DNA of 64,000 nucleotides from Azolla caroliniana (GCA_043228905.1 JBHGNT010000016.1:558001-622000); one strand, 5' to 3'. Positions 1-64,000 are shown, counted from the first letter of the stretch. Numbers and translations: made by a program. Notes: generated by a model not told the origin, from the sequence alone.

Positions 1-27
1 GTTCTCAACCCTTGCGCTCTGATACCA

Positions 28-412
28 TGTAGAAAGTAGCGTGCGGAAGCAAGTATAAAGACAGAACAGAAGGAAGAACACTCAGGTTTAATGGAGAGCT
101 TGAGCTTACACAGTATACGCGGGAGAGACCGAGAGAGTGAGAGAGAAGACACCAAAAAAGAATGGGTGTATATTTTCTAAAGAAAAAAAACAACAACCAA
201 CATATATGTGTTCAATGAACACTTTGTACAAGTCCTAGGAGGACTGACTGAAGTACTGACAGTACTTCAATGCTCATTAAGAGCTCTTACACTAATTCCC
301 AAATATATTCCTCACGGAATATCTTTCCTAACGGCCTAACCGATCGGTCCCAACCGATCCGGTCCTCGGCTTCTTCAGCCGATCCGGCCGATGTTGAGCT
401 TGTCTCTCAACA
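28..412 (-). mobile_element. 5' LTR of a Ty1/copia element (same family as element E at 45069-50752); the element body lies left of the window
   Basis: Reverse complement matches the LTR at 45069-45456 (TGTTGAGAGACAAGCT...CTACTTTCTACA). The tRNA-iMet PBS (TGGTATCAGAGCGC on the minus strand) lies at 14-27. The right flank runs directly into satellite sequence. Confidence 0.9.
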
Positions 413-3400
413 CATATCATAGTTAGCTTTGTTAGCTTTGATACGCATGTTTGAACACAAAAATCCGATATTACACAACCCAGGTATGAACCTTTTCATA
501 TACTCACGCACTCTTGTGTACCCTGTGGCCAAACCTTACTTTTTTCTTCATGTCTCTCGCCCTGAGTTTCAATATCATGCTTTTTCAATTCCATATCGGA
601 GCTCTCTTCGTTAGGTTCGATTCTCATGTTTGAACACAAATATCCGATATCACACGACCCAGGTATGAACATTTTCATTTACTCACGCGCTCTTGTCTAC
701 TATATGGCAAAACTATACTTTTTTCTTCATATCTCTCGCCCTGAGTTTCAAAATCATGATTTTTGAATTTCATATTATAGCTAGCTTCGTTAGCTTCGAT
801 CGCATGTTTAAAAACAAAAAATTGATGTCACTTGAACCACGTATGCCCATTTTTATATACTCACGTGCTCTTGTCTACGCCCTCCTCAACCTTGCTTTGT
901 TCTTCATGTCTCTCGTCCATAGTTTCAAAATCATGATTTTTAAATTCCATATCATACCTAGCTTCGTTAGTTTTGATTCACATGTTTGAACACAAAAATC
1001 CAATATCACACGAGCCAAGTATGAACATTTTCATTCACTGACTCAATCTTGTCTATGCCCTCCCCAAGTGTGAAAATCATGATTCGCATGTTTGAACAAG
1101 AAAATGCGATATCACACGAGCCAGGTATGAACATTTTAATTTACTCATGCTCTCTTGTTGACACCCTCCCAAAGTCACTTGAGCCACGTATGCTACTCAC
1201 GTGCTCTTGTCTACGCCCTCGTCAACTATGCTTTTTTCTTCATGTCTCTCGCCCTGATTTTCAAAATCATTGTTTTTCAATTCCATATTATAGCTAGCTT
1301 CGTTAGCTTCGATTCTCATGTTTCAATACAACAATCCGATATCACACGAGCTAGGTATGAACATTTTCATTTACTCACGCGCTCTTGTCTAGGCCCTCCC
1401 CAAGTGCGCAACAATTTTGCTTTTGTCTTCATTTCTCTTTCCCGGAGTCTCAAAATTATGATTTTTTAATTCTATATTATCGCTAGCTTCATTAGCTTCG
1501 ATTCTCACGTTTGAACAAGGAAATCGGATATCACACGAGCCAAGTATGAACCTTTTCATATACTCACGCGTTGTTGTGTATGCCCTCCTCAAGTGTCGCA
1601 CAACTATGCTTTTTTCTTCATGTCTCCCTCCCTAACTTTCAAAATCATGATTTTCCAATTCCATATTATAGCTAGCTTCGTTAGCTTCGATTCGCATGTT
1701 TGAACAATAATATCCGATATCACACGAGCCAGGTATGAACCTTTTCATATAGTCACGCGCTCTTGTCTACGCCCTCCCCAAGTGTGGCACAATTTTTCTT
1801 TCTCCTTCATGTTTCTCTTCTTGAGTTTCAAAATCATTATTTTCCAATTCCATATTATAGCTAGCTTTGTTAGCTTCGATTTGCATGTTTGAAAAGGAAA
1901 ATTCGATATGACACGAACCAGCTAGGAACATTTTCATTCACTCACTTGGTCTGATCTACACCCTCCTCAAGTGTCGCACAACTCTACTTTTTCTTCATGT
2001 CTCCCTCCCTGACTTTCAAAATCATGATTTTCCAATTCTATATTATAGCTAGCTTCGTTTGAATACAAAAGCCCAATATCACACGAGCCAGGTATGAACA
2101 TTTTCATTTACTCATGCGCTCTTGTCTAGGCCCTCCCCAAATGTGCAACAACCTTGCTTTTGTCTTCATGTGTCCTTCCCTGAGTTTCGAAATCATGCTT
2201 GTTTACATCCATATTATAGATACCTTCTTTACCTTCGATTCACATGTTTGAACAAGGAAACCATATTATAACTAGATTTGTTATCTTCGATTCGCATGTT
2301 TGAAAAGGAAAATTCGATATGTCACGAGCCAGCTACAAACATTTTCATTGACTCGCGTGGTCTGGTCTATGCCCTCCCCAAGTGTGGCACAACTTTGCTT
2401 TTTTCTTCATGTCTCTTGCCCTGAGTTTCAAAATCATGATTTTTCAATTTTATATTATAGCTAGCCTCGTTAGCTTCGATTCTCATGTTTGAATACAAAA
2501 ATCCAATATCACACGAGCCAGGTATGAACATTTTCATGCACTCACGCGGTCTGGTCTACGCCCTCCTCAAGTGTGGCACAACTTTGCTTTTTTCTTCATG
2601 TCTCTCTTCTTGAGTTTCAAAATCATGTTTTTACAATTCCATATTATAGCTACCTTTGTTACCTTCGATTTGCATGTTTGAACAAGAAAATATGATATGA
2701 CACGAGCCAGGTTTAAACATTTTCATTTACTCGGGCGCTCTTGTCTACGCCCGCCCCAGGTGTGCAAAATTATTTCTTTTGTCTTCATGTGTGTCTCCCT
2801 GATTTTCAAAATCATTAGTTTTCAATTCCATATTATAGCTAGATTTGTTAGCTTAGATTCGCATGTTTGAAAAGGACAATCCGATATGACGCGAACCAGC
2901 TAGGAACATTTTCATTCACTCACTTGGTCTGATCTACGCCCTCCTCAAGTGTCGCACAAGTCAGATTTTTTCTTCATGTCTGCCTCCCTAAGTTTCAAAA
3001 TCATGATTTTTCAATTCCATATTATGGCTACCTTTGTTACCTTCAATTCGCATGTTTGAACAAGGAAATCCGATAACACATGAGCCAGATATGAACTTTT
3101 TCATTTACTCACGCGCTCTTGTCTACGCCCTCCCCAAGGGTGGCAAAACTTTGCTTTATTCTTCATGTCTCTCGCCCTGAGTTTCAAAATCATGATTTTT
3201 CAATTCCATATTATAGCTTTCCTAGGTTTTAAGATCATGATTTTTCAATTCCATATTATAGCTACCTTCGTTAGCTTCGATTCGCATGTATGAACAAGAA
3301 AATCTGATATTACACGAGCCAGCTAGGAACATTTTCATTTACTCACACGCTTTGGTCCAGGCCCTTCCCAAGTGTGGCACATCTTTCCTTTTTTCTTCAT

Positions 3401-4549
3401 GTTTCTCTGCCTGAGTTTCAAAATCATGATTTCTCAATTCCATATTATAGCTAGATTTGTTATCTTCGATTCGCATGTTTGAAAAGGAAAATCCGATATG
3501 TCACAAGCCAGCTACAAACATTTTCATTCACTCATGCAGTCTAGTCTACACCCTCCCTAAGTTTGGCACAACTTTGCTTTTTTCTTCATGTCTATCGCCC
3601 TGAGTTTCAAAATCATGATTTTTCAATTTCATATTATAGTTAGCCTCGTTATTTTCGATTCTCATGTTTGAATACTAAACTCTAATATCACACGAGCCAT
3701 GTATGAACATTTTCATGCACTCACGCAGTCTAGTCTACGCCCTCCTCAAGTGTCGCACAACACTGCTTTTTTCTTCATGTCTCGCTCCCTGAGTTCCAAA
3801 ATCATGATTTTACAATTCCATATTATAGCTACCTTCCTTAGCTTCGATTCGCATGTTTGGACAACGAAATCCGATAACACACGAGCCAGCTAGAAACGTT
3901 TTCATTTAGTCATGCGTTCTTGTCTGCGCCCTCCCCAAGTGTGGCACAACTTTGCCTTTATCTTCATGTCTCTCTCCCTGGGTTTCAAAATCATGATTTT
4001 ACAAATCCATATTATACCTACCTTCGTTAGCTTCAATTCGCATGTTTGAACAAGGAAATCCCATATCACACGAGCCAGCTAGGAACATTTTCATTTGCTC
4101 TGGTCCACACCCTCCCCAAGTGTGGCACAAGACTACTTTTTTCAATATTTCTCTCGCCTTGAGTTTCGAAATCATGATTTTTCAATTCCATATTACAGCT
4201 AGTTTCGTTATCTTCGATTCTCATGTTTCAATACAAAAATCCGATATCACACGAGCCAGGTATGAACATTTTCATTTACTCACGCACTCTTTTCTACGCC
4301 CACCCCGAGTGTGCAACAAATTTTCTTTTGTATTCATATCTCTCTCCCTGAGTTTCAAAATCATGATTTTTCAATTCCATATTATTGCTACCTTCGTTAT
4401 CTTCGATTCGCATGTTTGAACAAAGAAGTCTAATATCACACGAACCAGCTAAAAACATTTTCATTTATTCAGACGCTCTTGTCTACGCCCTCCCCAAGTG
4501 TGGCACAACTTTGCTTTTCTCTTCATGTCTCTCGCCCTGAATTTCAACA
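413..4549. repeat. 189-bp tandem satellite, subfamily A
   Basis: Recurring monomer GTTTGAACAAGGAAATCCGATATCACACGAGCCAGGTATGAACATTTTC...AGCTTCGATTCGCAT. TCACACGAG recurs at 1531 and 1720, giving a 189-bp period. Some monomers are truncated. Confidence 0.95.
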
Positions 4550-7500
4550 TCAAGAATTTGAACTCGGAAATCTAATATCCTATGGGGACGGTATGAGCTT
4601 TTTGGTTCATGTGGGAGCTCTTCATTGCTCTACATGACTTCTACGAGAACATTACTTTTCAAGAATTTGAACTCGGAAATCCAATATCCTATAAGGACGG
4701 AATGAGCTTTTTGGTTCATGTGGGAGCTCTTCATTGCTCTCCATGACTTCTATGAGAACTTTACTTTTTCCTTCATATCTCTTGGCCTGAATTTCAAAAC
4801 TTAGATTTTATTAATGCATAGTATGACCTACTTTATTGGCTTTCATTCAAGTACTTGAACTCTAAAATCCAATATCATATGAGGACGGTATGAGCGTTTT
4901 GGTTTATGTGGGCACTCTTGTTTGCCCGTGCATAATTTGTACCACAACTTTACTTTTCCCGTCATGTCTCCTTCCCTTAATTTCAAAACTTAGATTTTAT
5001 TAGTTCATATTATAACCTACATTGTTGGCTTCGATTCAAGTATTTGAACTCTAAAATCCAATATCAGAGGACGGTATGAGAGTTTTGGTTCATGTGGGCG
5101 CTCTTGTTTGCCTGGGCATGACATCTCCCACAACTTTACTTTTCCCTTCATGTCTCTTTCCCTTAATTTCAAAGCTTCTATTTTATTAGTTTATTTTATA
5201 ACCTACGTTGTTAGCTTCGATTCAAGAATTTGAACTCGAAAATCTAATCTCCTATGAGGATGGTATGAGCTTTTTGGTTCATGTGGGCGCTCTTGTTTGC
5301 CCTCCATGAATTTTACCACAACTTTACTTTCTCCTTCGTTTCTCTTGGCCTAAATTTCAAAACTTAGATTTTATTAGTGCATAGTATGACCTACTTCTTT
5401 GGCTTTCATTCAAGTACTTGAACTCTAAAATACAATATCATATGAGGACGGTATGAGCGTTTTGGTTCATGTGGGCGCTCTTGTTTGCCCGTGCATGATT
5501 TCTCCCACAACTTTACTTTTTCCGTCATGTCTCCTTCCCTTAATTTCAAAACTTAGATTTTATTAGTTCATATTATAACCTACGTTCTTGGCTTCGATTC
5601 AAGAATTTGAACTCGGAAATCCAATATCCTATGAGAACGGTATGAGCTTTTTGGTTCATGTGGGAGCTCTTCATTGTTCTACATGACTTCTACGTGAACA
5701 TTACTTTTCAAGAATTTGAACTCGGAAATCCAATATCCTATGAGGATGGAATGAGCTTTTTGGTTCATGTGGGAGCTCTTCATTGCTCTCCATGACTTCT
5801 ATGAGAACTTTACTTTTTCCTTCATTTCTCTTGGCCTTAATTTCAAAACTTACATTTTATTAGTGCATATTATGACCTACTTTGCTAGCTGTCATTCAAG
5901 TATTTCAACTCTAGAATCCAATCTAATGTGACGACGGTATGAGCTTTTTGGTTCTTGTAGGTGCTCTTGTTTCCCCGTGCATGACTTCCACCACAACTTT
6001 ACTTTTTCCTTAATGTCTCTTGGCGTGTATTTCAAAACGTTGATTTTATTCGTGGATATTATAACCTACATTGTTGGCTTTGATTCAAGAATATGAACAC
6101 GGAAATCTGATATCTTATGAGGGTGGTATGAACTTTTTGGTTCATGTGGGCACTCTTGGTTGCCCGTGCATGACTTCTACCACAACATTACTTTTTCATT
6201 CATGTCTCATGGCCTGAATTGGAAAACTTAGATTTTATTATGTCATATTATGACGAACATCGTTGGCTTTCATTCAAGTATTTGAACTCTAAAATCCAAT
6301 GTCACATGAGGACAGTATGAGCTTTTTGGTTCATGTGGGCGTTCTTGTTTGCTCATGCATGATTTCTACCACAATTTTACTTTTCCCTTCATGTCTCTTG
6401 CCCTTAATTATAAAACTTAGATTTTAGAAGGGCATATCATATCCTACTTCGTTGGCTTCAATTCAAGCATTTGAACTCTAAAATCCGATATCCTATGAGG
6501 ATGGTATGAGTTTTTGGTTCATCTAGGCACTCTTGGTTGCCCGTGCATGACTTCTACCACCACTTTACTTTTTCCTTTATGTCTCTTGGCCTAAATTTCA
6601 AAACTTTCATTTTATTAGTACATATTATGACCTACTTCGTTGGTTTTCATTCAAGTATTTGAACTCTAAAATCCAATATCCTATGAGGACGGAATGAGCT
6701 TTTTGGTTCATGTGGGAGCTCTTCATTGCTCTCCACGACTTCTATGAGAACTTTACTTTTTCCTTCATTTCTCTTGGCCTTAATTTTCAAACTTAGATTT
6801 TAATAGTGCATATTATGACCTACTTTGTTGGCTGTCATTCAAGTATTTCAACTCTAGAATCTAATCTCATGTGACGACGGTATGAGCTTTTTGGTTTATG
6901 TAGGCACTCTTGTTTCCCCGTGCATGACTTCTACCACAAGTTTACTTTTTCCTTCATTTCTTTTGGCCTAAATTTCAAAACATGGATTTTATTCCTGCAT
7001 ATTATAACCTACATTGTTGGCTTTGATTCAAGAATATGAACACGGAAATCCGATATCCTATGAGCGCGGTATGAACTTTTTGGTTCATGTGGGTGCTCTT
7101 GGTTGCCCGTGCATGACTTCTACCACAACATTACTTTTTCCTTCATGTGTCATGGCCTAAATTTGGAAACTTAGATTTTATTTGGTCATATTATGATCTA
7201 TTTCGTTGGCTTTCATTCAAGTATTTGAACTCTAAAATCCAATATCATCTGAGAACGGTATGACCTTTTTGGTTCATGTGCGCATTCTTGTTTGCCCATG
7301 CATGACTTCTCCCACAACCTTACTTTTCCCTTCAACTCTAGAATCCAATCTCATGTGATGACAGTATGAGCTTTTTGGTTCATGTGGGCGCTCTAGTTTC
7401 CCCGCGCATGACTTCTACCACAACTTTACATTTTCCTTCATGTCTCTCCGCCTAAATGTCAAAACATAGATTTTGTTAGTGCATATTATGACCTACTTCG

Positions 7501-10500
7501 TTGGCTTTCATTCTAGTATTTGAACTCGGAAATCCGATATCCTATGAGGATGGTATGAGCTATTTGGTTCATTTGGGTGCTCTTGGTTGCCCGTGCATGA
7601 TTTCTACCACAACTTTACTTTTTCCTTCATGTCTCTTGGCCTGAATTTCAAAGCTTAGATTTTATTAGTGCATATTATAACCTATGTTGTTGGCTTCGAT
7701 TCTAGAATTTGAACTCGGAAATGTGATATCCTATGAGGATGGTATGAGAGTTTTGGTTCATGTGGGCGCTCATAGTTGCCCGTCCATGACTTCTGCCACA
7801 ACTTTAGTTTTTCCTTCATGTCTTCGACCTGAATTGTAAAATTTTAGTAGTCCATATTATAACCTACTTCGTTGGCTTCAATTCAAAAATTTGAACTCTT
7901 AAATTCAATATCATATGAGGACGGTATGAGCTTTTTGGTTCATGTGGGCGCTCCTGGTTGCCCGTGCATGACTTCTCCCACAACTTTAGTTTTTCCTTCA
8001 TGTATGTTGGCCTAAATTTCAAAACTTAGATTTTATTAGTGCATATTATGAACTACTTCGTTGGCTTTCATTCAAGTATTTGAACTCGTAAATCCAATAT
8101 CCTATGAGGACGGTATGAGCTATTTGGTTCATGTGGGTGCTCTTGGTTGCCCGTGCATGATTTCTACCACAACTTTACTTTTTCCTTCATGTCTCTTGGC
8201 CTGAATTTCAAAGCTTAGATTTTATTAGTGCATATTATAACCTATGTTGTTGGCTTCGATTCTAGAATTTGAACTCGGAAATGTGATATCCTATGAGGAT
8301 GGTATGAGAGTTTTGGTTCATGTGGGCGCTCATAGTTGCCCGTCCATGACTTCTGCCACAACTTTAGTTTTTCCTTCATGTCTTTTGACCTTAATTGTAA
8401 AATTTTAGTAGTGCATATTATAACCTACTTCGTTGGCTTCGATTCAAAAATTTGAACTCTTAAATCCGATATCATATGAGGACGGTATGAGCTTTTTGGT
8501 TCATGTGGGCGTTGTTGTCTGCCCTTGCATGACTTCTACCACAACATCACTTTTTCATTCATGTCTGTTGGCCTCAATTTCTAAAATTATATGTTGTTAG
8601 TGCATATTATGACATACCTTGTTGGCTTCGATTCGAGACTTTGAACTCTGAAATCCGATATCATATGAGAACGGTATGAGATTTTTGGTTCATATGGGCG
8701 CTCTTGTCTGCCCCTGCATGAGTTCTACCACAACTTTACTTGGTCCTTCATATCTGTTGGCCTAAATTTCAAAACTTATATTTTATTAGTTCATATTATA
8801 AAAAACATTGTTTCCATTGATTTAAGAGTTTGAAGTCTGAAGTCCGATATCCTATGAGGACGGTGTGAGCTTTTTGGTTCATGGGGATGCTCTTGTTTGC
8901 CCATGTATGACTTCTACCACAACTTTACTTTTTCCTTCATGTCTCTTTCCCTTAATTTTAAAACTTACATTTTATTAGTTTATATTATAACCTACGTCAT
9001 TGGCTTCGATTCAAGAATTCGAACTCAGAAATCCGATATCCTATGAGGACGGTATGAGCTTTTTGGTTCATGTGGGCACTTTTGTCTGCCCTTGCATGAC
9101 TTCTACCACAACTTCACTTTTTCCTTCATGTCTGTTGGCCTAAATTTCAAAACCTAGATTTTATTAGTTCATATTATAACCGACGATGTTGCCTTCAATT
9201 CAAGAATTTGATCTTGGAAATCCGATATGCTATGAGGACGGTATGGGCTTTTTGGTTCATGTAGGAGCTCTTGTTTGCCCGTGCATGACTTCTACCACAA
9301 CGTTACTTTTTCCTTCATGTTTCTTGGGCTGAATATCAAAACTTAAATGTTATTAGGGCATATTATGACATACTTCTTTGGCTTCGAGTTAAGACTATGA
9401 ACTCTGAAATCCAATATCTTATGAGGACGGTATGAGCTTTTTGGTTCATGTGGGCGCTCTTGTCTGCCCCTGCATGACTTCTACCAAAACTTTACTTTTC
9501 CCTTGATGTCTATTGGCCTAAATTTCAAAACTTATACATTGTTGCCTTCGATTCAAGAATTTGATCTCAGAAATCCGATATCAAATGAGGACGGTGTGAG
9601 CTTTTTGGTTCATGGGGGTGTTCTTGTTTACCCGTGTATGACTTCGACCACAACTTTAGTTTTTCTTCATGTCTCTTGCCTTTAATTTCAAAACTTAAAA
9701 TTTTTAAGTTCATATTATAACTTACGCCGTTGGCTTCAATTCAAGAATTTGAACTCAGAAATCCGATATCCTATGAGGACAGTATGAGCCTTTTCGTTCA
9801 TGTGGGCGCTTTTGGTTGCCCGTGCATGACTTCTGCCACAACTTTACTTTTTCCTTCATGTCTCTTGACCTGAATTTCAAAACTTAGATTTTATTAGGTC
9901 ATATCATAGCCTACTTTGTTGGCTTCGATTCAAATATTTCAATTCTGAAATCTAATCTCATATGAGGACGGTATGAGCTTTTTGGTTCATGTGGGTGCTC
10001 TTGTTTGCCCCTGAATTACTTCTACCACAACTTTACATTTTCCTTTATGTCTATTGGCCTGAATTTTAAAATTTTATTAGTGCATATTATAACTTACTTC
10101 GTTGGCTTCCATTCAAAACTTTGAACTTTGAGATCCGATATCATATGTGGACGGTATGATCTTTTTGGATCATGTGGGTGCTCTTGTTTGCCCCTACTTG
10201 ACTTCTACCACAACTTTACTTTGTTCTTCATGTCTCTTGGCCTGAATATGAAAACTTAGATTTTATTAGTGCATATCATAACCTGCTTAGGTGGCTTCAA
10301 TTTGAGTATTTGAACTCTAAAATCCGATACCATATGAGGATGGTATGAGCTTTTTGGTTCATGTGGGCGCTCTTGTTTGCCCCTCCATGACTACTACCAC
10401 AACTATACTTTTTCTTTCATGTCTCTTGGCCTGAATTTCAAAACTTAGATTTTGAATAGGTCATATCCTAGTCTACATCGTTGTCTTTGATTCAACTATG

Positions 10501-13500
10501 TGACTCTGAAATCCGATATCATATGAGGATGCTATGAGCTTTTTGATTCACGTGACCACTCTTGTTTGCCCCTACATAACTTCTATCACAACTTTAGTTT
10601 TTCCTTCATGTCGCTTGGTCTAAATTTCAAAACATAGATTTTATTAGGTTATAGCATAGCTACTTTGTTGGCTTTGAATCAACTATTTGAACTTTGAAAG
10701 CCGATATCATATGAGGATATTATGAGCTTTTTGATTCATGGGGGTGCTCTTGTTTTCCCCTACATGACTTCTACCACAACTTTATATTTTCCTTCATGTC
10801 TCTTGGCTTGAATTTCAAAACTTCGATATTGGTAGGTCATATCCTACCCTACATCGTTGTCTTCGATTCAACTATGTGAACTCTGAAATCCGATATCATT
10901 TGAGGATGCTATAAGCTTTTTGATTCACGTGACTACTCTTGTTTGCCCCTGCATAACTTCTATCATAACTTTAGTTTTTCCTTCATGTCGTTGGGATGAA
11001 TTTCAAAACTTAGATTTTATTAGGTCAAAGCATGGCTTACTTTGTTGGTTGTGAATCAACTATTTGAACTTTGAAAGCCGATATCATATGAGGACGTTAT
11101 GAGTTTTTTGATTCATGGGGGTGCTCTTGTTTTCCCATGCATGACTTCTACCACAACTTTATATTTTCCTTCATTTCTGTTGGCCTGAATTTCAAAACTT
11201 AGATTTTGATAGGTCAAATCATAGCCTCCTTCGTTGGCTTCGATTCAACTATTTGAACTCAGAAATCCGGTATCATATGACAACGCTATTAGCTTTTTGA
11301 TTGATGTGGGTGCTCTTGTTTGCCCCTCCATGACTTCTACCACAACTTTACATTTTCCTTCATATCTCTTGGCCTGAATTTCGAAAGTTAGATTTGGTAT
11401 ATTAGATCGTAGCCTCCTTCGTTGGCTTCGATTCAACTATTTGAACTATGAAATCCGATATCATATGAGGACGCTATCAGGTTTTTGATTCATGTGGGCG
11501 CTCTTGTTTGACCCTCCATGACTTCTACCACAACTTTACGTTTTCCTTCATTTATCTTGGCCTAAATTTTAAAAGTTAGATTTTATTAGGTCATATCATA
11601 GCCTACTTCGTTACCATTGTTTCAACTACTTGAACTCTAAAATCTAATATCATATGAGGATGCTAGGAGCTTTTTTAGTCATGTGGGTGCTCTTGTTTGC
11701 CCCTGCATTACTTCTACCACACCTTTACATTTTCATTCATATCTTTTAGCCTGAATTTCAAAACATAGATTTTATTAGGTCATATCATAGCCTACTTCTT
11801 TAGCTTTGATTCAACTATTTGAACTTTGAAATCCGATATCGTATGAGGACACTATAAGCTTTTTGATTCGTGCGAGCGTTCTTGTTTGCCCCTGCATGAC
11901 TTCTACCACAACTTTAAATTTTCCTTCATGTCTCTTAGCCTGAATTTCGAAACTTAGATTTTATTAGGTAATATAAAAGCTACTTCGTTGGCATTGATTG
12001 AACTATTTGAACAATGAAATCCGAATGCTTAGAGCCTTTCGATTCACGTGGGCGCTCTTGTTCGCCGCTTCATGACTTCTGCCAAATGATTACTTTTTCC
12101 TTCATGTCTCTTGCCCTGAATTTCAAAACTTAGATTTTATTAGGTCATATCATAGCCTACTTAGGTGGCATTGATTCAACTATTTAAACAATGAAATATG
12201 ATATCATATGAGGATGCTATGAGCTTTTTGATTCACGTGGCCGCTCTTGTTTGCCCCTGCATGACTTCTATCACAACTTTAGTTATTCCTTCATGTATCT
12301 TGGGATGAATTTTAAAACTTAGCTTTTATTAGTTCATATCATAGCCTACCTCATTGGCTTTCATTCAACTATTTCAACAATGAAATCCGATATCATATTT
12401 GGATGCTATGACCTTTTTTATTCAGGTGGGCGCTCTTGTTTGCCCTTGCATGAATTCTACCACAACTTTACTTTTTCCTTCATGTTTCTTGACCTGAATT
12501 TCAAAGTTTAGCTTTAATTAGGTCATACAATAGCCTACTTAGTTGGTATTAATTCAATGATTTGAACTCTTAAATCCAATATCATATGAGGATGCTATGG
12601 GCTTTTTTATTTACATAGCCGCTCTTGATTACCACTGCATGACTTCTACCACCACTTTACATTTTATTAGTTCATATCATAGCCTACTTCCTTGGCTTTG
12701 ATTCAATTATTTGAATTCTGAAATCTGATATGATTTGAGGACGCTATGAGCTTTTTGATTCATGTGGGCACTCTTGTTTGCTGTTCCATGACTTCTACCA
12801 TAACTTTACATTTTCATTCATGTCTCTTGGCCTGATTTTTAAAACTTAGATTTTATTAGGTCATATCATATCCTACTTCATTGGCTTCAATTCAACTATT
12901 TGAATTCTGAAATCTGATATCATATGAGGATGCTATGAACTTTTTGATTTATGTGGGCACTCTTGTTTGCCCCTACATGACTTCTACCATAACTTTACAT
13001 TTTCATTCATGTCTCTTGGCCTAAATTTCAAAACTTAGATTTAGATTGGTCATATCCTAGCCTACTTTTTTCCCTTTGATTCAACTAATTGAACTTTGAA
13101 ATCTGATATCATATGAGGATGCTATGAGCTTTTTGATTCACATGGCCGCTCTTGTTTGCCCCTACATGACTTCTATCACAACTTTAGTTGTTCCTTCATG
13201 TCTCTTGGCCTAAATTTCAAAACTTAGATTTTATTAGGTTATATCATAGCCTACTGCGTTGGCTTTGATTCAACTATTTGAACAATGAAATACAATATCA
13301 TATTAGGATACTATGAGCTTTTTGATTCACGTGGCTGCTCTTGTTTGCCCCTACATGACTTCTACCACAACTTTACTTTTTCCTTCATGTGTCTTGGCCT
13401 GAATTTCAAGACTTAGATTTTATTATGCCATATCATAGCCTACTATGTTGGCTTCGATTCAACTATTTGAACTCTGAAATCGTATATCATATGAGGATGC

Positions 13501-14522
13501 TATGAGCTTTTTGATTCATGGGGGCACTCTTGTTTGCCCATACATGACTTCTACCACAGCTTTACTTTTTCCTTCATGTCTCTTGTCCTGAATTTCAAAA
13601 CTTAGATTTTGATAGGTCATATCATAGCCTACTTTGTTGGCTTTCATTCAACTATTTGAACTCTGAAATCCGATATCATATGAGGACGCTATGAGCTTTT
13701 TGATTCATGTGGGCGCTCTTGTTTGCCCCTACATGACTTCTACCACAACTTTACATTTTCATTCATGTCTTTTGGCCTGAATTTCAAAACATAGATTTTA
13801 TTACGTCATATCATAGCCTCCTTCATTAGCTTTGATTCAACTTTTTGAACTTTGAAATCCAATATCATATGAGGATGCTATGAGCTTTTTGATTCGTGCG
13901 GGCACTCTTGTTTGCCCCTGCATGACTTCTAGCACAACTTTAAATTTTTCTTGAATTTCAAAACTTAGATTTTATTATGTCATATCATAGCCTACTTCAT
14001 TGGCATTGATTCAACTATTTGAATAATGAAATCCAAATGCGTAGAGCTTTTTGATTCACGTGGGCGCTCTTGTTCGCCCCTTCATGACTTCTGCCAAAGG
14101 ATTACTTTTTCCTTCATGTCTCTTGGCCTGAATTTCAAAACTTAGATTTTATTAAGTGATATCATAGCCTACTTAGTTGTCTTTGATTCAACTATTTGAA
14201 CTCTGGAATCCGATATCAGATGACGATGCTATGAGCTTTTTGATTCACGTGGCCACTCTTGTTTGCTCCTACATGACTTCTATCACAACTTTAGTTTTCC
14301 GTTCATGTCTCTTGGCCTGAATTTCAAAACATAGATTTTATTAGGTCATATCATATCTTCCTTCGTTGGCTTTGATTCAACTATTTGAACTCTGAAATCC
14401 AATATCATATGAGGACGCTATGAGCTTTTTGATTGATGGGGGCGTCGTTGTTTGCCCCTGCATGGCTTCTACCACAACTTTAAATTTTCATTCATGTCTC
14501 TTAGCCTGAAGTTCAAAACTTA
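4550..14522. repeat. 189-bp tandem satellite, subfamily B, grading into a further variant after ~10 kb
   Basis: Monomer ATTTGAACTCGGAAATCCGATATCCTATGAGGACGGTATGAGCTTTTTGGTTCATGTGGGCGCTCTTG... TGAACTCGGA recurs at 7521 and 7710 (189 bp). Colinear with subfamily A and in the same orientation, but clearly divergent. Confidence 0.95.
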
Positions 14523-14524
14523 CA

Positions 14525-14833
14525 ACCGTTGATTTTCTTGTTCCAAAGCAAGGAACTTCTCTTTCAAGCATTGTAGCTTTGAGAAAATGGATTGATATTC
14601 TTGAGCGCTAACAATGGCCATAGTATGAGAGAAAAGAGGAATGAGAGATTAGTATGAAGGGAGGGAGAAGTAAGAAGATAAAGGAAGAGAAGGAAGGAGG
14701 GAAAAATCGGTTCAAGTTGTACGGAGCAGTACTAAGACAGAGAAGTATTGTAAGGAACAGTACTAAAACAAAGAAGGAATTAGTACTAAAAGATGAGGAT
14801 TAGTACTAAGGGAGGTGTAGAACTCTCGAGAGA

Positions 14834-14884
<51 letters not shown>

Positions 14885-15107
14885 GATAACAAAAGATATA
14901 TATTATGTTAAGGGAATATACAATAGTAGCTAGGAGGCTTAAGACTAATGTTGAACCAATTTGGTTCAAAATAATGCTTTGTGCCTCCTTTTATAGTGTT
15001 CCCAGGAGTACTCCTGAAGTTTCTAGAATGTTCTAGAGAAATCTGGAATATACATCAATTTTCTATAGTAAAACCTAAATGAAAATAATATCTTTTATAT
15101 TACAACA
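14525..15107 (-). mobile_element. Possible degraded LTR fragment
   Basis: Reads TGTTGTA... from 15107 on the minus strand, with a TATA-like TATAAAAGGAGGC near 14990 and a (GA)n tract at ~14836-14879. No TSD or partner LTR found. Confidence 0.3.
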
Positions 15108-15172
15108 TATAGTCTAATGGTCAAGAGCTTGACTCATGTTACATAAGGTCATGGGTTCGAGTCTCCTTATAT
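15108..15172 (+). other. Degenerate tRNA-like / SINE-head sequence
   Basis: A-box-like TAGTCTAATGG (15110-15120) and B-box GGTTCGAGTC (15154-15163) at tRNA-like spacing. No convincing cloverleaf. Confidence 0.35.
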
Positions 15173-15563
15173 CACGACATAAGGAAGGATGCTCACTTTC
15201 ACCAACTTCTATTAGTCTATGCATTGATGAATTAGAAAAAATGGTTACAAAGTTTATAAAGGAAGAGGTGTTGAAGAAGTTGCCATTATGAATGTAATCA
15301 TCATGCATTTGTTATATTGCAGATGTGTGGATATAGTGTTTTTCGCAAATACTTTAGGATATGTTACAAAAGCTTATGAATAAACATTATGTACAACAAT
15401 GCCCCAAATATATTGGCATTTAAGATCATAGATGGAACGAATGTGTTATTTGTTGCTTAGAGGTGGGAAAGAGAAGCATATTATGCTACCTGTTGATTAG
15501 AGAACACATGCAATCATCAAGAAATTAAGTGTTGGGTTCTCAAGAAATACATTTTCAACATTT

Positions 15564-16500
15564 ATGCATCATAAAGCAAGTGTGTTACATCTAATCTTAC
15601 AAACCATTTATCTGTATCCTGCATCCAACTAGAACACAATAATTTCTTTTTGTGTCTTTCGGATTTTTTTGTTGGCACCCATGCAATTCTAAGATGTTGA
15701 TGCGAGGACGTTTCTCCTGATCAGCATAAAATCGAGCACGATCTTGAGCTGTCTTGACATTTTCTTTGTTTGAACCTTAAGCATGTATTTGACAACCCTT
15801 TCTATGGCCATGATCTCAAAGAGAAGTTATCCCATCTCAAGCAGTAGGACGGTACATGACGTTCGTTACTTCACTTGGACAAAGTTTGTAAGAAAATGCT
15901 TTTGGACATTTTCAAATTCTTTCCAAGTAAATGTAGGATACTACCTCCCTATACTTCCATCCTAGAGAGAAGCATCATTATATTTGTCCGAAAATGAGGT
16001 CTTTGTACAATGCCAATGTATCATGATATGGGAAAAATTTGGAGTCTCACGCATCACACATTATACTAAATATGTTGCCCCTAACTACAAAACCCTACTC
16101 TTCGCTGAGTACGGAAACAACACACGTCGATACATGTTAGAGCCCATCTTGTTGTCTTACATCTGAATGACTGCTTCCATGAGACTTAGTTCACATGCAC
16201 TGTGATGTGAGACAAGGCGTTGGTGTACAAGTGATGAGAGCAGTCGATGATGCACACTTTGCCCGAAACAAGTTCGAGCTTCTGAGTTTCACACTTTGAT
16301 ACAATGTTGTGCCATTGAACACATTCGACTATGCTTTCCACACATCTTCGGGCAAACCCAATCTATGTACAAACTTCTCTCATTGTCACAATGTGTGCAC
16401 TCCTAATTACAATATTCATTGGTAAAGTATTTTAAATATCGAAAGTCCCTACTTTCTAGAACAAATGTATTATGTGGAGATGTAATATTTTTGGTCATAT
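15564..16500 (+). mobile_element. Decayed LINE 3' end with an inverted 5' segment (15564-~15971 on minus, ~15972-16500 on plus)
   Basis: Minus strand reads TWKEFENVQKHFLTNFVQVK*RTSCTVLLLEMG*LLFEIMAIERVVKYMLKVQ...WMQDTDKWF..HLLYDA. Plus strand continues ASLYLSENE...ASMRLSSHAL*CETRRW...CTLCPKQVRASEFHTLIQC, a LINE ORF2 C-terminal zinc-knuckle-type motif. Confidence 0.7.
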
Positions 16501-16515
16501 TTGAGCTCTAGAAGA

Positions 16516-16538
16516 CCCTAAACCCTAAACCTTAAACC
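16516..16538. repeat. Short plant telomeric repeat tract (CCCTAAA)~3
   Basis: CCCTAAACCCTAAACCTTAAACC immediately upstream of the Penelope-like RT fragment. Confidence 0.75.
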
Positions 16539-16549
16539 ATTTTCCTCTT

Positions 16550-17346
16550 CCCTTGTGGCGAGCCCTCGACAAGTTGCGGAGAAACCTAGACATTGTTATC
16601 ATGCAAGCAAATAAAAATCTAGGCCTTTATATCCTCGACAAAACATGGTATCTCAAAGAAGGGGCAAGACAATTGTCTGACCCAAATGTCTACTAGCAAG
16701 TAGACAAGGTTCCTATGGAAGACCTGTATTGGTGACCAACAGATATATGCAAAAATTTTGGGAATATTCTATCCTTGAATGAAACCAAGTTTCTGACAGA
16801 AAAACCTAGTAGTGGATTTATAGAGTATGCACACTCTATTTCCTACCAAAACTCCACAAACCAGTGGTAGTAGGTAGGCCTATCTGCTTCTATAAAGGTT
16901 TTATCTTCGAGCATGTATCCATTGGGTTACACCACAAGCTTTTTCCGATTCTTCTCCAACAAAAACAACACCTAATGGACTCATTGTCTCTCTTAAAAGA
17001 AGTTGACCGAGTTCGAATCCCTCCTGATACCATCCTCTTCACCTTTGATGTAAAATCGCTCTACCCAAGCATTCCCACCAAAGAAGGCCTTCAAACCTTG
17101 AAGAGTATGATCTTGGATGCATTTGACGCCAACACGTCAAACCTCATCATGACATTATCTGCCTTGGTGCTAGAATATCACTTTCTAGAATTCAATGCCA
17201 CATATTGGCATCAGATTAGGGGTATAGCCATGGGGAGTAATTTTGTTGTAGTATACGCTTGTCTTTTTCTGTGTTATATAGAGAACTTATAGGAACAAAC
17301 GTACAACCCCGAAGAGTTGATCTTCTACAAGAGGTACATAGATGAT
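16550..17346 (+). pseudogene. Penelope-like element (PLE) reverse transcriptase fragment, truncated at both ends
   Basis: Reads ALDKLRRNLDIVIMQANKNLGLYILDKTWYLKEGARQLSDPNVY*, then a frameshift near 16815, then LYFLPKLHKPVVVGRPI...FDVKSLYPSIP...QIRGIAMGS...YKRYIDD. These motifs are typical of PLE RTs. In-frame stops are present and homology ends right after YIDD. Confidence 0.85.
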
Positions 17347-19073
17347 CCTACCTACCTTGGCAACCCTACACTCATCTTTTGGTAATACAAGTCTGTTTTC
17401 AAAATTTTATGTCTCTTTTCTCCTTAATAGTGTGATTAATTTACTGATTCATAAATCTGAAGCCCTTAATTAGCATATTGGGCCATAATCTTGAATCTTA
17501 ATTAAACCACCACTATATCTCTCTCGATCCCTTTCTTTTCATTGGTTCCGCTCCCGCACACCAAATATAACCCTATAAAACCCAAAACCCTCATTTTGTG
17601 GTTCACAACATCAATTTTATTGAATGTTGATCATTTTGTTGTTTTTTGAATGTTTAGAACATAGTTTCAATGTGGTTTATGTAATTTCATCATGAAACAA
17701 TGAAATTTTTATGATCTAGATTTTGACCTCTATAAAACAAGTGCACTTAATAGAATGGCACACTTAAGTGGACACACACTTAACAGAATGGTTACTATAC
17801 TTGAACATACAACTAAAACTAGAGCATCACAAAAATATTACTAAATCAGGTCTTTCATTCTTCCATCTCAGCATGCACTCCTCATCCATTCAAGCTAAGA
17901 AAAACATTGCAATGATTAAATTGGTCTAAAGAAGATGTGGTGAACGACAAGACCACACCATGTGGTGTGGGCCACATCAATTGCCGCCCTCCCATGCACG
18001 CACACATCATATTGAAAACTTGGATCTGTCGAGACATTTTTTCCGAGCCTAAAATATGGCATCGATAAATGGTAATGTTGTACTATGTAAGGGTCGGGTG
18101 TGGTGGTGCCCACAACATTAGTCACCTGTAATGGTCGACGAATAGCTATTCATCGATGATTTCTGTTTTCAAATCCATTGGTGAGATTTCAGTTGCTAAA
18201 TGAAGGGTTCCCTTTTGTGGATCACAAACACTTCAAAAAGTTATAGAATGTGTGCTTAGAGATACATAAAGGAACAAAAGTGTTGGGACTACATTGAGTG
18301 AGTGGTACACATGCATGGAGTCACTTTATCCTCTTCCTAAAAAAAGTACAGACGGACAAATACTTTCAAACCCTACCATAAAATTAAATTATGGATTCCT
18401 CTCTCATGTCTCATGTGGATTGAGTGTGTGTGTGTGTGTGTGTTCTTCTTAGTAGTACATCCATCCTTAATGCTGATGATGAGAACAAGTGGGTAATTAT
18501 TGAGGAAATGTCCTCTTTGTCGCGCTCGATCTATATATGTACACTATAGTATGTTGTAGTTTGTATTTATAATGCAAATTTTGAGAGGAATATAAAAGAA
18601 AAAGGGCCTGAACTTTGAAGTAAAGGCTGACATACCAATGTTTTATTCTTTGGACGGGGGGTGAGGATGGACAGGCGGACCACCACCACCACTACCACCA
18701 TACAGACGATGGTCCAGAAAGAGAGAGAGAGAGAGTGTGTGTGTGTGTGTTTTCAAAGAGAATAAATTGGAATGCGTGTGTGAGAGACAAGAGTGGAATT
18801 TATTAATGTTTTCCTGGTCTTCATGCTTTTACTTTCTCCTCTCACCTGCTGCGCATCGTTCTCCAGAGAGAGAGAGAGAGAGAGAGAGCATAGAAATTTT
18901 GAAACGTTGAAGGGTGGATGGAGATAAGAAATGCCCTTGATTTTGAGAGACAGGGAGGTAGGGAGGGAGGGAGAGGATGTAGATGTGGGAAATTGAACCT
19001 CCGGGTAGGTGGTAAGCAGTGGTCAAGTGTATGATTGATCGTATGGGTGGTTCCTCATGTCATATGAATCATC

Positions 19074-19074
<1 letters not shown>

Positions 19075-19125
<51 letters not shown>
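19075..19125. repeat. (AGT)n microsatellite upstream of the HD-ZIP IV start codon
   Basis: About 16 copies of AGT, possibly inside a 5'UTR intron (donor-like GGTAAG near 19011, acceptor-like TTAG near 19159). Confidence 0.85.
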
Positions 19126-19166
19126 CAGTAATAATGATGATGATATAATGTTGCATTAGGCCATCC

Positions 19167-22100
19167 ATGGACACAACTGGCTCAGCAAATAACGATCAGG
19201 GATGTATTTTGGTACCCGAGTTGGTAAAGCTGGTGGCGGTGAAAGATGAGCCTGATCCTGAGGTGCAGGAGGTGAAGCTGATTCAGGACGGAACTGCTAC
19301 TAGTAGCATAGGGATCGTAAATAGAGAAGTGAAGGTCTCCCAAAAGATGAGTGGCACTGTCAAAACAGGTAGTTCGGGTGCAGATGAGCCATCACAGAAC
19401 GTAATAGATGATGAGGGTAACAGCTCCCGAAGAAGCATGGGGGATGATGATATTCATGGTGCCTCTGGAGACGATGATCAAGATCACGAACATGACTTTG
19501 ATGAACATGGATCCAAACGCCAGCGATGTCACCGCCATACGCCACAACAAATCTGTGAGCTCGAATCGTGAGTTAAATCGAACATGACTTTTTATGAGTT
19601 AAATCAGCGATGTAATTCGTTGTAAAGGTCATCTTTCGTTTTCTAGTGTGTTCAAACGATGCAACCTGCCCGATAAAAAGCTCCGGCAAGAGTTAAGCGA
19701 TGCACTTGGAATGAATGAAGAGCAAATCAAAGTCTGGTTCCAGAATAAGCGTATCCAGGTGAAGGTATGCATGGCTTCGTGCCATTGAATGTGAGTATTC
19801 TTGTATGTAGCTTCGTGGGACCATAAAAATTTATGGTTTTTTTTAAGGGAGTGGATTATGGGTCATGGCTTTCTTCATCAGGCCCTCCAAGAGCTTTCTG
19901 AAAATACACAGCTTAGAGCGAAGGTCAAGAGGATGAAAGCAGGGGATGTTACAATTGAGGATGCGGAAACCGTGACGCGCTGTTCCAGTTCACCCACTCA
20001 TGAGCCAGGCCCCAGCAGTTTGTATCAGCAAGATATCAATGAGTCGACAGAAAAAAAACATGCAGAAAGTGCAAGATTCAAAGAGGAGGTTAGATAGTCA
20101 ATGAAGATAATTTTTAAAAAATGTACTTACTTACTGCCGTGGATGGATAAAAGAATGACAGTGACTCATATCAGGCAGGGTATATAACTTCGTCATTTTT
20201 TCTTTCTTTTGTGCAGCTTGAGCGAGCATTGCCAAAGACGTTTGGTAGATCCTTGCCCATGACTAATTCTAGTGGTCCTCATCTGGCGATACCACTGGCG
20301 GCAGTTGCACCTGATGTGCTGTCTCTGGAGCTGGCTGTGGGAACGTACTCAGCTGCTCCCATGTCGGAAGTCGTTCATCATCTGCAACTGTTGCAGCATC
20401 GCGTGGGCAAGGACATCGAAGGACATGCTCAAACTAGAGGGAAATCAAAAGACATTCCAATTCCAGGATTGAACCAGCTAGTAGCCGGCATCAGTAGTCA
20501 GGAAACCGGACAAGTTCTACGAAGAACAGAACTAGAAAATGGTTTCGGGAGGAATTCTGAAGCAGGGTCCAGAGAAGATCGCGACGCTTCACAAGATGAG
20601 CATGACAATGGTTCTGGAAAGAACATGGAAGAAACTGGCTCTGGTGACGACCAAGAGTCTGAGGAAATGTGGAAGAAGAAACGGTATCAACGTCATACTG
20701 CTGAACAAATTCACCAGTTGGAACTGTAAGTGTGGGTGGTCTTGGTTGGAAATGATACTCTTAATTAATTACATGCATAATGCTAACCCACCTGATTTTC
20801 GTTGGTAGGTTCTTTAAGCAATGTGCTCATCCAGATCAAAGGCAGCGAGAGCGGCTAAGTGCTATGCTAGGCTTGAACATGCGGCAAGTGAAGTTCTGGT
20901 TCCAGAATCGTCGGAATCAGATGAAAGTAGGATACGTCGTATGAAATAAGGTATCAATTATGCGCCTTATTTGGATGACTAACCAGAGAAATTTACTGTA
21001 TTTCTGTTTGTATCATCAGAACCTGCAAGAACGGTATGACAACACACAGCTCAGAGCGGAGATTGATAGGTTGCGAGCTGAGAATGTTACAATACGGGAA
21101 ACAATCAAACAAAAATTAGCCTCCTGTAGTGAGTCTACGTTAATGCAACAGGAAGCAATCGATGACGAAATGAAAAGAGGAACAGTAAGCATGGGTGAGG
21201 AGGTACAGATAAGTGGCTGTCTGAAGTTTTGAGATAATTTTACAAACTTTGTACTATGATATTTCTTCAAACGTCCAAGTGACAAGGGCCCCGCCACATA
21301 TTAATAACAGATGGAGCATGCTGCTGCAGCACAAGCTGCTGCGAATGGTGGCCCACTGTGTGTGAACGTATTCCACGATTCTCTATCTCTGGAGCTGGCC
21401 GTGGGGAGGCGTCCCACCTTTCAAGACAACATGGTGACTGGAATTAAAAGGGAGGAGGAGCAGCAGCAGCAGCAGCAAAGGAATCCCCCACAAACATTGC
21501 TGGGTGTTGCGCTGAGCTGGCCAGGAGGCATCTCAGGGACTGACAAAGCTGCCGTCATGGATTTGGCGGACAGCGCTTTGCAGGAGATTCTCCTAATGGT
21601 TCAAGCTGAAGAGCCCTTGTGGATCAAGAGAGGGGTGGGTGATCAAGCTCTGGACACTGATGCTTACACGACGCGGTTCTCAGGCAGGATGGGGATGCAG
21701 ACACCAGGGCTAGTCACTGAGGCCAGCAGACACACTGGAGTTGCTACTATGAGCAGCCTGGTTCTTTTGGATGCCCTCATGGATGCGGTAGGTGGTTTAA
21801 TTATATGCTTTTGGCTAATGGTCTTTTTACATCGGATACCCTGCTGTTTCTTAATTCTTGTGCAAACACACCGTGTCTTGGCCAGAATAAATGGATGCTA
21901 ATGTTCCCAAGCATCATTTCCAAAGCTCTCACTATCAAAGTTGTTTCGCCAGGCACAGGTGTAACTCTTGATGGGGCTTTGCAGCTGGTAAGCGATCTTG
22001 TCAATTTCAATTTGAATTGTGCAAATATTGTACATAATCTAATTAATGCTCTTTCCAACCCTAGTACAGATGTATGCAGAACTCCAAGTTCTTTCTCCTC

Positions 22101-23632
22101 TCCTGCAAACACGAGAAATGTATTTTCTACGCTTTTGCAAGCATGTTGCTGATAAGCTGTGGGTCGTGGTAGATGTATCCATGGACTGTTTGAGTGATAA
22201 ACCTCCCCCATGCCTCCTCCAATGCCGGCGACGTCCCTCTGGTTGTGTGATTCGAGAGATGCTCAATGGACACTCTCAGGTATAGCGTCTTTTATTTTAC
22301 TTTCTTTTCATTCTGGTCCTTCTTTCTTGTAATGAACCCAGTCCCACTGATTGCCTGACAGGTTATCTGGTTGGAACATGTGGAAGTTAATCAGCACAGC
22401 TCGAGTCATGTTTACTTGCCCTTTCTCAGCAGTGGCTCGGCTTTTGGAGCCAAGAGATGGGTTTGTGCATTGCAACACTACTGTGAGGATATTGGCAGCC
22501 TGCTTGCTACAAACATGGCCACAACTCGTGATCTCGGAGGTACCAAGCTTGTCTTGCGTGTGTTATGGCTCACACAGTAACTCTGGTTAAGCTTTTGATT
22601 ATTTTAAAAATTTTGCAGTCATAAACACACTGGAAGGACGGCGTTCCACTCTTCGTCTTGCAAAGAAAATGGTCAATAGGTTTTGTTCGAACGTGAGTGC
22701 AGCTTCAAATGGGTCTTGGATTGATCTTCCACAAACCAATGGGAATGACATCCATTTTATGGTACGAGATAATGCAGGAGATGGCATTATCCTTTGTGCA
22801 GCAACATCAACTTGGCTCCCTTTCCCTCATCACCGAGTATTTGAGTTTCTGAGAAGTGAAAAGTACCGATCTCAGGTCAGTGATTAATGATACTTCTCTG
22901 CACACTTGTCTCTGGGTATGAGCATCTATTAAAGCATGCTTGATAGTTCTTTTCTATAGAGGAATGTGCTGGCGAATGGCAGTGCTCAGGAAATGAGCCA
23001 CATTGGCAAGGGCCAAAATCCTGGAAGCGGTGTCTCGCTTCTTCGTGTGAATGTAAGAGCATATTATCATTACCTTTACCTTGGATCGCCTTGCATTACT
23101 TAGTTGTCTTAGGGTTTAGGGCTTTGCATATTGATTGTGGTGTTTCAACTAACCCCTTATATTATATGTCGTTGTGTAGGGCCCAAGTCAAAGCAATATT
23201 CTCATCCTTCAAGAGAGTTGGATAGACGAATCTTGTTCACTCCTGGTATACATGCCAGTGGATTTCACAACGATCACGAGAGTGTTACGAGGTGAAGACC
23301 CATCAGATTTTCTTCTACTGCCTTCTGGTTTTGCGATTCTTCCTGATGGTCCATTAGAGAATCATGGAACGACCTCCATGCTGAACACTGATGGTGTTTC
23401 TGTGTCGAATATTGGGTTAAGAAAGTCGTCCAATACATTGCCCAGCAATTCCCTTCTAACAGTTTCATTTCAGACTGTTGTGAACCACATGTCCAAATCA
23501 CCCGGAAAACCATCTGTCAACCCAGTAAGCACTGTTCTATCAAGTACTATGGAGTCTATGGATACAGTCAGTAAGATTATCCTAAATACTCTGCAACATA
23601 TCAGGATGGACTTGGAAAGTTCAAACGCCTGA
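19167..23632 (+). CDS. Class IV HD-ZIP (GL2/ML1/HDG-family) transcription factor with two tandem homeodomain-zipper modules plus START and SAD domains; 13 exons, about 1101 aa
   Basis: All introns are GT-AG and the frame is consistent. Exons: 19167-19567, 19647-19764, 19882-20088, 20217-20725, 20809-20926, 21020-21202, 21311-21787, 21886-21987, 22070-22279, 22362-22539, 22619-22875, 22960-23052, 23180-23632 (3306 nt). HD1 is HRHTPQQI...[14 protein letters not shown] and HD2 is [10 protein letters not shown]...[19 protein letters not shown] motifs: [50 protein letters not shown] motifs: [26 protein letters not shown]. Confidence 0.9.
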
Positions 23633-23999
23633 TGTAACTTGCTGTCATACTGATGTCACAACTTTATAATTAATTGTATCACTATAGCAAACAGGTTATC
23701 ACATGCCTCGATATATTTTGTGAATGGGAATAAGTAGGAAAGAAATGGTCTATTGTTTGGAAACAATATACGTTACAGATTATCCACTGAGTTAACACTA
23801 CTAAGGTATGGGAGGCGGGTACTGAGGAGTACAAGGGTGTGAGTGCAGGTAGCTAGCTAGATTTCAAGAAGCACATAAATCTCTCTAGAAGGGCACTAAT
23901 TTCCTCCCTAGGGAATAAACTTAGTGCTGCAGGAGGGTACTCCAGATCCTCTCATTATATAATATGCAATAATGCATTCAAGGATGTAATTCAACCAAA

Positions 24000-24790
24000 T
24001 GACACTTATCAACTAATCTATTTCTCCGGCTCTACTTGACAGAATCTAGCGGCATTCCTCTTGTTTCCTGGTGTCAATATCTTGTTTATGGGAGGAATGT
24101 GCATCTGACTATCTACGTGTTTGAGCTCACGGGATGTATGAGTATCCATGTAGCTAGATTGTTATCCATGTAGCTAGGTTGTTGTATAAAGCCATCTGAC
24201 AAATCTTCTATGTGTATCATATGGATCGCTTAACCCCAACCTCTATGGCATGTCTCTATCCATCGGGTACATGAATATTCATGTCATTAAGTCTTAGGAT
24301 GAAACCATCTTCCCTGGTATGACGATGTTCTCAATAAAATATTCATCTCTTTATCCTCTTAGAGGAGTCTAAACATGTCTTGCTCATATAATATTGGATG
24401 AGATCCAATTGAGGTACCCAATCCATGGCAAGTTATTACCAAGAGACTCCTGAGACTTGGTGATTGTGGATTCCTCTAGTGATATCTAGGGAGTTTGTAC
24501 CCACTTGTAAACTGAGTTATAGTGGAAGTTCTGCTACCCTAAGGGTCCTGTGGTTTTCTCCTCGAGTTGGGGTTTCCAAGTAAAGCCTCGTGTATTTGGT
24601 TGCTATTATTTATTTTTTGTTGTATTGGCTATTACTTCTTGTCAGCGTGCCAATCAGATCGTGTCACTATTTGTGGACGGTGGTTGTTTGTTTGATTTAT
24701 TTGGACGGTGCTTAGCCTCTCCTTAGATTGGTGAAACTTATCTCGGGAGCTTAAGGGAAGTTCATTGAAGACTTCAAGTGTAGTCCAACA
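24000..24790 (+). mobile_element. Putative solo LTR
   Basis: TG...CA ends flanked by CCAAA at 23995-23999 and 24791-24795. Internal U5-like GTGGTTTTCTCC...GGGGTTTCCAAGTAAAGCCTCGTG resembles the copia LTRs in this window. The terminal inverted repeat is only TG/CA, so a chance match is possible. Confidence 0.45.
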
Positions 24791-26138
24791 CCAAATCTAA
24801 AATAGATGAGTCAAATCTAAGTGTCTGAAATTGAGGGCATTGGGCAAGAGCAATTGTCAAACAAACACTCGCGAGTAGCTAGCTTGGCGAACCTCTAACT
24901 TTGCAAACTCTCACTCTCTTCTCTCACAAAGACTATGTTAGTAAGAAGTTAACGAAAACACTTCAAAAGCTTAGGCATTAACTATTTCAAGATATGTATG
25001 TAAATAAATACTCATGATAATGCATTAACCATACCTCGATTACTAAATAGTCAAAACACATGATTTTTGTGTCTCTTTGAAGTGATTAACACCAATAACT
25101 AATTAATATGAAGGAGGAGAAAAAGGAAGATAGAGAGGTCAAGCTTAATTTCATAAACAACTTTTCGAAGTAAGGATCTAGAAGAAGCTAATAAGTCACA
25201 AAAAGGGACTTTTATAGCTTTTCTAAAGAGCTTGTCCCCTTTTACATTGGGGTGGCCTCTTGCTGAAAAGCTCTAGAGCAACTTTACTTTACTTCCCTTT
25301 TTTTTGTTCTTGTGTTAATCCTTGGTGTCTTAATCAGTGTTGATGTCTTTGTGGGTCGTGGGTTGTGTTATGTATGACAATCGCTTAACATTGTTGCACA
25401 TTCAAAACCTAATCCAACCTCCGAACACATTCAAATAACTTATGGGTTCCACTGACAACATAGTAACCATAAAAGATTTAGTAACTCGTGAGAATTTATC
25501 TTTTAATCCTCATTTGTTAGAAAAACATTTTGTTGCTCAAACCAAACATTAACGTTTTGTTCATACAAAGCATGTCAATATAATTTTGTATGAACCCTAC
25601 CTAAGCATGTCGTTGACATTGAAGACTTCTCAAAAGCCATAAAATGAAATTTTGTTAAGATTATTATTAAACATGTTTTGGAATTTTCTCTAAGTAATGA
25701 TTTCATTCATTCTTACCGAGAGAATTAAATAAGAAAAAACTTATTGTGCTCCAAATTTAAGAATAGCTTTATAATTGTTGTATGATGTTTCGGTTGTGAA
25801 ATTGAACTAAGAAGAGTTGAATAAAGTAAAAGTAATTTCTTCTGGTTCCAAATGACATGTACACCAATAAGAAAATGGCGGATAAAAAAAAAAGACAGAA
25901 ACATAAGTTCCAAGCCCAAGGAAATAATCACACAGGTCGCCTCTGATATATCATATAATACAACCCCAATAACGAAGGAAAGCCACCAAAAAATATATGA
26001 TGTCAACATTTGACAATGGTGATGAGGACGACAAGAGCAGGGAGGGTTTAGGGTTTAAGGTTCAGAGTTTTGGGTTTAGGGTTTTCGAGGAGGAGGAGGA
26101 GGAGGAGGAGGAGGGCATTGTTGTTAGCATTATTATAT

Positions 26139-27070
26139 TTAATGCAGCTGCTCGGCAGCAGGCTTGTCTTTTTTGGAGGAAAAGAGATGAGTGAGACCAT
26201 TGAACATGGTACCATTAATTTTGGAGGCTTTTCTGAAGCCAGGCGTAATATACATAACAGGGGTGACTCTAACAGCAGCTGCAGCAGAATAAGAGGTGGA
26301 CCTCTCAAGGGAGCGGCTAGTTAATACATGAGATCCATGATGCAGATATTCACACGCACCTATCCCGATCCCGCCGCTAGATGAATATGACGACGATGAT
26401 GATAATGATGCCGATGATCGCATCTGCCTATTACCATGATGAGCTACACCCCCAGGTTTTATCAGCGCCTGCTGATGATTCGACCTCCTCTTCAAAGGTT
26501 TGGGGCTGCTGTAGCTTCTGTCCAAACCCCTCACATGAACATGATGATGTTGAACATTAAAAGGCTGCTGTCTCGTGTCTACCGCTTTCTTATTCAAATT
26601 CTTATTCCTACTGTCAGCACCTCCGGAACTAGTAGTCGAACTATTATTACTCTCTGAAGTCTCAGCAGCTAGAAGTGTAGAGCTGCTACTAGAGCAGTTT
26701 ATAGCCTTCCCAGCGCCTGATGATCTGCTGTCCAGTGAAGTTCTTCCTTGGCTCGCCGAAAGTAGCCCCTCATCCCCTACATTACAGGTACTAGATGCTG
26801 TAGCACTTTTTGCAGCCCCGGGCCTCGTTACTCGCATCTGCTCGCATATACCTGGGCATCTAGCTCTAATAGATGTATTGATCATATTATTAGAGTTGCT
26901 GTTGTTATTTCTATGCTTAACAGAGGCCCCAATCCCTACTACATTAACTGTTTTCTGGACGTGATGTAACTCCATAGTATTCATCATGCCCTCTGAGTCA
27001 TCTGAGCTTTTGGATGACCTGCTTCCAGACATGTCCCAGCTGCTGCTGCTGCTGCTTCTGCTTTGAGCCG

Positions 27071-27106
<36 letters not shown>

Positions 27107-28415
27107 TCCTCACCATCATTAAACTTGTCGTTGGACAGAGTTCAGGGTCCGGCTGCAGCATAGCATTTGCCGGATCTGCAAATTGAGAATACTGATCATG
27201 AGTGCTGGAGCTACACAAGAAGAGGGCACTAGGGCTTATAGAACCAACGGCTGCTCCTGTAATATGGCGTTGGTGATCGTTGTGGAAATTTCCACCTGAA
27301 ATTAGACTGTCTGAAGCCTCAAGTGCTGCCGACGCATTTACCCCAAGTGCCGCTGTTGCTACATGAGCTTTCAGATCCGTAACACTGTCAAGCGACCTTC
27401 TGCCTGGGGCAAGCAGCTGAGGATCTGAGGATCTCATACCTTTTCGCATCATCAATTTAATGCTGTCGGTGCCCCTGCTTGATAACTCTGATCTGCTATG
27501 TTTATTATTATTGTTGTTGTTGTTATATTCATGAATCTGAACTTTCTTGAGCCCCAACAGTTCTTTCCACCTGCTAGTGCATGTGGGCGCCTTGGGTGAA
27601 ATAGGATGTTGGGCTAATTCTGTCCTCATTACATCGGCTCCACTGCTACTAGCGGAATAACCCATATAATTGTAACTTACCTGCTCTGGCGCGGTTGTTC
27701 CAGCACTGCCATGGCAAGTGTATAATTGCATCGTCACATCTTCTTCTGAGCAGTAAGCATGTAAACTAGTTTTCATGCTCCAGTTTGCGAGGATGGACTC
27801 CGATGTGATGGAGCGAACTGAATTATTAGTACTGTTCTGCAAATGAGGGCTATCATTACTGTAGAGAGGTCGGAGTTTGCCATCGAAGAAGAGCTCATCA
27901 GCTGCCAACATGCAGGGATATTGCAAATCGTGGACAGCGCTATGCTCTTGGCCTCGGATTACTGTAGTGGACTTGGAGAACTCGAATTCAGTTGGTGATC
28001 CTTTCCAGCTTGAATTAGCGATCGGTGCCAGCTGTCTGGCTGGAGAGCCGATCCCATTAGGACAGCAGCCAGACATCAACTGTATGTCACTCTCTTCGGA
28101 CTTGTCAGATATACTCATACTTTCCGCTGCTGCTGCTGCTGCGCCACCAGCAGTTGTAATAGATCTGGCGAAATCCCTGGAGAAAGAAACCCGGGGAGCA
28201 AGCCATTCGAGAGTACCCCCCCCTGCCTCTGCTTCTGATGATGATGAATTGTTATACGATGAGAAATAGGGATTCGATAAGGCAAAAACTAGGCTCTCGT
28301 CATCATCATGACAATCTTCGTCATTACCATCATCATGGCCTGCACGGCCTGATCCTGGGGCAGGATCCACTGTTGAAAGTTGTGCCATTTTCTGCAGAGA
28401 CGTCCCAATCCGCAT
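26139..28415 (-). CDS. Intronless Ser/Gln/Asn-rich protein, MAKR/BKI1-like superfamily; 758 aa from ATG 28415 or 749 aa from ATG 28388
   Basis: Uninterrupted 2.3-kb ORF with short conserved islands PRVSFSRDF, EFEFS, AADELFFDGKLRPL, SPKAPTCTSRWKELLGLKK and a C-terminal VRVTPV. The listed 28601 start is a TTG, so the first in-frame ATG was used. Family assignment is from motif recall. Confidence 0.8.
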
Positions 28416-29467
28416 CAGGGTTTCCGATGAAGTTAATTCATGGCATTTGAATTGGTAATCGTACGAAATATGAACTCGTGTGCAGCAGAAAACAACAATT
28501 ACCCGTAGTGCCCCGCTACTAAGAAAACCATGTTCTCTGCACGCACTTTCGTAAGTATACAGTATCACTTTAACTCTTGTTGTTAGGACACACTCACTCA
28601 ACTTCCTTACATTCTAGATGTGAAAGCTCAGAATTGCAGGGGAGGGGAGGGGAGAGGAGTTTCCAAATTCAAAGATTGGAGGAGAACCTGGAATAGTTGG
28701 GGCGAGGGGTAAGGTGCATCACAGAAACGCAAAGCAAATAGTTACTGGATTTAATGGAACCAGAAGACTAGAACGGGTCAGGGGATTTATAAATCTGACA
28801 TCCTAAGTAAGTGATCGGCACAACACCCCTTTTTTCTGGCTTAATATGAATGAATGCAGGGCAGGTACGTATATACATACCACGATTTAGAGTGCCGTCG
28901 CTCCGCCTCTTGATGTGGTTGCTGTTGCTGTTGCTGTTGCTGTTGTGTAAGGTGAGTGAGTGCACTGCTGCTGCGAGGAAAGGAGGGAGGGCTAGCGTAT
29001 GTATTAGTGCGATGCAATAAAAGAAAAGGAAAGGAAAAGGAAAGGAAAGGAAAGAAAGAAAGAATGGCAGCGATGCTTACGAAATTACCTTTGGATGTGG
29101 GTCCCAGCCCCACCCCACACGGTACACCCAAGGGCCAATCCTACAACCCACAAAAAGCAAGAAGGAAAAGAAGATAAATCTTTAGTTGAATTGAATTGGT
29201 AAAGAACGATCCCACTATCTATCATGCATTGAGAAAGAAAGGGGAGGGTGGGAAGTTACTCATTCCACAGCGTAAGATTGGGACTGACTCACCCGACTGG
29301 CTGGTGAATAAGAAGTTGAGTTCAACCCCCCCCCCCCCCCCCCCCTTCCCTTTCATAATAATAATAATAATATACATATGTATGTTTCCTCTCTCTAGAG
29401 AGCATTGAAATACCCTATGGGGTATCAAAAGCATAATATTGTGTTTGTATGGCATGGATCGACCAAC

Positions 29468-29705
29468 TCATTAGATAACCATGGACACGTATGAACATGG
29501 CACATGTGCACGTCATGTGCTAGCATGCCATTATGATCCAATCCACCATTTCTGTGTGTGTGTGTTATATGTACTTAATACTCGTGGTCATTAGATAACC
29601 ATGGACACGTATGAACATGGCACATGTGCACGTCATGTGCTAGCATGCCATTATGATCCAATCCACCATTTCTGTGTGTGTGTGTTATATGTACTTAATA
29701 CTCGT
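29468..29705. repeat. Perfect tandem duplication (118 identical bp, 120-bp period) upstream of the minus-strand gene
   Basis: 29468-29585 is identical to 29588-29705. The unit contains CACGT, CACATGTG, CACGTCA and GCATGC motifs. Confidence 0.95.
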
Positions 29706-31131
29706 ACGTAAATAGGCCAATGTGGCCTATGAGAGAGAGAGAGGTCTCCAACTTTACCGAAAAAATAAAGAGAGACCTCAAGCTTCTTAAGAGTGCTTGT
29801 ATAGGAAACCCAACAAATATAGATAGAATAGCAGGCAACTATTCATATGAGGTAACAAGGTCTAGGTAAAAAGACTCGTACATTTACATTGGAATTTGGT
29901 TAAACGACACATTTGCATGGCATGTAAAGCCCTCTCCAAACTTTAATATGTAAAAACTTGATTTGATTTTACACACGAATAAATTCCAATCATCAAACTT
30001 ATATGAAGGATCATAAAAATGGGAAACCATTTTGTATGTGCAAAGGACCAAGATATAACAAATGTTTGAAAACCCGGAACTCTTAAAATAATAGTAAGGT
30101 TTCAAAACTGAAAATTTATTAACGAGGAAGGAGATTCCTATAACATCTTTGGCATAAGGATTAATAATGACCCCCTAGGGATTCCTCATTAGGCAGCATA
30201 GTAAATACTAATGATCTTGATTTTATAACCAGCTCTCCGCACTAACTTTTATGTGTGCGAAACATAATAGGAATTGAAGATTTGGCCAACTGCACAAACT
30301 TGTAAATTCAAATATACCTAGCTTCCACAAATAAATCACTTTCAAAGTCAAAGCATCGATATGAAATATGCTCTATCTATGACCAAGCCATAAACAAATA
30401 ATCTCTACGGTAACTCTGAAGGAGGGTAGACCCCAAAATAGATGCTAATTTCATGCATTGACGAGTTTCTACGCATTGTACAGCCATGACTCATTTGTGC
30501 ACAACGTCATAGATTATAGATATATGGTAATGCAAGGTGGCAAGTATACAAAGGATACCCCATGCACATATGTTCTTGAAGTTCTTCAAGTCATGTTAGC
30601 ATAGACGTTAAATTTGCACTTGATTCTTATATCCTTGTATAAAGTGTAGGGTGGTTATTGCATTCGATCTCTACAAAGCGAATGTGTTCCATGAAAACAA
30701 AAAAGGGGTAAGATGTAGAGTGACACATTAAATGGAAGCCTCAATGTTTATGGTAAAGTTGCTTGTGTCATGTAGACATGGTTCAACATTCATATAAAAA
30801 GGTTTATATAGGTTTGGTGAACATTTATCCAATCACATGGCTACGCTTGTCGCCTACCAACACAAGGGGTTATACATTTATTTCTTTGTTGGGAAGGTGA
30901 GCATCAAACACCCTTGCACTAGTACCCAAACAATTGGTACAAGATTATAGGTGTCATCTTAATTCATTGACCGTTGAAATTTTTTGAAACCTTGTACCAT
31001 TTTATTCTTTATTGTATTATTATCATGTTGGGATAGCCGGGAGTTTTAATTATTTATTTCATGCTAATGACAATTACAACTATCATAAGAAGATGCAAAC
31101 AAGTGCAAAAAGCTTTATTCATCATTATACA

Positions 31132-31485
31132 TTTTAGGTATGCGTGTAACGTGGATGTGGTTACTAGTATGTACATCGAATTTGAGAACAAAACTAGCAT
31201 GCTAATCTTTTTTTCCGAGAATAAGATAAAAGAAATTACCAGAAGAAGCGGAACAAAATTAAAATTTAGGAAAACGTTTGGAAGAAAGCAATTGTGAATA
31301 TGGTGCAATTTAGGTATGCGTGTAACATGGATGTGGTCAATGGTACATGGAACTTGAGAAGAAAGCTAGTATGCTAAATCATTTTCTTTCTAGAATAAGG
31401 TAAAATAAATTTTTAGAAGAAGCAAAACAAATTACAAATTTAGGGGAAGAATTGGAAGAAATCAAGTGTGAGTATGATGCAATTC
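31132..31485. repeat. Diverged ~176-bp tandem duplication
   Basis: TAGGTATGCGTGTAAC at ~31135 and ~31311 with colinear downstream sequence. Confidence 0.75.
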
Positions 31486-31596
31486 ATGTTAAATATAAAA
31501 CAACAAAATTGAGGTACAATAGGAATTTATGGATCAAATGTTTTGAACTAAAATAGAGTATTCCAAACATAAGTTATATGTATGTATTAAACTCCA

Positions 31597-32250
31597 TTAG
31601 ATGGTCATAATGTTGGGAGATTCACTAAACTCCATTAGATGGTCATCACTAAACTTCTTAACCCACGACAACCATTTCAATTCTACATCGTTGATACATA
31701 CCGAGTCGTAAAGATGCATTTTTGGCTTTAGCAATGCACGTTTTAAGGAGCATTGATTTGAAAAACAAAACATTATTTGGGACTCTATCAAATTTAATTA
31801 TTGCAACTCGCTTGCAAGGTTGAACTTAGTTGGAAGCGAAGCAACCAAAAACTCGTTGTAATGGAACAAATTATGTCTTTTTCACATACCTAGATTCATG
31901 TCACAATGACTAGTCATGCAAAGAATATCTACCCAAGAAGGTTGTGTAGCAACAACATAAACAAGGGCAATTAAAAATCCATAAGGTTTCATGGATGAGG
32001 GTTGAACAACGTGAGAAACTATCTTTTCCATACACAAAGAATTTTCACATTCGTTCGTAAAATAGATGGTTTTATTTGTCATTGACAACAAGTTGTTATC
32101 ACTTTATAGTGATGCTTGAGCTCAACTAAAAGACACGAACAACTTTTGTTTCTAGTCGATCTTAATCAAAGGAATTTGGTAGTCCAAAGCATTATTTATG
32201 AATTTAACAATAATCAATTGAAAACAACATACCTTTTGGATTTAAGTAAA
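31597..32250 (-). pseudogene. Possible highly degenerate hAT-type transposase remnant
   Basis: Fragments ...EKIVSHVVQ, WVDILCMTSHCDMNL and CFSNQCSLKRALLKPKMHL...WLSW loosely follow the motif order of plant hAT transposases. Weak similarity only. Confidence 0.3.
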
Positions 32251-32312
32251 TATATGTTGTAATATGTTGCATGAAGGTTACTATATTAGCTTGCAACTTG
32301 CCATCTTATATG

Positions 32313-32596
32313 TGAAGAGAATAGCGCGGAATATTGCTCGGCCACAACCGAGTAATGAATCACTTCAATGAGAATCAAACACAAAAATGGGAAGTAGGGA
32401 GTGAACGCACGTACACACACGAACAATAGAGAGTACACAGGATGTTTACGTGTAAAACCCTAATGGGGAAAAACCACGGGAGCCCACAGGCTCCGAACTA
32501 TCACTATATGTGAAAGGTACAATCAGAGACTCGGAGGCAACGACCTCGAGCTCTATTTCTTCGCCAAGCGGCGGTTACAACAGAAGTTGTTCTATA

Positions 32597-32672
<76 letters not shown>

Positions 32673-35600
32673 GACAATAGTTATACACACAACAATATGA
32701 CAAAGTTCTCCTCAATGTATAGAGTGATTGCCCTAAGTCATATTTATAAAATTATACTTATATGATCTTAGGGCTATTTACAAATATAGCCTCAATAGGC
32801 TTACTCAAAATATATTTACAAATATGTCTTTTCTTCCGGTTCTCACTAGGTCCATCTGATCCGGTTTCCGGATCTCTTCTGGTTTTCAGCGGGTCCTCTT
32901 CATCCATAACCGGATCCCATCCGGAGGGATCGATTTCCCAACAATCTCCCCCTTCACTCCGGCATGGGATGTCTCACCAGCCCGATCCGCTTTCGGCACG
33001 TGTCCAGCTTGTCGGTTATCAACACCTTGGTCAACATATCCAACCCGTTCTCCTCCGTGTGGATCATGGCAGCATGAACTCTTGATCTTCTACTCTCTCC
33101 CGGATCCAGTGGTACCTCCGTTGGATATGTTTCGTTCGGGAATGGTAGGCCGCGTTCTTTGCAAGGTGGATGGCACTTTGACTGTCGCAGTAGAGTTGGT
33201 ATTCCTCCTGTTGGATCCCTAGCTCTCTGATGAAGTCCTTCATCCAGATTATCTCCTTGTCGGCTTCCACAACTACCATGTACTCCGCCTCTGTGGTTGA
33301 CAACGCGACTGTCTTCTGCAGCCTCGACTTCCACGAAACAACTCCCCCTGCATAAGTCATGACATATCCGGATGTAGACCGGCTGGTATTTGCATCAACT
33401 GACATATCCGAATCTGTGAAACCATTGAGTTGGGGTTTTCCGGAGCCAAACCAGAGGCACATACTCGAGGTGCCTTTTAGATACCGGAGTATCCACTTGA
33501 CCATGTTCTAGTGCTTTCTTCCGGGATTGCTCATGAAACGACTCACCACTCCGATTGCATATCAAGCTTTCGACGGGTACATACCATCGCGTACATCAAG
33601 CTTCTAACGGCAGAGGCATATGGTATCTTCATCATATCCGTCTTCTCTGCCTTTGTCCTTGGACTTTGTTTTTCGGATAGCTTGCAGTTTTCCGGAAGTG
33701 TCGATCCGACCGGTTTCGCCTCCGACATGTTGAACCGTTGAAGCACCTTTGTCACGTGCTTCTCCTATGACAACCACAACAGCTTCTTCGACTGGTCCCG
33801 GATGATGTGCATTCCCAATATCTGTCTTGCTGGACCCAAGTCTTTCATTAAGAAGGTCCGGTTAAGAGCCTTCTTCAACATCCAGATCTTTCCTTGGTCT
33901 CGTCCGACGATCAACATATCATCCACATATAGGAGAAGTATGAGGAAATCTCCTCCGTCAAATTTCTTCACAAACACGTAGTGATCGGCCTGCGTCTTGT
34001 GGTACCCTTAGTCGGTCATAAAGGAGTCGAACTTCCGGTACCATTGCCGGGGAGCTTGCTTCAGTTTGTATAAGCTCTTCTTCAGCCGACACACCAGGTG
34101 CTCCTTCCCTTTCTTCTCAAATCCTTCTGGTTGCTGAATGTAGATCTCCTCTTTGAGGTCACCATGGAAGAACGCCGTCTTGACGTCTAGTTGCTCTACC
34201 TCCAGGTCCATGCTTGCCGCTATGCTCAACACCGTCCGGATGGAAGTCATCTTAATTACCGGGTCAAAGATCTCATCGAAGTTCACTCCTTTCTTCTGTT
34301 GGAAACCCTTCACCACGATCCGAGCTTTGTACCTTGGTGGATTTCCGGCGTCTCCCGGTTTCAGCTTGTACACCAACTTGTTCTGGAGTGCTCTCTTGTC
34401 TTTTCGCAACTCCGTCAGTTCATACGTGTGGTTCTCATGCAAGGAATCCATCTCATCCTGCATGGCACTCAACCGCTTGCGACTGTGGGTGTCTCTCTTT
34501 GCTTCTTCGAAGCTTTCCGGCTCCCCCTCATTGGTTAGCAACACATGCTCTACATCCGGAAATCTTTGGGGGACTCTTCTCTCTCGGAGAGGATATCTCC
34601 GTCCTTGGTTTCTGACTATCGGTTCCTCCGTTTGTTTCGAGTCCGAGTCCGATTCGGGATCTTGTCCGATTCCGGTGTCTTCTTCTTCGGTCGGTTCGGT
34701 TCCTTGTCCGTATCCGGCCGGTTCGTCGAGTGTCATCCGGTTATCGGCTAACATCCGGTTTTCAACCGGGTAAGTCCTTGTGTCCTCAAGCTGGTTTTCA
34801 TTGGATGATCCGGAGTTCATCACCTTCTTCTCCGACACCTAGTCGGCAATGGTCCTATCTTCCATGAAGACTATGTCCCGACTCCAGAACACCTTCTTGT
34901 CGACCAAATCCCATACCCGGTAACTGAGCTCATCATCATCGTATCTAAGGAATATGCATGGTCGGGACTTCGGATCCAGCTTTGCTCTCTTGTCCTTTGC
35001 CACATGCACGTAAGCGAGACACCCAAACACCTTCAGATGCCGGTAAAATACATCTTTACCGGTCCATACTTTCTGCAGTGAGTCTCCTTCCAAGGGTGTT
35101 GAGGGTGATCTGTTTATCACATAGGTCGTCGTCATCAACGCCTTAGCCGGAAATGTCTTGGGTAACTTTGCATGTGCCAGCATGCTCCGGACTCTCTCCA
35201 TCACGGTCTGGTTCATCCGTTCGGCCAACCTGTTTAGTTTCGGCGTCTTCGGCACGGTAAATTTGAGCTGGATTCAATTCGATCGGTAGTACTCCTCGAA
35301 CTGCCCCCGGTATTCTCCTCCGTTATCTGCTCGAACAGGCTTCAGCTTCTGGCCGGTTTCTCTTTCCACTCTTGCGTGGAGCTCCTTGAAGACGGATAAC
35401 ACTTGATCCTTCGTCTTCAGTGGTGAGACCCACAACTTTCGGCTGTGGTCATCTATGAATGTTACGAAGTACTGCACTCCGGCATGTGACTTCGTGTCCC
35501 CTTGACACACATCAGTATGCACCAGCTCCAATGGCGCATTCCGTGTCATCGGTGATCTTGACTGGAAGGAGGTTCGGTTTTTCTTGCCGGCAAAGCAATC

Positions 35601-38600
35601 GGTGCACTTCTCAAGGAGCACGTCTTTCACCTCTGGAATGAGGTTGTCTTCGGCATCTTCTCATCCCCTTCTGGCTCATGTGACACAGTCTCTTGTGCCA
35701 CAACTCACCTGCAGTATCGGATGCTACGTTCACTTCTTCCTGGCATATCTAGGCATTCATCAAGTACAATGTGTTGACCTTCCAGGCTTGAGCCACTATT
35801 AGGCTCCCTTTGCAGAACTTCATGACTCCGTTCCGGATGCTACCCGTGTAGCCTTCATCATCTAGCCGACCGACAGATATAAGGTTCAGTCGAACCTCCG
35901 GAACATGTCGAACATCCTTCAACAACAACTTGCATCCGGTTGATGTCGTCAACAACACATCTCCTATGTCGATAATTCGGCATGTACCTTCATTCCCCAT
36001 CCAGACACAACCATGATCATCGGTTGTGTAGGATGAGAAGCATTTCCAATACGGTGTCAGGTGGAATGACGCTCCGGAATCGACAACCCATGTTGTCTTG
36101 TCGCCGACAAGGTTTAACTCATTCTCCTCGGTAATGAGCATCAGTTCCTCTTCACTTGTCGCGATTGCCGACATTCCTTTCTGTAAAGAATCGATGGTGA
36201 TTCTTATGTAGCGGAATAGATATGTGTGTGTCTGTGTGTCTGTGAGAGAGAAAAATAGAGGAGAGAAGAGAACACAAGATGGATAAGCAAGAGAACTAAA
36301 ATACTCAAGAGGTGTATATATCACAATTAGAATGGAGATACAAAATTCTAGCATTATAAGGAGTCACAACCGACTTAGTATGAAGTGTGAGGAGGGTGCT
36401 TTATATATAGTCACCCTCTCTCTTCATTAACTAACTACAACAACCACTCTCTCTCTGGGGGAATGTAAAGACTCATAGTCATGGGGAATATGTAACGCAT
36501 TAGTTATGTGTCATAGAATATGATTCTATGACACATAGTTAATGTGTAGAGAGTAGTGGTGTGGCTCTTGACCTTTGAGTAATCATAGATTCTCAAAAGG
36601 CGTGTTCACACGTTGTGCTATGTTGAGCTTGATTCTCAACACGCCCCCTCAAGCTCAGCTCGGGTCGGTTCCTTTTTATTGATGTCCGCTTCGGCTGGTA
36701 TCCGGTTTGGACGATCTCCGGTGTCCGCTTCGGCTCATACCCGGTTCGGACAGTATCCGGTTCTCGCTTGTACTCCCCCTCAAGCTTGGCAAATCAGGGA
36801 TCGTCAATCCGAGGTCTGATATGAATTGCCGAAGCTTGTCGGCTCCTAGGGCCTTGGTGAAGATGTCAGCTGTCTAAATATTCATGTTGATGTGTAGAAG
36901 ATCGACATCTCCGGCCTGTGCGCGCTCTCGAATGAAGTGATAGTGCACTTCGATGTGCTTTGTGTGTGCTTGGAACACCGGGTTCCGAGCCAGATATATA
37001 CTGCTCATGTTGTCATGTTGATGGGGACGCCCAGATCCCTCAAAATTCTCTTGAGCCATATGGCTTCACATGCAGCTACGACTGCGCCCTTGTATTCGGC
37101 CTCCGTACTTGAAAGTTCGACGCTAGGCTGCTTCTTACTACTCCAAGGTAGTGCTCCGCTACCATGTGAGAAGACAAATCCGGAGGTCGATCGTCGATCG
37201 GCTTTGTAGCCGGCCCAATCTGCATCTGTGTACCCTTCGAGTCGAATAGGTGTGGCCGATGTGTAAAGGATGTCGTAATCCATTGTTCCGCTCACGTATC
37301 GTAACACTCGCTTAGCGCAATCGAAATGGATATTTCGCGGAGTTTGCATGAATTGGCTAAGGAGGCTAACCGGATAGCTAAGGTCAGGTCGAGTGATTGT
37401 GAGGTAGATCAGACTCCCGATTAGTTGACGATATTGAGTTGGCTCGCATTCATCTGTGCTGGAGTCAACATCTAGTTTGAGGTTTCGATCGAGAGGGGTT
37501 GCCATGTATTTACACTGAGTCATCCCAAACTTGTATAACAAGTTGAGGATGTAGTGCCGTTGGGAGATCATAATGCCGGTCGGAGTTCGAATTACCTCGA
37601 TGCCTAGGAAGTAATGAAGCTCCTTCATGTCTGTCATCTTGAATTTTTTGGAGAGGAGGGACTTCACCTTGTTGATGTCAAACAAATGCTCACCTCCAAT
37701 AACCAGATCATCCACGTAGAGGATGATGACAATTAGGCTTCTAGAGTCGTGTCATACGTAGAGGGAGTTGTCAGATTTCGACATTCGAAAGCCGATTTGA
37801 TGAAGATATTGCGTAATCTTCGAATTCCAAGCACGCGGTGCTTGCTTGAGGCCTTAGAGTGGCTTCTTGAGTCGGCACACGACTTTCGGATGAATACGCG
37901 ATTCGAAGTCGGGTGGTTGTACCATGTACAGCTCCTCTTTTAATTCGCCTTGAAGAAAGGTGTTCTTTACGTCCATTTGATGGAGGTGCCACCCTTTTGC
38001 TGCCGCAAGTGCAATCACGGTCCACACAGTCGTCATCTTTGCCACCGGGGCAAATGTCTGTACGTAGTCGACTCCATGCGTCTGTGCGTATCCTTTCGCT
38101 ACGAGTCGAGCTTTGTAGCGGTTGACGGAGCCGTCGACATTATACTTCACCTTATAAATCCATCTGTAGCCAATTGCCTTCTTTTGCGGTGTGTGGGGAA
38201 CGAGATCCCATGTCTCATTCTTGTGTAGTACACGCATCTCCTCGTTCATTGCTTCAATCCATCGCGGGTCCTTAGCGGCTTCGAAAAATGTTTCCGGCTC
38301 CCATACTGTCGCTACCTTCATCATAAAGGCGTAATGGTACGCCATATGATCGTTTTAGCCGAATCGGCTTACAAGGTTCTTTTCACGGGTGGATCGGCGG
38401 AGCTTCTCGTTTGCGAATACTACAACTTTTTCCGCTCCATTTGTCCGGATGTCAAGGCCTTCAAACTCACTATCGAGGGAGGGAGTCGATTCGTTGTCGT
38501 CGAAGTGATCGTCTTCATACTCCGGCATTTTCGCCTTGCCTTTGTCCAGCTTTGAACTCAGCCGAGATGTGCTTTGATCGCTCGGAGGCTCTTGTGGCCC

Positions 38601-41600
38601 ACTAAGCCTTGTCGTAAGTGGGCTTTCTTCAAACATGTGCATAAGGCGATCTTCATCTTCTATCTCTTGTTCGGCGGATTCCGGGTCTAGCAGAATCGGA
38701 GTTGAAGTTGTCTCTGGTGCATACCAAGATGCAGACTCGTCGAAAACGACGTCTCGACTTACTCGAGATTTTCGAGTAGAGGGGTTATAGCACTTGTACC
38801 CCTTTTGCTCCAGTGAGTATCCTATGAGAATACATTTCTCTGACTTCGGGTCGAGCTTTTGTCGCTTTTTGTCGGGGATGGGCACATACGCAATGGAGCC
38901 GAATATCCGAACATGTGATAGGTCCGACTTCTTTCCGAAAAAGTTCTCGTGCAGCATGAGTTTATGCACGTCAGATGTCGTACATCGATTCATGAGATAG
39001 TCGGCCGTGTTAGCTGCTTACGCCCAATACGATTTCGGCATGTGCTTTTTGTTAAGCATAGCCCGTGCCACATCGAGGATGCGCCGATTCTTGCGTTCAG
39101 CTACTCCGTTCTGTTGTGGTGTATGTCGACACAAAAATTCTCGTCGAATCCCTTCTTTTCGAAGATACGCAGTGAACTCATTCGAGAAATATTCTTTGCC
39201 TCTATCCGATTGAAGGCATTGTACGGGTCGACTCGTAGCTTTTTCGACTCCACTCTTGAATTTTTGGAAGTGTCCGAACACTTCGCTCTTTTGTCAGATT
39301 GGGTAGATCCAAGTGTGCCTAGAGAAGTCGTTGATAAAGGTCACGTAGTATCGGCATCCGCCGAATGTTGCCGTTTGAGCCGGTCCCCATACATCGGAAT
39401 GAATTACGTCGAGTACGCCTTTGCTTACATTCCCCTCCTTCGGAAATGGATGCCGATGTTGCTTGCCGAATTAGCAAGCCACACATACGCCTTCAATCTC
39501 TTTCTCTTTAAAGGTCGGGAGTCCGATGACGACTCCTTTCGATTGCATCGCCTTTAGCTTTTGAAGTTTGATATGGCCAATTCACTTGTGCCATAACTCT
39601 ATGTCGGACTCGACTTTCGTGCCTTTTGCGAACATGGCCAATTTCATCTCGTGCGAGTCGAGAATGAACATTCGGCTCTCTCTTTGTCTGCGCGCGATGA
39701 GTCGGCCCTCTTTTTTGATGAAGCAACCGCCTTGATTAAATCAAACTTGCATTCCTTGCTCTACAATTTGGCCGACAGAGACCAAATTCTTCGTGATAGT
39801 TGGAACATGCATCCGGAATGGTGGCTCCCCCTTCTTCCAAAGGTTCCTCGATGGCCTCCATCTTGTTGCAGTAATTGAGAGTTGTTTTCGTAACTCAGGC
39901 CTTGTACGCCTCGTCCTTGGCTGAATCGTCCTCTTCTTGCACGTACGCGTCCTCTTCCTTCGTCTGAATGCATGTAGAGCATGTGGCCTTCCGAGGCGTT
40001 GCTCCTTGTTCGAACATGATTTTCTTCCACAAACAACATGGATTGAAGATCAAAGAAGGAGGAAAGATTCTCTCGTGCTAGTACAGTGGTCCGCATCGCG
40101 CCGAACCGTGGTGCAAGGTTGCTAAGGCATATTTGCACCATTTTTTCATCCTCCACATTGACGCTTATCGAGCCAAGAGAATCACAAAGCTCCTTGATCT
40201 TCAAGGTGTACCTTGTGATGGACATATCCCTTTGTTGGATGTTGTTCAACTCTTGGTGGACTTGAAGCTTTCTCGCGGTCGTGTTGGCGGCAAAAATCTT
40301 TCATAGATTCTCCCACACTTCCTTCGGCGTCTCGGCTTCTCGAATGTACCCAAGCATGTGGTCGTGAACACATTTCGCCAAGCAATACATCACTCGGCTT
40401 GCCGCTTGCTCCCACGTTGCATAGTAGGCGGCTTTCTGGTCGGGTCGGTTTTCTTGTGCTCCCTTGATGTAACCCCAATAGCCTTGGCCGACAAGGTATT
40501 GGTGCATCTTGTACTCCCAAGATGGAAGTTGTTTCGGTCCAACTTCTTGCTAGGGAGAGCGCTCCCCATTTGAGTATTCATTCTCGATTAAACTTCCTTT
40601 CTTCTTTTCCTTCTCTCTTGAACACGAGCTATGTAGTGGTACTACGATAGTGATGAGCCGGTTCTTCTTGAACGTCGGCGCACAACACACGATCATGAAG
40701 AGGCGAGTGGGCTAGATCGAGCTACCAAATCGCTCTAATACCATGTAAAGAATCGATGGTGATTCTTGTACAGCGGAATAGATATGTGTGTGTGAGAGAG
40801 AGAGAGAGAGAGAAATTAGAGGAGAGAAGAGAACACAAGATGGATAAGCAATAGAAATAAAATACTCAAGAAGAAGGTGTATATATCACAAGTAGAATGG
40901 AGATACAAAATTGTAGCATTATAAGGAGTCACAACCGACTTAGTATGAAGTGTGAGGAGGGTGCTTTATATATAGTCACCCTCTCTCTTCATTAACTAAC
41001 TACAACAACCACTCTCTCTCTGGGGGAATGTAAAGACTCATAGTCATGGGGAATATGTAACGCATTAGTTATGTGTCATAGAATATGATTCTATGACACA
41101 TAGTTAATGTGTAGAGAGTAGTGGTGTGACTCTTGACCTTTGAGTAATCATAGATTCTCAAAAGTTGTGTTCACATGTTGTGCTATGTTGAGCTAATTCT
41201 CAACACTTTCCAATATGGGCCTCTCTGATCTGAATCTTTTCGACCCGAACTCTTCTTCAAATAAGCAATGCCGGTTTCTTTCTCTTTCCGAAAATGCCGA
41301 CAGTTCTTCTGGAAATGCCTCGGCTTCCCACAGTAGAAGCAAGTAGGCCTCCCGCTTGACGTCGACCTCATCCCCGATTTGTCCCGGTTTTGGGGACTCT
41401 GATACTGGCCTCTTCCCCGATTGTGTTCATTTTCCGTGACCAAAGCCTTCAGATCGGTTCCAGACTCCTGGTGCTTCCTGCGAGCTTCTTCATCTAGCAA
41501 GCTTGACTTTACCCTTGCTAGGGACAACTATTTTCCTTCCGGCCCAGCGTTGCCCAACGTGACAACTAACGTTTCCCAGCTGTCCGGGAGGGAACCGAGT

Positions 41601-42350
41601 AGGAGCAATGAGAGTACCTCATCGACGAGAGGTACTTCCAACAAGGTTGCTTGGTGTATTAGCCCCTAGAAGGCATTCATGTGCTCCGCCATACCGGAGC
41701 CGTCCTGGTACTTGAGCCTCACTAGCTTCCGGAACACCGAAACCCGATTAACGACATTCTTGTTCTGGAACATGATGCCAATCTTCTCCTAGAGTTCAGA
41801 AGCCTTGCTCTCTTCATTGAAGTTGTTGTACATGCTCATGTCGATGAAGCACCATATGTATGTTGTCGTCTTCATGTGCATCACCTCCCACACTGTGACA
41901 TCGATCTTATCCAGTCTCTTGTCCCCGAATTGAACCGGCAACCAAAGATCTTTAACCACCAACATATCCCTCATCTTCGACTTCCACATTGAGTAGTTGG
42001 AGCCGATGAGCTTGAACATGCCGCCTAACGATTCTTCCATTTCCTGTGTTGTTCACTCTGATACCACTTTGAAGAGAATAGTGCAGAATATTTCTCGGCC
42101 ACAACTGAGTAATGAATCACTTCATTGAGAATCAAACACAAAAATGGGAAGTAGGGAGTGAACGCATGTACACACACGAATAATAGGGAGTACACAGGAT
42201 GTTTACGTGGAAACCCTAATAGGGAAAAACCATGGGATCCCACAAGCTCTGAACTGTCACTATATGTGAAAGGTACAATCAAAGACTTGGAGGCAATGAC
42301 CTCGAGCTTTGTTTCTTCACCAAGCGACGGTTACAACAGAAGTCGTTCTG

Positions 42351-42388
<38 letters not shown>

Positions 42389-42617
42389 ACTTGCTCTATA
42401 CAATAGTTATACACACAACGATATGATAATGTTCTCCTCACTTTACAAAGTGATTGCCCTAAGTCATATTTATACTTATATGATCTTAGGGCTATTTACA
42501 AATATAGCCTCAATAAGCTTACTCAAAACATATTTACAAATATGTCTTTTCTTTCGGTTCTCACCAGGTCCTCTTCATCCATAACCGGATCCATCCGAAG
42601 GGACCAATTTCCCAACA
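32313..42617 (-). mobile_element. Full-length decayed Ty1/copia element A (Tnt1/Tork-like, related to F), interrupted by element B
   Basis: LTRs at 32313-32943 and 42070-42617. TSD ATATG at 32308-32312 and 42618-42622. PBS TGGTATCAGAG at ~42056-42066, PPT at 32944-32956. Gag (ATG 42040, CFYCGKPRHFQKNC), PR (WVVDSGAS), INT, RT (YVDD) and RNase H are present with many stops and frameshifts. Confidence 0.95.
36182..41205 (-). mobile_element. Decayed Ty1/copia element B nested in A between gag and protease
   Basis: LTRs at 36182-36641 and 40744-41205. TSD CTTTC at 36177-36181 and 41206-41210. PBS TGGTATTAGAGCG at 40731-40743. Gag, INT, RT and RNase H fragments are present; most of the zinc-knuckle/protease region appears deleted near 39800. 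Confidence 0.95.
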
Positions 42618-43543
42618 ATATGTTATGGGCATGACCATATAATATCTTGTGGTAAGATTGTATTGTAGTATTCTATACACATGGATAAAGTGTGCGGGTT
42701 AAACGAGAGTGTAAAAAAGGGAAGGATTATTCTTAATCCTTGGGATTGAGACAACCCATTAAGGCCAAGTGTGAACTTGCCTAGGGGCCTTAGGTCTGGC
42801 TATAAATATGAGGCCTAGCTACCCTCATTTGACATATCATTCGACTAAGTCGAGATTGTACTTAAGTGGTGATCAAACTCTTGTAAGTGAGCACGCTTGT
42901 ACTAGGTACGACTCGATGCCACAACGGTGGTATGGGACGCCAATCAAGGCTCGAGTCCGTCTCAATCCCTTTGCTCGGGGGTGGTCGGGTGGATCAACAC
43001 CCTTCTTTCTCTCTCTCCTCTCTATTTTCTAATAATATATTTCTAATAATATATTTCCTTATCTCATGCTTACATTAGGATCTATCTTTAACAGTTGGTA
43101 TTAGAGCCTTGATTCCTAATGTTTCTTTTGTTGATTGTTTTTTTTGTTGGATGGTGATCGGTCATTGTATGATCGAGCTTGATCCAGAAACATAGCAACA
43201 AAAGAACTTCGGTATTCCTTCCTTCCTTTCTTTTTCTATTCTTTCTTCACCCCATTACGTATTAATTTCAATCATTAAAATATGTTGTAGTGGCAATCGA
43301 TTGGTTGTATAAAATGTACATATGTATGTGTATGAGGTCAATACCTCAATTGCCATATATTGGATATGCGATCTGTGTCATATGCGTAAGAGGTCAATAC
43401 CTTAATAGCGTATTATGTTGTCGTGAAGATTTTTGGCTTTGGTGTGAAACCGGGATGGAATGGGCAAGTCGGCAATGTGCAACATGTGCAGATGTATAGT
43501 AAGAAAATGGTGTATAGAATAAGGGGGAGAATTTATCCCACAT

Positions 43544-43974
43544 TGTAACATCCCTCCCTCCTTGGGCTATAAAAGGAAGGGAGGGGTCTCTTGTGAAGGG
43601 GTTGCCTATTTTGAGTGAGAGAGGTATACCACTTAGGTTGAGGGTTTCTATTTCGGTTTTAGGGTTTCGTCTAGGGTTTTACTATTCTTCTTCTTCTTCA
43701 TACCATTTTGGGTTTAGGGTTTTGCTTGGGGTTTCTTCTTCTTCATCTTCTTTACTTGACTTATCCGATTAGGGTTCCATATAGTGTTTTCGTTCGGCCT
43801 ATGCGACCATGGTTGTAAAGCGTTTGGTGTTTCTTAATATAACTTGTTTGTGTATCTTGCCTCCATCCATTGTATGTTTATGTCCTATTCTTTCTCCTCT
43901 CCTCTCGAGCTAAGCTTTCATTCCCCCTCTACTCCCTAGTCCAAGACCCCCGCGGTCCCGCCTAAGATCTTACA
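43544..43974 (+). mobile_element. Putative solo LTR
   Basis: TGTAA...TTACA inverted ends, CTATAAAAGG TATA-like motif and internal TTAGGGTTT motifs. No clean TSD. Confidence 0.45.
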
Positions 43975-44553
43975 CGTACTCACGGCCCGACAACGTTCAC
44001 TCTTGTTTTTTTGGATGTCGTGTGTGCGTAGGTAGAGGCTATATGCCTCGATTATGTATCTCGATTGCATCATTCGTTGGTTATGTTTTGGTTAACGATT
44101 GTTTTACATACACATATGTAATCAAATGTATACGTATTTAATCGTATACATGTCATGAACATATATGTGTGTATATTAAAAATTTGTTATGTTGTGTTAA
44201 TTGATCGATGGTTCTCTTTCGGGGAAGGATATTGGTGACCGTCCTCAAATTTTTGTGAGAATGGCGTAGTCACCATACTTTTACAACAAATTTTTTGGAT
44301 GCCCTAGTTGGTCACCTCGATTTCGTGATGTATAACAATGAAACAAGCATAACCACAATGATGTTGTTAGCGTAAGGGCTTGGTCCACTTCATGTGAGGT
44401 CGTCCCTATGACACACACATCCAACATCCCTCACTCGTTACATCATTACGATGTCACCATGAGATCATCATTACGAAAGGCATTCGTAATGATGTTGTCG
44501 CGAAGTTTGAGTTCGCGTGTAGGAAGAGGCAGGACCACGAGGGTCTTGGACCA

Positions 44554-44589
<36 letters not shown>

Positions 44590-45068
44590 CAAGGAGAAGT
44601 TAAGAGCAAGAAACAAGAATCCGATTACTATAATCAATAGCTTACAACTCGAACAGTTACAATCGGCAACCCGGTAATGGACCTGACACGGGGTCCTACT
44701 CATGCACACCGACGACGGTCACACAACTCGAAGAAATAAGGGGGGAAAAGGGGAAGGAGAGAGACTCTACTGGAAGCACACAGGTTGTCCATGAAGCAGA
44801 GGCAACGAACTCCCGACACCCGCAGAGAACGACGATCGGAGGAGAGAGAGAGCTCGGCACTCGGTTCTACAGCAACACTTCGTCCTCGCCAACGCGCGAT
44901 CCCCCTTTCCTCCTTCTCTCCTCTCCTTAAATAGTTCCCCCCAAAAAGGGGGTGCCTCCTTTCCCTAGTTAAACCGCTTTATTCATTGTCCCTTTCGACA
45001 GAGATACGCACAATCCCTCAATAAATGTGTACTACTTAGTATTTACATCAGCCGATCCATTTATGAAT

Positions 45069-48000
45069 TGTTGAGAGACAAGCTGAACATCAGCCGGATC
45101 GGCTGAAGAAGCCGAGGACCGGATCGTTTGGGACCGATCGGTTAGGCCGAGTGCGTACACTAGGAGGCCGTTAGGAAAGATATTCCGTGAGGAATATATT
45201 TGGGAGTTAGTGTAGGAGCTCTTGATGAGCATTGAAGTACTGACAGTACTTCGGTCAGTCCTTCTAGGACTTGTATAAAAGTGTTCACTGAGCATGTCTT
45301 ATGTACACACACTGAGTATTATTGTTGAATATATATTTTTGTGTCTTCTCTCTCTGTCTCTCCTGCGTATACCGTGTAAGCCCAAGCTCTCCATTAAACC
45401 TGTGTTTCCTTCCTCTGTTTTGTCTTCATACCTGCTTCCGCACGCTACTTTCTACATGGTATCAGAGCGCGAGGGTTGAGAACCTCTCTGCAGCCGACAC
45501 AGCTTGACGAAGAAGAATAAGAAGAACGATGGATAGAGGCATGGCGAGCTCGCTTCCAACAGAGAAGCTCGACAGAACCAACTATGCATCTTGGTCCTAC
45601 AAGATGCACCAGTACCTGCTCGGGCATGGCTACTAGAGTTATGTCGAAGGAGCTAATGACGCGGCACCCGAATCGTCACACAGAGACTTCCCGTCGTGGG
45701 AGCAATAAGCGAGCAGGGTACTATACTGCTTCGCGTCGTGTGTGGGCGAACAACTATTGAGCTATGTTCGGGATGCAAAGATGCCGAAGGGTGCGTGGGA
45801 AAATCTGAAGAAGATTTTCGCCGCAAGCACCACAGCCAGGAAGCTTCAGCTCCAACAGGAGTTGAGCAACCTACGACAACGCGTCTTGTCGGTGGCGGAC
45901 TATACCTCGAAGATCAAGGATATCTACGACTCCCTCGCCTCCATAGAGGTGAACATCGAGGAGAGTGAGATGGTCCAGATCTGTCTCAGAGGTTTGGCGT
46001 CGAAGTTCGGAGCGTTCCGAATGGCTGTGTGTACCCGGGAGAATATGTCGTCCTTTTTCGACCTATAGTCGATGCTCCTGGTAGAGGAGAACCACGTGGG
46101 TGCGTCGACGAGCACGCACAGCGACAGCAGAATGATGTATACGGAGGGAGATAGGCCCCGTGGACGTGGAGGATGAGGCGAGTCGGCACGCAATGGAGGC
46201 GGCCGACGAGATCAAAAAAGAAGGCACCGAAGTGATGCCGACAGCAACTCCGGACCCTCCGGAAACAGGGGGAGTCGAAGCGATGAGAACCGGCAAGGGA
46301 AGTCCATCGCGGAGTGCTGGTACTATGGCAAGAAAGGCCATAGGGAAAGCGAGTGCTGGAAGAAGCGCGCCGATTCGGAGAGAACTGGTTCCTTGAACGG
46401 CTCCAGACATACCGACAAGGGAAATCGGCAGCGATCGCATTACGCCGAAGACTCCGGGAGAGCCGGAGAAGGGTCTGTCTTCGTGACGAAACACGAAGCA
46501 AACTCAATGAAACAGAGCACCTCGAGATCAGACGAGGTGTGGTACGTGGACTCCGGCGCGTCAAACCACATGACGAGCCATAAGGAGTGGTTCTTGTACC
46601 TTGAAAAACCGATACAACCGGGAGTAGTCGCAACAGGAGACAACACTCCGCATCCGATCGCGAATGTCGGAGAAGTTCCCCTTAGCCATGTCGAGCAGAA
46701 AGGGAAACTCAAGAACGTGCTGCACGTTCCGACAATCACGAAGAACTTGGTCTCGGTCGGACAGATCGTCGATCAAGGGATGGATGTTCGGTTTACACAC
46801 CTCATGTGCTTCATTGAGGAAGAAGGCCGTGTGATTGCGCAAGGGCGCAGAGACGGGAGGATGTTCATCCTCGATTCCACTGACGGCAGCACCGCAATGT
46901 TCGCAAAGGGACAAAAAGCCGAGTCGGACATCGACTTGTGGCACAAGCGGATAGGCCACGTCAACTACCAGCGGCTTCAAGATCTGCAAACGAAACAGGT
47001 AGTGTTCGGTTTGCCCAAGTTTAGTGGCCGAAAGGCACAATTTTGTGAAGCCTGCCAACTCGGGAAGCAACACCGACTTCCTTTCCCCAAGGAGCGAAAC
47101 CGGAGCCGGAACAAGCTCGACCTTATACACTCAGATGTGTGGGGGCCGGCACAAAACGTTAGTCTTGGCGAGAGCCGATATTTCGTCTCCTTCATCGACG
47201 ACCACACACGGCACACGTGGATCTACCTCATTGAGAGGAAGAGGGAAGTCTTCGACTGTTTTCGAGACCTCAAAGGGTTCGTGGAAGCCGAAACGGGATG
47301 AAAGATCAAGTGCGTGCGGTCGGATGGAGGGAAAGAGTACTTTTCCGGTCAATTCAACGGTTATCTACAACAAATGGGAATTCGCCGCGAATTCAGTTGT
47401 AGATACACGCCGGAGCAGAACGGCGTGGCCCAGAGGAAGAATCGGTCGATTGTGGAAGCGGCACGGGCAATGCTGGAGGAGAAGAGCTTGCCCAAGTTCT
47501 ACTGGGCCGAGGCGGTAAGGACCGTGGTATACATCCAGAACCGGATTGGAGACAAAGTGTCAGCGCACGAGCTATATTTCGGAACGAAGCCGAACTTACG
47601 ACACTTGAGGGTGTTTGGTAGCATTGCGTATGTGCATGTACCGAAGGAGGAAAGGAGGAAGCTGGACGCAAAGGCCGAGAAATGCATCTTGGTTGGTTAC
47701 TCGGACGAGCAGAAGGGTTATAAGTGCTATAACCCTCGCACTAAACAAGCACGTGTTAGCCGCGACGTTGTGGTTGACGAGTCCGCGTCCTAGTACAAGC
47801 CGCCGACTCCGAACCCCAAGTCCAATCCAAGTTCTGACGATGAGGTCAGCAAGGCGCTGAGGTGCCTCCGGATGTGCCCGAAATCGAGACCCGTGAAGAG
47901 AGTCCGATTTCACTCCGGTTAAGCGGACCAATTGGACGACTGAGTCGGTACGACCAGTCCGATGAAGAGCCGGCGAGTAGTGGAGACTCGGCCGTGTATT

Positions 48001-50752
48001 CCCCGCACAGGAAGCTGAGGAGACGGCTTACGCGCAAAGAGAAAGGGAAGAAGAAGGTGTCGGATTCCGGCACGGAAAGGAACGAGTCAGACCGACGCGA
48101 GTCTGACTTTGAGGGAACCAGTGACGGGTCTTTAAAGGTGAAGACTGCGACGACCAAGAAGGCCTCGACATCGGCTAATGTGAGATTACGCCGATCTACC
48201 CGCCAAAAGAACCTAGTTGTGCGGTTCAGATACAACGAGTACATGGCGCATCATTATGCGTACATGACCCGTGTAGCGGAAGTGCGTGAGCCGGAGAGCT
48301 ACGCAGAAGCGGCTAAAGACGCGCATTGGCGTGCTGCGATGGAGGAAGAGATGCACGCATTGGCGGAGAACGAGACCTGGGACCTGGTTGACGCACCGAA
48401 GGGTGTGAAGCCGATCGGGTGTAGATGGGTGTACAAGGTCAAGTACAACACCGATGGCTCGGTCAACCGGTACAAGGTTCGGCTAGTGGCAAAGGGCTAC
48501 GCGCAGAAACACGGCATCGACTACGATGAGACGTTTGCGCCGGTCGCGAAAATGACGACCGTCCGTGTTTTGCTGGCAGTAGCTGCGGCGAAGGGGTGGC
48601 ACCTGCATCAGATGGATGTAAAGAATGCGTTCCTGCAAGGTGACCTTGAGGAACAGGTGTACATGGTACAGCCCCCCGGATTTCACTCCGGAACGAAGTC
48701 CTCAGCAGTATGCCGACTGAAGAAGTCTCTTTACGGACTGAAGCAAGCCCCACGTGCCTGGAACGCGAAGATCACGCAACAACTGCATCGGATGGGCTTC
48801 GTCACGTCAAAGTCAAACTCTTCCCTGTTCATCCGGAAAGGTCGACTCGAACCGGTTAGTATTTTGCTATGTGTTGATGACTTGGTCATCACCGGCGTCG
48901 ACCTAGGTGAAATCGACCGCGTAAAGCTCCAGCTTGCGACATCGTTCGACATGAAGGATCTGGGGGACCTTCATTACTTCCTCGGGATCGAAGTGATCCG
49001 TACCCCCGAAGGCATATTGATCAGCCAACGTCATTACGTGCTGAGTATGCTCTTCAAATTCGGGATGGCCGACTGTAAGTCCGTCTCGACTCCTCTGGAT
49101 AGAACCGTGAAGCTTCGTCCCGATACGGGAAAGGTATGCGACCCAACGAGGTTCCGACAAATTGTCGGAAGCCTCATATACTTGACCATCACCCGACCCG
49201 ACCTCAATTATCCGGTCGGGGTGTACAGTCAGTTCATGGCACGACCTACCGAGGAGCACCTTCAGTGTGTGCAACGCATACTTCAGTATGTCAACGGCAA
49301 TAAGGACCGGGGACTGCTATATCGGACCGGTGCAGCCGCGCAGCTAGTCGGCTACACCGATGCTGATTGGGCTGGCAACGCCGCTGATTGCCGATCCACG
49401 TCCGGATATGCGTTCTCCCTCGGGAGTGCCGCAATAGCGTGGAGCAGTAAGAAGCAGCCGACAGTCGCACTGTTGAGCACCGAAGCTGAGTACCGAGGAG
49501 CGGCTGTCACGACATGCGAAGCCATATGGTTGAAGCGGCTACTTAAGGACCTACAAGAGGAGGTGTCAGATCCAACGACGATCTACTACGACAACCTCAG
49601 CAGCATCCAACTTGCGAAGAACCCCGTTTTCCACGCATGGACCAAGCACATTGAGGTGCATTACCATTTCGTCTGTGAGCGTGTCCTTTCCGGAGAAGTC
49701 AAACTTCAGTATGTTCCGACGGATCGGTAGACTGCCGACATCTTCACCAAGCCGCTTGGTCTGGACAAGTTGCGGCAATTCTCAGGTGCGCTCGGGTTGC
49801 GTCACCTCGACGTGCCGAACTTGAGGGGGAGAACAGTCCCGAACGACCAAGCAAGGCAGCAGGAAAGGAGCAGTGACCATGACACCGAGTCGGTTGACTC
49901 GTTTGTTGACTTGGTTGAAGACGGATTGGCTGAAGAAGCCGAGGGCGGACCCGCGGAAAAGTTCGAAAGAGGACAAAAGGGGAGCAACCAAAGGAGAGCA
50001 CCGAAGCCAACCACGCATGAGGAGGATGACGCCATCGAGGGCGAGAAGACCGAAGACGAGTTGGAGACAACCAACTCGGACGAGAGCGAAAACCGATCAG
50101 AGGTAGCCGAGTCGGTTCGGATGTTTGATTCAGACACGCTGAATCAACCGAGGCCCAAGCGGAAGAAAAGGCAGCAGAAGACGCGTCAACACCGCAACCT
50201 CAGAAGAGCTGATGAGGGCCACATGAGCAGACAAGCCGACCGGAAGGGTCGAAGCGCGCGGAGTCGAACAGGTCGAGAAGCGCGAGCGAGGCGTGAAGCC
50301 AGGAGGAACCGGAGCTGTGAGCCCGAGGATCCCGAAGAGCCTCGAGTTGAGGTTGAGGGGGAGTGTTGAGAGACAAGCTCAACATCGGCCGGATCGGCTG
50401 AAGAAGCCGAGGACCGGATCAGTTGGGACCGATCGGTTAGGCCGAGTGCGTACACTGGGAGGCCGTTAGGAAATATATTCCATGAGGAATATATTTGGGA
50501 GTTAGTGTAGGAGCTCTTGATGAGCATTGAAGTACTGTCAGTACTTCGGTCAGTCCTTTTAGGACTTGTATAAAAGTGCTCACTGAGCACGTCTTATGTA
50601 CAGAGATTGAGTATTATTGTGAAATATAGTTCTTTAGTTTTTTCTCTCTCTGTCTCTCCCGCATATACTGCGTAAGCCCAAGCTCTCCATTAAACCTGTG
50701 TTTCCTTCCTCTGTTCTGTCTTCATACTTGCTTTCGCACGCTACTTTCTACA
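45069..50752 (+). mobile_element. Ty1/copia element E inserted in the 3' LTR of D; near full length with several stops and frameshifts
   Basis: LTRs at 45069-45456 and 50364-50752. TSD TGAAT at 45064-45068 and 50753-50757, with the empty site visible in D's other LTR at ~63524. PBS at 45457-45470, PPT at 50353-50363. Gag CWYYGKKGHRESEC, PR WYVDSGAS, INT, RT and RNase H are present. Confidence 0.95.
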
Positions 50753-52544
50753 TGAATCATGTACAAAATATCAAAATATCAATTTATGCGCCCATTCGTG
50801 TAAGAGCCGGTTCATGCGCCTTTTTCTCCAATTCCGCCTATGCCCGGTTTTCTTCACGACATCCACCCCCACCAAACTGCGCATCCAACCGGCATGCGCC
50901 AGAGACGGGTAGATATCGAAGAAAACCGGCTTCACTCGTCGTTCTCCGATTCTCTACCGGGCCCAAACTGATCGTCGTTGTCGCTCCCGCTCGCAGGCTC
51001 CAGCTCATCTTCGAACTGCTTCTTGAACGCTTAGATCCGCTTCCCAGCCACCGGCACCGCTAACCGTGTCCCGTCGAGCTCCGTGAGGTGGTACGTGCCG
51101 TTGTCGTTCGCGCTCGTCACCGTGTAGGGCCTGAACCATCTCCTAGCGAACTTTCGCACCGCCTTGTGCTGATTGTCGAGGTTGCTGTCGTATACCAAGA
51201 CCCAGTCGCCTTCCTCGATCTTCTTCGGTCACAACCGATGAGTCCGGTTGAACCGGGTCTTGTTCCGCTCCCTTGCCACTCGCAGCTTTTCCAGTCTCCG
51301 CTATAGTGCGCTGAATCCGCGCCGCCAGCAACTCCTCCCGGCTCATTTTGTCCTTCCAATCTACCGCCGCCCATGAAGAAACCGTTCGTTCCACCGGCAT
51401 GATCGGCTTCTGTCCGTACATCAGCTCTGCCGGCATAAACCCTGTCACCGAACTGTGCGTAGTTCGGTCCGCCCATAGTGCGTAAGGAAGGAGTTGCAAC
51501 CAATTCCCGACTTACCCTCCGCATGCACGCACCAACGCCTTTACGATCGGCTCGTGCCCACGTTCTACTTTCCCGTTCGCCTTCGGATTGTACGCCGTAG
51601 TGAGGGAGAGTTTGACGCCTAGCTGGTCGAACAACTCCTCAGCCTCCCGCACATCCAACTCTCCCCGGTCCGCCACGATCCTCCCGACGCGCTCGTACCG
51701 ACACACTACTTCTTCAATCAGGAACCGGCATACCGCCGTGGTTGTCTTGCTCTGCAGTGCACGGCCTTCCACCTGGTTTGTTAAGTGTTCCCGTGCAAGC
51801 ACCAGGTACCGCATCTGTCCTACTCCCATCGGCATCGTCACCAAGTCCACCATCCACTTGAAATGGACCGTAGGCGGGTAGGTCGGGTGTAGCTCGACTA
51901 TGGAGTGCATCTGACAGCTTTCGCAAGTCGTTACGAACCGATGCACATCTTGGTACAGCCCCGGCCACCAGTACTTCTCCTTCAGCTTCTCGAACGTGGC
52001 CCACGTTCCGCGGTGTCCGGCCCAGGGACTCTTGTGAAATGCCGCCAGTAGTTCCTCCTGTTGTTCTTTCTTTGCCACTACTCGAAGCGGGATGCCGTTT
52101 CTCTTCTTTGGGTGCCTCCATATGCATTCGTCCCGCAGGAAGAATCGGTACGCCTTCTTCCGTACCCGGCTCGCCTCTTCTCTCGTCCATGCTACGTCCG
52201 GCGTCATCATCCGTAGGAACCTCCTGATTTGGAGCCACTCCCCGTCGTACTTGCTTTCGTCAAATTTGTCAAGTGCCGAAGTGTCCCTTTTCCTCGTCGT
52301 TATGTTAGCCGACCCGAAGAAGTCCTCGCCGACTTCTTCGTCATCCGAAACCATGCCGTCTTCGTCGTTGAACCTCACTCTCGAAAGCATGTTGGCCATG
52401 GCGTTGTCCTTTCCAAAGATGTGCCGTATCTCCGGGTTCAGGGACTTAATGTACGCTATCTGTTGGGATTTCGGTCCCTCCGGATGGGATGTCCGGAGAT
52501 GAATGACGGCAAGCCCGGTTGCGGTTACGGAACCGGATGATGAA

Positions 52545-52738
52545 TAGTACCCGGCGTGAAGCCGGATGAAGAGACCCTGACTACGGAGCCGGATGCTGAA
52601 GACCCCGGTTACGGAGCCGGATGACGAAGACCCGGCTACGGAGCCGGATGCTGAAGACCCCGGTTACGGAGCCGGATGACGAAGACCCGGCTACGGAGCC
52701 GGATGATGAAGATTCCGGTTACGGAGCCGGATGACGAA
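52545..52738 (+). repeat. 27/28-bp tandem repeats in the U3 of the F LTR (also at ~57408-57601)
   Basis: Alternating ACGGAGCCGGATGCTGAAGACCCCGGTT and ACGGAGCCGGATGACGAAGACCCGGCT units. Confidence 0.9.
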
Positions 52739-53239
52739 TGTACCCGGAGAGAGATCCGGATGCGGGGACATATTTGTGAATATGTTTGCCAAGAGCCCCT
52801 TGAGGCTATATTTGTAAATAGCCCGAAAGTCATATGTGTATAAATATGACTTAGGGCAAACAGTTTTTGTGGTTGCTTATTTTTCTGTTTTTCACCTAGA
52901 GAGAGTGAAGAGAGCAGCCGCGAGAGAGGGAGAGAGAGAGAGAGACGAAGAGGTCGTTGCCTCTGTGTATTACCGCCGCCTGTGGCGAAGACAGTGAGCT
53001 CAAGGTTGTTGCCTTGAAGCTTCACCATTGTACATCCCTGTTCATAGTGATAGTTGGAGTTTGAGGACTCCCGTGGTTTTTCCCATTTAGGGTTTTCCAC
53101 GAAAAATATCCTGTGTACTCTTCTCTCTACAGTCTCCGTGTACATTGTATTTCCTATTTTCTGTGAGTTGATCCTATTCCTCGGTTGTGGCCGAGCATCG
53201 TTTTACAACAAAGTGGTATCAGAGCGACTGTTGCAGAAA

Positions 53240-56200
53240 ATGGAAGGCGGCGGCAGCGCACAGCCGATGATGATGGTGCTGAATGCACAGAATTACGCCG
53301 ACTGGAAGATCAAGATGGAGGATCTTCTGATTGTTCGGGACCTGTACGAACCGATTGACAGGTCGGAAATACCGAAAGGGGTACTTGAGTCGGAGTGGAA
53401 GCTCCTGAACCGGAAAGCCGTAGCGACGATCCGACAATATGTCGATGTAAGCGTCCTACAACACGTGGCGAACGACACCAACGCATACGAGATGTGGAAG
53501 AAGCTGTCGGGCCTCTACGAGAGGAAGAATGCGTTGAACCGAACCTCCCTGATGAGGAAGATAGTGAATCTCAAGTACCGGGACGGCGAGAGTATGGTGG
53601 AACACGTAAGCACGTTCATGGGATTCGTGAATCAGCTTGCGGCGATCAAGTTCCCGTTGGAGGATGCAATGCAAGCCATCATCCTGATGTGTACATTGCC
53701 GGAAAGCTGGGAGAACTTGGTGGTGACTCTCAGCACCTCCTGCACCGAAGATAACTTGTCTCTACAAACGGTAAAGACAAGTATTCTAAATGAAGAAGCG
53801 CGTCGGAGAGATAAGGAACCGGCCTCCGACTCGAAGGCGCTGCTTACCGAATCGGAACGGGGAAGACAATGGAACCGGAGTCCGCAAAGACGGGAGAAGT
53901 CGGGGACCCGGTCGCAATCAAGAGGAAGACCCACATGCTTCCACTGTGGGAAGCCGGGGCACTTCCGGAAGAATTGTCGGCATTACCGAAAAGACAACGG
54001 AGCCGACGACACCGATTCGAAGAAGTCACCGGAGAGAAACGGTGCATACCGGGGAGCCACGGACCGGAGAGGTCCGGATCGGCGAGGGCAGGACCGGAAA
54101 GGAACGACAGCACTCGCGGCAAGTGAAGAAGAGATAATGCTCATTACCGAAGAGACGGAGCTGAACCTTGCCGGTGAGGAGATGACCTGGGTGGTCGATT
54201 CCGGAGCATCGTTCCATCTGACCCCGGAGAAGAAATACTTCTCATCCTACACAGCCGGTGAGCACGGCTGTGTCCGGATGGGAAATGAAGGTACATGCCG
54301 GATTGCCGGCATAGGAGACGTGTGGCTGATGACATCAACCGGATGCAAGATGCTGCTGAAGGATGTGCGACACGTTCCGGAGGTCCGATTGAACCTGATC
54401 TCGGCTGGGAGGCTAGATGATGAAGGCTACACGGGTAGCATCCGGAACGGTGTCATGAAGTTCAGCAAGGGGAGCCTGATAGTGGCTCGGGCCCGGAAGG
54501 TCAACACACTGTACCTGATGAATTCCCGGCTATGTCCGGAGGAGCTGAACGTGGCAGCCGACACTGCCGGTGAGCTGGGGCACAAGAGACTGTGCCACAT
54601 GAGTGAGAAAGGGATGAAGAGGCTTGCAGAAGACAACCTTATTCCAGTGAAGCATGTGCACCTGGAGAAGTGCACCGATTGCCTGGCCGGTAAGCAGAAC
54701 CGAACCTCTTTCCACTCAAGGCCACCGACGAGACGTGGCGCACCATTGGAGTTGGTGCACACTGATGTGTGTCAGGTAGAAACGAAGTCACATGGCGGAG
54801 CCCAGTACTTCGTAACCTTCATAGATGATCACAGCCGAAGACTGTGGACGGCACCGTTGAAGACAAAGGACCAAGTGTTGTCCGTCTTCAAAGAACTCCA
54901 TGCAAGAGTGGAAAGAGAATCCGGCAAGAAGCTGAAAGCGATACGAGCGGATAACGGAGGGGAATACCGGGGGCAGTTCCAGGAGTACTGTCGCTCGAAG
55001 GGAATCCGACTCGAGTTTACTGTGCCGAAGACGCCGGAACTGAACGGGCTGGCCGAGAGGATGAACCGGACCATAATGGAGAGGGTCCGGAGTATGCTGG
55101 CGCATGCGAAATTACCCAAGGGATTTTGGGCTGAGGCAATGTCGACGGCGACATATGTGATAAATAGATCACCCTCAGTACCTTTGGACGGAGACACGCC
55201 GCAGAGAGTGTGGACCGGTAGGGAAGTATCCTACCGGCATCTGAAGGTGTTCGGGTGTCTCGCATATGTGCATGTGGCAAAGGACCGGAGAGGAAAGCTA
55301 GATCCAAAGACCCGTCCATGCATATTCCTCGGTTACGGCGACGACGAGTTCGGCTACCGAGTATGGGACCCGGTCGACAAGAAGATATTCAGGAGTCGTG
55401 ATATCATCTTCATGGAGGACAAGACACTCGCCGACTGGGAGTCGGAGAAGAAGATGAAGAGCTCCAAGTCGACCGGTGAGAATCAACTCTACGAGGAGCA
55501 GTCCCGACCGACAAGGGACCGGTTAGCACTCGAGGATCCGGCCGAAGACGGTGAAGAAACAGAACCGGCCGAAGAAGATGAAAATGATACCGGAACCGTC
55601 CCCGATCCCGAAATGGATTCGGATGAAGAAGAATCGGAAGAACCGGTTACCGAAGCTCCGGAACGGAGATATCCTCTAAGAGAGAGAAGGGCCCCCCGGA
55701 GATTTCCGGAACCAGAGCACGTGCTGCTAACCGACGAGGGGGAGCCGGAGAGCTTTGAAGAAGCAAAGCATGACACCAAGAGCCGCAGGTGGTTGAGTGC
55801 CATGCAGGACGAGATGGATTCCCTGCATGAGAACCACACATATGAACTTGTGGAGTTGCCGAAAGGAAAGCGGGCACTTCGAAACAAGTGGGTGTTCAAG
55901 CTGAAACCGGGAGATGCCGGAAACCCCTCGAGATACAAAGCCAGGATCGTGGTGAAGGGGTTTCAGCAGAAGAAGGGCGTCGACTTCGACGAGATATTCG
56001 CCCCGGTAGTGAAGATGACCTCCATTCGGACGGTGCTGAGCATAGCGGCAAGCATGGACCTCGAGGTAGAACAGATGGACGTGAAGACGGCATTCCTTCA
56101 CGGTGACCTCGAAGAAGAGATATACATGCAGCAACCGGAAGGATTCGAGAAGAAAGGGAAGGAGCACCTGGTATGCCGGTTGAAGAAGAGCCTTTACGGA

Positions 56201-57313
56201 CTGAAGCAGGCTCCCCGGCAATGGTACCGGAAGTTCGACTCCTTCATGACCGACGAAGGGTACCTCAAAACGCAGTCCGACCACTGCGTGTTTGTGAAGA
56301 AGTTCGAAGGAGGAGACTTTCTAATACTCCTCCTGTACGTGGACGACATGTTGATCGTCGGACGGGACCAGGTCAAGATACGGATGCTGAAGAAGGCTCT
56401 TCACCGAACCTTCTCAATGAAGGACCTGGGTCAGGCGAGGCAAATATTAGGGATGCACATCATCCGGGACCGGAAGAAGAAGCAGTTGTGGCTGTCACAG
56501 GAGAAGTACGTAACGAAGGTGCTTCACCGGTTCAACATGTCGGAGGCGAGACCGGTCGGATCGACCCTCCCGGCAAACTGCAAGCTGTCCAGCAAGCAAA
56601 GCCCCAAGACAAAGGCTGAAAAGGAGGATATGATGAAAGTGCCGTATGCCTCAGCCGTCGGGAGCTTGATGTACGCCATGGTGTGTACGAGACCGGACAT
56701 CGGATATGCAGTCGGAGTGGTGAGCCGGTACATGAGCAATCCCGGCAAAGAGCATTGGAACGCGATCAAATGGATACTGCGATACCTGAAGGGCACAGCG
56801 AATGTGTGCCTCCGATTCGGCTCCGGTAAACCCGAACTCGACGGTTTCACCGATTCGGATATGTCGGCTGATGCAGATACCAGCCGGTCCACGTCAGGGT
56901 ATGTGATGACGTATGCAGGGGGAGCCGTTTCGTGGCAGTCGAGGCTGCAGAAGACGGTTGCGTTGTCAACCACGGAGGCGGAGTACATGGCAGCTGTTGA
57001 AGCCGGCAAGGAAGTAATATGGATGAAGGACTTCATTAGAGAGCTCGGTATCCGGCAGGAGGAGTACCGACTCTACTGCGACAGTCAAAGTGCAATCCAC
57101 CTTGCGAAGAACGCGGCCTATCACTCCCGGACGAAGCACATCCAGCGAAGATATCACTGGATCCGGGAAAGGATAGAAGACAAGGAGTTCGTGCTGACAA
57201 AGATCCACACGGACGAGAACGGGTCGGATATGCTGACCAAGGTGCTCACACCCGACAAGCTGGAAGCATGCCGGAAGAGGATCGGATTGGAGAGACATCC
57301 CATGCCGAAGTGA
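53240..57313 (+). CDS. Gag-Pol polyprotein of copia F (1357 aa)
   Basis: Single open frame from ATG 53240: gag with CFHCGKPGHFRKNC, PR WVVDSGAS, INT (HKRLCH, CTDC, D-D-E), RT YVDD, RNase H (DSD, EAEY, CDSQ, DMLTK). Confidence 0.95.
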   Translation: MEGGGSAQPMMMVLNAQNYADWKIKMEDLLIVRDLYEPIDRSEIPKGVLESEWKLLNRKAVATIRQYVDVSVLQHVANDTNAYEMWKKLSGLYERKNALNRTSLMRKIVNLKYRDGESMVEHVSTFMGFVNQLAAIKFPLEDAMQAIILMCTLPESWENLVVTLSTSCTEDNLSLQTVKTSILNEEARRRDKEPASDSKALLTESERGRQWNRSPQRREKSGTRSQSRGRPTCFHCGKPGHFRKNCRHYRKDNGADDTDSKKSPERNGAYRGATDRRGPDRRGQDRKGTTALAASEEEIMLITEETELNLAGEEMTWVVDSGASFHLTPEKKYFSSYTAGEHGCVRMGNEGTCRIAGIGDVWLMTSTGCKMLLKDVRHVPEVRLNLISAGRLDDEGYTGSIRNGVMKFSKGSLIVARARKVNTLYLMNSRLCPEELNVAADTAGELGHKRLCHMSEKGMKRLAEDNLIPVKHVHLEKCTDCLAGKQNRTSFHSRPPTRRGAPLELVHTDVCQVETKSHGGAQYFVTFIDDHSRRLWTAPLKTKDQVLSVFKELHARVERESGKKLKAIRADNGGEYRGQFQEYCRSKGIRLEFTVPKTPELNGLAERMNRTIMERVRSMLAHAKLPKGFWAEAMSTATYVINRSPSVPLDGDTPQRVWTGREVSYRHLKVFGCLAYVHVAKDRRGKLDPKTRPCIFLGYGDDEFGYRVWDPVDKKIFRSRDIIFMEDKTLADWESEKKMKSSKSTGENQLYEEQSRPTRDRLALEDPAEDGEETEPAEEDENDTGTVPDPEMDSDEEESEEPVTEAPERRYPLRERRAPRRFPEPEHVLLTDEGEPESFEEAKHDTKSRRWLSAMQDEMDSLHENHTYELVELPKGKRALRNKWVFKLKPGDAGNPSRYKARIVVKGFQQKKGVDFDEIFAPVVKMTSIRTVLSIAASMDLEVEQMDVKTAFLHGDLEEEIYMQQPEGFEKKGKEHLVCRLKKSLYGLKQAPRQWYRKFDSFMTDEGYLKTQSDHCVFVKKFEGGDFLILLLYVDDMLIVGRDQVKIRMLKKALHRTFSMKDLGQARQILGMHIIRDRKKKQLWLSQEKYVTKVLHRFNMSEARPVGSTLPANCKLSSKQSPKTKAEKEDMMKVPYASAVGSLMYAMVCTRPDIGYAVGVVSRYMSNPGKEHWNAIKWILRYLKGTANVCLRFGSGKPELDGFTDSDMSADADTSRSTSGYVMTYAGGAVSWQSRLQKTVALSTTEAEYMAAVEAGKEVIWMKDFIRELGIRQEEYRLYCDSQSAIHLAKNAAYHSRTKHIQRRYHWIRERIEDKEFVLTKIHTDENGSDMLTKVLTPDKLEACRKRIGLERHPMPK

Positions 57314-60300
57314 AGGGGGAGTTTGTTGGGATTTCGGTCCCTCCGGATGGGATGTCCGGAGATGAATGACGGCAAGCCCGGTTGCGGTTACGGAACCGGA
57401 TGATGAATAGTACCCGGCGTGAAGCCGGATGAAGAGACCCTGACTACGGAGCCGGATGCTGAAGACCCCGGTTACGGAGCCGGATGACGAAGACCCGGCT
57501 ACGGAGCCGGATGCTGAAGACCCCGGTTACGGAGCCGGATGACGAAGACCCGGCTACGGAGCCGGATGATGAAGATTCCGGTTACGGAGCCGGATGACGA
57601 ATGTACCCTGAGAGAGATCCGGATGCGGGGACATATTTGTGAATATGTTTGCCAAGAGCCCCTTGAGGCTATATTTGTAAATAGCCCGAAAGTCATATGT
57701 GTATAAATATGACTTAGGGCAAACAGTTTTTGTGGTTGCTTATTTTTCTGTTTTTCACCTAGAGAGAGTGAAGAGAGCAGCCGCGAGAGAGGGAGAGAGA
57801 GAGAGAGACGAAGAGGTCGTTGCCTCTGTGTATTACCGCCGCCTGTGGCGAAGACAGTGAGCTCAAGGTTGTTGCCTTGAAGCTTCACCATTGTACATCC
57901 CTGTTCATAGTGATAGTTGGAGTTTGAGGACTCCCATGGTTTTTCCCATTTAGGGTTTTCCACGAAAAATATCCTGTGTACTCTTCTCTCTACAGTCTCC
58001 GTGTACATTGTATTTCCTATTTTCTGTGAGTTGATCCTATTCCTCGGTTGTGGCCGAGCATCGTTTTACAACACTATCCACCGGAGCATTGCTAGGTTCG
58101 GCGTGGCGCATCCGGAAACCATGCCGAGTATCGGCAGACAGTCTGTCTTGATGATAACCTCCGTCCCGATTAGATAGTCCCTGTCAGCCTTGACTGCCGA
58201 AACGATACCCCATAGTTCGCGCTTGACTTGGGCGTATCCTTGTTGTCGCTTGCTTAATACCTTCGCCCCGAACCGGATCGGGAACCATGCGCCGTCCTCG
58301 TCCTCCTGGTTGATCACCCACCCGATCCCGGTTGGGCTCGTGTCCACCATTACGTAGATGGGAACCCCCTTACCGTAAACCGCTTTATGGAGAGCTGGCG
58401 CTACCGTAAGCGCCTCCTTTAGTCTCCGGACCGACTCTGTGTGCTCCATTCTCCACTCAAATCTACGCCCCTTTTTCAATAGTCCGTAGAGGGGTTCCGT
58501 GACATGTGCGTAGTGTGGGATCCATATGTGGTAGAACGCGCATGCCCCCAAGAATCTGCGGACCTCCGTGACCGACCCGCAATCGTTCCTCATCGCGGAG
58601 ATGGCCTCTATCTTTGCCAGAGACGGTTTCCTACCGTAAGGCCCGCACAGGTGTCCAACCACCAAGATCTCCGACTGCCCGAACGCCGATTTTTCTCCGA
58701 AGAAGGTGAGTCATGCGCTTTCGAGCCTCTGCAGCACCTTCTCGCAGTCATTGATGTGGTTCACGACGAACCTCCGGCATCCGTCTGGCCCGACTGTCTC
58801 GTCCGCATCATCCACCGGACACCCTTTTATCGGGATGTGGTCCAAGAATGGCATGGTGATGTCCGGGATGCAGTCCCTCAGCACCTTGTTCATTGCGTTC
58901 ACCATATGCGCCACCGAGTTCGTCCCGCCTTGTGGTAGGGTACACATCCGTACTAGACTGAGAGGAGTTCGCATCGTCGTGATATCCCTGCTCTCCACGG
59001 CTAGTTGGAACTGGTCGTACCCTGAGTACAGATCACCGACAAAGTAAATCAACCTTCCGGCGAAGGCCTCCGTGAATTCGTCTATGGTCGATCCGATTCC
59101 TGTGTTACGGATGGTCACTTTTTTGACCGGTTACAGGTCCTGAATGAAGCGCAATCCGATTCGAATACGGGGCACTCGACGGTTCGAGGATGCCCATCTC
59201 CACCTTTTGCTTCAGAAGCTCCATCAACTTCGGGATGTGAGCTCTCGGCACCGGAATCGGTTTGAGATTCCACGGTACATGCGGTACCGTGAAGATCACC
59301 ATCGGTTCGACGATCGTCGGGTCCACGCACCCGATCTCCTCCGGCGAGAACGCGAAGGCTTTCCCATGCCTTCCGAGCATTCTCCGAAACCTGTTCTCCT
59401 TCGCTGGCAGTAGAAAGCCACCCCCATCAACCTTGAGCTCTCGTAGCGTTATGTCGGTGAACCGGTGCCCTATGCTAGCCGGATTTCGTAAACTCGGGTT
59501 CGACGCGACCCCTGTTATCCGCTCCTCGCTGCCCCCCGGCAAGGGTGCCGCGATTGGCCTCACCTTCCGGTCCACAATCTTGTACTTTGTATCTACGCGG
59601 GCCGTCCGATCTGACTCAATCCTCATACATTCCCATCAAACCTACTGGAACAGTCCGTTCTTCTCTAAGGTCTTCACCGACCACCTTTCGCAACTCGCCC
59701 AAGGTGTCATCAAAAGAGACTGCCTCCACGGCGCCGCTGATCTCTTTGTCAGGGGAGAGGACTCCACATGCCCTGAGCCGCTCCTCCGCTCGCTTCCTTT
59801 CCCGGCCGCTGACGCCGGCCATAGTACAACCTCTGTTGTCGGAGAACCAAAATATCCTACCTATGGTACAAGTCTTCTTTCGTACTATACATTTGTGGGG
59901 TTTTTCCGGGTTGTCCGGACTATCGCGGCCCCACGCCTTGATAGCCCTCTCTAAAAATCCCCTCGGGTTTTGCCGCCGAGGGCCTCGCGGTTATGCTCAT
60001 GGTTTGGTCACACCGTCAGGAATTGGACCGAGTGACGCCCGTCCTGGCTCTTGAATCTTGCATAGGCTGAACCGTTGTCCAGCACCTTGGTCTCCATCCG
60101 TGCCGCCGTGATGTATGGCTCTCCTAGTATAACCGGATGCGAGGACGTCTCCTGCACGAAGAAGTGTTGGTCGATCTCGACATCGCCGATTTTCACCCGT
60201 ATGTTCGGACAAGCTCCGTGTAGTTCTTCTGTGGCGCGCGTCGCTGCCTGTATTTTCCAGCCATGCTTGGTGTTGATCAGCCATTTACCCCTCTTGTAGA

Positions 60301-60420
60301 AATCCATGGACATCAGGTTGATTTCGAATCCATGGTCTACCAAGGCCACCACCGATTCCGGAACGTCGCCGATCCGCACAGGGGTTTCTGTAGTTGCCCT
60401 AGCCCATTGCGGCTTCGCGT

Positions 60421-61239
60421 TGTCGTGCCTTTCGACTCCGGATCGTTGCGTGAGTCGGGTGGGAACCACAGAGGTCTTGGACTAGGAGAAAGAAGTTCGT
60501 GAGATAGAGATTAATTATGAGTAAATAGCAAAGAGAAAGATAAGAAACTCGTGAATCACACGAGGATACTATATTAATTGGTACTTAGGGTGTTAAGAGA
60601 GAAGTAGATGTATAAATCGTGAATCCCACGAATAAATTTTGTATTGATTAATTCTTAATCCAAATAATCAACAACCCTTTACATATTTCTCTCCTCCTTA
60701 TATAAGGAAGGAAGAGCTAAGCATGGCTTCATGCTTTTTTTTTTTTTTTTACAAAAAGTGTTCATGTGATGCTTTTTTATTTCCTAAGTATAGGGCTCAT
60801 GCACGCTAGATGTGCATGAGTTATTTTTAGTGTCTCGTGTTTTCTTTTTCTTATATTAAAAAAATACACGATTTACCTTTTAATAAAGGTATGCATAAAT
60901 AAAGGTCTTATACGTACTAAATCTATATTTAAAACACTTAAGATAAGTTAATGTAATGGTAAGGTTGAGGTTTGTCAACGTGGAGGTGCAGAGTTCGAAT
61001 CACGCCCTGCGCAGTAGTGAGTATTTCCTTTCTTTTTACATTTATGTCTCTTTATCCGGCTCTTCCTTGCCGGTATGCCGTTTTCTTCCTTGCCGGTATG
61101 CCGTTTTCCTCCTTGCCGGTATGCCGTTTTTCCTCCTTGCCGGTATGCCGTTTTCTTCCGGTTCTCACCGAGCACTCCATTCTCTATCCGGAGGGACAAA
61201 AATATAATTTCCACATAGTGTGCAACCTACACTACGACA
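60421..61239. mobile_element. Solo LTR G (819 bp) inserted in the gag-protease region of D
   Basis: Ends TGTCGT...ACGACA with a 4-bp TSD GCGT at 60417-60420 and 61240-61243. Removing it restores D's frame ...ELAESHYAKPQWARATTE. Contains about four copies of CCTTGCCGGTATGCCGTTTTC at ~61064-61157. Confidence 0.9.
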
Positions 61240-62995
61240 GCGTAGTGGCTTTCCGCCAACTCGTCTTCTAGGGTCGCGTCTTCTAAGTGCGTAGTCCGCA
61301 CCTCCACCGACTTCTTGGGTTATGGCTCCGTCGAGAGCCTCTTTCACTTCACAAAGTCTACGATGGAGTCATGGAACTCCCTCTTGGCGATTCCCAACAC
61401 CTCCCGCAATGATAGCTCCACTTTACTGTCGAGGATCCGCTCTTCAAGGACCTTCCGTAGGTCCGTTGCTCTCTCGATTTCGGTGCTCAACCGAAACCCT
61501 GCCCGCTTCTTTCCGACCGGCACGCTTGGGTTGTCGGCACCGATCGGTTTCGGTCTGAACCGAGTCTCGTACCTTTGCGGGGGACTGACCCCCCCGGCCT
61601 TTCCTGCCCGTTTGTCTTCCACTAGAACCTCGTAGTTCTGGCAAGTGGCTTCTACGAAGCCCGTTTTCTCTTCGACCAGATCGTCCCAACCGGTGACCTC
61701 TTGGACCTGCTGTTCTGCGCGATTCGCCTCTTCCTTCTTCAGCCGAACTCCGGACAGGCCTTCTAGCACTAGCGGCCCGAATCCGGAGTCCTTCGCCTTC
61801 CGGGTCTCATCACCCCCGACCCGAATTCCCGCCGACACTGAGTAGTTAACGACTTCAACGTGCCGTGCCGCGCCCTCTTCCATCAACCTCTTCATTCCGC
61901 TGCACCCCGTATTCAGTTCTAGGGCTCTCCGGGTCTCGCTCGCATGCACCCGCCCGTTCCATAGGTACACCACGTTGGTCCTGAGCGCGTCGGCAAAATC
62001 CGTGCAATCCCTCCAAATGTGACCGATCGCATCACACCGCATGCACCATTGCCCAGCCGGCGGCCTCCGGTCGCGAGGTTGTTCGCCGCTATCTCTCCGG
62101 GCCTGTGCGATCTGCAAGTCGCACACCATCTGTGTCAGCTCCTCCAGAGCCGCTCCTCCGGATGGGCCTCTGACCACGTCATTCGATGCCAACCCCGACT
62201 CTAGCCAGATTCGGGTCTCTTCCATCCTACCGTCCGGCACCGATACCGGCTCCTCAAGCCTCCTCCCCGGGACCAACTCTGACCCCAACGAGCTTCCGTC
62301 GCTCCAATCGCGCTGTTTGTCAAAACGGTTGCAGACCCGTTTTACCGCGACCCAGTCTGCCATGAGCCCTTCGTCCGTTTCCAATAGGGGACCCACCTTT
62401 TCCCTGTCGAGCACATCCACCAACTTGACAAACAGTAGTACTCGACTCGTTTCAAGCATGGTCCGGTCCAACGTCGACAGTCGCGCGAGCGAACTGTTTT
62501 TCGAACTCCTGGAGGAGCGCCAAGGTGTTCCTCCCTTTTCCGAGGCTTTCCACCCACGCCATGAAGCGAGTCGTCAAACCCGTACTTCTCGAGGAGCTGC
62601 AGCTCGAACTCCTCCCAAGTTTGGCATCCGGCCAACACCTCGAGCACCTCCGCGTGGATGCTTGGCGTCACCACCCGAGGGAATCCGGACAGCCGCCTGT
62701 CCTCCGGGATATCCCTCATGATCATTTTGGCCCGGTAAGCCTCCAAATAACTTGTGGCGTCTTTCCCTCCGAACCGGCCTATAGTGCCAACGATTGATTC
62801 GATGGCTCTATCGAGGGTACCCGTCCCCTCGCGAGCGCTTACCAGCCGGTCGACGGCTACCGCCATTGCCTCTGCTAGCTCTGATCCCCTCATCTTTCGA
62901 CTCCTTTGCCGCCTGTTCACATCAGGTTCACCAAAGATGTCGCGAAGTTTGCGTTCGCGTGTAGGAAGAGGCGGGATCATGGGGGTCTTGGACCA

Positions 62996-63047
<52 letters not shown>

Positions 63048-64000
63048 CACAGGGAGAAGTTAAGAGCAAGAAACAAGAATCTGATTACTATAATCAATAG
63101 CTTACAACTCGAACAATTACAACTGGCAACTCGATAATGGACCTGACACGGGGTCCTACTCACGCACTCCGACGACGGTCACACGACTCGAAGAAACAAG
63201 GGGGGAAAAGGGGAAGGAGAGAGACTCTGCTGGAAGCACACGAGCTATCCACGAAGCAGAGGCAGCGAACTCCCGACACCCGTAGAGAACGACGATCGGA
63301 GGAGAGAGAGAGCTCGGCACTCGATTCTGCAACAACACTTCGTCCTCGCCAACGTGCGATCCCCCTTTCCTCCTTCTCTCCTCTCCTTAAATAGTTCCCC
63401 CCAAAAAGGGGGTGCCTCCTTTCCCTAGTTAAACCGCTTTATTCATTGTCCCTTTCGACAGAGATACGCACAATCCCTCAATAAATGTGTACTACTTAGT
63501 ATTTACATCAGCCGATCCATTTATGAATCATGTACAAAATATCAAAATATCAATTCATGTGCCCATCCGTGTAAGAGCCGGTTCATGCGCCTTTTTCTCC
63601 GATTCCGCCTATGCCCAGTTTTCTTCACGACAACGTAACCATGTGATAGGCCACATGGTCCTACTACGAAAAGTTGGCTACTATTGGCTTGACCATTAGG
63701 TTGCTCTTTATGGTATGCCATTGTAATGATGAGACTTGAGGTTGGGTAACGTACTAACATAGTTGTCTAGTTAACGAGGGGGAAATGAACTTTCAAGAGT
63801 GTTACCCTCGTAAGAATATATGGGGAGGCATAAGGGTAGGTGTAATGATGTGGTTGATGTGTATGTGTAAAGTAAATGAGTTTGTGAGGATGAGTATGTG
63901 TATGGACACATGCACAATTATGTGCATGTGTACAAGAATGTGTAACAATCTTATTTATAACGGTCATGTAACCGTTACATTGGATGTATTATATAAACCC

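What the first reader, a model, noticed from the sequence alone, without database searches (positions are those of the whole stretch)
19167..23632. Class IV HD-ZIP gene with two complete homeodomain-zipper modules in one reading frame
Seen: the unit [acidic SGDD(D)Q leader - homeodomain split by a phase-2 intron - 118-bp exon - zipper exon - LSLELAVG motif] occurs twice (exons 1-4 and 4-7), followed by one START+SAD. Exon 4 joins the tail of module 1 to the leader of module 2 in frame with no stop, and all 12 introns are GT-AG. The two copies are highly diverged yet both remain open, which suggests an old duplication kept by selection. Known: ATML1/PDF2/GL2/HDG proteins have a single HD-ZLZ and bind L1-box DNA as dimers. 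Inference: this protein may act as a single-chain pseudo-heterodimer, or read a composite site, under control of one lipid-binding START domain. I do not recall this architecture being described but cannot exclude it.
Basis: partly seen in the sequence, partly recalled or inferred. Interest (0 to 1): 0.85.

Follow-up and report, generated by a model that had tools for sequence, protein, structure and literature searches.

The report
Fern double-homeodomain HD-ZIP IV gene
This fern gene is spliced into one transcript that encodes a skin-cell-type transcription factor with two DNA-binding modules instead of the usual one, a layout shared by other ferns, and it likely lets one protein chain do what normally takes a pair, although in this species the first module's pairing helix is decaying.

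Summary
Confirmed. Thirteen exons and 12 GT-AG introns give an open 1101-aa class IV HD-ZIP protein: two homeodomain-zipper modules, then one START-SAD. All 12 introns are spliced in transcript contigs from 8 runs, including the exon 3-4 join. The same ~1100-aa layout occurs in Pteridium, two Adiantum species, Ceratopteris and 4 unnamed clusters. Trees show one old duplication inside a fern lineage, with a single-homeodomain sister. Both modules carry fixed changes. Recognition-helix Thr54 becomes Ile in HD1 and Asn in HD2, a zipper-core Asn becomes Ile/Val/Leu, an LxLxL EAR-type motif is gained and the loop CxxC is mostly lost. Likely mechanism: a tethered, asymmetric homeodomain pair acting as a repressor; this is inferred and untested. 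Against it here: zipper 1 evolves near-neutrally in the window's lineage, a relative's low-coverage contig has HD1 N51K, and a common alternative acceptor stops translation after HD1. The architecture sits in databases as 'hypothetical protein'; my literature searches found no description.

The parts
19167..19567 (+). Exon 1: ATG, acidic SGDDDQ leader and first part of homeodomain 1 (from 19515)
   Evidence: covered by spliced contigs X8 record 13 and X14 record 1
19647..19764 (+). Exon 2 (118 nt): helices 2-3 of HD1 (E43, V47, N51, I54)
   Evidence: Pfam PF00046, 49.4 bits; joints
19846..19901 (+). Alternative 3' acceptor in intron 2 (exon 3 starts at 19848, +34 nt). It shifts the frame to TGA 19899-19901 and gives a 190-aa HD1-only product
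   Evidence: joint in runs X1, X3, X7, X8; translation; site kept in L014
19882..20088 (+). Exon 3: zipper-loop-zipper 1, degenerate in this lineage
20217..20725 (+). Exon 4, the junction exon: tail of module 1, linker, leader and start of HD2 (from 20673)
   Evidence: finds the two-HD relatives; linker predicted disordered in the relative P0001
20319..20333 (+). EAR-type motif 1 (LxLxL; LSLEL)
20809..20926 (+). Exon 5 (118 nt): helices 2-3 of HD2 (R43, F47, N51, N54)
   Evidence: Pfam PF00046, 52.6 bits
21020..21202 (+). Exon 6: zipper-loop-zipper 2; first zipper intact, no CxxC
21311..21787 (+). Exon 7: EAR-type motif 2 (21383-21397) and start of the START domain
   Evidence: START begins here by alignment to P0001
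21886..22539 (+). Exons 8-10: START lipid-binding domain
   Evidence: Pfam PF01852 on exons 9 and 10; model of P0001 matches START folds
22619..23632 (+). Exons 11-13: START-adjacent domain (SAD, PDF2_C) and stop codon
   Evidence: Pfam PF25797 on exons 11 and 13; joints

Best explanation
This is an intact, spliced fern class IV HD-ZIP gene whose homeodomain-zipper-LxLxL module was duplicated inside the gene long ago, and the ancestral protein likely works as a one-chain asymmetric homeodomain pair that likely represses epidermal target genes. Shown: the gene model and splicing; the same layout in other ferns; one duplication after the split from a single-HD sister; fixed, different residues in the two recognition helices; a shared zipper-core change; two LxLxL motifs. 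Inferred: zipper 1 pairs with zipper 2 across the ~120-145-aa flexible linker, so HD1 (Ile54) and HD2 (Asn54) read unlike half-sites of a non-L1-box element. Inferred: the Asn-to-hydrophobic core change favours self-pairing over pairing with ordinary paralogues (coiled-coil rule, recalled). Inferred: the two LxLxL motifs recruit TOPLESS-type corepressors, and the single START-SAD controls stability as in GL2/PDF2. In the window's own lineage zipper 1 is decaying, so this species' protein probably relies mainly on HD2-zipper 2, with module 1 reduced to an accessory homeodomain and a repression motif.
For: Gene. Splicing: 12 of 12 introns seen among 8 runs laid. The exon 3-4 join is in X1, X8 and X14, and in X3 and X5 with one other letter. 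One 3490-nt contig (X8 record 13) runs through exons 1-7, as far as was laid. Relatives: 7 full-length two-HD clusters plus a Pteridium cluster; 11 unnamed members encode the whole 1107-1116 aa on contigs of at most 3550-3922 nt, so they must be intron-free. Trees: 12 two-HD rows form a clade (100/100), sister to single-HD P0024 (100/100). HD1 modules (100/99) and HD2 modules (98/98) group together (100/100); AU tests reject either module grouping with P0024 alone, p 7.5e-5 and 5.2e-5. HD1 is as conserved as HD2 among 7 Polypodiales-group rows (0.95 and 0.95; linker 0.56). Residue 54 is T in 105 of 105 single-HD rows, I in 22 of 22 HD1 and N in 23 of 23 HD2. The second zipper a-position is N in 102 of 107 singles, I in 22 of 22 module 1 and V/I in 19 of 22 module 2 (the rest read L). 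An LxLxL between zipper and START occurs in 2 of 107 singles and in 23 of 23 rows for each module. AlphaFold2 folds both HD-zipper units of P0001 at pLDDT about 80-90 with a disordered linker. GL2 recruits TPL/TPR through an LxLxL motif (10.64898/2026.08.26.747311, passages).
Against: No binding, DNA-site or phenotype data exist. The 23 two-HD rows include isoforms and near-identical cluster members (8 clusters plus the window), so the counts are not independent. Among 95 more diverged homeodomains of the representative set, 16 lack T54, 4 of them with N. [quoted passage not shown] In the window's lineage zipper 1 carries 26 of 76 window-only changes, against 12 of 70 in zipper 2 (p 0.024) and 53 of 398 in START-SAD (p 3e-5). 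Against relative L014 it has pN 0.105 and pS 0.076, while zipper 2 has pN 0.021 and pS 0.054 (p 0.003; p 0.047 without the six codons beside an indel). L014 reads N51K in HD1 (one contig, coverage 1.7). HD1 lacks Arg43, a residue reported to strengthen L1-box binding (PMC12652440 section 3.4). The frameshifting acceptor appears in 4 runs and the in-frame one in 3; the 3490-nt contig uses the frameshifting one. The one run nearly identical to the window (X2) does not cover the exon 3-4 join. Contigs are assemblies, not single molecules.
Confidence: 0.45

Rival explanations
1. Two chains dimerise through START-SAD, and like zippers pair between chains (1-1 and 2-2). The result is a four-homeodomain complex that binds two separate sites, for avidity or DNA looping.
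For: START-SAD drives GL2/PDF2 dimerisation (10.1101/2021.11.23.469727). START and SAD are well conserved here. The e/g charges suit like pairs as well as mixed pairs. HD1-HD2 spacing is loose, 278-302 aa.
Against: A tethered partner at high local concentration should win if the zippers are compatible (inference). The two zippers share the same core pattern.
Confidence: 0.28
2. HD2-zipper 2 does the DNA binding as in an ordinary HD-ZIP IV dimer. Module 1 is kept for a second EAR motif or for protein contacts and contributes little to DNA reading.
For: HD1 has lost Arg43, His25 and Gln30 and has an acidic residue at 42. In the window HD1 also has Cys5 and Val47, zipper 1 is near-neutral, L014 has N51K, and a frameshifting acceptor removes everything after HD1. 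This is probably the best reading for the window's own species.
Against: Across the other ferns HD1 keeps W48, F49, Q50, N51, R53 and R7-H8 and is 95% conserved among the Polypodiales-group rows; its first zipper is 85% conserved. Even against L014 the HD1 exon shows pN 0.011 and pS 0.09, on few sites.
Confidence: 0.25
3. Two adjacent genes, a dead upstream fragment, or an assembly or annotation artefact.
For: The frameshifting acceptor in intron 2 is common. No single-molecule long read was seen.
Against: Exon 4 is one open exon that carries both modules. In-frame joins are seen. Full-length two-HD proteins exist in 4 named species and in 11 unnamed intron-free contigs.
Confidence: 0.02

Closest known systems
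Class IV HD-ZIP (C4HDZ) factors: ATML1, PDF2 (PDB 9LPE), GL2, HDG/ROC; nearest single-HD rows are P0024 (unnamed), Psilotum c28090, Pteridium c22012 and Ceratopteris KP509_12G070600
   Same: HD-ZLZ-START-SAD order, START fold and clear homology. The fern clade lies beside Amborella ROC8 and Ginkgo Gb_05082 (94/97), which fits euphyll clade II of Zalewski et al. (PMC3773374; placing ROC8 there is recalled).
   Different: Two HD-ZLZ modules; T54 changed to I and N; zipper-core Asn made hydrophobic; loop CxxC mostly lost; LxLxL gained in both modules; conserved 3'-UTR motif pair not found in this gene.
Animal double-homeodomain proteins (DUX4 and relatives)
   Same: Two homeodomains in one chain; weak sequence hits. 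Multi-HD proteins are reviewed in PMC4901127.
   Different: Independent origin. The DUX4 chains in the PDB hold both homeodomains within about 150 aa; here each homeodomain has its own zipper, they lie ~280-300 aa apart, and a START-SAD follows.
GL2 with its N-terminal EAR motif
   Same: An HD-ZIP IV with an LxLxL motif that recruits TPL/TPR.
   Different: GL2's working motif precedes the homeodomain. Here a motif follows each zipper and arose separately, in the stem of the fern clade.

Membership tests
Class IV HD-ZIP | Homeodomain with HD-ZIP IV-type helix 3 ([10 protein letters not shown]) | tested here: met
   HD2 fully; HD1 of the window reads [10 protein letters not shown]
Class IV HD-ZIP | Zipper directly after the homeodomain | tested here: met
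   met for module 2 and for module 1 of relatives; degenerate in module 1 of the window
Class IV HD-ZIP | START followed by SAD, with no C-terminal MEKHLA | tested here: met
   no MEKHLA family reported in the Pfam scans and the protein ends after PDF2_C
Class IV HD-ZIP | Nests among C4HDZ genes in a START-SAD tree | tested here: met
   (68 rows, all C4HDZ; no class III outgroup included)
Class IV HD-ZIP (canonical form) | A single HD-ZLZ module | tested here: not met
   two modules
Class IV HD-ZIP (canonical form) | CxxC in the zipper loop | tested here: not met
   105 of 107 singles; 3 of 23 module 1; 0 of 23 module 2; absent in the window
Class IV HD-ZIP (canonical form) | Thr54 in the recognition helix | tested here: not met
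   I54 and N54
Class IV HD-ZIP (canonical form) | Conserved paired 3'-UTR motifs (most members) | tested here: not met
   motif pair found de novo in 5 of 8 paralogue 3' regions; best window match has 5 mismatches for the first motif within 1.2 kb; 1 of 9 paralogue regions gave no last exon
Class IV HD-ZIP | Binds the L1 box as a dimer; START binds lipid | not testable with these tools
   needs DAP-seq, EMSA and lipid-binding assays
EAR-motif repressors | LxLxL motif | tested here: met
   two copies, conserved in a variable region
EAR-motif repressors | Binds TPL/TPR and represses | not tested
   no assay or model of this pair was run

The most novel reading that the evidence does not exclude
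Leptosporangiate ferns evolved a self-dimerising double-homeodomain HD-ZIP IV. One chain holds two differently tuned recognition helices, joined by zippers that avoid all paralogues, reads a new asymmetric DNA element and carries two corepressor motifs: a plant counterpart of DUX-type factors. One fern lineage is now losing the first module, with a frameshifting splice switch beside it.
Probability: 0.4. Interest if true: 0.85.

Novelty: new variant of a known kind. Interest (0 to 1): 0.72.

Why it matters
HD-ZIP IV factors are core regulators of the land-plant epidermis and are described as single-homeodomain dimers. A fern-wide double-module clade with changed DNA-reading residues is a natural experiment in how a transcription factor escapes its paralogue dimer network and gains new specificity. 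It can be tested now: Ceratopteris richardii has two such genes (KP509_04G065600, KP509_1Z008300), and gene editing in a model fern is in print (search listing). The decay of zipper 1 in the window's lineage offers a built-in comparison.

Tried and rejected
Complex prediction of P0001 module 1 (105-245) with module 2 (388-520): no answer, score 0.30 against a mark of 0.34, controls not folded; it is not used as evidence either way. The full-length AlphaFold2 model gives no contacts, so it does not test zipper pairing. The idea that this clade is the missing leptosporangiate member of euphyll clade III was rejected: it does not group with the ANL2 rows. Fusion of a foreign module was rejected by AU tests. 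Other two-HD HD-ZIP IV outside the clade: none among the 148 new proteins in the best 150 of the representative search (one had a short extra fragment), none among 74 shorter proteins (two had short fragments), and none among the other listed rows of the 120 shown of 888; only the listed rows were examined. Classifying differences from the read tables was uninformative, because the lists are cut and hold no exon-2 site. A first metagenome scan found nothing. No Rfam match in 17000-26000. One L1-box-like site in 14000-26000, not meaningful. A paper search gave no source for the role of residue 54, so that point is recalled knowledge. Earlier findings were not available.

Full report
Observation. 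Thirteen exons between 19167 and 23632 join into 3306 nt, 1101 aa, with one terminal stop; all 12 introns are GT-AG and 79-128 nt. Pfam finds a homeodomain in exon 2 and again in exon 5, START in exons 9-10 and PDF2_C in exons 11 and 13 (11 of 13 exons were scanned). The two modules are 34% identical over 261 aa and share intron phases and the 118-nt exon. Exon 4 stayed open in 3 of 20000 shuffles. The own genome (523 Mb) has 13 matches to the homeodomain exon and 12 to a START exon; every other locus has one of each.

One transcript. I laid 8 of 21 listed runs, all as assembled contigs; only X14 is on record as RNA, the others are guessed to be RNA but show spliced joints. Every one of the 12 introns is skipped in at least two runs. 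The exon 3-4 join is seen in X1, X8 and X14, and with one other letter in X3 and X5. X14 record 1 covers exons 1-4 in frame. X8 record 13 (3490 nt) runs through exons 1-7, as far as was laid. Most of these runs are a few percent different from the window, so they are relatives. X2, which is nearly identical, shows introns 1, 7, 8 and 12 and the middle of exon 4, but not the 3-4 join. An alternative acceptor 34 nt upstream in intron 2 is used in X1, X3, X7 and X8, and the in-frame acceptor in X1, X5 and X14. The alternative shifts the frame and stops after 190 aa, leaving HD1 without a zipper. Contigs cannot give isoform ratios.

A fern clade. The junction exon alone retrieves 8 longer proteins among 2359 candidates, all with two homeodomains. 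Named members come from Pteridium aquilinum, Adiantum nelumboides, A. capillus-veneris and Ceratopteris richardii (two genes); NCBI calls them hypothetical proteins. Eleven unnamed members encode 1107-1116 aa on contigs of at most 3550-3922 nt. In a START-SAD tree of 68 rows the 12 two-HD rows form a clade (100/100), sister to one unnamed single-HD protein, P0024 (100/100), inside a clade with Psilotum, Pteridium and Ceratopteris single-HD genes. That clade lies next to Amborella ROC8 and a Ginkgo gene (94/97). In a module tree of 49 rows all HD1 modules group, all HD2 modules group, and the two groups are sisters (100/100). AU tests reject either module joining P0024 alone. So there was one duplication within the gene, older than the split between the window's lineage and the Pteridium/Pteridaceae group. 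The window's gene falls outside that group. With the small genome this suggests a water fern, which is my inference and was not tested; that split is of the order of 200 million years by recalled dates.

What changed. Numbering follows W48-F49-N51 (recalled convention). Residue 54 is Thr in 105 of 105 close single-HD rows, Ile in 22 of 22 HD1 and Asn in 23 of 23 HD2 (two singles and one truncated HD1 were too short to score). Among more diverged representatives 79 of 95 have Thr. That residue 54 touches bases is recalled; one search gave no source. HD2 keeps Arg43 while HD1 has Met, Leu or Glu; Arg43 is reported to strengthen L1-box binding (PMC12652440). The second a-position of the first zipper is Asn in 102 of 107 singles and hydrophobic in both modules. 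The loop CxxC, present in 105 of 107 singles and linked in print to redox control (as cited), survives in 3 of 23 module-1 and 0 of 23 module-2 rows. GL2 uses such a motif to bind TPL/TPR. These rows are 8 clusters plus the window, not 23 independent genes. HD1 and HD2 are each 95% conserved among 7 Polypodiales-group rows, the linker 56%. AlphaFold2 on P0001 folds both HD-zipper units and START-SAD and leaves residues 239-396 disordered; the fold matches START domains. The nearest solved structure is the PDF2 HD-zipper, 9LPE.

The window's own lineage. Its module 1 has a long branch (1.2, against 0.46 for module 2). Zipper 1 has 26 window-only changes in 76 sites, against 12 in 70 for zipper 2 and 53 in 398 for START-SAD; its last two core positions are Asp and Glu. 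A 1989-bp genomic contig of a relative (L014, coverage 1.7) gives pN/pS of 0.105/0.076 for the zipper 1 exon, with in-frame indels, 0.021/0.054 for the zipper 2 exon, 0.011/0.09 for the HD1 exon and 0/0.09 for the HD2 exon. The single HD1 change is N51K, which could be a sequencing error. The gene also lacks the paired 3'-UTR motif found in 5 of 8 paralogues. Module 1 is therefore conserved in the clade, but its zipper is being lost here.

Mechanism. HD-ZIP IV proteins bind DNA as dimers. A second, zipper-compatible module on a 120-145-aa tether most simply supplies the partner within the chain, and the different residues at 54 and 43 would make the pair asymmetric. Two LxLxL motifs point to repression. 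I give this 0.45, a four-homeodomain dimer 0.28, and an HD2-only binder with an accessory module 1 0.25; the last probably fits this species best. The architecture itself is near certain.

Known and new. It works like, and by descent is, a class IV HD-ZIP, but it fails four canonical features (single module, CxxC, Thr54, 3'-UTR motifs). Searches for a description found none; the library lacks most subscription papers. Seen: PMC3773374, abstract, passages and parts 2-3 of 11 of the body, no supplements; PMC12652440, passages, section 3.4 and 4,289 characters of supplement text, while its supplementary figures, which include fern proteins, could not be seen and might show the layout; 10.64898/2026.08.26.747311 and 10.1101/2021.11.23.469727, passages; PMC4901127, passages and one section; PMC9880897, passages, not relevant. 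None of the passages seen mentions a two-homeodomain HD-ZIP. Verdict: a real, conserved, apparently undescribed variant of a known family; interest 0.72.

Noticed in passing
window 19846-19901: A frameshifting alternative acceptor in intron 2, used in 4 of the 6 runs that show this intron and kept in L014. It would give a 190-aa HD1-only peptide or a decay target; possibly a regulated off-switch.
   Followed up: partly
window 18898-19166: The 5' leader is covered by transcript contigs from about 18900 and holds 12 upstream ATGs (several short ORFs) and a long (AGT)n repeat at about 19076-19125; possible translational control.
   Followed up: partly
L014, HD1 exon (window 19744-19746): Asn51 of HD1 reads Lys in a relative's low-coverage contig.
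   Followed up: partly
window 26139-28613 (-): An 824-aa open frame, rich in Ser, Gln and Asn, with short motifs such as ADELFFDGKLRPL and SRWKELLGLKK; by recall it resembles BKI1/MAKR-type membrane-associated kinase regulators.
   Followed up: no
window 34000-63200: A block of copia- and gypsy-like LTR retrotransposon frames, including a 1419-aa open gag-pol-like frame at 53054-57313 (+) with repeated flanks near 52636-53202 and 57499-58065, apparently nested in a gypsy-like element.
   Followed up: no
window 16813-17473: A reverse-transcriptase-like fragment about 1.7 kb upstream of the gene.
   Followed up: no
L015-L023 (paralogue 3' regions in G000): A partly complementary motif pair lies 200-350 nt after the stop in 5 of 8 paralogues, matching the description of the C4HDZ 3'-UTR element.
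   Followed up: partly
G000 C105 and C731: These small contigs repeat the HD-ZIP IV matches of C1 and C14 with identical scores; probably unplaced duplicate haplotypes.
   Followed up: no
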